From contig OY843751.1 of NCBI GenBank assembly GCA_963693055.1, positions 3,488,001-3,552,000 on the forward strand: a stretch of 64,000 nt of DNA, written 5' to 3'. A program made the position numbers and the translations under genes. The notes under the pieces were generated by a model, which ran no database searches, was not told the origin of the DNA, and worked only from the letters and a program-made list of their open reading frames with translations. Positions 1 to 64,000 of this stretch are shown here, piece after piece; within the stretch, counting starts at the first letter, position 1; every line of letters starts with the position of its first letter. This DNA comes from a bacterium (GTDB lineage: Bacteria > Zhuqueibacterota > Zhuqueibacteria > Residuimicrobiales > Krinioviventaceae).

Positions 1-226
1 CTTTTGAGAGCCTTGCTGCCTGAATATGTACATCCCTGCTTTTATCAGAAACACCTTCATACCAGCATGCCAGTAACGAACCGTCAGGGCACTCTACTAT
101 TGAAGACGCATGGGTATGCCCATGCAGTTTTTCATCCGGTTGGAAAATAAATTCTCCCTGTATACCGGATTGAGAAAACAACATAGCAGGTAATAGTACA
201 ATATAAAGTAATAAAAAGTTTTTCAT
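1..226 (-). CDS. BNR/sialidase-like secreted protein, N-terminal part (runs off window start)
   Basis: Not in the ORF track. Manual translation from ATG 226: MKNFLLLYIVLLPAMLFSQSGIQGEFIFQPDEKLHGHTHASSIVECPDGSLLACWYEG..., i.e. a signal peptide plus the same HTHxSSIVECPxGxLLACW motif as 2667..3833. GGAGG RBS upstream. Confidence 0.85.
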   Translation of the reverse strand, partial: MKNFLLLYIVLLPAMLFSQSGIQGEFIFQPDEKLHGHTHASSIVECPDGSLLACWYEGVSDKSRDVHIQAARLSK

Positions 227-227
227 A

Positions 228-2654
228 TTACCTCCGATTTTTCGGATCCCATGGGGGTACAAGACCTAACGCGTCCGGAGTTTTGGATATATAATACAGT
301 TCAAATTTCCACCAACTGTATCCATGTTCCGGAAAATCTGATAAATATAATGTAACCGTATAATCATTATCTTTTGAAGGCTGTTCAAGAATAAACGGAT
401 GAAATGAACGGGATTGAATGTCTACGGGTATGACAGTATATTCCTCAAGTGGAAGTTTATCGAAAAAATCAGATTTCATTTCCTGTATCTGGTCATAACG
501 CAAATGCTCAACAATGAGTGAATCAAGCCTGATATGCAACAGATCACGACCATCTACCCTACCCTGCCAATACAATAATTTGACTGCATCAGCTTGATTT
601 TCTTCAAGAATTGCAGCGTATTTTGCCTGCTGATCATCAATAATCTCATCAATTTCCGTATCATTGGGTGCATGCTTTAATACAGCTATTGCAGCTTGCG
701 GATCTTTGAGCATTTCTTTTGCATTAACCAGTAATTGTTCAGGACCATCCAGACGGTAGATGCAATTTGGCGTATTCTTGAACGAGTGGATTGCGGTTTT
801 CAACTGCATTGCAGACAATTCCAAAGCCAATCGGTTCTTTTCTTCTTGTTGATCCCGATAATTAAAATAAGCAAACAAAGTTTTAACATACAAATTATTG
901 CATTCTATCAAACCATATGTCAAATCAACAGAATTCTTGATATCATCAAGTGTATCCGGCAACTGCGATGCGATAATCTTCATTTTTTTGCCGAGGTCTA
1001 AGCCATAGTCCAGATACAATAGCGTCTCGGTTTGCCATGGATTACAGCGGTAATAGATCTTTTCCAGAAATTCCATGTGTTTTCTGCCGCCGTCTAATTT
1101 TGGCAAACCCTTTGCCGGGAATGTGGTTAATCGTAATTGCAATAAAGAGTTGAATTGCCAATGCGAAACCGGTTCAATATAGAGTCCATACTTGTATGCA
1201 TTGGGAGACATGAGCAGCAAATCAGCCAGGTGATCTGCATACTCGGTTGAAGCATATAGTTTGCTAAAATCCTGGGCAATTTGACGGATATCTTGATTCA
1301 TGTTCCAGGATAACCGGTAGACGGTATATGCCGTTAAAGACCAGGTATTCCATTTCATCTGTGGTTGCAAGCCAAAGTCTGTTCCCACACAATTAGAGGT
1401 CTCTCCACTAAAGATGGTCCGCAATCCATTTTGATAATACGCCGCAGGATAGGTTGGAAATATAAAAGCATTATTGTGACCATGATAATCGAGTGGAGAC
1501 AATAATACAATCATATTGTGTGGAGTTTGATTAAAAGTGGGATTATAGGGCTGATGAAAATACCGGTCTGTTGTACTTAGATAGGGTGATAAATACAGGT
1601 CCCTGACCGGAACATCATCTGTAAATATACCTTTATACACCTCTGCCATGGAATGTTGTTCATGGGCACTGGTAACCCAGGTGCGTTGATAATAGATCTT
1701 GCCAAACTCGCCAACAACAACATTATAGATCTTTTTCACAAAGGTACGATAGCGTTTTTCCAGGCTCCAATCGCTTAAAGTCTTGTCGTGCATAACATCA
1801 AATGCCCTGAAATTACCACCAACTCGTGTTGCTTCACCTGTACGCAATCGGATGCCATCTATTTCCGGTAATGCCTGCAAGAGACGTCTATACTTTGCCT
1901 GTACCGCATCCCAAAACACAGGGTCTTCAGGATTTAAAGTGGCCCCAAACTCGTCTAACAAGGTTGGATGATAGGAAAATTCATCTTCATAAACAAAATA
2001 TTTCAGGTGCAATGAATGGGCATATTCGGCAAGCGCTTTTACTTTTAAACGATTTTTTTCATTTTCGGTTCTCTCGGGCTCTGCATCCCAGGGGACCAGA
2101 TGATTGGAAGAATAACTGCCACATACCCATGTAGCGCCATAACGCAAAGCAATATGCATATCTTCCTTGCTTGCCCCACGGGTAAACCGGATTTTCAAAT
2201 CGGGTATACGTAATTCGTTCAACTCGGGCATACTTTTTTGTATTTTGAGTTGATCCCAAATGCGATACAAGGCATAAACTTCTGCGGGGATGCTGGCACC
2301 TGCTGTAACCACTACAGTTTTACCATCCAGGAACAGCGTTTTTATTTCGTATCCCTGTTCATCAGAGATGGATTCAAGCTCCAGCTCTTGCTTTTCGATC
2401 AGTTTTGCAACAAGATCATTCCGCTCCGGCGATCCCACCAGCAGCGTATGATCTGCAAGTTTCATTTTATAACTAGTTGACAGTTCAATACCAACATCCT
2501 CACATGCGGATTGTAAATCCTGCATTGCTAGCTGAACGGCGGCATCCTGGGCAAGCTCCTTATTAATAACTATACGCCAATTGTTTTGACCGGCAAATAC
2601 AAATCCCGTCATCAGGATAATTAATACAATTCCTGCTCTCATTTTCCCAACCAT
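228..2654 (-). CDS. Secreted glycoside-hydrolase-like protein (GH20/GH67-type N-terminal domain plus probable barrel; family unassigned)
   Basis: 808-aa ORF with signal peptide. The N-terminal 'QGYEIKT...VVVTAGAS...YALY' pattern is typical of GH20b/GH67N domains. Lies among sialidase-like genes. Confidence 0.55.
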   Translation of the reverse strand: MVGKMRAGIVLIILMTGFVFAGQNNWRIVINKELAQDAAVQLAMQDLQSACEDVGIELSTSYKMKLADHTLLVGSPERNDLVAKLIEKQELELESISDEQGYEIKTLFLDGKTVVVTAGASIPAEVYALYRIWDQLKIQKSMPELNELRIPDLKIRFTRGASKEDMHIALRYGATWVCGSYSSNHLVPWDAEPERTENEKNRLKVKALAEYAHSLHLKYFVYEDEFSYHPTLLDEFGATLNPEDPVFWDAVQAKYRRLLQALPEIDGIRLRTGEATRVGGNFRAFDVMHDKTLSDWSLEKRYRTFVKKIYNVVVGEFGKIYYQRTWVTSAHEQHSMAEVYKGIFTDDVPVRDLYLSPYLSTTDRYFHQPYNPTFNQTPHNMIVLLSPLDYHGHNNAFIFPTYPAAYYQNGLRTIFSGETSNCVGTDFGLQPQMKWNTWSLTAYTVYRLSWNMNQDIRQIAQDFSKLYASTEYADHLADLLLMSPNAYKYGLYIEPVSHWQFNSLLQLRLTTFPAKGLPKLDGGRKHMEFLEKIYYRCNPWQTETLLYLDYGLDLGKKMKIIASQLPDTLDDIKNSVDLTYGLIECNNLYVKTLFAYFNYRDQQEEKNRLALELSAMQLKTAIHSFKNTPNCIYRLDGPEQLLVNAKEMLKDPQAAIAVLKHAPNDTEIDEIIDDQQAKYAAILEENQADAVKLLYWQGRVDGRDLLHIRLDSLIVEHLRYDQIQEMKSDFFDKLPLEEYTVIPVDIQSRSFHPFILEQPSKDNDYTVTLYLSDFPEHGYSWWKFELYYISKTPDALGLVPPWDPKNRR

Positions 2655-2666
2655 TTAATACCCCGA

Positions 2667-3833
2667 TTATTTTTCCATAATCCAATCCGGTTCTACCGAT
2701 AGATATTTAATAGCTCTACCCGCTTTAACTTTATATGAATATGTCATGTGCAGCTTTCCATCTTTACCCTGAATAATTGAAGGATATGAAAACTCGGCTT
2801 TTCCATCAGCCTGGTATTCAATATGACGCTTCCATTTCCAGGTTGCACCTTCATCGTCAGACATGGCAAGCGCCAGAGAATGACGCCCATGCTCCACATC
2901 GTTAAACAAATTTACCCAGCGTCCGTCTTTTAGTGAAATCACTTCGAGACTTGAACCTGAATTGGGTATATCCGTATCAACAGCAGGTGACCAGGTTTCA
3001 CCATCATCTTTTGAAGTACTAATCAATACTCGATTCGGACCATCTCCGGCATCGCGTGAATATGCGACTATAGTGCCATCTTTTTTTCGTACCAATGTTG
3101 GTTGTTCTGGCGCGTACCCTACCAAAGGTAAACTTGCACGCCAGGTTTTCCCCATATCATCGCTAATTGCCATTAATCCAACAATAAATCCATCCGAGTA
3201 TAAAGGAAGCAAAATTCGTCCTGAAGGTAACACCAATGGATGGATTCGTGTCATCCATCCGGTTTGACGCTTGGGAGCATCCTGGGCAGCTTTTAATATG
3301 AGTTCCGAATAGGGAAGCGCATATTCGGCCCACATGCCTTCATCGCGATCAAGATATTTAAAAGCAGATTCAATTTCTTTTGCAAATGCATCACCTGGCT
3401 GCAGCAGAATAACATCCTGCCATTCCCAGTTGGGTGCGCCCTCTTTCATATAATCCGTTGTGTATCTGTATTTAAGGACAGAGTATTGCCATCCTTCTGC
3501 CTGAACAGCAATCCAAAACAGCCACAGTTTTTCATCTTTATCAATAAATAAAACAGGATTACAATCGGGCAGGTTGGGTGTATCTGCCATCAGGAACATG
3601 TCGCTCCACTCGGTTTCTCCCTTTTTCAAGCGGGCACCATTTACTACAACATCATTCGCTGTACGCTCACCGGAGCCATGAAACCAGCACGCCAACAGAT
3701 CGCCATTCGGACATTCAACAATACTGCTGCCATGGGTATGCTTGTCCTGTAGATCAAAGATCAGCTTTTCAACCGGTGCTTTTGCTAAAGACACCGTTGT
3801 GATCATAAATATCAGCAGTACAATTTTCTTCAT
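2667..3833 (-). CDS. BNR-repeat (Asp-box) sialidase-like beta-propeller protein
   Basis: Signal peptide; Asp boxes SDDMGKTW, SKDDGETW, SDDEGATW; C-terminal FSYPSI motif. Confidence 0.85.
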   Translation of the reverse strand: MKKIVLLIFMITTVSLAKAPVEKLIFDLQDKHTHGSSIVECPNGDLLACWFHGSGERTANDVVVNGARLKKGETEWSDMFLMADTPNLPDCNPVLFIDKDEKLWLFWIAVQAEGWQYSVLKYRYTTDYMKEGAPNWEWQDVILLQPGDAFAKEIESAFKYLDRDEGMWAEYALPYSELILKAAQDAPKRQTGWMTRIHPLVLPSGRILLPLYSDGFIVGLMAISDDMGKTWRASLPLVGYAPEQPTLVRKKDGTIVAYSRDAGDGPNRVLISTSKDDGETWSPAVDTDIPNSGSSLEVISLKDGRWVNLFNDVEHGRHSLALAMSDDEGATWKWKRHIEYQADGKAEFSYPSIIQGKDGKLHMTYSYKVKAGRAIKYLSVEPDWIMEK

Positions 3834-3859
3834 GGTACAACCTCCGAATTTTTATGTAA

Positions 3860-5779
3860 TTAGGGTTTTGCTATTTTCAATTCCTTTTCAGGTTCAACAA
3901 GCCTTGCATAAAAACCCCAACTTGCTCCCTGATTTTCAACTTTGGCAAGTAAAATATTTTTACCTTTTTTTAATTGTATATCCAGAAAATCCTGATCTGC
4001 TATGGCATTTCTTCCCCCGGTAAATGTATAAATAACCTCATCATTCAACCAGACTTTGGCACCATCATTACTTCCCAGGGTCAATGTTACGGTTCTATCA
4101 TCCGGACTGATAATAACAGCACAAGCATATACCATCCCAATCATTGCTGACCCTGCATAACGGCTGTCAGAATTATAGACTGAAATAAAATTCAGGTAAC
4201 CATTTTCAGCGGTCGTTATCGGCTTCCAGCTTACATTTCCCCCCAAACCTTTATAGGTATTCTCGAATACCAGTTCTTTTTCCGGAGGATATACCTGATC
4301 AAGACCCGTTCCCGTTTCAAAAGGACCCACAACCTGCCAGTCGCGAATAAATCCATCTGTGGTATTGTGAAGTTCCCACCAATCCTTCAAACGACCGGGT
4401 TTGTCAAAGGCAGAACTGTTTTCAATACTGCGCGATTTACCCTGCAAATGAAAAACCTCCAGCGCATTCTCTCGTAATATTCGGCTGGCAATATCTATTG
4501 CCTCCTGCTCCAATAGATATCCGGATTCAACTTTTTCTACAAGTACATCTGCAACAATCTTTCTTGCCATAACCGAATGCGCGTACACACATTCAACCAC
4601 ACTGAAATCGCCTCCAAAAGCAAGGATCTTGTTAGAGGGAACGGTTTCGATCCATTCGTGCAAATAACGTTTTGCATAGGATGGAGATATTATATGCGTC
4701 CAGCACATATCTATATATACATTGGGAAAATTCTTGGCAAGTGTAGACAATTCACCGCCATAGGGATAACTGCCATGAAAAATGCAAAAATCCACATTGG
4801 GATATTCCATAAACAAATTCGCAAGATGAGTAGGATTCGAATTGGTGATTATATTCCCATTGCCCGCCTGCAGGCCTGTATGAACCTGGAAAGGCAAACC
4901 AAATTCGTCAGTAAGATCCAGTATACGATGCATAATATAATCCTGAAAGGATTGGATCTCTTGAGGAGATGCAGAAACATTACTATCCATCAGCTTGGCG
5001 AATATCATTTCAGCGGCATCATCGGGTACATTTTCATATTTTAGTATACGATTATAAGCCATTCCGGATTTTACCGCTACAATTCCATATCCCTCTGCTT
5101 GCAGGAAAGCATTTCGCAATGCCGTTTTTACATCTGTTAATTGATGAATTTGAACACCATATCTATTCCCTATCTTTTCAAAATCAGCAGGTGAGGTCAA
5201 CCAGAAAAATTCACCAAAGCGTTCCGCATGGCGGTAAAATTCCTTGTCCAGCTTTCTATGCCCCTGGTCCTGAATAGACAGCTCAATATTAGCCATGTCT
5301 TTTAAAATGTGTCGATACAAGCCGGGTTTTGTGGCTTCTCTAATTTTTTGAGACAATTCTTCAATGGTGTTTTCATTGATATCATCGATTTGGTAAATAT
5401 CACGTGCGGCGATCATGGGGAATCTGCCATATGCGGTTGAGCGCATGGCATTATAGTATGGCTCAAACAATTGCCAACGATCTTTGAGCGGGAAACCCTG
5501 TCCAAAAATGATTTCAATGATGCCTTTATCATTGGATGCCGAGATGAGATCTTCTTTGGCATAATGACTAAACAGGTAGGTGAAATCGAGTCGGTCTGCC
5601 ATTGCCAGGCGTTCTTCCTCGGTAATCAGGTGCTCATGCGTATCGATAATACGGATATCATTAACAAACTGACGGATTCTTTGCTCGAATCCCGGTTCAG
5701 GGGGAGCAACAAGTTGAATTTGGGTGAAACCAGTTACTGCGAAAAAAACAACAAACAGAAAACAACCTTTGAATTTCAT
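3860..5779 (-). CDS. Secreted amidohydrolase-superfamily protein with C-terminal PA14-like beta domain
   Basis: IDTHEH, QVHTG, FHGSYPY, IDMCW and FGGD metal-barrel motifs; C-terminal 'GSNDGAKVWLN...LKKGKNILLAKV'. Start moved to ATG 5779, which follows GGAGG. Confidence 0.75.
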   Translation of the reverse strand: MKFKGCFLFVVFFAVTGFTQIQLVAPPEPGFEQRIRQFVNDIRIIDTHEHLITEEERLAMADRLDFTYLFSHYAKEDLISASNDKGIIEIIFGQGFPLKDRWQLFEPYYNAMRSTAYGRFPMIAARDIYQIDDINENTIEELSQKIREATKPGLYRHILKDMANIELSIQDQGHRKLDKEFYRHAERFGEFFWLTSPADFEKIGNRYGVQIHQLTDVKTALRNAFLQAEGYGIVAVKSGMAYNRILKYENVPDDAAEMIFAKLMDSNVSASPQEIQSFQDYIMHRILDLTDEFGLPFQVHTGLQAGNGNIITNSNPTHLANLFMEYPNVDFCIFHGSYPYGGELSTLAKNFPNVYIDMCWTHIISPSYAKRYLHEWIETVPSNKILAFGGDFSVVECVYAHSVMARKIVADVLVEKVESGYLLEQEAIDIASRILRENALEVFHLQGKSRSIENSSAFDKPGRLKDWWELHNTTDGFIRDWQVVGPFETGTGLDQVYPPEKELVFENTYKGLGGNVSWKPITTAENGYLNFISVYNSDSRYAGSAMIGMVYACAVIISPDDRTVTLTLGSNDGAKVWLNDEVIYTFTGGRNAIADQDFLDIQLKKGKNILLAKVENQGASWGFYARLVEPEKELKIAKP

Positions 5780-5815
5780 CCCTGCCTCCAAGTATGAAAT
5801 TTACCCAACCAATCC

Positions 5816-5877
5816 AGTTAGGCAATCGTTTGCCTAACTTTAGAAAAAATTTCCCAATAGGGTTTATCTATTGGGAA
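5816..5877. promoter_or_regulatory. Two adjacent inverted repeats in the leader of the amidohydrolase/sialidase operon
   Basis: agttaggcaa-tcgt-ttgcctaact (5816-5839) and ttcccaatag-N7-ctattgggaa (5851-5877). Confidence 0.45.
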
Positions 5878-5907
5878 TATATTTTTACAACAATTAATAA
5901 CTAGTTC

Positions 5908-5935
5908 AATATAAGAATAAAGAATTAAAATGCAA
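5908..5935 (-). promoter_or_regulatory. Putative sigma70-type promoter
   Basis: Minus strand TTGCAT-16 nt-TATATT. Confidence 0.35.
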
Positions 5936-5997
5936 GAATAAATATTGAAGGAACATGTAAGACAAGGGGTTTTGCAATATGTAATTTTTTTTCAGCA

Positions 5998-7056
5998 TTA
6001 ATTATCAATTAATCCCATTTTTTGAGCACGTTCCTGCCATTTCTTTCGGGCAAGTTCCTGCATGTCTGCATTTGTATCATTTTCATCAAGAATCTCTAAT
6101 CCTAACAAGGTCTCGATGATATCTTCCATAGTCACAACACCATTCAAAGCGCCATATTCATCAACTACAAGTGCAATGTGCTCACGTGCATCGATTAAAT
6201 TTTCGAAAAGTACCGGTAGCTCAAGCTTTGTATTAACAGTGATAATTTTTCTTTTAAACTGTTCAAGAGACATAGGACCTTTATTATCTGCAAGATGTTT
6301 TAACACATCATCCTTGAGGATATATCCCGTAATATTGTCCTGTTTTTCCAAAAACACAGGTATGCGTGAAAATTTAACATCTTTGAAATGTTCGTGAAAC
6401 TCTAATACATCCAGATCCTGACTCGCAATACTCAAAACAGTACGAGGTGTCATAATATCACCAGCTGTAATGGCTTTGAAATTCAGCAAGCTTTTAATGA
6501 TTCGGTATTCAGATTCTTGCAGCACACCTTTTTCAGCTCCCAGTTCTGCCATAGCGGCTAGATCCGTGCGACTGAGAACACTCTTGTGAGCATTTTTACC
6601 AATCAACCGGGTTACAAGTTGCGCGGACCAAATAATACCTGTCCATTTTAAAGGGAAAATTAATATCAAAAGTGCTTTTGAAGTAAAATTTGCAAGCTGT
6701 TTCCAATAGGTTGCTCCAATAGTCTTGGGGATAATTTCAGAAACAACCAGGATCAGAAAGGTCATGATTGCAGATACAATGCCCACCATATGATTTCCGG
6801 TACCAAAGGCATTTTCAGATTGAACACCAACAAGGATAGCTCCAACCGTATGAGCTATGGTATTCAAGGTAAGAATTGCGATAAGAGGCTTATCAATATC
6901 TTTCTTCAATGCTTCAAGAGTTAGAGCATAGCTCTTGCCCTCTTGCTTTTTGACATTGATAAATGTAGGGGTGATGCTGAGTAAAACTGCTTCAAAAATT
7001 GAGCATAAAAACGAAAAAAAGATTGCAATAAAAGCATAAAAAACCAAGAGTGCCAT
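5998..7056 (-). CDS. CNNM/DUF21 + CBS-pair membrane protein (hemolysin/CorC-like metal transport family)
   Basis: FLCSIFEAVLLS, ILTLNTIAH, SEIIPKT, IMTPR, FSRIPV and VVDEYG..GVVTMEDIIE motifs. Confidence 0.9.
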   Translation of the reverse strand: MALLVFYAFIAIFFSFLCSIFEAVLLSITPTFINVKKQEGKSYALTLEALKKDIDKPLIAILTLNTIAHTVGAILVGVQSENAFGTGNHMVGIVSAIMTFLILVVSEIIPKTIGATYWKQLANFTSKALLILIFPLKWTGIIWSAQLVTRLIGKNAHKSVLSRTDLAAMAELGAEKGVLQESEYRIIKSLLNFKAITAGDIMTPRTVLSIASQDLDVLEFHEHFKDVKFSRIPVFLEKQDNITGYILKDDVLKHLADNKGPMSLEQFKRKIITVNTKLELPVLFENLIDAREHIALVVDEYGALNGVVTMEDIIETLLGLEILDENDTNADMQELARKKWQERAQKMGLIDN

Positions 7057-7126
7057 AAACTTTCCACCTGTTAATACCCTGTTATGTACAAAAAGATAAA
7101 AAGATTTATGCTTAATTGCAATCTTT

Positions 7127-7148
7127 TAACCCGCATTGCTGCGGGTTA
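7127..7148 (-). terminator. Hairpin after the last PKD paralogue
   Basis: taacccgca-ttgc-tgcgggtta, 11 nt after the stop codon; U-tract poor on the minus strand. Confidence 0.5.
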
Positions 7149-7159
7149 TTTTTAATATA

Positions 7160-10100
7160 TTATTTCAACAAAATGCATTTTTGAATTTTGCTATATCCTT
7201 CCGTCACCATCCGGATGAAATACGTTCCTGATGAATGATGGCCCGCCTGCCAGTTGATTGTATACCTGCCGGGGGATTTGTGTTCATCCACAAGCGTTTC
7301 CACCAGGCTGCCGTTGACATTATAAATGCTCAAGGTAACATGCTGTGCTTTAGGTACATCAAAGGTGATATTCGTAGTGGGATTGAACGGATTCGGATAA
7401 CTACCATACAACGCAAAGCTGGTTGGTTGTTCAGACATGCCCGCAATACCGGTCGGGAATTGTACCGAAATATAATCCGTTTTTGACAATTTGGCTATGC
7501 CCCCCGGCCCTGTAACAATCAGCGTTACCGTATAGGTATCCACTTTGGTGTAAACATGCTGCGGGTGTTGATCTGTACTATTATTACCATCACCAAAGTC
7601 CCAGAACCAGGTATTAATGGGACCTTTTGAACTGTCACTAAATTGTATTGTCAAAGGCGCTGGGCCTTCGTTTACATCCGCACAAAATTTTGCAACCGGA
7701 AGAGGTTCAGTTACAATGATAAAAGCCTCTTTTACCATCTGGTCAGCCCCGTCAGGACCACTTGCAGTCAGTGTTACATCAAAAGTATCAACAGATGTAT
7801 ATACATGAACGGGATTTTGATCGGTGCTGGTAAATCCATCTCCAAAATCCCACAACCACGCATCAACCGAGCCAGTTGACTCGTCTGTAAATGTGACAGT
7901 CATAGGATTTTCACCATGGGTGATATCCGCACTAAACGCAGCTACCGGTGATGTATCTGATACATACGCTGTGTAGGTTTTGCTGTCACTCCCCTCTGAA
8001 TTACTTGCAGTCAACGTGACATTATAGGTATCATTTACCGCAAAGGTATGCTCCGGACTCTGTTCAATACTGCTTTCGCCATCTCCAAAATCCCAGTACC
8101 AGTTTTCAATATATCCAGTAGACTGGTCCGTAAACTGTACTGTTAATGGTGCGGCCCCAATTTTAGACTGATGGGTAAAATCTGCTACCGGAGGTACTGT
8201 TGATCCAAGACTCAATATTACTAAATATTGACTCTCCGCACCAATAGCGCCCTCTGCCATGTTTCCGCCAAGGACTATTCGTTCCCCCGCATCAACCGAT
8301 TTGCGATGTAAAGTAAAAAATCCGAGTCCTTCGCTGGAGTTAATGGGTCTATGGGAATGGTAATAATCATTTGAAATCCAGTTCGGCGGTGAGGTTGCGC
8401 GGCTGTCATAAGCGATATAGACATAACTGTGACATTTAAATAAAATTGAACATAATGAATCCAAAGTATTGTTCTTTTCAATGCTTGGTGTTTGCAGCCA
8501 TACTACTTTATAATAATCATCAAATGATGAAGTGAGGTAATAGTTACTATCGATGTAATAGTTATCACCTGCCTGCAGGTAATCTAGATTAAAACGAGTG
8601 GAATCACTAATAATGACTTGTGTAATGGGTTGTTTATCACAAATACGGTAAGCATTGAGAGCAATTGAATCCGGTAATAAATAATTATTTACATTAAAAT
8701 ATTTTAACACGTGACCCGGCTCTTTATCAAACCCAAACCAAAGAGACAACACACCTGCTTCTCCTGTACTTTCATCATCATTTAAAATGGAATACAAAAC
8801 ATTAGAATCGCATACAGATGTTAAATCTTCCCACTCCTGAGTATTTACATTATGCTGGTTTGTAATTGCATTTCCTATTGCGGCTTGTGGTTTAACAGTA
8901 CCGGAACCTTTACCAATTGTAGCAACAGGTGCTGCCCCCAATTCTATACAAAATTTCACAGCGGTTTCAATATCATCACCACTATCAAGATTCAAATTAT
9001 AATAATATGGCAAATCAAGAAACGATTGATAGTTTTCAACATTACTCTCAATTAAAATATTTTCAAATTCCTGCTTTGTGACCGGATTATATCCAAATCT
9101 CATAAAGTCCATCGTATCATTTTGTACAACTTGCCAGGCATCAATTGATATATACGTTAACCCATCTGCCAATTGCACATGCATCAATTGATCACCCAAA
9201 GATTCTTCAAACCCCAGCCAAAGATCACAACCAGTGCCACTATGGTAATACATATCCTCAGAAAATGAAAAAGTCAGGTAACCTTTGCTGCCATAGGGTG
9301 TCAAGTCCTGCCATTGTGTAACCCTATCGAAATCAAAAAGATACTCAGAACCAGGACTCGGTCCAATATTAAATCCAGGTCCATAAGGCTCTAGCTCTTC
9401 GTCTCCCTTGCCAATGATAACTGAGGGAGTCTGATCAAAGTGTAAACTTGTAAAAGAATAATTATATGAAATCTTGGGTCCTCCCATACCTAACTTGTAT
9501 ATATATGGTTGCGTAAATAACTCAGCAAAATCCTCAAGTCCATCATTTTCAAGTATAGATTGCATTTCATCAGTATATACGGTAGTATAAGAAATGCTTT
9601 CTTTGCAGACAGCATCAGGGAGATGATATCCCTGAACCGTAACCGTAATATCTTCATCACCTTGAAGATAAAAGGACAGGCTGTCTCCAACACTTTTAAT
9701 CTGACAAACCCACAAATCCAGTTCAAGAGGTTGTTCCCCTTCTTGGATAGGAGAAAAGATATAATCCGGATAACATTCAATTAATTCATACTTGTCTAAC
9801 GTATTAATCCAGGTATTAGAATTTGTAGAATTTAATTCAATTAGAGTTGACCACCTGTTTTCAATAATGATAGGATTTTCATCCGAAGCATTCTTAGACT
9901 TTATAAAATATGTTAAATTAATGTTACCAACTCTCAAGTTGTTTATGGTCTCAGCTATCCCAGCGGTTGTGGGGCCGGTTATATGCAAACGAAAAGCATA
10001 ACGATATTTGAATTCATCAATATACTCCTCAAGACCTTCCTCAGCAAGAATCTCACGCATTTCATCAATGGACAGTTTCTGATATTCAACAGGTACTTTT

Positions 10101-10228
10101 GCATAATCATCTACATAGTCTTCTTCCGGTGGTTTTTCTGATAAAATAGTTGGATCACCAATTTGCGCAAAACCCAGGCTAATTCCAAAACAATATACTA
10201 CCAGAATTAAAATCTGCCAAAATCTCAT
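7160..10228 (-). CDS. Secreted PKD-repeat protein with T9SS-type C-terminal sorting domain (paralogue D)
   Basis: Signal peptide; three PKD domains (WDFGDG..S..Q.P.H); YPNPFNPTTNITFDVP...GTYFIRM...KCILLK tail. Confidence 0.9.
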   Translation of the reverse strand: MRFWQILILVVYCFGISLGFAQIGDPTILSEKPPEEDYVDDYAKVPVEYQKLSIDEMREILAEEGLEEYIDEFKYRYAFRLHITGPTTAGIAETINNLRVGNINLTYFIKSKNASDENPIIIENRWSTLIELNSTNSNTWINTLDKYELIECYPDYIFSPIQEGEQPLELDLWVCQIKSVGDSLSFYLQGDEDITVTVQGYHLPDAVCKESISYTTVYTDEMQSILENDGLEDFAELFTQPYIYKLGMGGPKISYNYSFTSLHFDQTPSVIIGKGDEELEPYGPGFNIGPSPGSEYLFDFDRVTQWQDLTPYGSKGYLTFSFSEDMYYHSGTGCDLWLGFEESLGDQLMHVQLADGLTYISIDAWQVVQNDTMDFMRFGYNPVTKQEFENILIESNVENYQSFLDLPYYYNLNLDSGDDIETAVKFCIELGAAPVATIGKGSGTVKPQAAIGNAITNQHNVNTQEWEDLTSVCDSNVLYSILNDDESTGEAGVLSLWFGFDKEPGHVLKYFNVNNYLLPDSIALNAYRICDKQPITQVIISDSTRFNLDYLQAGDNYYIDSNYYLTSSFDDYYKVVWLQTPSIEKNNTLDSLCSILFKCHSYVYIAYDSRATSPPNWISNDYYHSHRPINSSEGLGFFTLHRKSVDAGERIVLGGNMAEGAIGAESQYLVILSLGSTVPPVADFTHQSKIGAAPLTVQFTDQSTGYIENWYWDFGDGESSIEQSPEHTFAVNDTYNVTLTASNSEGSDSKTYTAYVSDTSPVAAFSADITHGENPMTVTFTDESTGSVDAWLWDFGDGFTSTDQNPVHVYTSVDTFDVTLTASGPDGADQMVKEAFIIVTEPLPVAKFCADVNEGPAPLTIQFSDSSKGPINTWFWDFGDGNNSTDQHPQHVYTKVDTYTVTLIVTGPGGIAKLSKTDYISVQFPTGIAGMSEQPTSFALYGSYPNPFNPTTNITFDVPKAQHVTLSIYNVNGSLVETLVDEHKSPGRYTINWQAGHHSSGTYFIRMVTEGYSKIQKCILLK

Positions 10229-10258
10229 TTATAGTCCTTTTCTATAAAATATTAATCC

Positions 10259-10282
10259 CTGGCCCGTTATACAACGAGCCAG
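10259..10282 (-). repeat. Conserved intergenic hairpin, copy 1
   Basis: Minus strand CTGGCTCGTT-GTAT-AACGGGCCAG followed by GGATTAATAT. Confidence 0.7.
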
Positions 10283-10294
10283 ATAATGATCCGA

Positions 10295-13200
10295 TTATTT
10301 TAACAAAACACATTTCTGAATCTTGAAATATCCCTCCGTCATCATCCTGATGAAATACGTACCGGATGAATGTTGCCCTGCCTGCCAGTTGATCGTGTAT
10401 CTGCCGGGAGATTTATACTCATCCACCAGCGTTTCCACCAAACCTCCATTAATGTTATATACACTCACCGATATATGCTGGACTCTAGGTACATCAAATG
10501 TTATATTTGTTGTCGGGTTAAACGGATTTGGATAATTGCCGTACAATGCAAAAGTCGTCGGTTGTTCAGACAAACCCGCAATACCAGTATCGTAACTCAA
10601 TTTGATATAATCGGTTTTAGATATTCTGGATATTCCTGTTGGTCCGCTGACCCGAAGCGATACAGTAAATGTATCCACCAGAGCGTACTGGTGCATTGGA
10701 TGCTGTCTAGTACTAAAGCTGCCGTCTCCAAAATCCCAAAACCAAAAGTCGATTTCACCAGAGGACGTATCAGAAAACTGGACCGTCAACGGAGCAGTCC
10801 CTTCAGTGACATCAGCAGTAAACCCTACTATGGGTGCTGGTTCAAACACAATGATATAATCTTCTTTTACGATCTGGTCGGATCTGTCAGGACCGAATAC
10901 GATTAGTGTTACATCAAAAGTATCCGCTGTGGTGTATTGATGCACAGGATTCTGTTCCGTACTGGTAGTACCATCTCCAAAATCCCATGACCAGGTATTG
11001 ATTGATCCGGTGGATTCATCCGTAAAGTGGACTGTTAATGGATTCACTCCGCTTGTGGTATCGGCACTGAATTCCGCAATCAGGTTGGAATCCTTTATGT
11101 AAATCGTATCAATTTTGCTGTCTGTGCCCTGCGTACTGCTGACAGTCAGGGTGACATAATACGTATCCGGAAGGACGTATGTATGCCCCGGGTTCTTTTC
11201 AGTACTGCTCTTGCCATCACCGAAATCCCAGTTCCAGCTTTCAATGTATCCCGAGGACTGGTCCATGAACTGAACAGTTATTGGTGCTCTTCCGGTTTCA
11301 GGTTGATAGGTAAAATTTGCCACCGGCGGGCTCTGCTCAATGTCAAATAATAAAATATATGGGAACCTTTCGCCTGCCTCCAGGTAATCTCCCAATACCA
11401 GTTCACCGGGTGTGACATTTATTTTGTAGATCGGAAAATAACTGCTTCTTTCTCCTAAAAACATTTGATCTTGAGTGTAAACCAAACTATTTCTCATCCA
11501 ATCTGGTAAAACCCAGGAATATTTCAAAAACACAACATAAACAGTGCCGGCCCCCTTGACCTTTACAGTGAGTAAAGAATCTGGGGTGCTATCAAGTACA
11601 TTATATGGGGTTTTGAGCCAAACCAGACCTTTTAAACTGTCAGGAATGGATTCAATATAATACGGCCGGTCTGTGTTATACTTGTCACCCTCTTGCAGAT
11701 ATTCTAATTCACAATGCACTGTATCATTAATCGAAATCAGGGGTATAGGCTGTTTTTCAACAACACGATAGGCATTTACATCAATTGCATTCGGTAAATA
11801 ATAACCATCCAGATTTTCATAAAACACATTATAGCCGGGTTGTTCATCAAACCCGAACCAAAGTGAGAGTTTGCTGGCTTTTTGGGAACCTGGAGTATTG
11901 CTGAGTATCGAAAACAATGTATCTGCATTGCATATAGAAGTCAAGTTTTCCCAGTTTTCCATATCAACATTGTGTTGATTGGTTATAGCATCTCCAATGG
12001 CTGCCTGGGGTGAGGTGGTACCAGAACCTTTACCAATAGCTGAAACAGGAGCTATTTCCATACCCATTTTCATTTTCACAGGTTTGTCCGTATCAACTCT
12101 GTTTATGAGCTCAAGATGATACAAATAGGGTTGTTTTAGAGATTGAATATAATGGCCTGCATTATCATCATTCAACATACCTATTAATTCGTTTTGGGAA
12201 ACAGGATCATAACCAGATTCCACAGTTGACGCATAAAGCTGATCTGAAACCAGATGATAGCCACTAATAGAAATACCCGTTAATCCACTACTAAATTGTT
12301 CATGGATTAAATTGCTGCCAAGGGATTCATCGAGTCCTATCCAGAATTGAAAACCAGCAGATGTGTGCATTTGCCAATCCCCACTTAATCCAACATACAT
12401 AGTACTTGAGCCACAATATTGTGTATAATCCTTCCAATAGGTATCTTCTTCATCATTTAAATAAAGAAAACCACTTTCATTGGAACCGATTTCTACTGAC
12501 TCCCACAAACCATCAACATCTATACTTGCTTTACCAATTAAAACCGGGACACTCTGGTTAAAATACAATTTGGTAGTTGAGCCACCAGCATAATCATCCA
12601 TTGGACCAGACATGCTAATACGATATATATGTTTCTGGGTGAATAAATGTTTAAATTCTTCAAGGCCATTTTCAGTTAACAACCGGTCTAAGCCAATATG
12701 ATCAATATCATGATTATTGATTTCTTCCTCGCAATGCGCGTCAGTAATACGATAAGCTTGAATGGTTATAGAGGCACCATCAGGTCTATCAACATAATAC
12801 CCTCTTATCTGATTTCCTACTGATGGAATCTGACACACCCATATATCCAGTTCAATAGGTTCTTCATTCTGCTCAATTGCGCTAAAATCTACATGGATAC
12901 TGTTTTCTAAATAACGATAAGTCTTGGCAATATCCAGCCAGGTGTTTGTATTTGATGCATTAAAAACAAATCCTTCTTTGGAGCCGTTTTGCATAATTGC
13001 TGTTTTCTCATCTGTTGTATTGCCGCACCTGGCTAATATAGGCTGGTAGTAAAGACCCACATATAATCCAACACTTACAAGAGAATCAGGAATAACAGGG
13101 CCGGTAATGCGTATACGATAAGCATTATGATATGTAAATTGATCGGAAAATTCCTGTGCTCCATCACTGGTTAATATTTGATCGAACTCTCTTTTTGTTA

Positions 13201-13360
13201 CTTGTTGATATTCAATAGGAATTTCAAAGTTAAAACGTTCTTCATTCACCTGTTCAACATCATCTTGATTGGACTGGTTTTGAAGATCATTTTCCTGCGC
13301 AAATCCCATTTGGAACATAATTAAACATAAACTAAGTACCACTATCTGCCAAAATCTCAT
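10295..13360 (-). CDS. Secreted PKD-repeat protein with T9SS-type C-terminal sorting domain (paralogue C)
   Basis: Same architecture as its neighbours; 1021 aa. Confidence 0.9.
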   Translation of the reverse strand: MRFWQIVVLSLCLIMFQMGFAQENDLQNQSNQDDVEQVNEERFNFEIPIEYQQVTKREFDQILTSDGAQEFSDQFTYHNAYRIRITGPVIPDSLVSVGLYVGLYYQPILARCGNTTDEKTAIMQNGSKEGFVFNASNTNTWLDIAKTYRYLENSIHVDFSAIEQNEEPIELDIWVCQIPSVGNQIRGYYVDRPDGASITIQAYRITDAHCEEEINNHDIDHIGLDRLLTENGLEEFKHLFTQKHIYRISMSGPMDDYAGGSTTKLYFNQSVPVLIGKASIDVDGLWESVEIGSNESGFLYLNDEEDTYWKDYTQYCGSSTMYVGLSGDWQMHTSAGFQFWIGLDESLGSNLIHEQFSSGLTGISISGYHLVSDQLYASTVESGYDPVSQNELIGMLNDDNAGHYIQSLKQPYLYHLELINRVDTDKPVKMKMGMEIAPVSAIGKGSGTTSPQAAIGDAITNQHNVDMENWENLTSICNADTLFSILSNTPGSQKASKLSLWFGFDEQPGYNVFYENLDGYYLPNAIDVNAYRVVEKQPIPLISINDTVHCELEYLQEGDKYNTDRPYYIESIPDSLKGLVWLKTPYNVLDSTPDSLLTVKVKGAGTVYVVFLKYSWVLPDWMRNSLVYTQDQMFLGERSSYFPIYKINVTPGELVLGDYLEAGERFPYILLFDIEQSPPVANFTYQPETGRAPITVQFMDQSSGYIESWNWDFGDGKSSTEKNPGHTYVLPDTYYVTLTVSSTQGTDSKIDTIYIKDSNLIAEFSADTTSGVNPLTVHFTDESTGSINTWSWDFGDGTTSTEQNPVHQYTTADTFDVTLIVFGPDRSDQIVKEDYIIVFEPAPIVGFTADVTEGTAPLTVQFSDTSSGEIDFWFWDFGDGSFSTRQHPMHQYALVDTFTVSLRVSGPTGISRISKTDYIKLSYDTGIAGLSEQPTTFALYGNYPNPFNPTTNITFDVPRVQHISVSVYNINGGLVETLVDEYKSPGRYTINWQAGQHSSGTYFIRMMTEGYFKIQKCVLLK

Positions 13361-13391
13361 TTAAAATCCTTTTCAATAAAATAATAATCCA

Positions 13392-13413
13392 TGGCCCATT
13401 TTTAAACGAGCTA
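13392..13413 (-). repeat. Conserved intergenic hairpin, copy 2 (degenerate)
   Basis: Minus strand TAGCTCGTTT-AA-AAATGGGCCA followed by TGGATTATTAT. Confidence 0.55.
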
Positions 13414-13425
13414 AAGTCAATCAGA

Positions 13426-16400
13426 TTATTTCAACAAAATACATTTCTGAATTTTACTATATCCCTCTGTCACCATCCGGATGAAATACGTTCCGGATGA
13501 ATGATGCCCCGCCTGCCAGTTGATCGTGTACCTGCCGGGGGATTTGTGCTCATCTACCAGCGTTTCAACCAGGCTGCCGTTCACATTGTAAATACTCACT
13601 TTGACATGTTGGGCGGCTGGAACATCGAATGTGATATTCGTTGTTGGATTAAAGGGATTGGGATAATTACCGTACAACGCAAAGCTGGTTGGTTGTTCGG
13701 ACAAGCCCGCAATACCGGTCGGGAATTGTACCGAAATATAATCCGTTTTTACTAAATTCGCTGACCCTCCCGGTCCCGTAACCGTCAACGCTACTGTGTA
13801 GGTATCTACTTTTGAGTATACGTGCTGTGGATTTTGATCTGTACTTGAACTTCCGTCACCAAAATCCCATAACCACGAAGTTATAACCCCGGAAGACGTA
13901 TCTGAGAATTGAACGGTTAATGGAACAGATCCTTCTGTTATATCCGCGGTAAACTGCGCTACCGGTACAGGTTCTACAACAACAATATAATCTTCTTTTA
14001 CAACCTGGTCCGACCCACCGGGACCACTTACTGTCAATGATACATCAAAGGAATCAGCAGAGGTGTATACATGCACAGGATGTTGTTCGGTACTGGTAGA
14101 ACCATCGCCAAAATCCCAGCTCCACGTATCAACCATGCCTGGGGATTCATCTGTAAACGAAACAGTCAATGGTTTATCTCCGCTTTTGATATCAGCATGA
14201 AAAGCTGCTACCGGAACTGTATATGTTACAATGACTGTATCGGTTTTGCTGTCAACACCAACCGCATTGCTGATAGTCAGGATAACATGATAGGTATCCG
14301 CAACTGCATAGATATGCTCAGGATTTTGCTCGGTGCTGCTCTCGCCATCGCCAAAATCCCATGCCCAATTTTCTATGAATCCTGTGGACTGGTCCGTAAA
14401 CTGCATGGTCAGGGGTTCCGATCCTGATTTGCGTTGATATTTAAAATCAGCAACCGGTGGCAATCCTTCAGGTATTTCAAACAGCACTACATATGGACAT
14501 CTGTAACTTTCATCTTGGTTACCTCCCAATATCAGCTCACCGGGTGTTACCTCTTTTTTATAGACAGGAAAATAACTACTCGTTTCACTTAGATAAATTT
14601 TATATGACGTTAAAACAAAATCCTTACTCATCCAACCCGGCAAATACCATTCAGGATTAATATAGGCAATATAAACAGTACCACTGGCCTTGATGTTCAC
14701 AGCAAGTAAAGAATCAGAACTGCCATTAAATTCATTGTATGAGGTTTTTAACCAAACCAGACCTTTTAGTTCCTCAGGTATGGATTGAATAGAATACTGC
14801 CGGTCTGTGTAATAATTGTCTCCTTCTTGCAGGTATTCAAATGCATAATTTAATGAATCCTCAACCCCTATCAGGGTTATGGGTTGCTTTTCAACTACAC
14901 GATAGGCATTCACATTGATTATATCTGGTAGAAAATAGCCATCCAGGTTTTCATAAAACAATTCATGACCGGGAGGATCATCAAACCCGAACCAGAGAGA
15001 GAGTTGGCTGGCTTTTTGGGAACCCGAATTATTGCTGAGTATCGTAAACAATGTATCATTATTACAAATGCTTGTCAGATCTTCCCAATTTTCCATGTCT
15101 ACATTGTATTGATTATTAATTGCATCTCCAATGGCTGCCTGAGGTGTTGTATTACCTGAACCTTTACCAATGGCTGAAACAGGTGCCAAGTCCAGACCCA
15201 TTTTCATTTTCACAGGCTTGTCAGTATCTATACCGTTTATGAGTTCAATATTATAGAGATAGGGTTTATCCATGATAGAAATAAAATCACCTGCATCATC
15301 ATCATTCAACATGCTTTTTAACTCGTTTTGGGAAATGGGATCAAAACCAAAATCCATGGTAGACGCATATTGCTGATCTGAAACCAGGTGCCAACCATCG
15401 ATATAAATACGCGTTAATCCATTCCTAAATTGTTCATGGTTCAAATAGCTGCCTAGAGATTCATCCAATCCTATCCAGAATATGAAATTGGGTCGTGAGT
15501 GCGAAATATCATCTTCCACCAAAAGAACATACATAGAGTTTTCGCCACACAATTGTGTAAAATCAGTCCAAATATAATATTCTTCTGTATTGAAATTATA
15601 AAGATCAACAGAACTGGGACCAATTTTTACGTAATCGTGACTGTTGGAATAAATTTTTGTGACTTTGCCAACCAAAACCGGGACATTCTGATTAAAATTC
15701 AACTTTGACAGAGAGCCATATGAATATAGATTGGTTGGACCATTCAAATGAATCCGATAAATATGTTTCTGAGTAAATAAATGTTTAAAATCATCAACAC
15801 CCTCATCAGATAGCAACTGGTCCAAACCAATCCTATCAATATCTTGATTATTAATTGCTACAGAACTGTGCGCATCAATAATGTCATATGCCTGAATGGT
15901 TATAGAAGCACCATTCGCTTCATCATAATAATAACCAACAACACTATCTCTAACTTTTATAGTCTGACACACCCATATGTCAAGCTCAATGGGTTCCTCA
16001 TTTTGAGCAATTGCACTCAAAGTAACGAAAAAATAATCGTCGTTAACGTGATAAGGCTCGAGAATATTTAACCATGTATTGGTATTTGAAGCATCAAAAA
16101 CAAAACCATCATTTTCACAAAATTGTATTTTGGCTGTTTTATTATCTGTGGTATTCTGGCTTTTTCCAATAACAAGTTGGTTAAAAGAACTAAGATTTAA
16201 ACGAAAACGGACGATTGTATCATTATTCACAGGACCGGTTATATGAATACGAAATGCATTATGAAACTCAAATCGATCTGAAAAAGCTTGTGCTCCATCA
16301 TCCGTCAGGATTTGATCAAATTCGCTTTTCGTTAACTGCTTATATTCTATTGGAATATTAAATTTAATAGATTCATCATCAACATTGTCAATATCTTGCT

Positions 16401-16494
16401 GCTCTTTTATTGTATCAAGGTCATTCTCTTTCGCAAAACCCAAACAACATCCAAAGCAAATTACAACCAGAATAAAAATCTGCCAAAACTTCAT
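13426..16494 (-). CDS. Secreted PKD-repeat protein with T9SS-type C-terminal sorting domain (paralogue B)
   Basis: Same architecture; 1022 aa. Confidence 0.9.
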   Translation of the reverse strand: MKFWQIFILVVICFGCCLGFAKENDLDTIKEQQDIDNVDDESIKFNIPIEYKQLTKSEFDQILTDDGAQAFSDRFEFHNAFRIHITGPVNNDTIVRFRLNLSSFNQLVIGKSQNTTDNKTAKIQFCENDGFVFDASNTNTWLNILEPYHVNDDYFFVTLSAIAQNEEPIELDIWVCQTIKVRDSVVGYYYDEANGASITIQAYDIIDAHSSVAINNQDIDRIGLDQLLSDEGVDDFKHLFTQKHIYRIHLNGPTNLYSYGSLSKLNFNQNVPVLVGKVTKIYSNSHDYVKIGPSSVDLYNFNTEEYYIWTDFTQLCGENSMYVLLVEDDISHSRPNFIFWIGLDESLGSYLNHEQFRNGLTRIYIDGWHLVSDQQYASTMDFGFDPISQNELKSMLNDDDAGDFISIMDKPYLYNIELINGIDTDKPVKMKMGLDLAPVSAIGKGSGNTTPQAAIGDAINNQYNVDMENWEDLTSICNNDTLFTILSNNSGSQKASQLSLWFGFDDPPGHELFYENLDGYFLPDIINVNAYRVVEKQPITLIGVEDSLNYAFEYLQEGDNYYTDRQYSIQSIPEELKGLVWLKTSYNEFNGSSDSLLAVNIKASGTVYIAYINPEWYLPGWMSKDFVLTSYKIYLSETSSYFPVYKKEVTPGELILGGNQDESYRCPYVVLFEIPEGLPPVADFKYQRKSGSEPLTMQFTDQSTGFIENWAWDFGDGESSTEQNPEHIYAVADTYHVILTISNAVGVDSKTDTVIVTYTVPVAAFHADIKSGDKPLTVSFTDESPGMVDTWSWDFGDGSTSTEQHPVHVYTSADSFDVSLTVSGPGGSDQVVKEDYIVVVEPVPVAQFTADITEGSVPLTVQFSDTSSGVITSWLWDFGDGSSSTDQNPQHVYSKVDTYTVALTVTGPGGSANLVKTDYISVQFPTGIAGLSEQPTSFALYGNYPNPFNPTTNITFDVPAAQHVKVSIYNVNGSLVETLVDEHKSPGRYTINWQAGHHSSGTYFIRMVTEGYSKIQKCILLK

Positions 16495-16526
16495 TTCAAC
16501 CCCGTTTCGAAAATAAATATTAATCC

Positions 16527-16550
16527 CTGGCCCGCTTTTAAACGGACCAG
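16527..16550 (-). repeat. Conserved intergenic hairpin, copy 3
   Basis: Minus strand CTGGTCCG-TTTAAAAG-CGGGCCAG followed by GGATTAATAT. Confidence 0.7.
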
Positions 16551-16562
16551 AGAATAATCAGA

Positions 16563-19500
16563 TTATTTCAACAATATACATTTCTGGATCTTGGAATATC
16601 CCTCTGTCACCATCCGGATAAAGTATGTTCCAGATGACCGGTTGCTCGCCTGCCAATTGATCGTGTATCTGCCGGGAGATTTGTGTTCGTCTACCAGCGT
16701 TTCAACCAGACTGCCATTCACGTTGTAAATGCTCACCTTGACATGCTGTGCGGCCGGAACATCGAAGGTGATATTCGTTGTTGGATTAAACGGATTGGGA
16801 TAATTGCCGTACAATGCAAAAGTCGTTGGTTGTTCGGACAAGCCCGCAATACCAGTTGGGAATTGTACTGAAATATAATCCGTTTTTGACAGCTTTGATA
16901 CGCCTCCAGGTCCTGTGACCGTTAGCGTAACCGTATAGGTATCCACTTTGGTGTAGACATGACTCGGGTTCTGCGCGGTACTGGTGAGTCCGTCTCCAAA
17001 CTGCCACAACCACGATATTATAGCTCCGGAAGAAGTATCTGAGAATTGGACTGTCATGGGTACAGATCCTTCAATGATATCTGCAGTAAAGCCTGCAACA
17101 GGCAAAGGCTCAATTGTAATAATATAATTTTTCTTTTCAACCTGATCCGTTCCACTGGGACCGCTAACCGTCAGTTTTACATTGAATGTATCTACAGTCG
17201 TGTATTCATGTACGGGATTTTGTTCGGTACTGGTAGAGCCATCACCAAAATCCCAGCTCCACGCATTGATAGAGCCTGATGATTCGTCAGTAAATGTAAC
17301 TGTTAATGGATTATCTCCACTTGTAGTATCTGCGCTGAACGCAGCAACCGGAGCTGCATCGGTTACATATACTGTATCGGTTTTGCTGTCACTACCGTCA
17401 GTACTGCTGACAGTCAGAGTTACATAATAGCTATCCGCTGTAGCATAGGTATGTTCGGGATTTTGCTCAGTGCTGCTCTCACCATCACCGAAATCCCATG
17501 CCCAATCTTCTACAAATCCTGTGGACTGGTCTGTAAACTGTACGGTCAAGGGTGCCGTACCGGATTTGGGCAGGTGGGTAAAATCCGCAATCGGTGGCAG
17601 CGTCTCGGGAATATCCAACAGCACAACATACTGGCTTTCAGCTCCATTTGCACCCTCGGCAAGGTTGCCGCCAAGCACCAAATCACCCGAACTTACTTGT
17701 TTTTTATATAAATCGAAATATTCTGCTTCATCGCTGATCCCAATCTGATCTCCAGTAGCTGTATATTGGTCAGCAATCCAGTTTGGCAAAGATGCAGCAC
17801 GGCTGTCATAAGCAATGTAAACAGTACCGTTGCCATTTAAACGTACTGCACACAAGGTGTCTGAGATATTACTCTTTTGTTCATTGGGCATTTGCAGCCA
17901 CAACAATCCCTGTAGACTATCAGGAACTGATGTGATATAGTATCCCCGATCAGTGTAATAGCTGTCACCTGCCTGTAGAAAACCCGGTTGATACAGAACA
18001 GAATCACCTGATGTGATTTGTTGTTTCACCGTGTCGGTAGTAATACGATACGGCAAAATAATGATAGAGTCAGGATACTCGTAACCCATTAAATTTTGAA
18101 AAATAATCGAGTTTCCTGGCATTTCATCAAATCCAAACCAGAGAGACAGTTCAGCAGCATTTACAGCATTTTGTTCATTAGTCAAGATTGTATATAATTC
18201 TGCTGAATTGCAGATATCTGATAAATTTTCCCAACCATCAATACTCACATTATGTTGGTTGTTTATTGCATTACCAATAGCAGACTGGGGATTTATCTGG
18301 CCGTTCCCTTTACCAATAGCCGCATTGGGAGAAGAATCCAACTCCATAGCAAGTTTTACAGAATTCTCAAAATCCAGTGAACCTTTTAACACAATATTTA
18401 ATAAATTGCCTTGAGTAAATTGATCGGCAAAAGCCTCTGCACCGTCATTTTTCAACAACTCTTTGAATTGGTTTTGCGTTATAGGATTATAACCAAAAAT
18501 TTCGGTTTGTTTATCATTTTGTAACGTATACCCAGTTATGGTAAAAATATCAGGATAATTTGTATTGTCATTATTTTTATCAAAGGTAATATACTCACCC
18601 AACGATTTATCAAAACTCATCCACAAAACAACACCCGTAGTGTCTAGCGGATTATTAGTTGATAATTCAGTCTTGAAATACAATTCTTGAGTAGATAAAT
18701 AATCAATTTCCTGCCAATTCACATCATTCATTTCAACAGCACTATCAGAATCTGGCCCTATTTTACAAATATTACCATTGCTGGAGATGGCCCTGCCAAT
18801 AACTGCCAGCGGAGTCTGCTTCAGATTAGCAGTAATATATTCCACAACAGTTTCATGGCTATACTCTTTGGGTAACCCCGCAATCTTGAACTCGTAAACA
18901 TAAGGTGCATCTAATTTTTCCAAATATTGAGATGGCAACGTATTGCTCATATAATTATTAAAATCAGACCTGGTAATAGTATGCCGATCTATAATTGCAG
19001 TATGATCAGTAGTATAGGCATTAATAATAAACCTGGGCTCACAATCTCCATAGTCTTCATAAACAATCTCGTCCCCTATAGATGCATACGAACCAATCCA
19101 AATATGTAATTTTGATTGATGATGCATTTGAGGATGTGCAAGCATTGAAAAATAGATCCTTTTATTTGCAAAGTATTTTGTAATATTGAACCATTCAACG
19201 TTTTCTTGATAATCTAACATTAAACATGAATCAGGATCGGTCAAATAAGACAAATTAATTCCCAAATCAACGCTACCTTCATTTCCTGGCTCCGAATCAA
19301 GTCTACCAATCACTAAAGATGGTACAGATTCAAGTTTCCATAGAAAATCAGTAATTGTATCATATACATAAGCTCCACTTATTTCTATTTTATAAACAAA
19401 TGGATAATTAGGCAAGTTTGCAAACCCATCTGCCTCACCTTCTTTTATTAATTCCTCAAGTTCTGCTCGAGGTATATATTCATGTTCAAAAGATATTCTT

Positions 19501-19577
19501 TTCTCATTTTCTTGTGCAAAACCAAAATTTACAATCACACAGCACACCAATAAAAAACACATCATAATATGTTTCAT
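16563..19577 (-). CDS. Secreted PKD-repeat protein with T9SS-type C-terminal sorting domain (paralogue A, first in array)
   Basis: Same architecture; 1004 aa; most divergent N-terminus. Confidence 0.9.
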   Translation of the reverse strand: MKHIMMCFLLVCCVIVNFGFAQENEKRISFEHEYIPRAELEELIKEGEADGFANLPNYPFVYKIEISGAYVYDTITDFLWKLESVPSLVIGRLDSEPGNEGSVDLGINLSYLTDPDSCLMLDYQENVEWFNITKYFANKRIYFSMLAHPQMHHQSKLHIWIGSYASIGDEIVYEDYGDCEPRFIINAYTTDHTAIIDRHTITRSDFNNYMSNTLPSQYLEKLDAPYVYEFKIAGLPKEYSHETVVEYITANLKQTPLAVIGRAISSNGNICKIGPDSDSAVEMNDVNWQEIDYLSTQELYFKTELSTNNPLDTTGVVLWMSFDKSLGEYITFDKNNDNTNYPDIFTITGYTLQNDKQTEIFGYNPITQNQFKELLKNDGAEAFADQFTQGNLLNIVLKGSLDFENSVKLAMELDSSPNAAIGKGNGQINPQSAIGNAINNQHNVSIDGWENLSDICNSAELYTILTNEQNAVNAAELSLWFGFDEMPGNSIIFQNLMGYEYPDSIIILPYRITTDTVKQQITSGDSVLYQPGFLQAGDSYYTDRGYYITSVPDSLQGLLWLQMPNEQKSNISDTLCAVRLNGNGTVYIAYDSRAASLPNWIADQYTATGDQIGISDEAEYFDLYKKQVSSGDLVLGGNLAEGANGAESQYVVLLDIPETLPPIADFTHLPKSGTAPLTVQFTDQSTGFVEDWAWDFGDGESSTEQNPEHTYATADSYYVTLTVSSTDGSDSKTDTVYVTDAAPVAAFSADTTSGDNPLTVTFTDESSGSINAWSWDFGDGSTSTEQNPVHEYTTVDTFNVKLTVSGPSGTDQVEKKNYIITIEPLPVAGFTADIIEGSVPMTVQFSDTSSGAIISWLWQFGDGLTSTAQNPSHVYTKVDTYTVTLTVTGPGGVSKLSKTDYISVQFPTGIAGLSEQPTTFALYGNYPNPFNPTTNITFDVPAAQHVKVSIYNVNGSLVETLVDEHKSPGRYTINWQASNRSSGTYFIRMVTEGYSKIQKCILLK

Positions 19578-19860
19578 AGATCCATCCCCTTAAATTATTT
19601 TAAATTATTAAATAAAAAACAACATGGCAATATAGACAATTGCCCAAAATGTTAAATAGAAATGAAATTGTAGTTTTAAAAAGTGGGGAAATTCTTGACC
19701 CGCCCCTAAAAAGCAGGAAAAAATCTTGTTTATATAACTGAAATCATATATACTATATATTATCAGTTAGTTAATATTACAAAATTTTTCCAATGAATGC
19801 AAATATTTTTTTTAAAATAAAATATATCTGCATCTCTTCTTATTCAATGGAGGATCTGTT

Positions 19861-21903
19861 ATGAACCGCATTGTATTCTATTTGTTTCTCACCACACTAT
19901 TCTTTTCAAATCTCCCGGCTCAATCATTACCGATTGAAAAAAGTGCTACTCATGACCAAAATAACAATATCCGTCAATATCTGAACCGTGTAGCCAGTGA
20001 GATCACCCAGAACTCTCTTTCAAATATTAACAGCGCTGAACAATGGCAGCAAATACGAGACGAAAAATACAAACAGTTCACGAGTATGATGGGACTCGTA
20101 GATGTGCCCGTCACGGGTGAACGCTCCCCCCTCAAGACACAAATTGTGGGTACCATTCAAAAACAGGGATACAAGATCGTCAAACTACATTATCAGTCCT
20201 TACCCAATCTATACGTACCTGCCGATCTGTACATCCCGGATGATGTGAGTACTCCCCGCCCGGCGATTCTCTATGTATGCGGTCATTCACGCACACAAAA
20301 AGTGCATTATCAGCCTCACGCACGTCGATTTGCGGAATTGGGATTTGTTTGTCTCATCATTGAAACCATTCAATGGGGTGAAATTCGGGGTGAACATTGG
20401 GGATGTTATGCTAACGGCTGGTTCAATTGGTACAGTTTAGGCTACACTCCCGGTGGAGTAGAACTCTGGAATGCTATTCGTGGACTCGATCTGCTTTGTG
20501 AACGACCTGAAGTGGACCCTGAACGATTGGGTGTAACCGGTATTTCCGGAGGTGGCTCACAATCCTGGTACATTGCCGCTGCTGATCCCCGCATCAAAGC
20601 CGCTGCACCTGTCTGCGGTGCAAGTACGCTGGAGGCGCAGATCCATACACGTACCATTGACGGACATTGTGACTGCATGATGCCACCCAACACGTATCTC
20701 TGGGATTTTACAGATATCGGTGCATTGTATGCACCCAAACCCCTGTTAATAGGTCAGGCAAACCGGGATGGTCTCAACACCATAGAGTCCGTTAGAGACA
20801 TCTATTTTCGATTAAAAGATTTTTACGAATTGTTTGATGCCAAAGAAAACATTAGTCTTGTTGAATCTCCCGGTGGGCATTCATATCACAAAACATCAAG
20901 GCAAAAGATCTTTTCGTTTTTCCTCAAACATCTCATGAACAAGGATGTGTATTATGCCGATATAGCTGATGTTGATGAGGATCCTGAAAAGCAACTGACT
21001 GCGGAAGAATTGAAAATCTTTACCAATGGCCCCATTCCGGGTGACAGAACAAAAACCATACAGGATTATTTTATCAAATCAGCTATAGCACCCGATATTG
21101 CAACACTGGCAGATTTGGAAAAACATCGGGACTGGGTGATCAATAATCTAAAAGAACAAACCTTTGCGGCATTTCCCCAAAATCCGGTTAATCTTGATCC
21201 TCGTCTCGAGTTCAGAACTCTGGATGGCGGCGAGTTTGGACGGACCGTATACAGTTATGTATCAGAACAGGATTGGCGACTCAAAATAGATATTCACTGG
21301 AAACATCCACAAGACGAGCCTAATCCTATTCTAATCGTACTACGAAATGCTAATGCCAGGCGATGGGATGCCGAAGGATTTATTGGCGAACTGGCTTATA
21401 ATATGAATGTGGCATATCTTGAGGTACGAGGTGTAGGTGAAGCCGGATGGGCGCCGGAACTGCAATGGCATATCCGCCGCGCAGCCGCATGGACAGGACG
21501 TACAATTGCCAGCATGCAGGTATACGATCTATTAAAAAGTATCGAATTCTGCATATCTTTACAGGGTGTGGATTCGAAAAAAATACATATTGCAGCAAAA
21601 GATGAAATGACAGTAATAGCATTATATGTGGCATTGCTCAATGGCTCAATAAACGCGTTGCTATTACAAAATCCCCCTTCTACCCAAAACAAAACATCAG
21701 CCAAAGATGGAACAGGACCTGCAATAGAAATGCTCAACTGTCTGCGGTTTACAGACATAAATCAGATACCCGGGCTGCTTTATCCAATGAAAATAGCATT
21801 CATGCAAGAGCTTCCACAAACATTCAACTGGTCAGAAAATATTTATAAAAAATTGGGTAAAGAATCAGCATATATAAAAATTAATGAAGCAAAAGAATTT
21901 TAA
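19861..21903 (+). CDS. Secreted alpha/beta-hydrolase (acetylxylan-esterase-like), two hydrolase domains
   Basis: Signal peptide; PAILYVCGH; nucleophile elbow GVTGISGGG; PGGHSY. The second domain lacks GxSxG. GGAGG RBS. Confidence 0.8.
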   Translation: MNRIVFYLFLTTLFFSNLPAQSLPIEKSATHDQNNNIRQYLNRVASEITQNSLSNINSAEQWQQIRDEKYKQFTSMMGLVDVPVTGERSPLKTQIVGTIQKQGYKIVKLHYQSLPNLYVPADLYIPDDVSTPRPAILYVCGHSRTQKVHYQPHARRFAELGFVCLIIETIQWGEIRGEHWGCYANGWFNWYSLGYTPGGVELWNAIRGLDLLCERPEVDPERLGVTGISGGGSQSWYIAAADPRIKAAAPVCGASTLEAQIHTRTIDGHCDCMMPPNTYLWDFTDIGALYAPKPLLIGQANRDGLNTIESVRDIYFRLKDFYELFDAKENISLVESPGGHSYHKTSRQKIFSFFLKHLMNKDVYYADIADVDEDPEKQLTAEELKIFTNGPIPGDRTKTIQDYFIKSAIAPDIATLADLEKHRDWVINNLKEQTFAAFPQNPVNLDPRLEFRTLDGGEFGRTVYSYVSEQDWRLKIDIHWKHPQDEPNPILIVLRNANARRWDAEGFIGELAYNMNVAYLEVRGVGEAGWAPELQWHIRRAAAWTGRTIASMQVYDLLKSIEFCISLQGVDSKKIHIAAKDEMTVIALYVALLNGSINALLLQNPPSTQNKTSAKDGTGPAIEMLNCLRFTDINQIPGLLYPMKIAFMQELPQTFNWSENIYKKLGKESAYIKINEAKEF

Positions 21904-21906
21904 CAG

Positions 21907-21941
21907 AAAAAAAACGCCGGTCAAAAACAAACCGGCGTTTT
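21907..21941. terminator. Bidirectional intrinsic terminator
   Basis: aaaacgccggt-N9-accggcgtttt with an A-run on the left, between convergent genes. Confidence 0.8.
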
Positions 21942-21970
21942 GGAGGAGCTGATCACAACCTGAATGATCG

Positions 21971-23302
21971 TTAAATTTCGGGCAAGCTTATAATAAATCG
22001 CACACCATGTTCAAGATTCTCCACAGTGAACGATCCCTTATGCTTGACAATAATTTCTTTACATATCATGAGACCAAAACGGTTTTCCAAATCGGCTTCT
22101 ACATTTGTCAAGGGCTGAAACAATTGTTTCAACTCGCTCTTATCAAGACCTTTAAACCGATTGCTAAATAATAACTTTACTCTACCCTGATCAGGATTAT
22201 AGCAGGTTTGTAGATTAAAGTTATAAATATTGGTTTTCTCAATGAAAAAATTACAAATATTATACAATGCTAAATGCATCTGGGTTTTATCAATTTTGAC
22301 ATCAGGAATATCGCTTTGAATCTGTACATCAAAAATAGGATTATTTTTTGTATAAATGGTATGAATAAAATCCATAAACTCTTTAACTAGATCATTTATA
22401 CTACAATTTTCAAGCCGGGTCTCTATTCGGATATTATCAACCAAACCGTTTGACATGCTTTGTAGTTCTTTTAACAAAAATGAAATATTACCCAACTTGT
22501 CCGCTACACGATCCAAATTTGCATTCTTTTCCAAATAGCGGGTAACTAATTCTAGACTGCTGCTGGTTTCAAGAAGAAAATTATTCAAAAGGTGACCTAT
22601 ACTAGCGGCTACTTTGGTTTCGGCAGCAACTTTTTCCACATCTATCAATGCACCTGAAGTATTTGAAAGACTTGCAAAGGATTGCTCTTGCAATTGATAA
22701 AACATGGCATTACGAATTGCAATTGCTGCCTGGGTTGAAAAATGCTGTACAAGCTCCTGTTTGATTTTAGAATCACCAATCAAAGGATTTGCGCTATCGG
22801 CATAAATCAGACCCAGAATATCATTATCAATAATCAATGGGCAACAGATAATACTCTTGGAGTCCAAATGTTTATTGGGGAATAATTGTACTTTAGAAAC
22901 GTCATCAAAGTAATAGATGGCTTTGTGTTGATATGTTTTTAAAAGAATATTTTTAACAATCTTGAAATTTTTCTTGTCCAGATTATTATGGTTTGCATCT
23001 CGGGCAATTTTAAACTCCAGACGGCCCTGGGGAGTTTTTAATAATAAAAAGCCTCTTTCTGCCTGAATTACAGAGATAAGGGAATCAATAACAGATTCAA
23101 GAACCTGACCAAGACTAAGGGTTGAATAAATTTGACCAAAGCTGTTTACTACGGTTGAAATATAATCCCAATGTTCAGGGGAGTGGTCCAAGGTAGGATC
23201 AAGTTGATATTTACCGTGATCTTTGAATTCCAGATTGTCTTGTTGATAATCAATAAAATGTTCATCGTCACGTATGAGTTCTTTATTCAAGTCGTTCTTC
23301 AT
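21971..23302 (-). CDS. GAF-domain histidine-kinase paralogue with degenerate catalytic motifs (probable pseudokinase)
   Basis: GAF (AERGFLLL, SIICCPL, GLIYADS); H-box GHLLNN; N/G1/G2 boxes eroded. Start moved to ATG 23302 after GGAGG. Confidence 0.8.
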   Translation of the reverse strand: MKNDLNKELIRDDEHFIDYQQDNLEFKDHGKYQLDPTLDHSPEHWDYISTVVNSFGQIYSTLSLGQVLESVIDSLISVIQAERGFLLLKTPQGRLEFKIARDANHNNLDKKNFKIVKNILLKTYQHKAIYYFDDVSKVQLFPNKHLDSKSIICCPLIIDNDILGLIYADSANPLIGDSKIKQELVQHFSTQAAIAIRNAMFYQLQEQSFASLSNTSGALIDVEKVAAETKVAASIGHLLNNFLLETSSSLELVTRYLEKNANLDRVADKLGNISFLLKELQSMSNGLVDNIRIETRLENCSINDLVKEFMDFIHTIYTKNNPIFDVQIQSDIPDVKIDKTQMHLALYNICNFFIEKTNIYNFNLQTCYNPDQGRVKLLFSNRFKGLDKSELKQLFQPLTNVEADLENRFGLMICKEIIVKHKGSFTVENLEHGVRFIISLPEI

Positions 23303-23340
23303 TGCCCGACATCCTCCACACCACACTATTCTGCTATATA

Positions 23341-23367
23341 AAAAGCAAAGGGCCCAAGTAGGGCCCT
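23341..23367 (-). terminator. Intrinsic terminator after the HFS lipoprotein
   Basis: Minus strand AGGGCCC-TACTT-GGGCCCT-TTGCTTTT. Confidence 0.7.
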
Positions 23368-23379
23368 GTTGTATTTAAA

Positions 23380-23961
23380 TCAATCTTTTGTAATCAAGTA
23401 AATCGAAAAATGTTCAATATCAAATGTTACGCGTTGACGGCCTCTGTCCCATTTGAATTTAGTATCATTTGCTGCTGCTGAATTGGAAACTTTGACCCAT
23501 TTAGATCCGTTCCAATTCCACAGAGAAACATTGTCATTTTGAAGTTCTCTAAAGTTCATAACCAATTTTGCATTTGGTGTAAACTCTAAACCTGAAGGAT
23601 CAAAGGTAAAAATCAAATCACCTTTTGAAGTCAAATCTGCCTGAGCATAAATACGCGTATTGCGCTTTGAACTCATTGAGAATGGAGGCACATACAAGTA
23701 ACCAATATTGCGTTTGCCAATCCATCCGCCTTTGCGGTAATTGATTTTTTTGCTTGTTTTCCAGGTTCTAACGATAGTAAAATCGTCATAAGGTAACTCG
23801 TCAATAGCGGTAATACCAGCTATTTTATCCACCCCCATCCCATCATCATCACTTTGTGTTACATCTGCCAATGGTGCATTCGGCATTTTTTCACAACCGG
23901 TTAGCTGCAAACCCACGATCACCATGATCGTTACGAACAACAACCCTCTTAAATGTTTCAT
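23380..23961 (-). CDS. Lipoprotein with ZU5-like domain and C-terminal HFS motif
   Basis: Lipobox LTGC; KGGWI..LYVPP..M, F.PSGLEF...AKL, and VTFDIEHFSIY pattern. Confidence 0.7.
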   Translation of the reverse strand: MKHLRGLLFVTIMVIVGLQLTGCEKMPNAPLADVTQSDDDGMGVDKIAGITAIDELPYDDFTIVRTWKTSKKINYRKGGWIGKRNIGYLYVPPFSMSSKRNTRIYAQADLTSKGDLIFTFDPSGLEFTPNAKLVMNFRELQNDNVSLWNWNGSKWVKVSNSAAANDTKFKWDRGRQRVTFDIEHFSIYLITKD

Positions 23962-24026
23962 CTCTCTCTCCTCTTACTATTTATTTTGATTGTGATTAGG
24001 GGTCTTATTAAATTTACTTTATTACA

Positions 24027-24042
24027 AGCAAATTGTAGGCCA
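24027..24042 (-). promoter_or_regulatory. Sigma54-type -24/-12 promoter for the lipoprotein gene
   Basis: Minus strand TGGCCT-ACAAT-TTGCT versus consensus TGGCAC-N5-TTGCW; ~65 nt before the ATG, with a long AT-rich upstream region. Confidence 0.65.
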
Positions 24043-24247
24043 GAAATTGTCAAAAGAACACTTGGAAACTATAAAAAATGCAAAAAACCACGAAATATCT
24101 TATCATTTATACTAATTATTTACATATTTTCAAAGAAAAATATTAAAAAACTAAACATTTTTTTCAAATTACATAAAATTCAGCATAACAAACCATGCTT
24201 TTGTTGCTTTAACTGGACAACTGTTGAGTTTATGGGACAATAAACCA

Positions 24248-27200
24248 TCACATTGAGGCTTTTACTGTCTTTATACTTTTTAACAAGTCCAGATTTTCCG
24301 GATACTTTATTAATGATTGCTTATAAGAGTCTGGTTCGATATGAGTCAAACATAACTTTAAGCATTGGTATGCTTTACGAAAACATTTATAACTCTTGAT
24401 TTTATCTCCGGCTTTGAAATACATTTTGCCGCGGAGATAATAAATGCTTTTCACTTGAAGCATTAACCCCATCGATTGCGCAATTTCTTCTGCACGGTCC
24501 AGAGTTTTCTCTATCACTTCTATAGGTTTCTGCGCTTTGTACATTGCATTTGCAAACAATATCATTATTTGCAATTTATACCACTTGAAATTAGAATCTT
24601 CTATTACTTTTTGTAAGGATGGCAATATCTTTAAAGCATTTGCCATTTGGCCTTGTTCAATATAATATTGTAAATAAAACATCTCTATCTGCATCTTAAG
24701 CATAATATTAGAATCTTTGTCAGATAATGCTTTGGCTTCATGCAGAGATGGGTTTTCAAATTCACCAGTTTCAAGAAATTTAATTCTGGACTTCATTACC
24801 AGATATTCACCGAGCTTGGATTTATCGTTCAAAGATTCTGTAATTTTTAAACAGGCATCAATAGACATTTGGGCCTGCTCTATTTGATATAAAGCAACAT
24901 AAACCCGGCTTTTTTGAAAGAGCATTTCAGCTTTTGTAGACTCGCTTCGTATACGCTCAGAAAACTTTATTCCTTCATCAAGAATATTTAAAGCATTTGT
25001 ATAATCTTCACGTAAAAAAAGCAATTCACCAATATTACAATGCGATGCTACCAATCCACGAATATCACCAATTCGGTTTTTCAAATCTTTGCATTTTTTA
25101 AAATAATTCAAGGCACGCTCATATTGTCCACTTTCCATCAACAGTATGCCCAGATTATTATAATTTTCTGCAAGTCCGGCCCAGTCACCGGCCTCTTCCA
25201 TTACCTCCATACTTGAACGCCAATAGGTACTGGCTTTTTCAGGATCACCGGAAACATTATATACAATACCCAAATTATTCAGGGTTGCGGCCATACTCTT
25301 TTTATCGCCCATTTCTTTCTTAACTGAAGCACTTTTTGCAAAATATTTAATAGCATATTCAATATTTCCGGAATAAAAGCTAGCTCCACCCAACGTATTC
25401 AATGTTAAAGCCATAATACGAGATGGAGAGTTTTCAGGCAACAAATTCAATGCCTTTTCACCCAACTGAATTGCTTCCTGATAGTTACCTCTCATAATTG
25501 ATAGCCATGCCAATTCTCTCAAAATTAACGCACGTTCTATAATAGCACTTGCAGGAGCCTGCTTTAATGCACGGTTTAAAGCTTCATCCGCCTGATCTAC
25601 ATTACCAATTTTCTGATAAAGATCAGAAATCCGTCTTTCAAGGGCTGATTTGGCAACACCCGCTTTATAATCCGGTAACAATTCGCTATATAAATCAAGA
25701 GCAGTAGTTGAATCTCCCAACGAATCTTTTAAATCAGCTACGTTTCGTTTAAAAAAACGAACAAGCCTTTTTTTATCTGCAGGACTATGGTCCAATGCTA
25801 GCTGGGCAATAACCAGTGCACGTCTATATGAATTTGAATTTTTTAAAATATTAATTGCTTGAGAAGCAAGCGGTATCCCTTCAACGATATACCCTGCTCT
25901 TAAAAAATGTAAAGCCTTTTGATTTGGAGCATATTCCATGTCTGAACACTCTAACAAATATGCTGCTATTCTAGCAGTAATATCAGATTTAGCAGTTTCA
26001 GACAATTGTCCCATAACTGCATCTCTAAAAGCAATAGATAAAAAGCTGTAAACCGTACCCAGTTTGTCGTGATGTTCCAACAGAATACGCTTATCCATCA
26101 ATATTTCTACATTATGCTGGATTTCATTCTCATCACAGTTGACAAGATGTAATAGTAATCGCTTTTCTATTGCAGAATCATAGACTGCGATATTTTGTAA
26201 TATATTTTTTTGGAGTTCAGACAGGTTTCTGAATGTATTCAGATACAGCGCATTGATACTGGAAAGATCCAATGATTCCAGATCATAAGTTTCACTCATC
26301 ATCCAGGTTCTATCAGATCGGATAAAGAAACCTGCATTATTCAAAGCTGTAACAATAGCAGCTACAATCTCAACATTACCACCACTTTTACCATACAATT
26401 GCTGGTAAAATCTGGCAGGAAATAAAGAGGGCTTGAAAGCTGTAAGTAAGAGCTGTTCAAGCTCGGTTTCTTCTAAACACTTTACTCGAAAATCATATAC
26501 CGCAGCAAGTGAATCTCGACCTTTTTGAATATTTAATGCTGCTTCATCAGACTGTCGGTCTGTGGTAATGGTTACAACTATAGATACTTTATCATGGACC
26601 AGCGAACGACCAAGATAATAAATCAGGTCCAGCACTGCATTATTAGCCTGTTCCAGATTACGCAAAATAATTACTATACGCTTTCTTCTGCTTAAATCCC
26701 GAACCAGATTTGAAAATTCTTCCATAAACCGAAAACGTCCAAGTTCGTAATCATCCCGATTTTGACGTATTGCCAACAGCTCAGCTTCGGTTTCGGAAAC
26801 AAGTTTTTCAATATCTGCATACCCTTTAAAAGCATCAATAAAAGGTTGATACAGTGAGCCCTTGTCATCCCGGCACCAGCTCTCAAGGACAGATATATTA
26901 TCCAACTGCATTTTCGATTTTACATCCTGTAAAATTCTATATGCACCAGAGCCTTCATTGCCATTTATTGTAATAAAGTTGATTACATCATCATGTTGTG
27001 ACAAGCCAATGGATATTTGCAGTAAAAGTTTTTGAATTTCAGGATCACGCAACTTTAAAAATGCATCCATAATTAATGGAGAAATAAGGTCACGTGTTTT
27101 TGCAGAATCATAATCTTCAACACCCAAAGCGGTCAACAATTCTTCGCAACTTGCAAACCTCTCCAAAGGATCTTTAGACAAGAGTCTGAAAATAACAGAT

Positions 27201-27967
27201 TCAAGTTTATCAGAAAGATCAACTCCCAGAGCAGAAAATCTTTTGGGCAGCGTGCGCAAATGCCCGCTCTTGATATCATCCGGACTGCCATAAAATGGAG
27301 CTTTTCCGGTCAGGGCCCAGTACATTAAAATACCAACAGCATAAAGATCAGTAGAAAAGGTAACTGGCGCTTTTTGAAAAAGTTCAGGCGCCATGTATTC
27401 TAATGTGCCGCTCAGCGTTTGTTTGAGTTTTATATTTTCATCTTTACGTACGGCAAGACCAAAGTCCATTACCTTAATATTGGGATTCCCCTTTTCATCA
27501 TGGTAAACCATGATGTTTTCGCTTTTTATATCACCGTGCAATATTCCAGAAGCATGAATATAACCCAGTGCCTGTACAAGCTGTATAAACAACTTTACCA
27601 GAATTTCGCTGGAAAAAGAACCAACGGCATCAAAAAAATCTTTGCCATTCACATATTCCATTGTATAGAAATACTCATCACGATCAGAAAATTTACCAAA
27701 ATCAATTACCCGTACCAGGTTAGGGTGCCTGAGTGCGGATAAAATAGCAAATTCCCGACGCAAAGATTCTATAATCTCTGGATCTGAATGTTTTGCATGA
27801 AAGACTTTGAGAACAATGTTCTCATTATCACGTGCGGTATCCTCAACAAGAAAAACAATTCCCATCCCCCCACGGCCCAGCTCCTTAATCACTCGATAAC
27901 GGCCGTTTATCACATCGTCCACAGTTTTCGTTTTTAGTTCAGGAGATTGAAAAACTGCATTTTCCAT
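24248..27967 (-). CDS. Hanks-type Ser/Thr kinase fused to a degenerate STAND/AAA domain and a TPR array
   Basis: LGRGGMGIVF, HGDIKSEN, DFGLA, GTLEYMAPE; P-loop remnant GNEGSGAY; TPRs (TLNTLG, TLNNLG, NYNNLG, HCNIG). Confidence 0.9.
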   Translation of the reverse strand: MENAVFQSPELKTKTVDDVINGRYRVIKELGRGGMGIVFLVEDTARDNENIVLKVFHAKHSDPEIIESLRREFAILSALRHPNLVRVIDFGKFSDRDEYFYTMEYVNGKDFFDAVGSFSSEILVKLFIQLVQALGYIHASGILHGDIKSENIMVYHDEKGNPNIKVMDFGLAVRKDENIKLKQTLSGTLEYMAPELFQKAPVTFSTDLYAVGILMYWALTGKAPFYGSPDDIKSGHLRTLPKRFSALGVDLSDKLESVIFRLLSKDPLERFASCEELLTALGVEDYDSAKTRDLISPLIMDAFLKLRDPEIQKLLLQISIGLSQHDDVINFITINGNEGSGAYRILQDVKSKMQLDNISVLESWCRDDKGSLYQPFIDAFKGYADIEKLVSETEAELLAIRQNRDDYELGRFRFMEEFSNLVRDLSRRKRIVIILRNLEQANNAVLDLIYYLGRSLVHDKVSIVVTITTDRQSDEAALNIQKGRDSLAAVYDFRVKCLEETELEQLLLTAFKPSLFPARFYQQLYGKSGGNVEIVAAIVTALNNAGFFIRSDRTWMMSETYDLESLDLSSINALYLNTFRNLSELQKNILQNIAVYDSAIEKRLLLHLVNCDENEIQHNVEILMDKRILLEHHDKLGTVYSFLSIAFRDAVMGQLSETAKSDITARIAAYLLECSDMEYAPNQKALHFLRAGYIVEGIPLASQAINILKNSNSYRRALVIAQLALDHSPADKKRLVRFFKRNVADLKDSLGDSTTALDLYSELLPDYKAGVAKSALERRISDLYQKIGNVDQADEALNRALKQAPASAIIERALILRELAWLSIMRGNYQEAIQLGEKALNLLPENSPSRIMALTLNTLGGASFYSGNIEYAIKYFAKSASVKKEMGDKKSMAATLNNLGIVYNVSGDPEKASTYWRSSMEVMEEAGDWAGLAENYNNLGILLMESGQYERALNYFKKCKDLKNRIGDIRGLVASHCNIGELLFLREDYTNALNILDEGIKFSERIRSESTKAEMLFQKSRVYVALYQIEQAQMSIDACLKITESLNDKSKLGEYLVMKSRIKFLETGEFENPSLHEAKALSDKDSNIMLKMQIEMFYLQYYIEQGQMANALKILPSLQKVIEDSNFKWYKLQIMILFANAMYKAQKPIEVIEKTLDRAEEIAQSMGLMLQVKSIYYLRGKMYFKAGDKIKSYKCFRKAYQCLKLCLTHIEPDSYKQSLIKYPENLDLLKSIKTVKASM

Positions 27968-27982
27968 TTAAACCATTTTTCG

Positions 27983-29554
27983 TTATTCCCAATACCAATG
28001 CGCTATGTTGAAAAAAGTCGATACAGGAGAAAATTGTATTCCCTTTAATTGCTTATCCATTCCAACAATTCGTTCAGGGATCCACAAAAATGTTGCGGGT
28101 TGTTCCTGAACAATAATTTCTTGAAATTCATACCACAAAGGCCTGGATTTTTCGGGCTCCAAGATGTCAGGGGCCTGTTCTATTATTTCATCTATTCGTT
28201 TATTCTGATAACATGACAAATTGAAACCGGGAGATTCAATCATAGAAGAATGCCAAATAGGATAAACATCAACCTTGGTTGCTGACATCATACCCAGTAA
28301 CAAGGCATCAAAATCGCGGGACATTAAATCTTCAACATAAGCTGAAAATTCAAGACGCTGTGGAATCACCTTGATTCCAACCTTTTTTAACATTTCCTGA
28401 ATCATTACGAGTGCATCTTCGCGTACCTGGCTGCCAATATTTGTTAACATTTGAAATTCAAAATCTTTTCCATTTTTATCAAGCCAGCCATCATTATTGC
28501 TGTCAGTCCAACCCTCTTCTTTTAACAGAGTTTTTGCGGTTTCGGGATCAAAGGGTATTGATTCAAGATCAGGATTATATGCCCACAACATGGGATGTAT
28601 AGGGCTGTCATAAACTTTACCATATCCTTTTAACAAATGCTGAACCAGAGTCGGACGATCAATTGACATGGTCAATGCTCTTCGAACACGGGCACTTGCA
28701 AACAAAGATCTACTTGTATTCCATGATATTTGATTAAATTGAGCATATGGAAAATGCTCTAAACGCAGTTGGGGTGAATTGCTAAAATCTGCGTTCGCCG
28801 GAGGTACACCTTCGATAAAATGAATTTCACCAGTTTTAAGCTGTGTAAGGAGTTGTGTTTTATCCGGTACAATTTTAAATACAATCCGTGGAAGCTTGGG
28901 TAACCCTTCAACTGAAAATTTTTCGTTTCTTAACAGCTCAATAAATTGATTTGGTACCCAGGACTGTATAACATATGGACCCGAAAAAACACCATCCAGT
29001 GCAAAATCAAAAGATTTTATTTGTTCTGCGGATTTATCGGCAAATATATGTTTGGGAACGATAACACCTTCACAGGCATCCATTAACTGATAGGGATAAA
29101 GCGTATCAAAATAAAAATCAATTGTTGAATCATTTAATACACGGACTTGCGAAATATGTTCTTTGACATTCGCACCAGCCCACCCGATATCAGGATCGGT
29201 TTGTAATTGAAACGTAAATTCAACATCTGCAGCAGTCAATGGTACACCATCAGACCAAAGCACATCAGATCTCAAATGAAATCGGATTCGACTGTCATTG
29301 TCCATCATCTCCCAGGAACGGGCAAGCGCGGGTTTAAAACTGACAAAATCCGGTTGCTCAATTAACAGGGACTGAAACAACATTTTAGACATTTCAGAAC
29401 CAAATCGCGAGGTTGTAACCAAAGGATTAAAGGAATCTGTATCACCTGGTACACCAATAATCAAAACATTTTTGGTGGCATTTTTTCCACATGAAAATAG
29501 AAAAATCCCCAAGACAGATAATAAAAGCAGAATTGAATTTATTTTAATTTTCAC
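27983..29554 (-). CDS. oppA: Peptide ABC transporter substrate-binding lipoprotein (OppA/DppA/AppA, family 5)
   Basis: Lipobox LFSC; PALARSWE..F.LR.DV.WSDG.PLTA.DV.FT signature; VRRALTMSIDR. Confidence 0.88.
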   Translation of the reverse strand: MKIKINSILLLLSVLGIFLFSCGKNATKNVLIIGVPGDTDSFNPLVTTSRFGSEMSKMLFQSLLIEQPDFVSFKPALARSWEMMDNDSRIRFHLRSDVLWSDGVPLTAADVEFTFQLQTDPDIGWAGANVKEHISQVRVLNDSTIDFYFDTLYPYQLMDACEGVIVPKHIFADKSAEQIKSFDFALDGVFSGPYVIQSWVPNQFIELLRNEKFSVEGLPKLPRIVFKIVPDKTQLLTQLKTGEIHFIEGVPPANADFSNSPQLRLEHFPYAQFNQISWNTSRSLFASARVRRALTMSIDRPTLVQHLLKGYGKVYDSPIHPMLWAYNPDLESIPFDPETAKTLLKEEGWTDSNNDGWLDKNGKDFEFQMLTNIGSQVREDALVMIQEMLKKVGIKVIPQRLEFSAYVEDLMSRDFDALLLGMMSATKVDVYPIWHSSMIESPGFNLSCYQNKRIDEIIEQAPDILEPEKSRPLWYEFQEIIVQEQPATFLWIPERIVGMDKQLKGIQFSPVSTFFNIAHWYWE

Positions 29555-29563
29555 AACTGTCCC

Positions 29564-30985
29564 TTAATAAATGATATCGTCAGAAACATTCAGTTTTTCT
29601 ACTTGTAATCCTTTTTTATCTTTTTGATAAACAGGCAAAGAGAGTGTAAATGTTGAACCTATTCCTAATTCACTATCAACTACAATGGAACCACCATGTT
29701 TTTTGGCAATTGCCTGACAGATACTGAGACCAAATCCATGACCTTCTGCTTTGTCCGTGAACAGAGGTGTAAAAATCTGACTCAATTTAGATTTTTCAAT
29801 ACCGGGGCCGGTATCTTGAATGCATATATCCACGCAATTCTCTTTTTCGAAATAGCGTGTTTTAAATGTAATATGTGTATCCGGACGGACTTCAATAGCA
29901 TTCTTTGTAATATTGTAAAAGATCTGCTGAATTTGTCCCTTGTCAACATCAATCTCTGGTACTTCCGGATCAAAATCCTGTTCAAAACTGGCACCCGATT
30001 TTTTATAAACCGGACGAATAAATTCCATAAAATCATGAACAAGCTGATTCAGGTTACAAGGCTCAATTTTTGTTTCAAGATGTGAATTGTTCATGAGTCC
30101 CTGAGAGAACCGGGTCATATTATCAAGTTTTTTGGCAACAAATTCCAGGTGTCCTAAAACCTTTTTTGTATCTCCCTCATTTACCAGATAGTGTATAGCC
30201 AGCTCAAGGTTTCCATAAATGATTGATAACAAGTTGTTCAACTCGTGACCAATACGTGCAGCCATCTTGCCACGTGCAGCCATCTTTTCAGCATAAATCA
30301 TACGGTCCTGAGCATTCTCTAGCTGCTCATAAGATACTTTGACCTTTTGGTATAATTGAGCATTGCGTATACCTTCGGCAGCCTGATCAGCAAACAACTG
30401 GAACAATTGTTTCTTGATCTTGGATTTACCAATAAGCGGTTGTGAACTGTCTGCATAGATAACACCTATCAATTCACCATTAATAAACATAGGACAGCAG
30501 ACAATACTGCGCAATTTTAATTGACGCACACTTTGAGTAGGAGAGTAATTTTGATCTGAAAAAACATCTTCAATATAAACAATCTCTTTTTTACGGATAG
30601 TTTCGTGTAAATAGCTGTTACTAATTTTGAATTCACTGTCATTCAAAATCTTTTTATCAGCATCACGACCAATCTTAAATTCCATCTCTCCTTTTGTGTT
30701 TTTCAACACAAGAAATCCTCGCTCCGCATGAATAACTGAAATAGCAGCATCCATAACATGCAGCAGAACTCTTTTTATATCCAAAGAACTGTTCATCAAC
30801 CGGAATGTTTCCAGCAATTTAGAAATAAAATTCCAATCGCCTATGGAACTGTCTTCTTCCTGTGCCTCAATCTCTTCGTCCAGATCCTCAATTTCCTGAT
30901 CAAACTGACTTATCAGATCCATAAAATCATTTTCAGCACCAGCTTCTTCTTTTGGAAACAGTTCCCTATCTTTATCCGTGAACAT
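29564..30985 (-). CDS. Cytoplasmic GAF-domain sensor histidine kinase
   Basis: H-box IGHELNN, N-box NITKNA, G1 DTGPG, F-box, G2 GHGFGL all intact; acidic N-terminus; no TM segment. Confidence 0.92.
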   Translation of the reverse strand: MFTDKDRELFPKEEAGAENDFMDLISQFDQEIEDLDEEIEAQEEDSSIGDWNFISKLLETFRLMNSSLDIKRVLLHVMDAAISVIHAERGFLVLKNTKGEMEFKIGRDADKKILNDSEFKISNSYLHETIRKKEIVYIEDVFSDQNYSPTQSVRQLKLRSIVCCPMFINGELIGVIYADSSQPLIGKSKIKKQLFQLFADQAAEGIRNAQLYQKVKVSYEQLENAQDRMIYAEKMAARGKMAARIGHELNNLLSIIYGNLELAIHYLVNEGDTKKVLGHLEFVAKKLDNMTRFSQGLMNNSHLETKIEPCNLNQLVHDFMEFIRPVYKKSGASFEQDFDPEVPEIDVDKGQIQQIFYNITKNAIEVRPDTHITFKTRYFEKENCVDICIQDTGPGIEKSKLSQIFTPLFTDKAEGHGFGLSICQAIAKKHGGSIVVDSELGIGSTFTLSLPVYQKDKKGLQVEKLNVSDDIIY

Positions 30986-31063
30986 TATAAAGCCTCCTAA
31001 TGCGCTTTACAGCAAAATCATAAAATACAATTGGATAACCTTACGGCTAGCCACTAATTTGAG

Positions 31064-31079
31064 TACAAATATTGTGCCG
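31064..31079 (-). promoter_or_regulatory. Possible sigma54-type promoter for the HK-oppA-kinase unit
   Basis: Minus strand CGGCAC-AATAT-TTGTA; correct spacing, but GT instead of GC at -12. Confidence 0.45.
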
Positions 31080-31233
31080 CAAAGATAGCACAATACTAAA
31101 TCTGTTCTACAAACAAGAATAACTCAAATGTTGAATTCCATACAACATATCAACACCGATATAACAGCCCAACCTATTGTTTTTACGAGCCCTGACGAGC
31201 AAGTTTAGGTCAGACATCACGTACACAGAAAAT

Positions 31234-32040
31234 TTAATATTTAAAAAATCTTTCCTGCAAATATTCTCCAAACAAATTAATTAACAAAACTGTTACAACA
31301 ATGGCCACTCCGGGAAACACACTGATCCACCAACCATCTATTAATACCTGCCGGCCCTCATTAATTATATTACCCCAGCTTGGAGTAGGTGGTTGAACAC
31401 CCAGGCCAACAAAACTCAATGCAGATTCAACAAGAATCACATTTCCAAAAAGCAGTGTTGCTGAAACAGCAACCGGGCCAATTAAATTTGGCAGTAAATG
31501 CTTAAATAACAACCTCATTCTAGAGATGCCTATAACGGTTTCTGCCAGAATAAAATCTTTATGCTTTAAAGCAAGGGTCTGGTTGCGCACCAGTCTTGCA
31601 ATATCCATCCAGCTAAATAGCGCTATTATCAAGACAATCCACAATACTGAACTTTTTCCCAATACAGCGGCAACGGACAAGATCAACAAGAATTGCGGAA
31701 TCGCCATAAACACATTGATCACATTATTCAAGACAAAATCGAACCGATCAAAAAAACCACTTGTCAACCCATAAGGTATTCCAATCAATAGTGACATACC
31801 TACGGATAATAATGCCACCCATAAGGAAATTCTCCCTCCATATAACACTCTTGCCATAACATCTCGACCAAATTTATCAGTACCCATCAGATGTCCCGCA
31901 TTTGGTGCATGATATGAGTGTTCAAGATCATGAGTTACAGGATCGTAATTAATCAACAACGGTCCTGCAATTAAACTGATCAGTAATATCAACAACAAGA
32001 CAAGTGATAACGGAATATTTTTTCCTTTAATCTGCATCAA
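31234..32040 (-). CDS. oppC: Peptide ABC transporter permease
   Basis: HLMGTDKFGRDVMAR..GGRISL; HLLPN; ESALSFVGLG.QPP.PSWG. Confidence 0.9.
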   Translation of the reverse strand: MMQIKGKNIPLSLVLLLILLISLIAGPLLINYDPVTHDLEHSYHAPNAGHLMGTDKFGRDVMARVLYGGRISLWVALLSVGMSLLIGIPYGLTSGFFDRFDFVLNNVINVFMAIPQFLLILSVAAVLGKSSVLWIVLIIALFSWMDIARLVRNQTLALKHKDFILAETVIGISRMRLLFKHLLPNLIGPVAVSATLLFGNVILVESALSFVGLGVQPPTPSWGNIINEGRQVLIDGWWISVFPGVAIVVTVLLINLFGEYLQERFFKY

Positions 32041-33008
32041 ACTCGCCCTGTTTGGATTCTGGGGTCAACCATAGCACTGATCAAATCCGCAATCAACGTA
32101 CCCAGCACAACAAATAATGACATTAAAAATGTACATGCAATGATTACCGGATAATCACGCGCAAAGGCTGAATTGATCATCAAACGGCCCATACCCGGCC
32201 ATGAAAAAACCAGCTCTATAATCACAGAACTGGAAAGCAATGCCGGTATATGCTGCCCGGTAATTGTGATTACAGGTACAAGTGTATTTTTGAGTGCATG
32301 ACGCATAACAATATCTTTATGACCAAAGCCCTGAGCACGGGCAGCCATGATAAAAGTTTGATCCATAATTCCTGCTAGACCATTACGGATATACCTGCTG
32401 GTTATTCCCAAAGAAGCCAAAACCATGGTTGAAACCGGTAACAAAGCATGACAGAGACGATCTCCTAATTGAGACCAGAATGGTAAATCCTGAGCAGCAA
32501 AAGAAATCATTTGTGACGACGGCAGCAAACCGAGTTTTTGTGAAAACAGCATAATCAACAAAATACCAATCCAAAAGGATGGTACCGCATATAATACAAG
32601 TGTCGTTATACTGGTAAGCCGATCGATCCAGCTGTTCATATTTAAAATTTGCGTAACACCCAAAGCAATACCAAAGAGCAATTGAAAAAACAGGGCCGGC
32701 AAAGTCAGAGCCAGTGTATTGGGTACAGTTTCTTTTAATATTGATACAACAGTACGATGATTAGCGTACGAAACACCCAAATCTCCATGAAAAATGCTTG
32801 AAATCCATGCACCAAATTGAACCAGTAACGGCTTGTCTAATCCCCAGGCATTTTCCAGCCTGCTCATTGCATCAACAGATCGGGTAGGATCAAAAGCAAT
32901 AGCAGCAGGATTACCAGGACTGAGACGAACCAGAAAAAAAGTTACAATCACCAATCCTACGACAAGCAAAAGCCCGGATATAATTCGCTTTAGTGCATAC
33001 TTAATCAT
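32037..33008 (-). CDS. oppB: Peptide ABC transporter permease
   Basis: PGNPA, GLDKP...Q, GDLGVS, AARAQG, HALKN, FSWPGMG, RDYP, DPRI. Confidence 0.9.
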   Translation of the reverse strand: MIKYALKRIISGLLLVVGLVIVTFFLVRLSPGNPAAIAFDPTRSVDAMSRLENAWGLDKPLLVQFGAWISSIFHGDLGVSYANHRTVVSILKETVPNTLALTLPALFFQLLFGIALGVTQILNMNSWIDRLTSITTLVLYAVPSFWIGILLIMLFSQKLGLLPSSQMISFAAQDLPFWSQLGDRLCHALLPVSTMVLASLGITSRYIRNGLAGIMDQTFIMAARAQGFGHKDIVMRHALKNTLVPVITITGQHIPALLSSSVIIELVFSWPGMGRLMINSAFARDYPVIIACTFLMSLFVVLGTLIADLISAMVDPRIQTGRV

Positions 33009-33781
33009 AAGTTCCTGTTTAATAATGTATTTTTAACCAACTCTTTTGTAAAAGGCTTGGTCGGATTTCTAAATACCTGGTTAACCGTTCCGGTCTCTAT
33101 CATTTCACCATGATGCATAATACCAATCTTGTCTGCCAGCGCAGGCAACAAGTATAAATTATGGGTCATAAACAAAACACTAAGATTATGCTGGGTTTGC
33201 ATTTGCCTGATGAGGTTAATGATCTCCCATTCGGTTGAAACATCCAGACCGGAGGTAGGCTCATCACAAATTAAAAACTCGGGCTTGCGCATCAATGCAC
33301 GTATAATGCAAACACGCTGCGCTTCCCCCCCGCTCAATTGCCGGGGATAACGATCAAGTATTGAGTCTTTTAGTTTTACTTTTTTTAACCAGTTTAAAAT
33401 ATGTTTCTCATAATCAATAAAATCTATTTCCGGCATTAAAGACAAAGGTTCTCTCAAGAGTTCACGGACTGTCATTTTGGGACTAAGTGAAGCCTTGGGA
33501 TCTTGAAAGATAGCCTGACACTGACCACGATACCAGCCCCTTCTATTTCGGATCACTTCATCCAGCGCTTGATTCTGGTAATAAACTTGGCCAGAATCCG
33601 GAGCAAGCAAGCCCAACAATAACTTGCCGATTGTTGATTTTCCGGAACCCGAAGAACCTATCAAACCAAAAATCTCACCGGATTGAATATCAAAACTGAC
33701 ATTTCGGAGCGCGTTAAAAGATCGCTCTGAACCTACATGATTATTATTAAATTTTTTATTTATTTTTTCCAGTCGTACCAT
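33005..33781 (-). CDS. oppF: Peptide ABC transporter ATPase
   Basis: GSSGSGKST, IFQDP, LSGGEAQR, ICDEPTS. Confidence 0.88.
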   Translation of the reverse strand: MVRLEKINKKFNNNHVGSERSFNALRNVSFDIQSGEIFGLIGSSGSGKSTIGKLLLGLLAPDSGQVYYQNQALDEVIRNRRGWYRGQCQAIFQDPKASLSPKMTVRELLREPLSLMPEIDFIDYEKHILNWLKKVKLKDSILDRYPRQLSGGEAQRVCIIRALMRKPEFLICDEPTSGLDVSTEWEIINLIRQMQTQHNLSVLFMTHNLYLLPALADKIGIMHHGEMIETGTVNQVFRNPTKPFTKELVKNTLLNRNL

Positions 33782-33790
33782 ATCTGATTC

Positions 33791-34582
33791 TTAATTATAA
33801 TATCCGCTTTCAAATTGCTGCATAGACATTTTGAAGCGAGAGACTAACAGTTGAGTATATTTATGGCCGGGATTGCGTATGATTTCCGCGGTCTTGCCGG
33901 ATTCTACAATTGAACCCTTTTGCATTACATAAATATAATCAGAAAAATGTGATGCAATTGCAATATCATGTGTTATTAGCAGCAAGGACTTTTTTTGTTT
34001 TACCAGCCCTGTCAATAAAGACATGATATCATATTTCAATACGGCATCAATTCCAGATGTGGGTTCATCCGCAATGATTAGTTCAGGATTTGCTGCAAGC
34101 GCAATAGCTATCATTACACGCTGACGCATACCTCCACTCAACTGATGGGGATATAATTTACAAACACGTTTACCTCCAAGCCCAACTTGCTCTAACCAAG
34201 AATGGGCAGCGGCTTGGGGATTTTTGACATGATAATATTTTAAAACCTTGACAATTTGCTGACCAATAGTATAAACAGGATTTAACGCCAACAATGGCTC
34301 CTGAAAGATATATCCAAATTGACTACCACGGTATCCTGCATAATCAGGTTCATCTACCGGTAGAACTCTGTCATCATAACAGATTTTTCCGGATTGGAAC
34401 GCACCTTCCTTAAACTGCAACAAGCCCATTATAGCATAACCCAATGTAGATTTCCCACTACCGGATTCACCAACAAGGGCGGTTACACATGCCTTACCAA
34501 TTTCCAAATTTACATGATCAACAACATACTGATCAGAATCTGCATACCATACCGAGAAATCATTTACCTCGAGTAAATTCAA
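33791..34582 (-). CDS. oppD: Peptide ABC transporter ATPase
   Basis: GESGSGKS, IFQEP..ALNP, YPHQLSGGMRQR, IADEPT; TTG start. Confidence 0.88.
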   Translation of the reverse strand: MNLLEVNDFSVWYADSDQYVVDHVNLEIGKACVTALVGESGSGKSTLGYAIMGLLQFKEGAFQSGKICYDDRVLPVDEPDYAGYRGSQFGYIFQEPLLALNPVYTIGQQIVKVLKYYHVKNPQAAAHSWLEQVGLGGKRVCKLYPHQLSGGMRQRVMIAIALAANPELIIADEPTSGIDAVLKYDIMSLLTGLVKQKKSLLLITHDIAIASHFSDYIYVMQKGSIVESGKTAEIIRNPGHKYTQLLVSRFKMSMQQFESGYYN

Positions 34583-34896
34583 TTTGGAAACTCCTAAACT
34601 GTCGAAAAATACGGCACACTCTTCAGACGAAGAACCGAAAAAAGGACATAATTCGCAAAAACATCAATACAAATAGGCAAAAACTACTCACCACACCTAA
34701 ATCTATACAAACATGCTGTATTATGCAAGTACTTTTTTGTATTTTTATGCACCTTTTTCCCGCCTACAAAATCAAATACGCAACTCATTACTATATTTTC
34801 GAAAAAATTATAGCAACTATATATATTGATATATATAGCATTATAATCTAAACAAAAATTATACCGAAAAAAAAGGGAGAATAGAAATTTTGAAGA

Positions 34897-36234
34897 TTAT
34901 TCGTGATTTAATAATTGCTCATTTTCAGCAACAGCGTATGTACAAACAATATCCCCGGTAACATTATTGGCGGTTTCAAACATATCAAGGATTGGATTTA
35001 TCCCCAGAGCTATAGCAACAATAACTGCTGTCTGATCAGCTCCTAATCCCATGGTTTGTAAAATAATAAACAACAACATCAGACTTCCGCCGGGAACACC
35101 ACCTGCCCCAATTGATGCGAGAACAGTCGTCACAACCAACACGAACAAATCTGACAATGTATGAGGTATTCCAAACATATTTGCAGCCAACATGGCAAAC
35201 ATGGGCAGATGTACACAAACACCATCCATGTTTATTGTTGCACCCAGGGGCAGCGAAAAGCTCGCCAGTTCGTTTTTAATTTTCAAATCTTCTTCGGCAA
35301 CCCGAATAGAAACTGGCAAAGTAGCTGCACTACTTCTTGTAATAAATGCAGTGATAATTGCTTCCTGAATACGGCGGAAAACCGGATAAGGATTTTTACG
35401 GGTGACAATTAAAATCAACAGAGCATATACCACAAACATCATGCACAAAATACCAACAACAATACCCACAGTAACCTTGACATACGGGCCAACTATATTG
35501 GGACCATACAGACTGAAATTTACAACCGATAATGCAAAAACACCAATAGGCGAGTACTCTAGAATCCAGTCCACCAATTTAAACATCACATCCCGTACTG
35601 ATGTAAACATGTCGACAAGCGCATTCAATCGACGTTCAAGCTCTTCACTTGGATCAGCCTCCAATGAAACCCTGATACCCAATCCAAACATTATAGAGAA
35701 AACAATAATGGATAAAAAATTACCCTCACTCAATGCCTGAAATGGATTTTGAAACATGCTCAGCAAAATACCGGTAAATCCTTGCGATGTATTGGATCTT
35801 TGTTCAAGTTCTCCAGCCTGACTTGCCAGACTGGAGGCCATTTTTTCCCAACCGCCCAGGTCTGCTCCCCCACCGGGATTAATGACAATAGCCAGCACAA
35901 CCCCAACCAATGCAGCCAAAAGAGAACATAGCAAATACCAGGAAATAACTTTAACACCAATCCTTCCAAAACGTTTGATTGGTAGACTGGCAGCACCCAC
36001 AACAAGAGAAAAGAATATGACAGGTATAACAATCATTTTCAGCATATTTACCAATATCGTTCCAAAGGGTGCAATATAAGTAATAACGCTATCCGTTATA
36101 TTTGAACCACTTGCATTCGTAAAAAACCAAAGTGCAGCTCCAACCAGCGCGCCAAATACAAACCCAACAAATATTCTTAAAACCAACGATGTGTTCAAAT
36201 ATGCACGAATCAGAGTCTTCATTTCGCTTCCCAA
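34897..36234 (-). CDS. Dicarboxylate/amino acid:cation symporter (DAACS; GltP/SstT family)
   Basis: AFITRSSAATLP, LPLGATINMDG, SIGAGGVPGG, DMFETANNVTGD. Confidence 0.92.
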   Translation of the reverse strand: MGSEMKTLIRAYLNTSLVLRIFVGFVFGALVGAALWFFTNASGSNITDSVITYIAPFGTILVNMLKMIVIPVIFFSLVVGAASLPIKRFGRIGVKVISWYLLCSLLAALVGVVLAIVINPGGGADLGGWEKMASSLASQAGELEQRSNTSQGFTGILLSMFQNPFQALSEGNFLSIIVFSIMFGLGIRVSLEADPSEELERRLNALVDMFTSVRDVMFKLVDWILEYSPIGVFALSVVNFSLYGPNIVGPYVKVTVGIVVGILCMMFVVYALLILIVTRKNPYPVFRRIQEAIITAFITRSSAATLPVSIRVAEEDLKIKNELASFSLPLGATINMDGVCVHLPMFAMLAANMFGIPHTLSDLFVLVVTTVLASIGAGGVPGGSLMLLFIILQTMGLGADQTAVIVAIALGINPILDMFETANNVTGDIVCTYAVAENEQLLNHE

Positions 36235-36236
36235 GG

Positions 36237-36881
36237 CTAGAGTGTTATACCTGCAAATAGTTTAGTAAAAAAGCCAACAAAAGGCCAGATTATTCTACCG
36301 AGAATAGATACGTTTGTACTGTGCCCCAGTATAATCAAACCCAAAAGAACCAAAGGGCCGTATCTTTCAAGAGGAATCACCCAATGTTCATATTGACGGG
36401 GCAAGACCCCAAACAAGATTTTTGATCCATCCAGTGGGGCAATGGGTAATATATTAAAGATGGCTAATGCCAGATTGATTTGCAAAGAAAAAAACAACAT
36501 CATGTACACGATGCGTATCCAGGGCACTTGTGCGGCGTCTACACCCAAAGATACCAATACGCGCATTAATAGTCCGCTCAACAATGCAAGCATCATATTA
36601 GAGACAGGGCCCGCCAGGCTGATCCACAGCATATCTCGCTTGGGATTTTGAAGATTCATACCATTAACCGGTACGGGTTTGGCCCAGCCAAAATGTACCA
36701 AAAAAATCATAACCGTTCCCACCAGATCCAAGTGCCTGAGGGGATTCAAAGACAATCGTCCCATTTGCTTGGCTGTATCATCTCCCAATCGGAACGCAGC
36801 AAAAGCATGTGAAAACTCGTGCAAGGTTAATGCAAGTAAAATAGGTGGCGCTATTAATATCAGTGTATTTAGATCCATCAA
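36237..36881 (-). CDS. Site-2 protease (M50 family)
   Basis: HEFSH zinc motif; GWAKPVP; AGPVSN; FNILPIAPLDG. Confidence 0.92.
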   Translation of the reverse strand: MMDLNTLILIAPPILLALTLHEFSHAFAAFRLGDDTAKQMGRLSLNPLRHLDLVGTVMIFLVHFGWAKPVPVNGMNLQNPKRDMLWISLAGPVSNMMLALLSGLLMRVLVSLGVDAAQVPWIRIVYMMLFFSLQINLALAIFNILPIAPLDGSKILFGVLPRQYEHWVIPLERYGPLVLLGLIILGHSTNVSILGRIIWPFVGFFTKLFAGITL

Positions 36882-37033
36882 TAATCCTGTTTATTATCAA
36901 AAAAATTTTTATACATTTGCTAATATACAATATATTTTTGTAACATGTAAAATATTTTAGCGTATACAATTTGTTAATGGTATTTCGGCGCATGATATAC
37001 ACGAACGACCACGCTAACCTGGAGGGTTTTCCC

Positions 37034-39268
37034 TTGAATGCAAAACGCTACCTTTCAATTACCTTTCTATCTATTACTCTCATTTCACTTGAGATCATCT
37101 GGACGCGAATTTTTTCCGCAGAATTCTTTTACACTTTTGCGTTCCTGATTATTTCACTCACTATCCTGGGTATGGGACTGGGATCTCTGACCCTGAGATT
37201 GTTTCAAAAACTGAGTAATGCTGATCGGCTTTGGTTGTACCTTTCATTAACAGGACTTTTTGCCATGACCGGTCCCCCCGCTGCTGTAAAACTGGGGATG
37301 GAATACTCGCAGTTGTTCAGCAATCCACTCATGATTTTAAAATTTGTAGCAACCGTCATCATCCTGGGTCTTCCCTTTTTCTTTGGGGGAATGGTTTTGG
37401 GAGTATTTTTCAAATCCGGCCATAAAGAAATGCCCAAGCTCTATATGGCAGACCTTATCGGGGCCGGGGCCGGTGTTGTCATTTCCGTATTACTCATGAA
37501 TACCGCAGGAACCTTGAATGCTGTCTTTTTAGCAGCTTTACCCGCTCTGCTGGCAGCACTGCTCATGGGTAAAAGATTAAATCGTTTGGTTCCTATAGTG
37601 CTGATCACGTTACCCTTTATTGCGCTGCCCTTTTCATCTCAATTATTAGAGAAACAACGCGAAGAACGGGCCCCCGTAATTTATACTCACTGGGATGCCA
37701 TGGCCAAAATCAAGCTCTATGAATACAGCGAACTGTATCGCGGAATCAACATTGACAATGCGGCCAACAGTCCGGTTTACAAATTTGATGGGGATTGGAA
37801 CAAGCCCGACTCGCTCAAATTTGAATTTGGGATCAGCGTAGAAAACCTGATCAAACGTTTTGACAACTGTACCTTTATGTCACTCGGCGCTGGTGGCGGT
37901 GTAGATGTTGTTCAGGCCCTACAGTATGGAGCAGCAAAAGTACATGCAGTTGAGGTGAATCCGCATATCAATAAATTGTTAAAAACAGGAATGCTGGCTG
38001 ATTATTCGGGACAAATTTACAATGATCCCCGTGTCATAGTTGCGACCGAAGATGCCCGTACCTATGTTCGCCGGCACAAGAATACCTTTGATGTTATTTT
38101 TTCACTCAGTTCCAACACCTTTGCCGCACTGGCATCCGGGTCATTTGCGCTGGCTGAAAACTATCTCTTTACCGTAGAAGCCTTTGAGGATTATTACAAC
38201 GCTCTGTCTGACAGCGGATTTATGATGATGGAACACCAGTTTTACATGCCCCGCATGACAAGTGAAGTGATGCTGGCGTTACAAAACCTGGGTATTAAAA
38301 ATCCTCAAGACTATTTCTGTATTTATGACCTGCCGCAAATGCGACGTAACGTATTACTGTTGAGCAAAAAACCGCTTTCAGAGAATATACGTCAAAACGC
38401 TTTGGGTCCATTGACGGCAGAAAATTATCCATACATCCACCTGTTATATCCTGCACCGGATTCAACAGCAGATAATCTGGTAAACCGGGTTGTACAGGAA
38501 GGATGGAAGTCCGTACAACCGGATGCAAACATAAATCTTTCACCTTGTACAGATAACCGACCCTTTACCGCACAACTGGGTATGTGGAAAAATCTGGACC
38601 ATGAGAATCTGGATACCGTACAGCCCTGGGAGTTTAAAGGCTTTCCTTTGTCTAAAATGCTGATTGTGATCATTCTTGCAGTGATTACTATTCTTGTCAT
38701 CCCCCTGAATCTGTTGCCCTTTATAAAACGCGGCAGCAAAATGGGATTTTCAGGTTGGCTCTACTTTTTTGCCATCGGTGTTGCTTTTATGGTGGTAGAG
38801 ATTGTACTGATACAGCGTTATACTCTGCTCATTGGTCCATCATCCTATACCTTTGTGACCATTCTGTTCACCATCTTGATTGGCTCTGGTATTGGCAGCC
38901 GATACTCGATTAAATTCAACTCTAAAACTCCGTTTATCGCCATTCTGTTGTTAATCGCATTTGAGATTTTAATAGCACCATTCATTACCGGCAATCTTGC
39001 AGGCTTGAGCATGAATGCCAGAATGTTGTTCACAGCAATTCTGATACTTCCCCTCTCCTTTTTTATGGGCATGCCTTTTCCCAAAGGCGGTATCAAAGCC
39101 GGTGAGTCTATTGATTGGGGATTCGCGGTTAATGGCGCGGCATCGGTATTGGGATCAACCGCTATTATGCTGATTTCCTTTAGTTACGGGTTTATTGCGT
39201 CCATGTGCATTGGAGCAGCATTCTATTTACTTGCAATGGGAATGTTGAATCTGAAAAAAGGATGGTAA
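37034..39268 (+). CDS. Polytopic membrane protein with a central SAM-dependent spermidine-synthase-like domain
   Basis: TM bundles at both ends; LGAGGGVDV, VHAVEVNP, EDARTY, ENYLFTVEAF. Start placed at TTG 37034 after GGAGG. Confidence 0.8.
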   Translation: MNAKRYLSITFLSITLISLEIIWTRIFSAEFFYTFAFLIISLTILGMGLGSLTLRLFQKLSNADRLWLYLSLTGLFAMTGPPAAVKLGMEYSQLFSNPLMILKFVATVIILGLPFFFGGMVLGVFFKSGHKEMPKLYMADLIGAGAGVVISVLLMNTAGTLNAVFLAALPALLAALLMGKRLNRLVPIVLITLPFIALPFSSQLLEKQREERAPVIYTHWDAMAKIKLYEYSELYRGINIDNAANSPVYKFDGDWNKPDSLKFEFGISVENLIKRFDNCTFMSLGAGGGVDVVQALQYGAAKVHAVEVNPHINKLLKTGMLADYSGQIYNDPRVIVATEDARTYVRRHKNTFDVIFSLSSNTFAALASGSFALAENYLFTVEAFEDYYNALSDSGFMMMEHQFYMPRMTSEVMLALQNLGIKNPQDYFCIYDLPQMRRNVLLLSKKPLSENIRQNALGPLTAENYPYIHLLYPAPDSTADNLVNRVVQEGWKSVQPDANINLSPCTDNRPFTAQLGMWKNLDHENLDTVQPWEFKGFPLSKMLIVIILAVITILVIPLNLLPFIKRGSKMGFSGWLYFFAIGVAFMVVEIVLIQRYTLLIGPSSYTFVTILFTILIGSGIGSRYSIKFNSKTPFIAILLLIAFEILIAPFITGNLAGLSMNARMLFTAILILPLSFFMGMPFPKGGIKAGESIDWGFAVNGAASVLGSTAIMLISFSYGFIASMCIGAAFYLLAMGMLNLKKGW

Positions 39269-39293
39269 AACGTCAGATGTGAAACGTGATTAT

Positions 39294-39327
39294 ATAAACG
39301 CAGGGCAACGATTTGTTCTGCGTTTAT
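39294..39327 (+). terminator. Long hairpin downstream of the membrane methyltransferase-like gene
   Basis: ataaacgcagggcaa-cgat-ttgttctgcgtttat (15-bp stem including G-U pairs). Confidence 0.6.
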
Positions 39328-39333
39328 CATTTC

Positions 39334-39374
39334 GATGCAGATACCTGCATCACGGAATTTCAATTCGGGACATT
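39334..39374. repeat. Palindrome-containing direct repeat, copy 1
   Basis: gatgcag-atac-ctgcatc-acggaatttcaattcgggacatt; 34/41 identical to 39746-39786 by manual alignment. Confidence 0.75.
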
Positions 39375-39541
39375 CGTTCCGTAAAGCCTGGCCTGTGCAA
39401 ATTTTCCAGTCAAGAAAAGAGAATACAGGAAAAGTGCCCTGAAAATATCCCACCCGTTATAAAGATTCCAGGCGGTCATGTTTCTGTAACTCAAAATTGA
39501 ATAACACTTGAAAATGATCATTAATTTTCGTATACATTAAT

Positions 39542-39730
39542 ATGAAAATGGATCGCAAAAAAATCGTTATCAAGAATTCAAAAGAAACCCATGAAGAACG
39601 GCTCAATCTTTTACCAGAAGAGTGCGTTTTGTTGGTGTGGGAGTTGACAAAAGAAGTGTACGGACTGACAGGGAAACATGATGTTGAACAAAGATTACAA
39701 AGAAATGTTGTCAATATTATTAAAAAATAA
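39542..39730 (+). CDS. Small 62-aa protein, probably leaderless
   Basis: TTGAAA-17 nt-TATACA lies directly upstream of the ATG. PEE..LLVWELT...RLQR.VV resembles small proteins I recall being encoded next to nucleotidyltransferases. Confidence 0.6.
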   Translation: MKMDRKKIVIKNSKETHEERLNLLPEECVLLVWELTKEVYGLTGKHDVEQRLQRNVVNIIKK

Positions 39731-39742
39731 GCTAAAACTGAT

Positions 39743-39786
39743 CGTGATGCAGATGTCTGCATCACGGCATATTAACTCGGTACATT
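39743..39786. repeat. Palindrome-containing direct repeat, copy 2
   Basis: Perfect palindrome cgtgatgcaga-tg-tctgcatcacg followed by gcatattaactcggtacatt. Confidence 0.75.
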
Positions 39787-39974
39787 TATCCTGAAAAATA
39801 TTTACATTTTTAAATTAAATTATGCTGATAGGATAAGACTTTAAGGACAAATAATCTGAACAAAATTCTACACAACATTAAATTGCATGGCTTTATTGAT
39901 AATTTATTATAATTTAGGGAAAGTATTATTCAAAACAATTTAAAACTCAAAATATTTAATAAAGGGGAATTTAT

Positions 39975-41729
39975 ATGGGGATTTTAATCAAAGTAGCGCG
40001 AGTCCAAGGATTTCGAGGTTTAAAAAATATTGAAGTAGAACTTAATAAAACTACTATATTAACAGGAATGAATAATAGTGGAAAAACAACTTTTCTGAAA
40101 GCCTTGCAATTAGCATTAGGGAATCGTCAATTTATATCACAGGACGATTTTTTTATACATGAAAATACAATATCTGAAAAAATAATAATCGATTTATTAA
40201 TTATTCCTTTAGATAATGATAACAAACAATGTGAAAATTTTTCGGAAAATTGGGAAATTCTGTTTACTACAGAAAGAATAAGGTTTAATACGGCAGGCCA
40301 GGCATTTGTTCCACTTAGAACCATTATTACATTCGATGCAATAAAAAATAATTACAGGACCGAACAATTCATTCAACAAGAATGGCCAGAATTTATCAAG
40401 GGGGACACAAATTGGTTTGATATTGATAATGGTAAAAAAACTAACTTTCATTTTGACGAAATCCCCTTCCACTACATGGATGCACAACGTGATATTTTGG
40501 AGGATACAAAATTAAGGAATTCATATCTTGGTAGAATGTTATCCAAAATTGAATACTCACCTGATGATATCAAGGATATCGAAGCACAAATCAAAACATT
40601 GAATGAAAGAGCAGTTAACAGTAGTGAGATTTTAACTAACATCAAAAAAACATTAATAGAGTTAGATACTGCAATGGATAGTAAGAGTGATGGTATCGAA
40701 ATCACACCTTTTACAAAAAAAATTCGTGATTTAAATAAAGGGTTAACTATTTATTATTCCGATAATGAAGATAGTTTTTCAATGGAATATCATGGTATGG
40801 GAACAAGAAGCTGGTCTTCGCTATTAACGCTTAAGTCATTTATTTCTTTGCTAACACAATATGCTAAAAAAGAAGACACTGTATTCTTCCCTATTCTTGC
40901 TATAGAAGAACCTGAAGCTCATTTACACCCCAATGCACAGAAGAAACTCTTCAAACAGATAGATACTATGACTGGTCAAAAAATAATTTCAACACATTCA
41001 CCCTATATAGCTGCAGTTGCGGAAATAGCACAGATTCGAAACTTTTACAAAGATATTAATGTTTCTTGTGGAAAAATAGAAATCGAAAATTTAACAGATG
41101 AAGATATCAGAAAAATTAAAAGACAGGTAATCAATACAAAAGGTGAGATTTTTTTCTCTAAAGTTATTGTTTTTTTTGAAGGAGAGACAGAAGAACAAGC
41201 TTTACCCATTTTAGCACTAAAATATTTTAATAAAACACATGTTGAAATGGGTTTAGACTTTGTAGGTGTATGTGGTTTTGGAAATTACCTCCCTTTCTTA
41301 AGATTTGCTGAAAATTTAAGAATTCCATGGTTAATTTTCAGTGATGCTGAAAGCGACATTAAAACTAAAGTCCAAAAACAATTTGCTGATTGTAGAACAT
41401 CAAAAAATGCAAGTGATTGTATTATTTTTGTTGAAGATGGGAATGATTTTGAAAGGCAACTTATTGCGGATGGTTATAGTGACGAAATCAGACAGGCAAT
41501 CGCTTATTTTGATAATTATTGCAATGATCATCACAAAGCAGCAAGAGAAAAGGAAATAAAAGGGTACAATGATAGTAAATTATACGAAATTATCACAAGT
41601 AAAAAAACTCAATTCGCTCCTGTTATAGCAGAACAAATTATTGAAAGTGATAAAGAGTTATCCCCAAAATTAATAGAACTTTTTGATAAAATTTCTGTTA
41701 TATTAAAATTAAAAGAGGAAGAAGCGTGA
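39975..41729 (+). CDS. OLD-family ATP-dependent nuclease (ABC ATPase + TOPRIM), GajA-like
   Basis: FRG, Walker A GMNNSGKTT, HGMGTRS, Walker B IEEPEAHLHP, STHSP, TOPRIM FFEGETE...FSDAE. Confidence 0.9.
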   Translation: MGILIKVARVQGFRGLKNIEVELNKTTILTGMNNSGKTTFLKALQLALGNRQFISQDDFFIHENTISEKIIIDLLIIPLDNDNKQCENFSENWEILFTTERIRFNTAGQAFVPLRTIITFDAIKNNYRTEQFIQQEWPEFIKGDTNWFDIDNGKKTNFHFDEIPFHYMDAQRDILEDTKLRNSYLGRMLSKIEYSPDDIKDIEAQIKTLNERAVNSSEILTNIKKTLIELDTAMDSKSDGIEITPFTKKIRDLNKGLTIYYSDNEDSFSMEYHGMGTRSWSSLLTLKSFISLLTQYAKKEDTVFFPILAIEEPEAHLHPNAQKKLFKQIDTMTGQKIISTHSPYIAAVAEIAQIRNFYKDINVSCGKIEIENLTDEDIRKIKRQVINTKGEIFFSKVIVFFEGETEEQALPILALKYFNKTHVEMGLDFVGVCGFGNYLPFLRFAENLRIPWLIFSDAESDIKTKVQKQFADCRTSKNASDCIIFVEDGNDFERQLIADGYSDEIRQAIAYFDNYCNDHHKAAREKEIKGYNDSKLYEIITSKKTQFAPVIAEQIIESDKELSPKLIELFDKISVILKLKEEEA

Positions 41730-43564
41730 TTGTCACTATAGAATTATCTGAAAAACAAAAAAAAATAGTTTATGCTGAAAACGGACCAATCTATGTTAAA
41801 GCAAGTGCTGGAAGCGGCAAAACACGTGTTTTAACGGAAAGAGTACGCTATTTACTTGGTAAAACTAACAAAAAAGTTCTTGCTCTAACCTTCACAAACA
41901 AAGCAGGAAAAGAAATAAAAGAAAGATTAAGTAGTATTCAAGACTTAGAAAAACGTGTTTTCGTAGGAACATTTCATAGCTTTTGTCAATCTGTCCTTGA
42001 GAACCATGGTGGTTTGATTGGATTAGAACAAATGCCTCATATTTTCGAAGACGATATTGATAGAATTGAGCTAATAGAAAAGGTTATAAAACAAACACCA
42101 TCGTATGCTAATAAATATTATAAACAAGATAAAAATGAACAAAAAAAATTTCTGTATCGTGCTTTAAATTTTATTTCTAAAATGAAACAAAAATTAATTG
42201 CAGACAATGAAATTGGTGAACATACTGATAATGAAGATATTATTTTATTATATCAAAACTATCAGGAAATTTTACGATCTCAAAATGCAATAGATTTTGA
42301 TGACTTGCTTTTACTTGCTTATAACTTACTAATTAATTTCACCCAAATAGCATCATTATATAGACGAAACTTTTTTGCTATTTGTATTGATGAAGCACAA
42401 GACTTGAATAATGCTCAATACCAACTTTTAAGAGCTTTAACAAATAATGAATTTAACAATGTAATGTTGGTAGGTGACCCTAATCAATCAATCTATCACT
42501 TTAATGGTTCATCACCAGATTTTATGGATAAGCAGTTTGTAAATGACTATAATCCCTTCATAGTTGAACTTGTTGAAAATTATCGTTCATCAAAAAAAGT
42601 ATTAGAAGCAGCAGGTAAAATCATTACTGACGCGGAATATATAATAGGAACGATCAAAGAAGGGCATTTTGAAATAAACAGTTTGGAGGATGAAGAATTA
42701 GAAGCTCAGTGGGTTGTTGACAAGATTAAAGAATTAATTTCATTAAAAGCACATAAAGATATTGAAGGTAAAATTACATATGAAAAAATCGCAGTACTTG
42801 CACGGAATAAATATATATTCAATCAACTAGAAGCTCAATTATACAAAGCTAATTTACAGTTCTACTATAAAATGACACCCGGTGCTTTACAATTTGAATC
42901 TGAATTAATGAAGATATTTGACCTTGCATTTAGGGTAAAGTTAAATCCTCAAGATCTTTTACATAAACAAAGATTATTAAATCTTATAGAAATTGATACA
43001 ACTACAAATACAGAAATAAATAATTTCATTCCAATGGTCAAAGATGAATTAGTTAAAAATTTAATCAAACTGGTAATAGAATTATATGATGATGGGAGTA
43101 ATATTATCAAGATGTTGGAAAATTTTAGGGACAGTTTAAATGTAAAAGATGAAAATGAAAAGAATATGATCTATAAAGACATAGATGAATTCCTCAAACA
43201 CTGGAAAAATTACGCTAAAAATACAGATAACAAATCCTTGCATCAATTTAAAAATTCAATGGCATTAGGGCAAACCCATTCATTGTCACAACACTCAGGT
43301 ATAACACTGAGTACAGTTCACACCATGAAAGGACAAGAATTTGATATTGTATTTGTCATTGGAATGGATAATGAGACTTTCCCTGATTATAGAGCATTAC
43401 GTAACGGGGGGATAGAGCTAATACAAGAAAAAAACAATCTTTATGTTGCTTTTACCCGCGCAAAACGTTTTTTATATATTACCTGGCCACAAAAAAGGAT
43501 GATGCCTTGGGGTGAATACAAAACACGAAAAATTTCAGATTTTTTAAAAGTATTCAATACCTAA
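41726..43564 (+). CDS. UvrD/PcrA/Rep-like SF1A helicase, GajB-like
   Basis: ASAGSGKT, LTFTNKA, GTFHSF, DEAQD, VGDPNQSIY, ENYRS, TVHTMKGQEF, YVAFTRAK; 4-nt GTGA overlap with the OLD gene. Confidence 0.9.
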   Translation: MIVTIELSEKQKKIVYAENGPIYVKASAGSGKTRVLTERVRYLLGKTNKKVLALTFTNKAGKEIKERLSSIQDLEKRVFVGTFHSFCQSVLENHGGLIGLEQMPHIFEDDIDRIELIEKVIKQTPSYANKYYKQDKNEQKKFLYRALNFISKMKQKLIADNEIGEHTDNEDIILLYQNYQEILRSQNAIDFDDLLLLAYNLLINFTQIASLYRRNFFAICIDEAQDLNNAQYQLLRALTNNEFNNVMLVGDPNQSIYHFNGSSPDFMDKQFVNDYNPFIVELVENYRSSKKVLEAAGKIITDAEYIIGTIKEGHFEINSLEDEELEAQWVVDKIKELISLKAHKDIEGKITYEKIAVLARNKYIFNQLEAQLYKANLQFYYKMTPGALQFESELMKIFDLAFRVKLNPQDLLHKQRLLNLIEIDTTTNTEINNFIPMVKDELVKNLIKLVIELYDDGSNIIKMLENFRDSLNVKDENEKNMIYKDIDEFLKHWKNYAKNTDNKSLHQFKNSMALGQTHSLSQHSGITLSTVHTMKGQEFDIVFVIGMDNETFPDYRALRNGGIELIQEKNNLYVAFTRAKRFLYITWPQKRMMPWGEYKTRKISDFLKVFNT

Positions 43565-43617
43565 AGAAGTTTCTTCTGGAAATAAAATTGTAAATTCGGT
43601 AATTACCCTCTAACGTC

Positions 43618-44937
43618 CTACATTTCCCACAAATACTCTTTAAATCCCTCAAAATCCTTGCCCATTTTTTCTGACAGCTTGGTCAGGCCCTTCAATTTCT
43701 CGAGAGCATCGGGGAGTTGATACTCGGTATCTAGCGCGCGATTGACAATTTCCTGAAACTTGCCGGGATGCGCGGTAGAGAGTACAATAGATGGTGAATC
43801 CACATTTCCGGATACAGTCTTGCGGTACCTCTGCAATGCCTGAACACCCACAGCCGTATGCGGATCAATGACGTAATCAAACTGATCTTGGATTTCCTTC
43901 ATTGTTGCAAGAGTGGTTTCGTCATCAACCGTGGTGGTCCACAATTTATTTGTAATCGTATCATAATCATCTTTGTAGAGCGCACGAATGCGTTCCCAAT
44001 TACTGGGATTCCCCACATCCATGGCATTGGACAAGGTGGATACTGATGGACGTGGACGGTATTTATGGGTCTCAAAATATTCGGGGATCACACTGTTATT
44101 GTTAACGGCAGCAATATATTGTTTCACCGCCAAGCCCATCTCCCAACCAAATAATCCGGCTGTTAAATTGCCAAAATTACCGCTTGGCACACAAACCACA
44201 ACATCCGATTTACGTTGGGCATATACCTGGAGTACACTCCAGAAATAATAAAAAGACTGCGGTATCAATCTTCCAATATTGATAGAATTTGCAGAACTGA
44301 GAGTCATCTTGTTACGGAGATCCTTGTCCGCAAAAGCTTTTTTCACCAATGCCTGACAATCGTCAAAGGTACCGTCTATTTCAAGTGCCTGAATATTATC
44401 ACCCAGCGTGGTGAATTGTTTTTCCTGCAAGGGACTCACTTTACCGGAAGGATAAAGCAATACAATCTGTACACCCGGAACATTATGATATGCATGTGCT
44501 ACCGCACTGCCGGTATCACCGGAGGTTGCAACCAGAATTGTTATCTCGCGGTGTTCATGCTGTACAAAATATGACATGGAGCGTGCCATAAACTGGGCAC
44601 CAAAATCCTTGAACGACAAGGTAGGTCCATGAAACAACTCGAGTATTTGCGTGTGCTCGTCAAGCGTATAAAGTTCAGGTGCAAAATGATAAGCATTATT
44701 GATAATCTCTTCCAGTCCGCTTTGAGGAATTTCATCCAGCAGATATTTGCCTGCTACAGCAAGGGCAAGTTCTTTATAGCTATAGGAAGACCATGATAAC
44801 AACTCGTCACGCGATACCGATGGCAATTGCACCGGCATATAGAGTCCGCGGTCTTTGGCCTGTCCCTGAAACAGGGCATCATGAAAACTGACAATATGTG
44901 AAGAATCTTGAGTACTGTATAATTTCATTTGTTTCAA
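43618..44937 (-). CDS. thrC: Threonine synthase
   Basis: LELFHGPTLSFKDFG, ATSGDTG, SANSINIGR, VPSGNFGN, STAHPGKF. Confidence 0.96.
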   Translation of the reverse strand: MKQMKLYSTQDSSHIVSFHDALFQGQAKDRGLYMPVQLPSVSRDELLSWSSYSYKELALAVAGKYLLDEIPQSGLEEIINNAYHFAPELYTLDEHTQILELFHGPTLSFKDFGAQFMARSMSYFVQHEHREITILVATSGDTGSAVAHAYHNVPGVQIVLLYPSGKVSPLQEKQFTTLGDNIQALEIDGTFDDCQALVKKAFADKDLRNKMTLSSANSINIGRLIPQSFYYFWSVLQVYAQRKSDVVVCVPSGNFGNLTAGLFGWEMGLAVKQYIAAVNNNSVIPEYFETHKYRPRPSVSTLSNAMDVGNPSNWERIRALYKDDYDTITNKLWTTTVDDETTLATMKEIQDQFDYVIDPHTAVGVQALQRYRKTVSGNVDSPSIVLSTAHPGKFQEIVNRALDTEYQLPDALEKLKGLTKLSEKMGKDFEGFKEYLWEM

Positions 44938-44945
44938 ATTCCGTT

Positions 44946-47384
44946 TTATGATAAATGAAAAGCAAGGCTTATTATATCTGCAAACACACCACCGGCGGTC
45001 ACTTCACGGCCGGCTCCGGGGCCCTGCACAATGAGCGGATTCTCATTATACCGCTCAGTTGTGATCTGTATAATATTATCCGTAGCTCCGGATTGGGCAA
45101 GAGCACTGCTCAAAGGTACCTCTTCAACAGCTACGCGACAGCCGTCTTTATCCAGTTTTGCAATATAGCGCAAAGCCATACCAATTTTCTCAGCTTCCAG
45201 GCGGCGTTGTTCAAAGGGTTCATCTATTGATGGCAGTTTTTCCCAAAATTCAGGCAAAGAAATATCTGTAAAATCTTCATCAAGTAAAGATTGCACCTCT
45301 ACATTATCCAGCTCCATTTTCAAACCAATCTCGCGTCCCAGAATTAGTAATTTACGTCCTACGTCCATGCCTGAAAGATCATCACGTGGATCCGGTTCGG
45401 TAAATCCTTTTTCATGCGCTTCCTTGACCACCTCACTAAAAGAACGATCTTTGGAAATGGTATTGAACAAATAGCTCATAGTTCCGGATAGGATACCTTC
45501 AATTTTATATATTTTATCACCGCTGTTGAGCAGGTTTTTAATGGTACCAATCAATGGCAAACCTGCCCCCACCGTTGTTTCGTAATAATAATGCAAGCGA
45601 TGGTCTTTAACAAGATCCATGATCTGGTCGTAATAATCCTGCTCCATGGTATTGGCTTTTTTATTAGGAGTTACAATATGAATACCGGAAGAAATAATGG
45701 TTTCATAGTAACTGGCAATAGTTGTGCTTGCGGTTACATCTACCAGAATTGAATTTGCAAGCTCAAGACTATGGATCTGTTCAAGCAATTGCTTGAGAGA
45801 AAAAGCATCATTGGAATTGTCCAATTGTTCACGCCAATTATCAAGATTGATGCCTTTTTCATTAAAGATCATTCGCTTGCTGTTGGTAATACCACAAATA
45901 TTTAAATGCAGATTATTTTCGGAAACGAGTTGCGCTTGTTTTTCACGGATTTGCTCAATCAGGGTTGTGCCAATGGATCCGGCGCCAATAATAAATACAT
46001 TAGAAATACGATGGGACAGATAAAAAGCACTGTGCATAACATTTACTGCTTTTTCTGCCTCTCCCTTGTTGACCACAAGCGATACATTTCTCTCACTCGA
46101 ACCCTGTGCAATTGCGCGAACATTGACAGAGTTTCTTCCCAATGCGCCAAATAACTTGCCGGAAATACCCGGAGTACCGGCCATATTTTCACCAACAGCA
46201 GCAATGATTGACAAATCATCGGTGCGGTCAATCTTGTCGATTTTACCGGAAAATAATTCAGCTTCAAATTCCAGCTCAAGTGTTTTGCAGGCATCCTGGG
46301 CCTGTGAAGAAAGAATAGCAAAACTGATACTATGTTCAGAAGAAGCCTGGGTAATCATTACAACATTAATTTTCTGTCTTGCAAGTGCGCCGAACAGTCT
46401 GCCGGCAATACCGGGAACGCCTACCATTCCACCACCCTGCAAGTTGATGAGAGAAATGCCGTTAAATGAAGCAATACCCTTGACCGGATGCTCAAAATCA
46501 CCCTTGTCCGGTGAGATAACAGTTCCGGGATTATCAGGAGCAAAGCTGTTCTTGATCAATACAGGAATATCTTTTTTGATAGCAGGCACCATAGTTTGTG
46601 GATGGATCACTTTGGCACCAAAATAAGACAATTCCATAGCCTCTTCATAACTCACTCGCGGTAATACAAAAGCTTCTTTTACCATACGGGGATCAGCGCT
46701 CATAAATCCATCAACATCTGTCCAAATTTCAATCTGGTCAACTTGAAGAGCTGCACCAAAAAGAGATGCGGTATAATCAGAGCCGCCACGTCCCAAAGTT
46801 GTGGTAATGCCCTCACCGGTTGAACCTATAAATCCTGTGACTATATATATTTTATTTTCAGTAATACGATTTTTAATGGCCTTGTAAGATTCTTGAAATA
46901 AAACACGGGCACCGCCATGTACATTATTTGTAAATAAAACCTCTCGTGAATCGAGATATTCTGCATCAAACCCTCTATCAGTCAGCAATTGAGTCATGAG
47001 CTGACAATTAAAACGCTCTCCAAAACTAACTGTATAATCCATGGTGCGCAATGAACACTCGTGTACAAGGCTAACTCCTTTTAACAAGTCATGCAGTTCG
47101 GTAAACATAGAATCCACAATTCCATCAATCGCTTTGTTTTTCAACTCGTTGGGGTAAACCTGCTGATGTTTCTCCCGAATCTGTTGAAGATATTCTCTGC
47201 CTTTATTTCCATCTTTTTCAGCGGTTTGTGCTGCCTGGATGAGCATATCGGTAACACCTCCGATTGCAGATAGCACCACAACCAGTGGACCATTATTGAA
47301 ATTGGATGTCACAATATCTGCGACATTGTTTACTCGTTCACGTGTAGCCAGGGACGATCCACCAAATTTCATAACTTTTAACAT
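44946..47384 (-). CDS. thrA: Bifunctional aspartokinase/homoserine dehydrogenase
   Basis: KFGGSS, TTLGRGGSDY, two ACT domains, YETTVGAGLP, EPDPRDDLSG, GPGAG. Confidence 0.95.
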   Translation of the reverse strand: MLKVMKFGGSSLATRERVNNVADIVTSNFNNGPLVVVLSAIGGVTDMLIQAAQTAEKDGNKGREYLQQIREKHQQVYPNELKNKAIDGIVDSMFTELHDLLKGVSLVHECSLRTMDYTVSFGERFNCQLMTQLLTDRGFDAEYLDSREVLFTNNVHGGARVLFQESYKAIKNRITENKIYIVTGFIGSTGEGITTTLGRGGSDYTASLFGAALQVDQIEIWTDVDGFMSADPRMVKEAFVLPRVSYEEAMELSYFGAKVIHPQTMVPAIKKDIPVLIKNSFAPDNPGTVISPDKGDFEHPVKGIASFNGISLINLQGGGMVGVPGIAGRLFGALARQKINVVMITQASSEHSISFAILSSQAQDACKTLELEFEAELFSGKIDKIDRTDDLSIIAAVGENMAGTPGISGKLFGALGRNSVNVRAIAQGSSERNVSLVVNKGEAEKAVNVMHSAFYLSHRISNVFIIGAGSIGTTLIEQIREKQAQLVSENNLHLNICGITNSKRMIFNEKGINLDNWREQLDNSNDAFSLKQLLEQIHSLELANSILVDVTASTTIASYYETIISSGIHIVTPNKKANTMEQDYYDQIMDLVKDHRLHYYYETTVGAGLPLIGTIKNLLNSGDKIYKIEGILSGTMSYLFNTISKDRSFSEVVKEAHEKGFTEPDPRDDLSGMDVGRKLLILGREIGLKMELDNVEVQSLLDEDFTDISLPEFWEKLPSIDEPFEQRRLEAEKIGMALRYIAKLDKDGCRVAVEEVPLSSALAQSGATDNIIQITTERYNENPLIVQGPGAGREVTAGGVFADIISLAFHLS

Positions 47385-47475
47385 ATGCTTATTCCTTTAT
47401 ATCCAGACAGTAAAACTTGTTTTTTAAAACATTCTATTACTGAATTTAAATTCCGGTTAATTAAAAAATAATAAA

Positions 47476-47557
47476 CCCTGATAAAATCGTATACTGTGTC
47501 GGTTATCCACACTTGGGTATGAAAAAGGCACAAAACTTGTGCCTCAAATTTTCAGGG
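47476..47557 (-). promoter_or_regulatory. Candidate structured cis-regulatory RNA in the thrA leader
   Basis: Closing stem CCCUGAAAAU/AUUUUAUCAGGG encloses hairpins AGGCACAA-GUU-UUGUGCCU and GUGUGG-AUAA-CCGACAC. Confidence 0.5.
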
Positions 47558-47584
47558 GAGTTGGAACATAAAATTTTGACTTTT

Positions 47585-47613
47585 AATTTAGTTCGAATCT
47601 GTAAAAATGTCAA
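47585..47613 (-). promoter_or_regulatory. Sigma70-type promoter of thrAC
   Basis: Minus strand TTGACA-17 nt-TAAATT. Confidence 0.65.
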
Positions 47614-47660
47614 GTAAAAAAATAAAAACTTGATTGAAGAAAATTGAGGAAAGATATATA

Positions 47661-47680
47661 GCCCGGAAAAATTTCCGGGC
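47661..47680 (-). terminator. Terminator hairpin after the acyl-CoA dehydrogenase
   Basis: gcccggaaa-aa-tttccgggc. Confidence 0.7.
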
Positions 47681-47690
47681 CATTTAAAAA

Positions 47691-48851
47691 TTATTTACCA
47701 GCCTTGGCAGCTTCGCGAATAAGCTTTGCTGCAACCACACCACGCTGGATCTGGTTTGTGCCTTCATAGATTTGGGTAATCTTGGCATCACGCATATATT
47801 TTTCAATAGGATAATCTTTCATATATCCATATCCACCAAAGATCTGAACAGCATCGGTGGTAACTTTCATGGCTACATCTCCGGCAAAGAGTTTAGCCAT
47901 TGCAGATTCTTTACCAAAATCTTTGATACCCGCATCTACCATCTTTGCGGTACCGTAAACCAAAGCACGTGCGGCTTCTACCTGGGTTGCCATATCGGCA
48001 AGCATAAACTGAATTGCCTGGAATGAAGAAATACTCTGACCAAATTGCTTACGTTCTCTTGAATAACGCACAGCATGGTCTAACGCGCCTGCAGCAATAC
48101 CAACAGCCTGTGCTGCAACACCGGGACGGGATTTATCAAGAGTTTTCATAGCAACCATAAAACCTTGGCCCTCTTTGCCAATCAAATTTTCTTTGGGAAT
48201 TCTACAGTCCTGAAATACAACTTCGCAAGTTGCTGAAGCACGGATACCCATCTTGTCTTCTTTTTTACCGAATTCAAGTCCAGGGGTACCTTCTTCTACT
48301 ATAAACGCAGAAGCACCACGAGAGCCTTTTGTAGGATCGGTCTGGGCAATTACCGTATAATATTTAGCAACACCACCATTGGTAATAAAATGTTTGGTGC
48401 CATTTAGTACATAATAATCACCATCTTTTTTAGCAGTGGTCTGAATGCCACCGGCATCTGAACCAGCTTCAGGCTCAGTTAAACAAAAAGCGGCTAAAGC
48501 TTCGCCGCTGGCAAGATCCGGTAAATATTTTTTTCTTTGCTCATCATTACCGGAAATCAGTATGGGAAACGTCCCAAGGGCGGTACCTGCCAGCGCTAGT
48601 GCAATACCTCCGCAAGCTTTGGAAAATTCTTCGGTAACCAGCGCCATCTCGGTTATACCACCACCGAGTCCTTCATATTCTTCAGGAATCCATAAACGAA
48701 AGAAATCCATACGAGCCATTTCTTTTACAACCGGCCATGGGAATTCAGCTTTTGCATCATATTCGGCGGCAACCGGCGCAATTTTGCCCTGGGCAAATTC
48801 ACGCGCAAGCTCTTGAAAGGCTTCCTGCTCTTCTGTTAAAAAATAATTCAT
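47691..48851 (-). CDS. Acyl-CoA dehydrogenase (butyryl-CoA dehydrogenase-like)
   Basis: FCLTEPEAGSD, NGTKHFITNG, RKQFG, QIFGGYGY, IYEGTNQIQR. Confidence 0.93.
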   Translation of the reverse strand: MNYFLTEEQEAFQELAREFAQGKIAPVAAEYDAKAEFPWPVVKEMARMDFFRLWIPEEYEGLGGGITEMALVTEEFSKACGGIALALAGTALGTFPILISGNDEQRKKYLPDLASGEALAAFCLTEPEAGSDAGGIQTTAKKDGDYYVLNGTKHFITNGGVAKYYTVIAQTDPTKGSRGASAFIVEEGTPGLEFGKKEDKMGIRASATCEVVFQDCRIPKENLIGKEGQGFMVAMKTLDKSRPGVAAQAVGIAAGALDHAVRYSRERKQFGQSISSFQAIQFMLADMATQVEAARALVYGTAKMVDAGIKDFGKESAMAKLFAGDVAMKVTTDAVQIFGGYGYMKDYPIEKYMRDAKITQIYEGTNQIQRGVVAAKLIREAAKAGK

Positions 48852-48863
48852 AACCCAATCCTC

Positions 48864-49619
48864 TTAGATAACATTCATAGATAATAAAGATTCTTTTGCG
48901 GCCTGTTGTTCTGCATCCTTTTTAGAATGTCCCTTACCTACTCCTTGTTTTTTACCATCAATTACAGCAGCAACAGTAAAAACCTTGAGATGATCAGGAC
49001 CGTTTTCTTCTTCTATTACGTATCTCGGACCTTTAAGGTTAAAGCTCTGGCAATATTCCTGAAGGATACTTTTGTAATTTTTGTGCTGTCCCTTTTTTAA
49101 TATTTCATCCAGCCGAACCGCAATATGTTTCAAAACAAATCGTTTCGCGTTTTCCAAGCCACCATCAAGATAAATAGCACCAATAATGGCTTCAACCGCA
49201 TCCGAAAGAATGGATTCACGTTTTCTGCCGCCGGAACGTTCTTCCGCTTCGTTCAACAGCATATATTTGCCTAATCCAAAATCCTTACCTACCCGAGACA
49301 ATACCTTGCGATTAACCAACAAAGACTTGTAATTGGTAAGAATTCCTTCTTCCTCATGGGGATATTTGTGGTAAAGATATTCAGTGATAATGAGGCCAAG
49401 CACAGAATCTCCGAGCAATTCTAACCGTTCATTCGATTCGATTCGCTCTTCACCTGTACAGGTTAAATACGATCTGTGCTTAAGCGCTTGGGTCAAAATG
49501 TCGATATTACTAAAATTATGATTTAAACGTACGCAAAGCTCTGATAATGAAACCTGGGAATGTTTTTCAAAACGCTTAATTCTTAGCAGTCTGAAAAACG
49601 ACAAAAAATTACTATTCAT
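48864..49619 (-). CDS. rnc: Ribonuclease III
   Basis: NERLELLGDSVL, DAVEAIIGAIYLDGG, dsRBD; start taken at ATG 49619 just after the fabF stop. Confidence 0.95.
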   Translation of the reverse strand: MNSNFLSFFRLLRIKRFEKHSQVSLSELCVRLNHNFSNIDILTQALKHRSYLTCTGEERIESNERLELLGDSVLGLIITEYLYHKYPHEEEGILTNYKSLLVNRKVLSRVGKDFGLGKYMLLNEAEERSGGRKRESILSDAVEAIIGAIYLDGGLENAKRFVLKHIAVRLDEILKKGQHKNYKSILQEYCQSFNLKGPRYVIEEENGPDHLKVFTVAAVIDGKKQGVGKGHSKKDAEQQAAKESLLSMNVI

Positions 49620-49624
49620 AGAAA

Positions 49625-50869
49625 CTATTCTGCATACTTTTTGAACGCCAGACACACATTATGTCCGCCAAAGCCCAAAGAATTTGACAAAGCAACGTTC
49701 ACTTGTTTTTCCAAAGGTTTATTGGGAACATAGTTTAAATCACAATCGGGGTCCGGAGTTGTATAGTTAATTGTTGGATGTATTATACTGTTTTGTATAG
49801 TCAACAAGGTTGCAATGGCTTCACACGCGCCAGACGCACCCAGTAAATGTCCTATCATAGATTTAGTAGAGCTGACATGCATCTTGTACGCATGTTCACC
49901 AAAACAACTTTTTAATGCAGCTGTTTCAGTTTTGTCGTTCAGTGGTGTAGATGTACCATGAGCATTATAGTAATCTACGGTTTCCGGTTCAATACCACCA
50001 TCGGCCATGGCCAATTTCATGGCACGAACAGAACCTTCACCTCCTGGTGCAGGTTGAGTAATATGATAAGCATCTGCAGTAAAACCAGTACCTGCAATTT
50101 CACCATAAATTTTTGCACCGCGGGCTTTGGCATGTTCCAGTTCTTCAAGTAAAAGAATTGCGCCACCTTCACCCATTACAAAACCATCTCGTTCAAGATC
50201 GAAAGGACGGCTTGCAATTTCTGGTGCCTCATTTCTTGTTGAAATCGCTTTTGCGGAATTGAATCCTGCAATTCCCATCTTGTTTATGGGTGCCTCACTA
50301 CCACCAGCCAATACCGCATCCGCTTTTCCATAACGAATGTGATGAAAAGCTTCACCTATCGCGTGTGAAGAAGATGCACACGCAGAAATTGTAGAATAAT
50401 TTACTCCTTTAAGACCATACAACATGGATATGTAACCAGGGGCTATATCTGCTATCAGCATGGGAATAAATAAGGGACTAACCTTACGGGGGCCGCCTTC
50501 TAACAATTTTTTGCATTCCTGTTCATAAGTGATCATACCTCCAATACCTGAAGATACAATAACACCAATGCGTTCTCTGTCCGTTGATTCAAAATCAATA
50601 CCGGAATCTTTGACTGCATCAATTGCAGAAGCCATGGCAAAATGGGTAAAACGGTCCATTCTGCGCGCTTCTCTTTTCTCAATATAATTGGTTATATCAA
50701 AATCTTTAACTTCAGCGGCAAATTTTGTTTTAAAATCTGTTGCGTCAAAAAGAGTAATAGGGCCGACTCCACTTTTTCCTGCTATCAGATTTTTCCAATA
50801 CTCTTCGAGGTTTTGCCCTAAGGGATTAATCGTACCCATTCCGGTTACGACTACTCTTTTTAATTCCAT
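49625..50869 (-). CDS. fabF: Beta-ketoacyl-ACP synthase II
   Basis: RVVVTGMG, SACASS, NAHGTST, SSTKSMIGHLLGA, SNSLGFGG. Confidence 0.97.
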   Translation of the reverse strand: MELKRVVVTGMGTINPLGQNLEEYWKNLIAGKSGVGPITLFDATDFKTKFAAEVKDFDITNYIEKREARRMDRFTHFAMASAIDAVKDSGIDFESTDRERIGVIVSSGIGGMITYEQECKKLLEGGPRKVSPLFIPMLIADIAPGYISMLYGLKGVNYSTISACASSSHAIGEAFHHIRYGKADAVLAGGSEAPINKMGIAGFNSAKAISTRNEAPEIASRPFDLERDGFVMGEGGAILLLEELEHAKARGAKIYGEIAGTGFTADAYHITQPAPGGEGSVRAMKLAMADGGIEPETVDYYNAHGTSTPLNDKTETAALKSCFGEHAYKMHVSSTKSMIGHLLGASGACEAIATLLTIQNSIIHPTINYTTPDPDCDLNYVPNKPLEKQVNVALSNSLGFGGHNVCLAFKKYAE

Positions 50870-50919
50870 ATTTTCCTCACTAATTGTGTTACTTTAAGTA
50901 ACTATTGAGATAATGATTG

Positions 50920-50954
50920 ACAACAACGGGGTATAAATATACCACCGTTGTTGT
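50920..50954 (-). terminator. Stem-loop between acpP and fabF
   Basis: acaacaacggggtata...tataccaccgttgttgt. Confidence 0.6.
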
Positions 50955-50967
50955 TAAATAATCATCT

Positions 50968-51204
50968 CTAACTTTCCAGATTTGCTTTAAGGTATTTGAG
51001 TGCATCACCAACGCTGGTCAGTTTTTCAGCTTCTTCATCGGGGATTTCAAGGCCAAATTCTTCTTCAAATGCCATAACTAATTCTACAGTATCCAAAGAA
51101 TCTGCACCCAAATCATCAATAAAAGATGCTTCCGGGGTAACTTCACTTGCGTCAACACCCAACTGCTCAACGATGATTTCTTTTACCTTATCTTCTACAG
51201 CCAT
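50968..51204 (-). CDS. acpP: Acyl carrier protein
   Basis: [20 protein letters not shown]. Confidence 0.98.
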
Positions 51205-51244
51205 TTTTTCCTCCTGAATTAGGGTTTATTTCGTATTAACTTGT

Positions 51245-51988
51245 TTACATGACCATGCCGCCATCAACATTGATCACCTGCCCGGTTACATAATCTGACA
51301 TTGGGCTGGATAAAAACAATGTGATGTTGGCAACATCTTCCGGGGTTCCCGGTCTTTTTAAAGGGATTACGTTTAAAAATGCTTCTTTTGCTGCATCTGA
51401 AAGCACATGGGTCATTTCGGTTTCAATATAACCCGGTGCAATGGCATTCACTTGAATATTTCTTGAACCAAATTCTTTTGCAACAGATTTGGTTAATCCA
51501 ATAACACCAGCTTTTGATGCTGAATAGTTTGCCTGTCCGGCATTACCTATAACACCTACAACTGATGCCATGTTTATAATCTTTCCGGATCTCTGTTTCA
51601 TCAAAGGTTTGGTAGCAGCCTTGATGCAGTTAAAAGTACCTTTAAGGTTTACCTCAATTACAGAATCCCATGAGGCTTCATCCATACGCATTATGAGATT
51701 ATCACGAGTAATTCCGGCGTTGTTTACCAGAATATCAAATTTACCAAAAGCATCGATAGATTGTTTTACAAGTTCTTCTGCATCTTCCAAATTTGCGACA
51801 TTGGTTTTTACAGCTATTGCTTTTTGTCCCGTTGCTTCTATCTCTTTTACACAGGCTTTAGCGCCATCCAAATCAATATCAGACACGACAATATCGCAGC
51901 CTTCAGATGCAAGCTTGAGACATATAGATTTTCCTATACCTCTTGCACCACCTGTAACAATGGCTACTTTATTTTCCAATTGTTTCAC
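51245..51988 (-). CDS. fabG: 3-oxoacyl-ACP reductase
   Basis: TGGARGIG, NNAGITRD, NYSASKAG. Confidence 0.97.
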   Translation of the reverse strand: MKQLENKVAIVTGGARGIGKSICLKLASEGCDIVVSDIDLDGAKACVKEIEATGQKAIAVKTNVANLEDAEELVKQSIDAFGKFDILVNNAGITRDNLIMRMDEASWDSVIEVNLKGTFNCIKAATKPLMKQRSGKIINMASVVGVIGNAGQANYSASKAGVIGLTKSVAKEFGSRNIQVNAIAPGYIETEMTHVLSDAAKEAFLNVIPLKRPGTPEDVANITLFLSSPMSDYVTGQVINVDGGMVM

Positions 51989-51991
51989 GAT

Positions 51992-52915
51992 TTATTCCTC
52001 TTGTGCTTGTATTTGTTCTAAACTGCTTATAGTAACGGTTGATAGTTTACGATCAATTCGTCTGTTCAAACCGGTTAATACATTACCAGGGCCAACTTCA
52101 TAAAAGGTTTCAGCACCATTTAAGGCCATTGCCTGAATGGTTTGGGTCCATAACACCGGACTAGACAGTTGGCTGGCTAATAATTTTCTAATTTCAGTTA
52201 CATCGCTGGCTTTTTTTGCAGTGACATTCGAGTAAAGATCAATCTGAGGTTCTCTCAAGTCCACAGCATCCAGTTTCTGATTAAATTCAGCCAGAGCCGG
52301 TTCCATTAGTGGTGAATGAAACGCACCACTTACCTTAAGTTCAATAGCTCGTTTGGCGCCATTTTCCTGAGAGAGCTGTATAGCTGCCTGCACACCTTCA
52401 ATTGTACCGGAAATAACAACCTGCCCCGGAGAATTGTAATTCGCTACTCCAACAACACCTTTATCGGATGCATGTTTACAAACAGATTCAACCTGTTTAG
52501 TATCCATACCTATTATGGCAGCCATTGTACCTTTTTGATAATTAGATGCGTCTTGCATCAATGTGCCACGTTTTTGAACAATTTCCAAACCACTTTTAAA
52601 ATCAAGTGAACCTGCAGCAGCCAGTGCCGAGAACTCACCCAAACTGTGTCCCGCAACCATACTGGGTTTAACATTTCGTTCAGCTAAAAGCTCAAACATA
52701 ATAAAACTATTAACAAAAATTGCCGGTTGCGTAAAGCTGGTGGTATTTAATTGATCTTCCGGCCCATTGAAACACAATTCAGCCAGATCATAACCTAAAA
52801 TATCGTTTGCCTGTTGAAAGCGTGTACGAACGGATTCGAATGTATTATACACATCCTGTCCCATTCCAACAAACTGGGAACCTTGTCCCGGAAATATAAA
52901 AGCTAAATTACTCAA
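51992..52915 (-). CDS. fabD: Malonyl-CoA:ACP transacylase
   Basis: FPGQGSQ, GHSLGE, SGAFHS; TTG start overlapping the upstream TGA. Confidence 0.96.
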   Translation of the reverse strand: MSNLAFIFPGQGSQFVGMGQDVYNTFESVRTRFQQANDILGYDLAELCFNGPEDQLNTTSFTQPAIFVNSFIMFELLAERNVKPSMVAGHSLGEFSALAAAGSLDFKSGLEIVQKRGTLMQDASNYQKGTMAAIIGMDTKQVESVCKHASDKGVVGVANYNSPGQVVISGTIEGVQAAIQLSQENGAKRAIELKVSGAFHSPLMEPALAEFNQKLDAVDLREPQIDLYSNVTAKKASDVTEIRKLLASQLSSPVLWTQTIQAMALNGAETFYEVGPGNVLTGLNRRIDRKLSTVTISSLEQIQAQEE

Positions 52916-53934
52916 AGAGAACCACCTACCTGTTGTCTAAGCTTTTCTCGCTCTAACCGAAGTTCTTTGATATGTGCCAAGGCTTGAAAATACAAGTTTT
53001 TATTTTTCAATGCAATTGCTTTTTGAAACTCTTTTTCAGCGCTATCAAAATCGCCAACTACCTGAAATGCAAGCCCTAAATTGTAATGCGCTTTGGGGTC
53101 TTGAGGAGTTTGTTTCACTGCTGCTTTAAAAGCATCAAGCGCCTCATCCCATAATCCATTTTTAGCATATTGCACACCTACTTTGACCATGCCTTTACCA
53201 TCTTCAAGCTGATGTTTTTCCTGAACCAGGTGGGGTGCAATCTGGTGAGCAAATTCTTTAACCATTTCTGACATTAGATCATTTAAAATAGCATCACGGG
53301 CTTTTAAATCTCCACGACCGTTAACAATTTTACCGCTGTTAAAAGATTCACTTTTAGCATTAGAAGCTAATAGTTCTCCGGTTTCGACATTTACCATTCG
53401 AAAGGTAACTGCTGCGGTACCGCGTCTTATCTTGTATTCCTGATCAACCAGAACAGTTTTTGTAATTTCTTCTCTTACTTTTTTATTATTTTTAGTAACC
53501 ACACGGTATTTTCCGGTGCCTACTTTTTTCTGTACTTTTTCTCTACCAACCTCATCGGGTTCTACACGGTATGTTACAATATCTCCAAAGATCAATCCAT
53601 CTACACCCAACAACTGACCAACCTGACGTGCTGTAGATTCGTCTATCACACCGGTCATGGCAAGTTCATGTTCTTTTAATATTTGATCTACTTTGCTCCG
53701 TTCAAATATTTGAAAAAACTTGCTGTTCAACAACTCTGATGTAAGCATGCTGGAAGCAAGAGTGCCTGAATTTTCAGGGCCTGAGAAATCGAGAATTGCT
53801 ATTTTTTTAATTCCCTTGATATCAATTTCTGCGGGTTTATAAACAGGCAGGTTTACAACGGTTGGAGCACAGCCGGTGAGAAACAATAAAATTGAAAAAA
53901 ATAAAATAAAAACAGATTTTACCTTCATAATCAT
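52912..53934 (-). CDS. CsgG/HfaB-like lipoprotein with C-terminal TPR
   Basis: Lipobox LTGC; KIAILDF, ERSKVDQILKE, VGQLLGVDGLIFGDI, RMVNVETGELL; TPR AHYNLGLA. Confidence 0.75.
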   Translation of the reverse strand: MIMKVKSVFILFFSILLFLTGCAPTVVNLPVYKPAEIDIKGIKKIAILDFSGPENSGTLASSMLTSELLNSKFFQIFERSKVDQILKEHELAMTGVIDESTARQVGQLLGVDGLIFGDIVTYRVEPDEVGREKVQKKVGTGKYRVVTKNNKKVREEITKTVLVDQEYKIRRGTAAVTFRMVNVETGELLASNAKSESFNSGKIVNGRGDLKARDAILNDLMSEMVKEFAHQIAPHLVQEKHQLEDGKGMVKVGVQYAKNGLWDEALDAFKAAVKQTPQDPKAHYNLGLAFQVVGDFDSAEKEFQKAIALKNKNLYFQALAHIKELRLEREKLRQQVGGSL

Positions 53935-53947
53935 ATTCCTGAATTCA

Positions 53948-54934
53948 TTACAGAATTAATGCAGCAGAGCCCCATGTAAATCCGGCGCCAAATGCTACAA
54001 GAACAACAGTTTCGTTTTCTTTTAAACGGCCGGTTTTGACTGCTTCATCCAGTGCAAGAGGAATAGATGCTGCGGATGTGTTACCGTAATTGTTCACATT
54101 CACAAAAACTTTTTCAGAAGGTAGATTGATCCGTTTGGCTGTTGCGTCTATAATACGCAGGTTTGCCTGGTGAGAAATTAGTAAATGTACATCATCGGAT
54201 GTAATACCGGATTCTTTGATAACCTTGACAGCGGCGTCACCCATGGATGTCACTGCATATTTAAAAACTTCTCTGCCAGCCATCTGAACATAAAACATTT
54301 TATCATCAATATTCTTTTGGGTGGGTAAATTTTTAGTCCCAAAACCGGGAATGTGCAGCAAATTATGCAAGCTACCATCGCTATATGTCAAAGTTTTTAG
54401 CAAACCGCGTTCACCATCAGAAGGTCTCAGGATAGCAGCACCGGCACCATCACCAAAAAGAACGCAGGTTGTACGGTCAGTATAATCTGTAACACGAGAA
54501 AGCAATTCCGCGCCAATGACCAAAATATTTTCAGCTTTTTCAGCCCGAATCAAAGTATCAGCAAGTTCCAATGCATAAATAAATCCGGTACATGCTGCTG
54601 ATATATCAAAAGCAGTAGCATTTACAGCATTTATTTTCTGCTGAACAAAACAGGCAGTAGATGGAAAACCAACATCACCTGTAATGGAAGCCATAATGAT
54701 ATAATCTAATTCACTTGCATCCATGCCTGCACTTTTTAAAGCATTTTGTGCAGCTTCGGCAGCCAGATCAGATGTATTTTGTCCGTCTGCTGCTATATGC
54801 CTCTTTTCTATTCCGGTACGAGTGCGAATCCACTCATCCGTAGTATCAACAATCTTCTCAAGATCAAAATTTGTAAGCACTTTTTCAGGAACGGCTGAAC
54901 CTGTTCCAACAATCATTGATTTTGGTTGTACCAA
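53948..54934 (-). CDS. fabH: Beta-ketoacyl-ACP synthase III
   Basis: AACTGF, LFGDGAGA, HQANLRII, GNTSAASIP. Confidence 0.97.
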   Translation of the reverse strand: MVQPKSMIVGTGSAVPEKVLTNFDLEKIVDTTDEWIRTRTGIEKRHIAADGQNTSDLAAEAAQNALKSAGMDASELDYIIMASITGDVGFPSTACFVQQKINAVNATAFDISAACTGFIYALELADTLIRAEKAENILVIGAELLSRVTDYTDRTTCVLFGDGAGAAILRPSDGERGLLKTLTYSDGSLHNLLHIPGFGTKNLPTQKNIDDKMFYVQMAGREVFKYAVTSMGDAAVKVIKESGITSDDVHLLISHQANLRIIDATAKRINLPSEKVFVNVNNYGNTSAASIPLALDEAVKTGRLKENETVVLVAFGAGFTWGSAALIL

Positions 54935-54971
54935 TTATTAACTCCGTTCATAGTTAGCTGACCGATTTACA

Positions 54972-56015
54972 TCAATTTTCTACAGTACTGCTGTCAAGTG
55001 ATTCCATCTTTTGCTTAATATGATAGTTTACGTTTTCCACAACCATCTTGTTTGCCGCAATTATCGCGTTTTTTATGGCATGCGGTGTAGATTTTCCATG
55101 AGCAATAATACAGCACCCGTCAACACCAAGTAATGGGGCGCCGCCGTATTCCTGATAATCAAATGCTTTTTTAATTCCATCAAATGTGGGCTTCATCAAC
55201 AAAGCACCAATTTGAGAAAAAAAGTATTTTCTCACAAAGCGTTTAATACTCACTTTGAACAATCCGAACAAGCTTTCCGCAACTTTGAGAATTACATTTC
55301 CAACAAAACCATCACAAACGACGACATTTGTTTTACCGCGAAAAATATCACCGCCTTCAACATTGCCAACAAAATTAAGAGAGCTTTGCTGAAACAGTTC
55401 ATTGGCTTTAATTACAGCCTCATTGCCCTTGGAATTTTCATGACCGACACTTAACAATCCTACAGTAGTATCTTCTTTGGCAAAGATATGAGAATAATAA
55501 ACTTCACCCATAATACCAAATTGTAAAAGGTCAAGTGGACGGCAATCTACATTTGCACCCATATCGGTCAACATTACCGGGCCTTTTTCAGAAGGCAGTA
55601 AAGTTCCAATTGCCGGACGCCGTATACCTTTTATTCGTTTCAATCCAAACAAAGCCGAAGCCATAACAGCACCGGTATTACCAGCACTTACAAACGCATC
55701 AACCTCACCTTCTTTCAGCATCTTGATACCGACCGCTATGGATGAATCTTTTTTTCTTAAAGCGCTAGAAGGTTGTTCATCCATTAAAACAGTTTCGGAA
55801 GCATGCACAATTTCCAGAGGCAAGTTCTGTGTATGAAAATGATGAGAGATTTCCTCTTCAATCTTTTCTTTATCACCCACCAGAACTACGGTATACTGTC
55901 CCTTTGAAGCACGAGCAGCCTCTATACCACCATGAACAACATCATGGGGAGCATTGTCACCTCCCATTGCATCAAGGACGATTTTATTCAAATCAAACTC
56001 CAATTGTTTTTCCAA
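54972..56015 (-). CDS. plsX: Phosphate acyltransferase
   Basis: DAMGGDNAP, SAGNTGA, VCDGFVGN, GGAPLLG, HGKS; exact start uncertain. Confidence 0.96.
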   Translation of the reverse strand: MEKQLEFDLNKIVLDAMGGDNAPHDVVHGGIEAARASKGQYTVVLVGDKEKIEEEISHHFHTQNLPLEIVHASETVLMDEQPSSALRKKDSSIAVGIKMLKEGEVDAFVSAGNTGAVMASALFGLKRIKGIRRPAIGTLLPSEKGPVMLTDMGANVDCRPLDLLQFGIMGEVYYSHIFAKEDTTVGLLSVGHENSKGNEAVIKANELFQQSSLNFVGNVEGGDIFRGKTNVVVCDGFVGNVILKVAESLFGLFKVSIKRFVRKYFFSQIGALLMKPTFDGIKKAFDYQEYGGAPLLGVDGCCIIAHGKSTPHAIKNAIIAANKMVVENVNYHIKQKMESLDSSTVEN

Positions 56016-56073
56016 AAAACATTTAAATGCAATAAAATAATGTCAATTGTACATATACTGAAAGGGTTGATCA

Positions 56074-56256
56074 TTATGATTCTCTTGGAAGAAATATCGA
56101 ACGGCCTTTGTAAAAACCACAATTAGGACACGCACGATGCGGCAGCTTGGGCTGGTGACAATTTGAACATTCTGTAACGGTAGGAGCTGCAGATTTCCAG
56201 TTTGCTCTGCGTTTATCACGACGTGATTTCGACTGTCTTCTTTTAGGTAATGCCAT
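56074..56256 (-). CDS. rpmF: 50S ribosomal protein L32 (zinc-ribbon type)
   Basis: MALPKRRQSKSRRDKRR, CSNC...PHRACPNCG.Y. Confidence 0.97.
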   Translation of the reverse strand: MALPKRRQSKSRRDKRRANWKSAAPTVTECSNCHQPKLPHRACPNCGFYKGRSIFLPRES

Positions 56257-56273
56257 TTTATCCTCGTTAATGT

Positions 56274-56780
56274 TTAAGAGTTAAATTTAATATTTTTCAG
56301 GGCTTCCCAACGCGGATCAATTGTATCTGATTTACAATCACAAGTTCCTGCATTGAGATTCTTGCCGCACTTGCTGCACAGCCCTTTACAACTTTCATCA
56401 CAAACATGTTTATACGGAACCGCTATCAACAATGCCTGCCTTACAGATTCCGAAACATCTATAATATTTGAAGAATCAACAATAGGATAGACATCATCTT
56501 CACTCTCATTGTAAATATCCGCATTGGGAGTAAAGATAATATCAATCTCTTCATCAACATCATATTGAAAAGGTTCTAAACAGCGGTCACATTCCAACAT
56601 GGCATTGGTTACAAGGTGTGTTTTTAAAAAATACTCTGTTCCAACCTTGTTGATATTAAATTCAATATTAATATCTTTGCTAAACTCTTTATTTTCTTCA
56701 AGACCTAATTCTTCGGCCGTGACTGTCCTTTTATCAGAAGTAATATTATCTGAAAAAACGGATATATCTAACTTTAACAC
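56274..56780 (-). CDS. yceD: DUF177/YceD family protein
   Basis: CDRCL, C.ESCKGLC..CG.NLN, DPRWEAL; upstream of rpmF. Confidence 0.92.
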   Translation of the reverse strand: MLKLDISVFSDNITSDKRTVTAEELGLEENKEFSKDINIEFNINKVGTEYFLKTHLVTNAMLECDRCLEPFQYDVDEEIDIIFTPNADIYNESEDDVYPIVDSSNIIDVSESVRQALLIAVPYKHVCDESCKGLCSKCGKNLNAGTCDCKSDTIDPRWEALKNIKFNS

Positions 56781-56869
56781 GAGCTTAAATTCTCCAAATC
56801 AGTCACAAATTTAGCAAAACAAGTTCTAATAGTCAAGGTAAAATTTTTAAATCTGAATTTAATTCACAA

Positions 56870-57283
56870 TCACAAAACTTCAGATGTACTGAAAAAGAAA
56901 GATATCTCTTTTTCTGCATTTTCAGGCGAGTCTGAACCGTGAACAACATTGCGTCTTGTATTTTCGGCAAATTCCTTACGAATAGTACCCTCGGCAGCTT
57001 TATCAGGATCCGTGCTTCCCATGAGTTTGCGGTAATCTTGCACCGCGTCATCTTTTTCCAGCACAAGTAATATACTGGGCCCTTCTGTCATAAAATCAAT
57101 CAATGGTTCATAAAAAGGACGCCCTTTATGAACACTATAGAACGCTTCAGCTACAGCTTTGGTCATTTTTGTCATTTTACAGGCAATCACTTTAAAACCT
57201 GCCGCCTCAATTTTGGCGATAATTTTTCCACTATGTCCCTGCTCTACTCCATCCGGCTTTAAAATAGCTAATGTACGCTCCAT
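56870..57283 (-). CDS. ndk: Nucleoside diphosphate kinase
   Basis: ERTLAILKPD, GTIR, NVVHGSDS. Confidence 0.97.
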   Translation of the reverse strand: MERTLAILKPDGVEQGHSGKIIAKIEAAGFKVIACKMTKMTKAVAEAFYSVHKGRPFYEPLIDFMTEGPSILLVLEKDDAVQDYRKLMGSTDPDKAAEGTIRKEFAENTRRNVVHGSDSPENAEKEISFFFSTSEVL

Positions 57284-57315
57284 AATATGGTTCTCCTTTT
57301 ATAACAAGTACGGGT

Positions 57316-57864
57316 TTACAGTTTTTCTCCTTCTTCAAGACCAACTTGAAAAGCTTTAAAATTAAGCTCTTCAGTGCCTTTGGGCACTCTGGCTTCTATT
57401 GCCTGTCGAAGGGCATCCTGTGAAACAATCTTGGATACATTTGCAATAATCCCCAACGCAACAATATTTGCAACAAGGGAACGCCCCACTTTTTCAGTAG
57501 CTAAACGAATGATTGGCGCCTTGATCACTTTGAATCCAGGTTTTTCACCGGGATTCACAGCATCCTGATCAATTATTACAACACCCTCCTTTTTAACATC
57601 ATGACTGTATTTATCAAAAGATTCCTGCGTTAATGCCAGCAGCAAATCAATATTTACAGCCTTGGGGTAATCAATATCGCCATCAGAAATAATAACTTCT
57701 GAACGACTTGCGCCGCCACGGGCCTCGGGACCATAAGATTGACTTTGTGTAGCATTCAACTCATCATAAATGGCTGCTGCTTCTGCAAGAATCTTACCGG
57801 CCAATACCAATCCTTGGCCTCCCTCACCACTTAAACGGACCTCATAGCGAAAACTCATAACCAT
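57316..57864 (-). CDS. korC: 2-oxoacid:ferredoxin oxidoreductase gamma subunit
   Basis: SGEGGQG, QSYGPEARGGAS. Confidence 0.88.
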   Translation of the reverse strand: MVMSFRYEVRLSGEGGQGLVLAGKILAEAAAIYDELNATQSQSYGPEARGGASRSEVIISDGDIDYPKAVNIDLLLALTQESFDKYSHDVKKEGVVIIDQDAVNPGEKPGFKVIKAPIIRLATEKVGRSLVANIVALGIIANVSKIVSQDALRQAIEARVPKGTEELNFKAFQVGLEEGEKL

Positions 57865-57882
57865 TGCTCCAAATATTTAATA

Positions 57883-58692
57883 CTATTTATTGTATTGATC
57901 AATAATTTTTTGATATTCTTCACGAAATTCGGGTTTTTCTTCATCAACAAAAATACCCGTAACAATTTTTTCAGCAAGTTCAGCGGGCAACAACTTTTCA
58001 GCCTTTAAAACCGGAATACTGTCAACCTTTTGTTTTTTGAGCATTTCCACGCCATTACCCATCTTGTTTCTGCGTCCATATGTGGTTGGGCAAGGTGTCA
58101 TAACTTCTACAACAGAAAATCCTTTTGTATCAATAGCTTTGGATATATACTTTTCAACCTGCACAGGATTTGCCACCGTTGTTCTTGCAACAAATGAAGC
58201 GCCGGCAGCTTTGGCCAATCCACTAATATTAAAATTATTCTCAGTATTGCCCAATGGTGCAGTACTCGCTTTTCTTCCTGCCGGGGTAGTTGGTGATACC
58301 TGACCACCTGTCATGCCATAAATCTGGTTATTGAACAAAACTACAGTCAAATCTATATTTCTGCGTGCCGCATGGATGTAATGATTTCCACCAATAGAGG
58401 TTGCATCACCATCACCAGTAACAACGATCACATGCAAATGCGGTTTTGCCAGTTTTATACCCGTAGCATAAGTTAATGCACGACCATGGGTTGTGTGCAG
58501 CGTATTAAAATCTACATAACCGGTTAAACGGCTTGAACAACCAATTCCGGAAACCATCACCACTTCATCTTTGTCAAAACCACTTTTATGAACCGCCCGT
58601 ATCAATGATTTGAGTACAATACCATCGCCACACCCAGGACACCAGATTAACGGCAATTTTGATGAACGTAAATAATAATCATAATCAAACAC
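57883..58692 (-). CDS. korB: 2-oxoacid:ferredoxin oxidoreductase beta subunit (TPP-binding)
   Basis: WCPGCG, SGIGCS, TGDGD..SIGGNH, YGMTGGQ; GTG start at 58692 overlapping the korA stop. Confidence 0.9.
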   Translation of the reverse strand: MFDYDYYLRSSKLPLIWCPGCGDGIVLKSLIRAVHKSGFDKDEVVMVSGIGCSSRLTGYVDFNTLHTTHGRALTYATGIKLAKPHLHVIVVTGDGDATSIGGNHYIHAARRNIDLTVVLFNNQIYGMTGGQVSPTTPAGRKASTAPLGNTENNFNISGLAKAAGASFVARTTVANPVQVEKYISKAIDTKGFSVVEVMTPCPTTYGRRNKMGNGVEMLKKQKVDSIPVLKAEKLLPAELAEKIVTGIFVDEEKPEFREEYQKIIDQYNK

Positions 58693-59818
58693 GGCTTTTT
58701 TCCTTAATAAATTCAAGTATTTCGTAGGGATTAATGGGTTCACCATTATATTTATTGAATGGAGATACCGGAACTTTACCTCTAACAGCCCATTCTACTT
58801 CATGAAACATCTGCCCCATATTTAATTCAGGAACAATCCACTGGTTCACTTTTTCCGTAAACTCTTGAATCACCTCATGCGCAAAAGGCCACAATGTTTT
58901 AAGGCGTAACATTCCAACTTTAATCCCTTCTTCACGTGCCATTTGCAGGGCTTGACGGGCCGAACGGGAAGCGGAACCATACGCCAATATTCCGATCTCA
59001 GCATCATCCATATCTATTAATTCGTAACTAATAATTTCATCTTTACGTTTGGAAATTTTTCGATCTAACCGGTCCATCAAAGCTTTAATTTTAACCGTAT
59101 CATTTGTAGGGAACCCGGTTTCATCATGCGCAAGACCGGTTACATGATACCGGTAACCTGAGCCAAAATCAGCCATGGGTGGTACATCAGACTCTGTCAT
59201 TTTATACGGCAGATAATCATCATGTCCACCTACAGGTCGCTCACGATCAAACACCTCTACATTTTTCAAATCAGGAATACTGACTTTTTCATTCACATGC
59301 CCAATAATCTCATCCAACAATAGTACAACCGGGGTACGAAATCTCTCTGCAAGATTAAATGCACGAATGGTCTCGTCGTAAATCTCTCGTACACTGTTGG
59401 GTGCCAGGGCAATAATTTGATGATCTCCATGGGTACCCCATCTTGCCTGCATAACATCACCCTGAGATGGTAATGTTGGCAATCCGGTGCTTGGGCCACC
59501 ACGCATTACATTTACAATAACACATGGAATTTCTGACATAATTGCGTATCCCAAATTCTCCTGCATAAGAGAAAAACCGGGGCCACTTGTTGCAGTCATA
59601 GTCTTAGTACCGGTTAGCGACGCACCTATAATTGCACCAATAGAAGCAATTTCATCTTCCATTTGAACAAAAACGCCCTTGTGTTTTGGGAGCTCAACTG
59701 CCAGGACTTCGGCAATTTCAGAAGAAGGTGTAATGGGATACCCGGCAAAAAACCGCAATCCGGCTGCAAGAGCAGCTTCTGCACATGCTTCATTCCCTGA
59801 AATAATTTTTGTTTCCAT
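58685..59818 (-). CDS. korA: 2-oxoacid:ferredoxin oxidoreductase alpha subunit
   Basis: GYPITPSSE, QMEDEI, TATSGPG, RGGPSTG. Confidence 0.9.
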   Translation of the reverse strand: METKIISGNEACAEAALAAGLRFFAGYPITPSSEIAEVLAVELPKHKGVFVQMEDEIASIGAIIGASLTGTKTMTATSGPGFSLMQENLGYAIMSEIPCVIVNVMRGGPSTGLPTLPSQGDVMQARWGTHGDHQIIALAPNSVREIYDETIRAFNLAERFRTPVVLLLDEIIGHVNEKVSIPDLKNVEVFDRERPVGGHDDYLPYKMTESDVPPMADFGSGYRYHVTGLAHDETGFPTNDTVKIKALMDRLDRKISKRKDEIISYELIDMDDAEIGILAYGSASRSARQALQMAREEGIKVGMLRLKTLWPFAHEVIQEFTEKVNQWIVPELNMGQMFHEVEWAVRGKVPVSPFNKYNGEPINPYEILEFIKEKSRV

Positions 59819-60042
59819 TATTTTTTACCCTCCCCAGCTTCCGGTTCGGCTGTAACATCAATAGCAAAATCCGGACAATACAATTCACACAAGCCACATG
59901 CAGTACATGCGCTTAGATTTTTGACATGTGCAATTCCATCCCGCATTTCTAAAACATCATGCGGGCAAAATTCTACACAAATCTCACATCCCTTACACCA
60001 GGATGGTTTGACCCTGACGTCAATATTTTTGTATTTAGCCAT
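59818..60042 (-). CDS. korD: 2-oxoacid:ferredoxin oxidoreductase delta subunit (2x[4Fe-4S] ferredoxin)
   Basis: CKGCEICVEFCP and CTACGLCELYCPDFAI; ATG 60042 overlaps the arcC stop. Confidence 0.88.
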   Translation of the reverse strand: MAKYKNIDVRVKPSWCKGCEICVEFCPHDVLEMRDGIAHVKNLSACTACGLCELYCPDFAIDVTAEPEAGEGKK

Positions 60043-61015
60043 GATGACTTTCCATTTGATTATGAGCAATCACAGTGCCTGTTTTCCCTTCTAATGCGTC
60101 TGCAAGTTTTTCTACTGAACAAATACAGACCTTAAGGCCTCCATTCTCTAAAAACTGAATTGCGGCCTTGATTTTGGGTCCCATGCTTCCCATGGGAAAC
60201 TGTCCTTCTTTAAGATAATGTCGAGCTGTATTAATATCAAGGTAATCGAGGAACTTTTGTTCTGCTTGCCTATAATTTACGGCGACTTTTTCCACTGCGG
60301 TGAGTATATAAAGCTCCGTTGCACCAATATCATGGGCCAAAACTGCAGAAGCCAGGTCTTTATCTATTACAGCATCCACACCTTCCAAAGAGCCGTCCTT
60401 TTCACGATAAACCGGAATACCACCTCCACCAGCAGCAATGACAAGTACACCCTGATGCACAAGCTGCCTGATTATTTCCGCTTCTACAATTGCCAGAGGA
60501 TGCGGGGATGGCACCACCCTGCGATATCCTCTGCCGGAATCTTCTTTTAAAGTATAACCACGTTCATCCTGAAGAGATTCCACTTGATTTTCTTTATAAA
60601 AAGGACCAACAAACTTGGCAGGGTCATGAATTGAAGGATCATCTTTTGAAACAAGCACCTGGGTCAATATTGTAGCTACTTTACGTTCAATATTTCGATC
60701 CAAAAGCTTGTTTTGCAGGGTCTGTTCAATCATGTAACCCATACCACCTTCAAGATCAGCAACAATCACACCAAGGGGTACCGGCGGCACCATGTGACGT
60801 GCCGCCTCTACCCGTATCAATGCATTGCCAACCTGAGGGCCATTACCATGTGTTATTGCCAATTTATATCCGCGTTCAACCAGTTCAACCACTCCAAACA
60901 ATGCTTTACGCGTATTGGCAAACTGTTGATAAATGTTGCCCTCTTCAAATTCGCGAGTAATCGCATTGCCGCCCAAAGCAACAACAGCAATGCGGTTTTT
61001 ATCTTGCTTTGCCAT
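60035..61015 (-). CDS. arcC: Carbamate kinase
   Basis: VALGGNA, THGNGPQVG, RRVVPSP, GGGGIPV, AVIDKD, GSMGPK. Confidence 0.95.
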   Translation of the reverse strand: MAKQDKNRIAVVALGGNAITREFEEGNIYQQFANTRKALFGVVELVERGYKLAITHGNGPQVGNALIRVEAARHMVPPVPLGVIVADLEGGMGYMIEQTLQNKLLDRNIERKVATILTQVLVSKDDPSIHDPAKFVGPFYKENQVESLQDERGYTLKEDSGRGYRRVVPSPHPLAIVEAEIIRQLVHQGVLVIAAGGGGIPVYREKDGSLEGVDAVIDKDLASAVLAHDIGATELYILTAVEKVAVNYRQAEQKFLDYLDINTARHYLKEGQFPMGSMGPKIKAAIQFLENGGLKVCICSVEKLADALEGKTGTVIAHNQMESHHG

Positions 61016-61017
61016 TT

Positions 61018-62328
61018 CTAGATATTCTTTAATGCGTCATGCAGGGTTAATGCACCTATTTCCTGTAAATCATAATAAACCCGTACAGACGGCTTTTTAA
61101 TATTAATCACACGGTTCAGATCTATTGGTGTGCCTATAATTACTGTGTCACAATCTGTTGCATTGATTGTAGCTTCAAGGTCACGCAATTGTTCTTCACC
61201 ATAACCCATTGCTGGCAATAATTGACCAATTCCGGGATAAATGTCAAAAGTTTCCTGCAACCTGCCTTTGAGATACGGACGCGGATCAACCAAACGTTCA
61301 GCACCCCAGCGCTCTGCAGCTACTACACCCGCGCCATAGGTCATTTCTCCATGCGTCAATGTGGGGCCATCTTCAACAACAAGTACCCGTTTGCCACGAA
61401 TCAACTCAGGATCATCAACTCGAATTGGTGATGCGGCATCTATGATCTGCGCTTTGGGATTAAAGGTACGAACATTATCACGCACATCTTCAATATCTTC
61501 AAATTCTGCTTCAACAACTTTGTTGATTATTACATAATCCGCCATTCTAAGATTAGTTTCACCAGGATGATAAGAAATTTCGTGCCCTGATCTTAATGGA
61601 TCCGCAACCACAATATGAACATCTGGTTTATAAAATGGAGTATCATTATTACCACCATCCCACAAGATCACATCAGCTTCTTTTTCCGCTTCAGCAAGGA
61701 TAGCACCATAATCTACACCTGCATAAATAACAGAACCACTGGCAATATGGGGTTCATATTCTTCCATTTCTTCAATGGTACAATTGTGTTTTTTCAAATC
61801 ATCCAGAGTTGCAAACCGTTGCACTTTTTGCGCGGCTAGATCACCATACGGCATAGGGTGACGGATAGCTACAACTTTTTTACCTTTTTCTTTCAAGATT
61901 TCTGCAACCCTGCGTGTGGTTTGACTTTTACCGCAACCTGTCCGTACTGCGCAAATAGATACAACTGGTACTTTGGATTTAAGCATGGTGTATTTGGGTC
62001 CCAGCAAATTAAAGCTGGCGCCCAGCGCATTTACTTCTGATGCTTTGTTCATAACATACTCGTGCGGTACATCGCTGTATGAAAAGAACACTTCATCAAT
62101 ATCATGATCACGGACCAATTTTGACAGGTCTTCTTCAGGATGTATGGGAATACCATTTGGGTACAAGGGACCTGCCAGCTCCGCGGGGTATTTCCTCCCC
62201 TCAATATCCGGAATCTGGGTAGCTGTAAAAGCTACTACCTCGTACTCTTGGTGTTCGCGAAAGTAAGTGTTAAAGTTGTGAAAATCGCGTCCTGCTGCTC
62301 CCATGATCAATGCTTTACGCTTTGCCAT
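61018..62328 (-). CDS. Arginine synthetase (ArcE)-like P-loop protein (cyclic 2,3-diphosphoglycerate synthetase/'GTPase' family, COG2403)
   Basis: GAAGRDFHNFN, AFTATQIP, AVRTGCGKSQT, RHPMPYG, WDGGNND, EDGPTLTHG; directly upstream of carbamate kinase. Confidence 0.75.
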   Translation of the reverse strand: MAKRKALIMGAAGRDFHNFNTYFREHQEYEVVAFTATQIPDIEGRKYPAELAGPLYPNGIPIHPEEDLSKLVRDHDIDEVFFSYSDVPHEYVMNKASEVNALGASFNLLGPKYTMLKSKVPVVSICAVRTGCGKSQTTRRVAEILKEKGKKVVAIRHPMPYGDLAAQKVQRFATLDDLKKHNCTIEEMEEYEPHIASGSVIYAGVDYGAILAEAEKEADVILWDGGNNDTPFYKPDVHIVVADPLRSGHEISYHPGETNLRMADYVIINKVVEAEFEDIEDVRDNVRTFNPKAQIIDAASPIRVDDPELIRGKRVLVVEDGPTLTHGEMTYGAGVVAAERWGAERLVDPRPYLKGRLQETFDIYPGIGQLLPAMGYGEEQLRDLEATINATDCDTVIIGTPIDLNRVINIKKPSVRVYYDLQEIGALTLHDALKNI

Positions 62329-62352
62329 AACTTACTCCTTTTGGTTTTAGCA

Positions 62353-62387
62353 TAAAAAAAAGGCAGGTGTAGTTTTCACCTGCCTTT
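62353..62387 (-). terminator. Intrinsic terminator after dusB
   Basis: Minus strand AAAGGCAGGTG-AAAACTA-CACCTGCC-T8. Confidence 0.8.
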
Positions 62388-62392
62388 GGTAA

Positions 62393-63337
62393 TTAGTTAA
62401 AATCTTCAGAATGTAAAAAACCGCTCAATGTCTCGTGGACATCTTTATAATTTTTTTGAGTAAATATCCTTTTTCGAATATCTGCGGCTTTTGGCAAGCC
62501 TTTCAGATACGTTGCTATGTGTTTTCGCATAATCAATACGGCCCGATCAGCACCGTACAATTCTTTTGCATATTCCATATGTTTTAGACATCCCGTTAGT
62601 TTCTCCTGCGGAGAAGGCATTACGGGTTCTTTATTTTCATGAATCAGCATTTTAATCTGCTGAAATATCCAGGGATTTCCTCTGGCCGCACGACCGATCA
62701 TAATTCCATCACAACCGGTTTCGTCGTACATGCGCTTGGCATCAAAAGCGGTTTTAATATCACCATTTCCTATTACAGGAATAGATACAGCCTGCTTTAC
62801 CTGGCGTATGATGTCCCAGTCAGATTTACCTTTGAACATCATTTTCTGAGTTCGAGGATGCACCGCAATCATGGCAATGCCAGCATCTTCAAGTATTTTA
62901 GATGCATCCAGCGCAACATTACTGTCCCAACCACTACGAATTTTGGCTGTAACGGGTATATCCGTTACTTTGGTAACAGCATATGCTATGGATTTCATCA
63001 ACTCGAGATCACGCATAATTGCTGAGCCGGCACCACGTTTAACAATCTTTCTTGCCGGACACCCGAAATTTATATCAATGAACGCTGGTTTATAACCGGC
63101 AATAATCTCTACAGCTTTTGCCAGCGTATCTGCCTCGGCCCCAAATACCTGAATACCTACCGGTTGTTCAAATTCCTTAAACACAGCAAGTTCCAAAGTC
63201 TTTTCCTGATACCGGATAATACCATCAGCACTTGCCATTTCCGTGTAAACAATATCGGCGCCATTCTCTTTGCAGAGGCGCCTGAGGGCCAAGTCCGACC
63301 ATCCTGCTAATGGAGCCAAAGCGGATGGTTTGTCCAT
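62393..63337 (-). CDS. dusB: tRNA-dihydrouridine synthase
   Basis: LAPLAG, YTEM, IDINFGCP, VTAKIRSG, GNGDI, MIGR...GNPWIF; start approximate. Confidence 0.92.
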   Translation of the reverse strand: MDKPSALAPLAGWSDLALRRLCKENGADIVYTEMASADGIIRYQEKTLELAVFKEFEQPVGIQVFGAEADTLAKAVEIIAGYKPAFIDINFGCPARKIVKRGAGSAIMRDLELMKSIAYAVTKVTDIPVTAKIRSGWDSNVALDASKILEDAGIAMIAVHPRTQKMMFKGKSDWDIIRQVKQAVSIPVIGNGDIKTAFDAKRMYDETGCDGIMIGRAARGNPWIFQQIKMLIHENKEPVMPSPQEKLTGCLKHMEYAKELYGADRAVLIMRKHIATYLKGLPKAADIRKRIFTQKNYKDVHETLSGFLHSEDFN

Positions 63338-63423
63338 ATTCAAATCTTTTATCAACACGCGCCGAATATACAGCTTTAAACCCCAAAAGGCAAGCATAAA
63401 TTATCCGGCACGTTAAAAAAGCT

Positions 63424-64000
63424 CTATTTTGCGAACAACATTTTAAATGTATTTTGGAAATCACCAGCCTGCATCTTGACAAAATAAATTCCGGATGCTG
63501 CCAGTGTACCACTATTGGATGTACCATCCCATACTAAACGATGTGAACCTGCCGATTGTTCCGAATTGCACAATTCTTTAACCAGCTCACCTCGGGTATT
63601 AAATATAGTCAACTTTACATTACTTGCACGTGGTACATCATATTCAATGGTTGTATGCGCGTTAAAAGGATTGGGATAATTCTGTCGTAACGCAAATTTT
63701 TTGGGTACAGTTGCATCATCAACCTCAATGGATATAGGACCAAATGAGGTCATGGCACCATCTGTATCAATCTGTTCAATCTTGTAATAAACTGTACCGG
63801 TTTCATGATTACTATTATCAATATACTCGTAATTGTGTTCATTGGTAGATGTTCCGGCACCCGCAATCAATGCTGAATTGATTTTTGTCCAGGGACCCTC
63901 TGCAGTTATAGCACGCATAACATTAAATCCCAGATTGCGGATCTCGGATTTGGTTTGCCATTTCAATACTGCGCCTGTTTCTGCATCATAACTCGCGGAC
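63424..64000 (-). CDS. C-terminal end of a secreted protein with T9SS/FlgD-Ig-type sorting domain (truncated by window end)
   Basis: The frame stays open to the window edge (...SASYDAETGAVLKWQTKSE); YYKIEQIDTDG; QNYPNPFN...WDG...SGIYFVKM. Confidence 0.85.
   Translation of the reverse strand, partial: SASYDAETGAVLKWQTKSEIRNLGFNVMRAITAEGPWTKINSALIAGAGTSTNEHNYEYIDNSNHETGTVYYKIEQIDTDGAMTSFGPISIEVDDATVPKKFALRQNYPNPFNAHTTIEYDVPRASNVKLTIFNTRGELVKELCNSEQSAGSHRLVWDGTSNSGTLAASGIYFVKMQAGDFQNTFKMLFAK

Follow-up and report, generated by a model that had tools for sequence, protein, structure and literature searches.

Why is an oligopeptide permease encoded among protein kinases, and what might it deliver to them? 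In the window, the whole stretch of 64,000 nucleotides that we analysed, nine minus-strand ORFs lie in the transcription order oppD, oppF, oppB, oppC, GAF-HK, oppA, Pkinase-AAA_16-TPR, lipoprotein and GAF pseudo-HK. The transporter genes encode two ABC ATPases, OppD (33791..34582; ABC_tran and oligo_HPY) and OppF (33005..33781; ABC_tran), and two permeases, OppB (32037..33008; BPD_transp_1 and BPD_transp_1_N) and OppC (31234..32040; BPD_transp_1 and OppC_N). They are followed by a soluble GAF-HisKA-HATPase histidine kinase (HK; 29564..30985, Pfam), the AppA-like family-5 binding lipoprotein OppA (27983..29554; SBP_bac_5), a protein with Ser/Thr kinase, STAND and TPR regions (24248..27967; Pfam), a small lipoprotein (23380..23961) and the pseudo-HK (21971..23302). 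ORF coordinates agree with the order and with the gaps around oppA (9 bp after the HK gene, 15 bp before the kinase gene) on which the original prediction of a peptide-responsive circuit was built. Two terminator-like hairpins were read from the minus strand, one in the gap between the lipoprotein and pseudo-HK genes (23340..23368) and an intrinsic one at the cluster end (21904..21942). The three kinase proteins indeed lack transmembrane segments, as no 19-residue window exceeded a Kyte-Doolittle value of 1.8 (maxima 1.45-1.61), and a receiver-domain HMM that found 115 ORFs genome-wide found none in the window, which is in line with the claim that no response regulator is encoded there.

The gene order that the prediction relied on is kept in relatives. 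All nine genes recur in order in four of them (five genomes, from two genera only), and the core of Opp, kinase and HK recurs in six. A kinase orthologue was present in 7 of the 61 genomes searched; the identical seven have OppA at at least 52% identity, and the two genes adjoin in every case, which speaks against chance. The oppA, kinase and HK genes remain linked although their mutual order varies among loci. Beyond these close relatives, other families and records from Calditrichia and Gemmatimonadetes contain homologues of the parts in shuffled order, breadth outside the phylum being judged from two sets of 28 and 80 loci. In two relatives with Opp, kinase and HK, G004 (97% complete) and G020 (78%), neither a stand-alone lipoprotein nor an adjacent pseudo-HK was found.

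The histidine kinase has all its catalytic boxes intact by sequence: the HELNN, N, G1, F and G2 boxes are kept in the six orthologues aligned, and the acidic residue at H+1 is present. The pseudo-HK, 40% identical to it, keeps the His and the Asn/Thr/Ser at H+4 in an H box of the form H-[L/T]-L-N-[N/T/S]; the H+1 Glu and the ATP-binding boxes are gone, with the N-box Asn, DxGxG and G2 missing in all four sequences aligned. Its likelier start is the ATG at 23302, behind GGAGG, rather than that of the longer form at 23326. Given the roles of H-box residues outlined in PMC3510030, this protein is predicted to retain the phosphatase residue alone and to act as a phosphatase or an inhibitor.

The Ser/Thr kinase protein (model pLDDT 95.7) consists of a kinase domain with intact motifs (residues 24-277), a degenerate STAND module (about 307-456) and a TPR array (690-1239). 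Active STAND NTPases have a GK[S/T] Walker A motif and an acidic Walker B. The window protein instead reads GNEGSGAYR, without K[ST]; among seven orthologues the Walker A is G[N/S]EGSG followed by A, H or I, with no Lys, and the Walker B is IILR, which speaks against an active NTPase. Fused kinase-STAND-TPR-GAF-HK relatives exist (L247 and L302), the first matching the window kinase along 1150 residues (26%) and, beyond these, the GAF domain of the HK (31%); no fused kinase-TPR-GAF-HK protein was among the 120 matches listed in the TPR-class search. We rejected an HstK-type single polypeptide for the system itself, as the genes are separate in 7/7 genomes and the fused forms are distant relatives only.

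The TPR array had been proposed to be of a peptide-binding type, and fold searches with the model place it near LGN and Rap, which makes it a candidate peptide receptor. Its structural neighbours were LGN (Z 31.4), Pins (29.1) and OGT (28.6), and the RRNPP structures RapI (Z 26.9, rmsd 4.5, 332 aligned), NprR-NprX (21.3) and RapH (21.2) scored below all three. The array carries a conserved Asn ladder, and the protein also matches TPR_MalT. With the profile of the family's stand-alone TPR proteins, the window kinase was the best single-domain match of its genome (125 vs 70 bits), in a class of TPR array that is common in unrelated proteins; no Rap protein was among the best 60 sequence matches of this profile.

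On the transporter side, the best PDB match of OppA was AppA (1xoc, E 2e-75; next match 2e-42), against 8e-26 for the NikA structure. A role as a NikA nickel binder was dismissed at the NCBIfam cut-offs (126.8 vs 393 and 124.7 vs 600 bits). The phylogeny that had been suggested as a check placed OppA with signalling-linked binding proteins (51 of the 55 members of its clade). The claim that this Opp is dedicated to signalling was weakened. No other family-5 system was found in the complete 6.5-Mb genome, and this one may therefore also feed the cell; oppB and oppC have no paralogue there at E 1e-5. Moreover, the closest sister clade of OppA (four sequences, SH 0.996) sits in pyrK-pyrD-cdsA operons, housekeeping settings in which no linked lipoprotein or kinase was found.

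What peptide could such a system carry? The original prediction listed an HFS lipoprotein and left its role unexplained; we regard this protein as the key part of the system. It has 193 residues, with a lipobox Cys23 and a folded domain (about residues 24-193), and matched no significant family in Pfam or NCBIfam, Pfam ZU5 being a weak match in 23 of 80 members. Its model (pLDDT 90.7) had ankyrin ZU5 as the top Foldseek matches (E 3e-4), and a profile match to ankyrin-1 ZU5 was found at E 4e-4. Structure comparison gave the VIA ankyrin (Z 10.9, rmsd 3.2, 114 aligned), UNC5b (Z 7.7) and the CD97 GAIN domain (Z 7.4). The model thus points to one ZU5/GAIN-B beta-sandwich of the MAIN type, with the HX[S/T] sequence at the turn that leads into the last strand (strands 120-127 and 131-135 of the model flank F128-S129). 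According to the MAIN preprint (bioRxiv 10.64898/2026.05.12.724683), bacterial MAIN domains are cut at the F-S bond of HFS. By analogy, the lipoprotein is predicted to be a self-cleaving precursor, cut between F185 and S186 and so before its last eight residues. The preprint's supplementary tables (15,000 MAIN proteins) may include these lipoproteins.

The His-Phe-Ser site (23404-23412) and the eight-residue C-terminal tail, a predicted signal peptide in the sense of a messenger (23383-23406), together occupy 23383..23412 of the minus strand, and the chain stops eight residues past the cut. HF[S/T] lies near the end in 89 of 92 distinct stand-alone homologues (Ser in 66, Thr in 23), and the C-terminus follows after 7-9 residues in 88 of the 92. 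Mean identity among 72 proteins was 45.9% in the tail, where position 1 is set by the selection pattern and positions 2-5 have 0-1.4 bits, and 18.8% both at the signal-peptide end and in the eight residues before HF. Among lipoproteins of the window's type, which are 37-40% identical as whole proteins, the tail hardly varies. The tail is a core strand, and its conservation is therefore partly structural. Together, these data make the lipoprotein the likely peptide source of the circuit.

Lipoproteins of this kind keep similar company throughout the phylum, probably KSB1. A family-5 binding protein lay within 20 kb of a lipoprotein cluster, on the same contig and strand, in 35 of 64 clusters (33 of 48 genomes). 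The remaining 29 had none within 20 kb on their own contig; among the 20 of these that were fetched, ten adjoin TPR or sigma-54 parts and ten do not. Phylum-wide, the neighbours also include putative TPR receptors, along with outputs through sigma-54 or kinases. Three architectures have Opp, the lipoprotein and one TPR family in common and differ in their outputs, the commonest having the same TPR family without any STAND module. At three loci (L097, L109 and L112) the TPR gene adjoins the lipoprotein gene though the locus has no Opp. Three genomes (G052, G116 and G166) each contain two systems, with different tails and with OppAs from separate clades. No peptidase was a conserved neighbour among the labelled genes of the loci.

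Output through sigma-54, another element of the prediction, is supported by the conserved promoter and enhancer before the lipoprotein gene, although no sigma-54 activator is encoded within the window. The -24/-12 promoter (TGGC-N7-TTGC; 24028..24042, minus strand) lies at -74 to -82 of the gene in 5/5 loci, and sigma-54 boxes precede 38 of the 94 lipoprotein ORFs but none of 39 oppA genes. Tandem TGT-N12-ACA sites (24202..24239, minus strand), the predicted enhancer for a sigma-54 activator, are kept in 5/5 loci; followed by the box, they occur once in the genome, and the motif was not found ahead of type I/II lipoproteins. Upstream of HK-oppA-kinase, a box that resembles sigma-54 promoters but varies in its -12 element (GG-N10-GT; 31064..31079, minus strand) may function similarly, and CGGCA.A.ATTTGTA is kept there in 5/5 loci aligned. 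We tabulated 26 sigma-54 activators in search of the output regulator. An orphan receiver-type activator (G000:5635891) and a GAF-type activator (G000:737509) were set aside because they occur in 41/43 and 25/43 genomes of the order, respectively, and so do not track the cluster. The ISRPRL helix of type I activators was in no activator of this genome, nor was a response regulator of the circuit identified among the genome's candidates.

How might these parts work together? The components and their linkage, the fold, the position of the HFS site with its 7-9-residue tail, the sigma-54 elements and the catalytic states of the kinases, all read from sequence and structure, lead us to lean, by a modest margin of belief, towards a circuit in which the TPR array reads the tail after its release and import, driving a sigma-54 feedback loop. 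In this circuit, the exported lipoprotein would cut itself eight residues before its end, as MAIN domains do. It counts against release that in MAIN and ZU5 domains the two halves normally stay together after the cut and came apart only with SDS or heat; the tail, as a strand of the fold, would need unfolding, proteolysis or force to be freed. The co-encoded Opp would import it, and the Ser/Thr kinase would bind it through its TPR array. The kinase would then probably control the GAF-HK, as in the fused kinase-STAND-TPR-GAF-HK proteins, and also a sigma-54 activator encoded elsewhere. Sigma-54 transcription of the precursor gene would give positive feedback, which the co-transcribed pseudo-HK may damp as a phosphatase or inactive partner. 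Of two roles that fit the same data, an autoinducing signal between cells and a private alarm for envelope damage, we favour the first. The circuit as originally proposed is thus partly supported: gene order, OppA grouping, TPR type and the sigma-54 link speak for it, and the dedication of the Opp is doubtful.

A more ambitious reading, which we offer tentatively and think rather more apt to fail than to hold, is that of a free-floating "tethered agonist": a bacterial GAIN-fold lipoprotein would hold, as its last strand, a pre-cut octapeptide that comes free through unfolding, force or proteolysis and that a co-encoded Opp delivers to TPRs, in a class of peptide signalling that belongs to double-membraned bacteria and is independent of RRNPP. 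The TPR receptors would be wired interchangeably to sigma-54 activators, to Ser/Thr kinase-FHA modules or, in the window, to a split dual kinase whose HK pair joins a kinase to a phosphatase.

Several other explanations have to be weighed against release and import of the tail. Opp might import ambient peptides of 5-10 residues as food that the TPR kinase senses, the lipoprotein being a mere sigma-54-controlled output. That this is the sole Opp found in the genome, that sister OppAs lie within housekeeping operons, that two relatives hold Opp, kinase and HK without the lipoprotein, and that the lipoprotein gene carries a promoter of its own beyond the kinase gene would all suit such nutrient sensing. 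We consider it unlikely, however, as it leaves unexplained why a cleavage site is followed by a stop 7-9 residues on in 88/92 homologues, why the tail is much better conserved than the adjacent strand, and why two-system genomes differ in tails and OppA clades; the labelled genes also hold no peptidase as a conserved neighbour. Less probable still is that the ATPase or permease of Opp controls the STAND-TPR kinase through contact, with transport activity rather than an intracellular peptide as the signal. MalT is controlled in this way by contact with MalK. The STAND module and TPR_MalT match, the solubility of all three kinases and the linkage of oppA, kinase and HK despite changes in order speak for it. 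Yet the TPR family lacks STAND in the commonest architecture and stays by the lipoprotein at the three Opp-less loci, and the Walker motifs of the window kinase are degenerate.

For enterococcal cCF10, the account in PMC7117660 has the signal as the end of a lipoprotein signal peptide, released by an intramembrane protease. An M50 peptidase gene 1.7 kb upstream of oppD could suggest that this established route operates here, with the HFS tail purely structural. This is very improbable: the eight residues before the lipobox Cys are far less conserved than the tail, and signal-peptide ends vary even within the window's type. Nor did we retain the M50 peptidase as a maturation enzyme, since among the loci fetched it was near the cluster only in the same-genus locus. 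Finally, an ordinary Opp could lie beside unrelated kinases by chance, and the complete order is confined to close relatives. We give this almost no credence, because kinase and OppA co-occur and adjoin in 7/7 genomes; homologous parts also recur, rearranged, in other families and among the Calditrichia and Gemmatimonadetes records, and the neighbourhood data largely refute it.

If release and import of the tail hold true, intracellular Opp/TPR peptide signalling, described for Bacillota, would extend to double-membraned phyla, with the signal made differently. The idea bears on a question left open in the MAIN preprint, whether the cut C-terminal strand has any role, and connects adhesion-GPCR tethered-agonist chemistry with bacterial signalling; the tethered-agonist reading, if true, would be the first case of a signalling role for the C-terminal piece of a GAIN domain from a microbe. 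The window version further has a split dual kinase and, under the precursor's sigma-54 promoter, an HK paralogue that is kinase-dead and predicted to be phosphatase-competent. In the literature covered, which took in few subscription journals, we found no paper that connects a ZU5/GAIN lipoprotein with Opp and with TPR receptors, none on kinase and TPR in KSB1 and Calditrichota, and none on such peptide signalling in double-membraned bacteria. The organism is known from sequence only, but the peptide can be read from the gene, and the steps are therefore testable with purified proteins and synthetic 8-mers.

The individual parts resemble known systems and depart from them. The lipoprotein shares its predicted fold and HX[S/T] site with MAIN (Brogan and Rudner) and the ZU5/GAIN superfamily (PIDD, Nup98, the NLRP1/CARD8 FIIND and the adhesion-GPCR GAIN domain). 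MAIN proteins have an N-terminal adhesion or enzyme cargo and a C-terminal wall anchor, whereas the lipoprotein has an N-terminal lipobox and no cargo; its sole cleavage product would be the last strand by itself, which corresponds to the adhesion-GPCR tethered agonist. HstK-type dual kinases, such as cbSTKIII of cyanobacteria (PMC2176072), likewise bring Ser/Thr kinase, GAF and His kinase into one pathway, but the window system is split over two genes with oppA between them and has a pseudo-HK paralogue and a peptide module besides. The AppA of B. subtilis is the nearest solved binding protein to the window OppA, and its App permease imports 5-10-mers and prefers that length, as PMC10569065 describes it; App is a general permease with its own operon, whereas the window oppA is co-transcribed with kinases.

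The proposed circuit is most like the RRNPP systems (Rap-Phr, NprR-NprX, PlcR-PapR and PrgX-cCF10), with which it would share an exported precursor, a peptide of 5-10 residues, import by Opp/App and a cytoplasmic TPR receptor. RRNPP receptors carry an N-terminal HTH or 3-helix-bundle effector and RRNPP propeptides are short. The window receptor candidate has a Ser/Thr kinase and STAND module in its N-terminal part, and related records come from KSB1, Calditrichia and Gemmatimonadetes rather than Bacillota. A secreted propeptide adjoins the receptor gene in RRNPP systems, as outlined in PMC10075063; the exported gene adjacent here encodes the 193-aa lipoprotein, with a folded domain and an unconserved signal-peptide end. 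The RRNPP signal derives from a short propeptide or signal peptide, and the one proposed here from a folded, predicted self-cleaving lipoprotein. The window system differs further in its co-encoded importer, in its HK/pseudo-HK and sigma-54 outputs, and in a TPR array for which LGN outscores Rap.

Within the window, the nine genes lie on the minus strand at 21971-34582 in the order originally noted (oppD-oppF-oppB-oppC, a GAF histidine kinase (HK), oppA, a Ser/Thr kinase-STAND-TPR gene, a lipoprotein and a GAF pseudo-HK), and the intergenic gaps of 9 and 15 bp were likewise borne out, as was the finding that the three kinase proteins have no membrane segments and the window no receiver domain. 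Gene-order conservation held as well: this order (type III) was identical in four relatives: a member of the same genus and three of a single other genus. OppA, OppB, OppC and the lipoprotein each have no paralogue in the complete 6.5-Mb genome. OppA at ≥52% identity was found in 7 of 61 genomes searched, the kinase was found in the same seven, and the two genes were adjacent in every case. Two genomes, G004 and G020, retain oppDFBC, oppA, the kinase and the HK, with a different gene order in G020; the lipoprotein and pseudo-HK were absent from both loci, and a looser search of these genomes (97 and 78% complete, respectively) found no stand-alone lipoprotein. Metagenome loci of type III included oppC-oppA-kinase, HK-kinase and other partial ones, and the kinase belongs to a small family, with 8 clusters at ≥41% identity. 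The cluster is real and conserved and is part of a modular system, which we did not find in the literature searched.

OppA matches of lower identity (31-40%) revealed two further architectures. Type I combines oppB-C-D-A with a sigma-54 activator whose atypical receiver has neither acidic pocket nor Lys, one or more lipoproteins and a stand-alone TPR protein of ~415 aa, and also occurs in Calditrichia records. Type II comprises up to five lipoproteins, an HD protein, STAND-TPR, TPR, kinase-STAND-TPR, zinc-ribbon TPR and FHA proteins, oppADFBC and a sensorless sigma-54 activator. The lipoprotein profile matched in 72 of the phylum's 167 genomes; discarding matches inside large proteins left 96, in frames of ≤405 aa, forming 64 clusters in 48 genomes. 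A family-5 binding protein lay within 20 kb on the same contig and strand in 35 of the 64 clusters (33 genomes), a count that used 101 of the matches listed. Of the 20 clusters fetched from the remaining 29, 10 adjoin TPR or sigma-54 parts; the other 10 stand apart from them. Lipoprotein-TPR pairs also appeared in Gemmatimonadetes records. Locus L248 carries a fourth arrangement, consisting of a consecutive kinase-STAND-TPR, atypical-receiver sigma-54 activator, sigma-54 box and lipoprotein whose tail has 7 residues.

The cluster's lipoprotein has a lipobox (Cys23) and a single domain. Its AlphaFold model (pLDDT 90.7, 80-sequence alignment) best matched ankyrin ZU5 (Foldseek E 3e-4; VIA Z 10.9), followed by UNC5b, CD97 GAIN and ZO-1 ZU5; sequence profiles agreed weakly with the ZU5 assignment. 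A His-Phe-Ser motif sits in the turn preceding the last strand. HF[S/T] was close to the C-terminus in 89 of 92 distinct stand-alone homologues, 88 of which end 7-9 residues after it. Position 3 of this tail is always Tyr, with type-dependent residues at positions 2, 4 and 6-9; conservation of the tail was 45.9%, compared with 18.8% for both the preceding strand and the signal-peptide end. ZU5-type domains of PIDD, Nup98, CARD8 and NLRP1 are cleaved at this motif with the halves remaining associated (PMC3210808), bacterial ZU5 domains are predicted processing peptidases of large surface proteins (PMC3482391), and bacterial MAIN domains are cut between F and S, again with associated pieces, the main text of that preprint assigning no signalling role to the C-terminal piece (bioRxiv 10.64898/2026.05.12.724683). 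The cluster's lipoprotein differs from these in topology: it is anchored N-terminally and the chain ends just past the site. Lipoproteins at six loci (L092, L093, L099, L079, L149 and L150) have lost the His, Phe or nucleophile, or have a longer tail, with tail sequence still similar. Seven loci (L076, L085, L086, L088, L089, L091 and L115) carry tandem arrays of 3-5 lipoproteins; in L085 and L086 two tail classes alternate, which could represent agonist and antagonist or multiple channels. Genomes with two systems have different tail classes (L035 and L042 in G052, L079 and L080 in G116, L095 and L115 in G166), a pattern in which kinship confounds co-evolution tests.

The closest solved structure to the cluster's OppA was B. 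subtilis AppA, whose App permease prefers 5-10-mers (PMC10569065). OppA stood apart from nickel binders, with NikA and other named families far under their cut-offs. In a midpoint-rooted FastTree of 78 binding proteins >480 aa, with types assigned from gene neighbours, it fell in a clade of 55 (SH 0.996). The importer is signalling-linked in 51 members (31 of type I, 13 of type II and 7 of type III), which falls short of showing the proposed dedicated Opp; the other four, sister to type III, are located in pyrK-pyrD-cdsA operons, and the queries used found no linked receptor in their genomes. In a sister OppA clade (L169, L170, L172, L174, L177, L178 and L182), the binding-protein gene and a GAF-HD phosphodiesterase gene are divergently oriented, and a gene for a ~330-aa protein without a Pfam match often follows the former.

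The kinase protein combines an intact Ser/Thr kinase domain with degenerate STAND motifs and a TPR that carries a conserved Asn ladder. Among single-domain matches to the stand-alone TPR family in the genome, residues 778-990 of this protein ranked first, and fold searches placed the TPR model nearest the peptide-binding TPRs of LGN/Pins, then OGT, BBS4 and RapI. In distant fused proteins (kinase-STAND-TPR-GAF-GAF-HK), a region similar to the window's kinase is followed by one similar to the HK's GAF, an architecture resembling HstK-type dual kinases (PMC2176072); this fusion supports coupling of the window's kinase and HK genes. The HK is intact. In the pseudo-HK the His and the H+4 residue persist, but the H+1 acid and ATP boxes are gone, so it is probably a phosphatase or inactive partner; in HisKA proteins, phosphatase activity requires H+4 and kinase activity the H+1 acid (PMC3510030). 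At L028:16447-17802 and L029:2079-3434, a sigma-54 box precedes a third GAF-HK paralogue, which looks active and is oriented divergently from oppD.

A sigma-54 box precedes the lipoprotein by 74-82 bases in 5 of 5 type III loci compared. Across scanned regions, boxes occurred at 38 of 94 lipoprotein ORFs, compared with 0/39 oppA, 0/30 oppC, 1/32 oppB and 3/34 oppD. Conserved tandem TGT-N12-ACA sites lie upstream of the box, a combination found once in the genome; a variant sigma-54-like box precedes the HK gene, and rpoN is present. A search among the genome's sigma-54 activators identified none for this promoter. At G000:C1:735909-739089 (L222) in the same genome, a GAF sigma-54 activator, of which 25 of 43 genomes have an orthologue, adjoins a second Ser/Thr kinase, and a similar pair adjoins a type I unit in L112. 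An orphan receiver-type activator at G000:C1:5635891-5637273 (L223), with ≥73% identity in 41 of the order's 43 genomes, is a candidate for a target that orphan GAF kinases have in common. In a single case (L242:5769-11917), a receiver-type activator (60% to G000:3229136) stands ahead of oppF and a gene orthologous to the window's kinase.

Elsewhere in the window, 7160-19577 encodes four tandem secreted paralogues of ~1000 aa; the two scanned have C-terminal PKD repeats, a Por/FlgD-type tail and N-terminal halves without a Pfam match. At 39975-43564 an OLD-family ATPase/TOPRIM nuclease is followed by a UvrD helicase, a pair we take to be Gabija-like, and a CsgG-TPR gene lies within a fatty-acid synthesis operon at 52912-53934.

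We favor, at slightly better than even chances, a predicted chain in which the lipoprotein tail would pass through Opp to the TPR of the Ser/Thr kinase; on sequence, structural models and analogy, this is the best explanation of the cluster. Sensing of nutrient peptides appears unlikely as its role, and transporter co-sensing more doubtful still. The favored route from tail through Opp to TPR is like RRNPP signalling in outline of predicted working, whereas in precursor, effector domain and host the cluster falls outside RRNPP membership.
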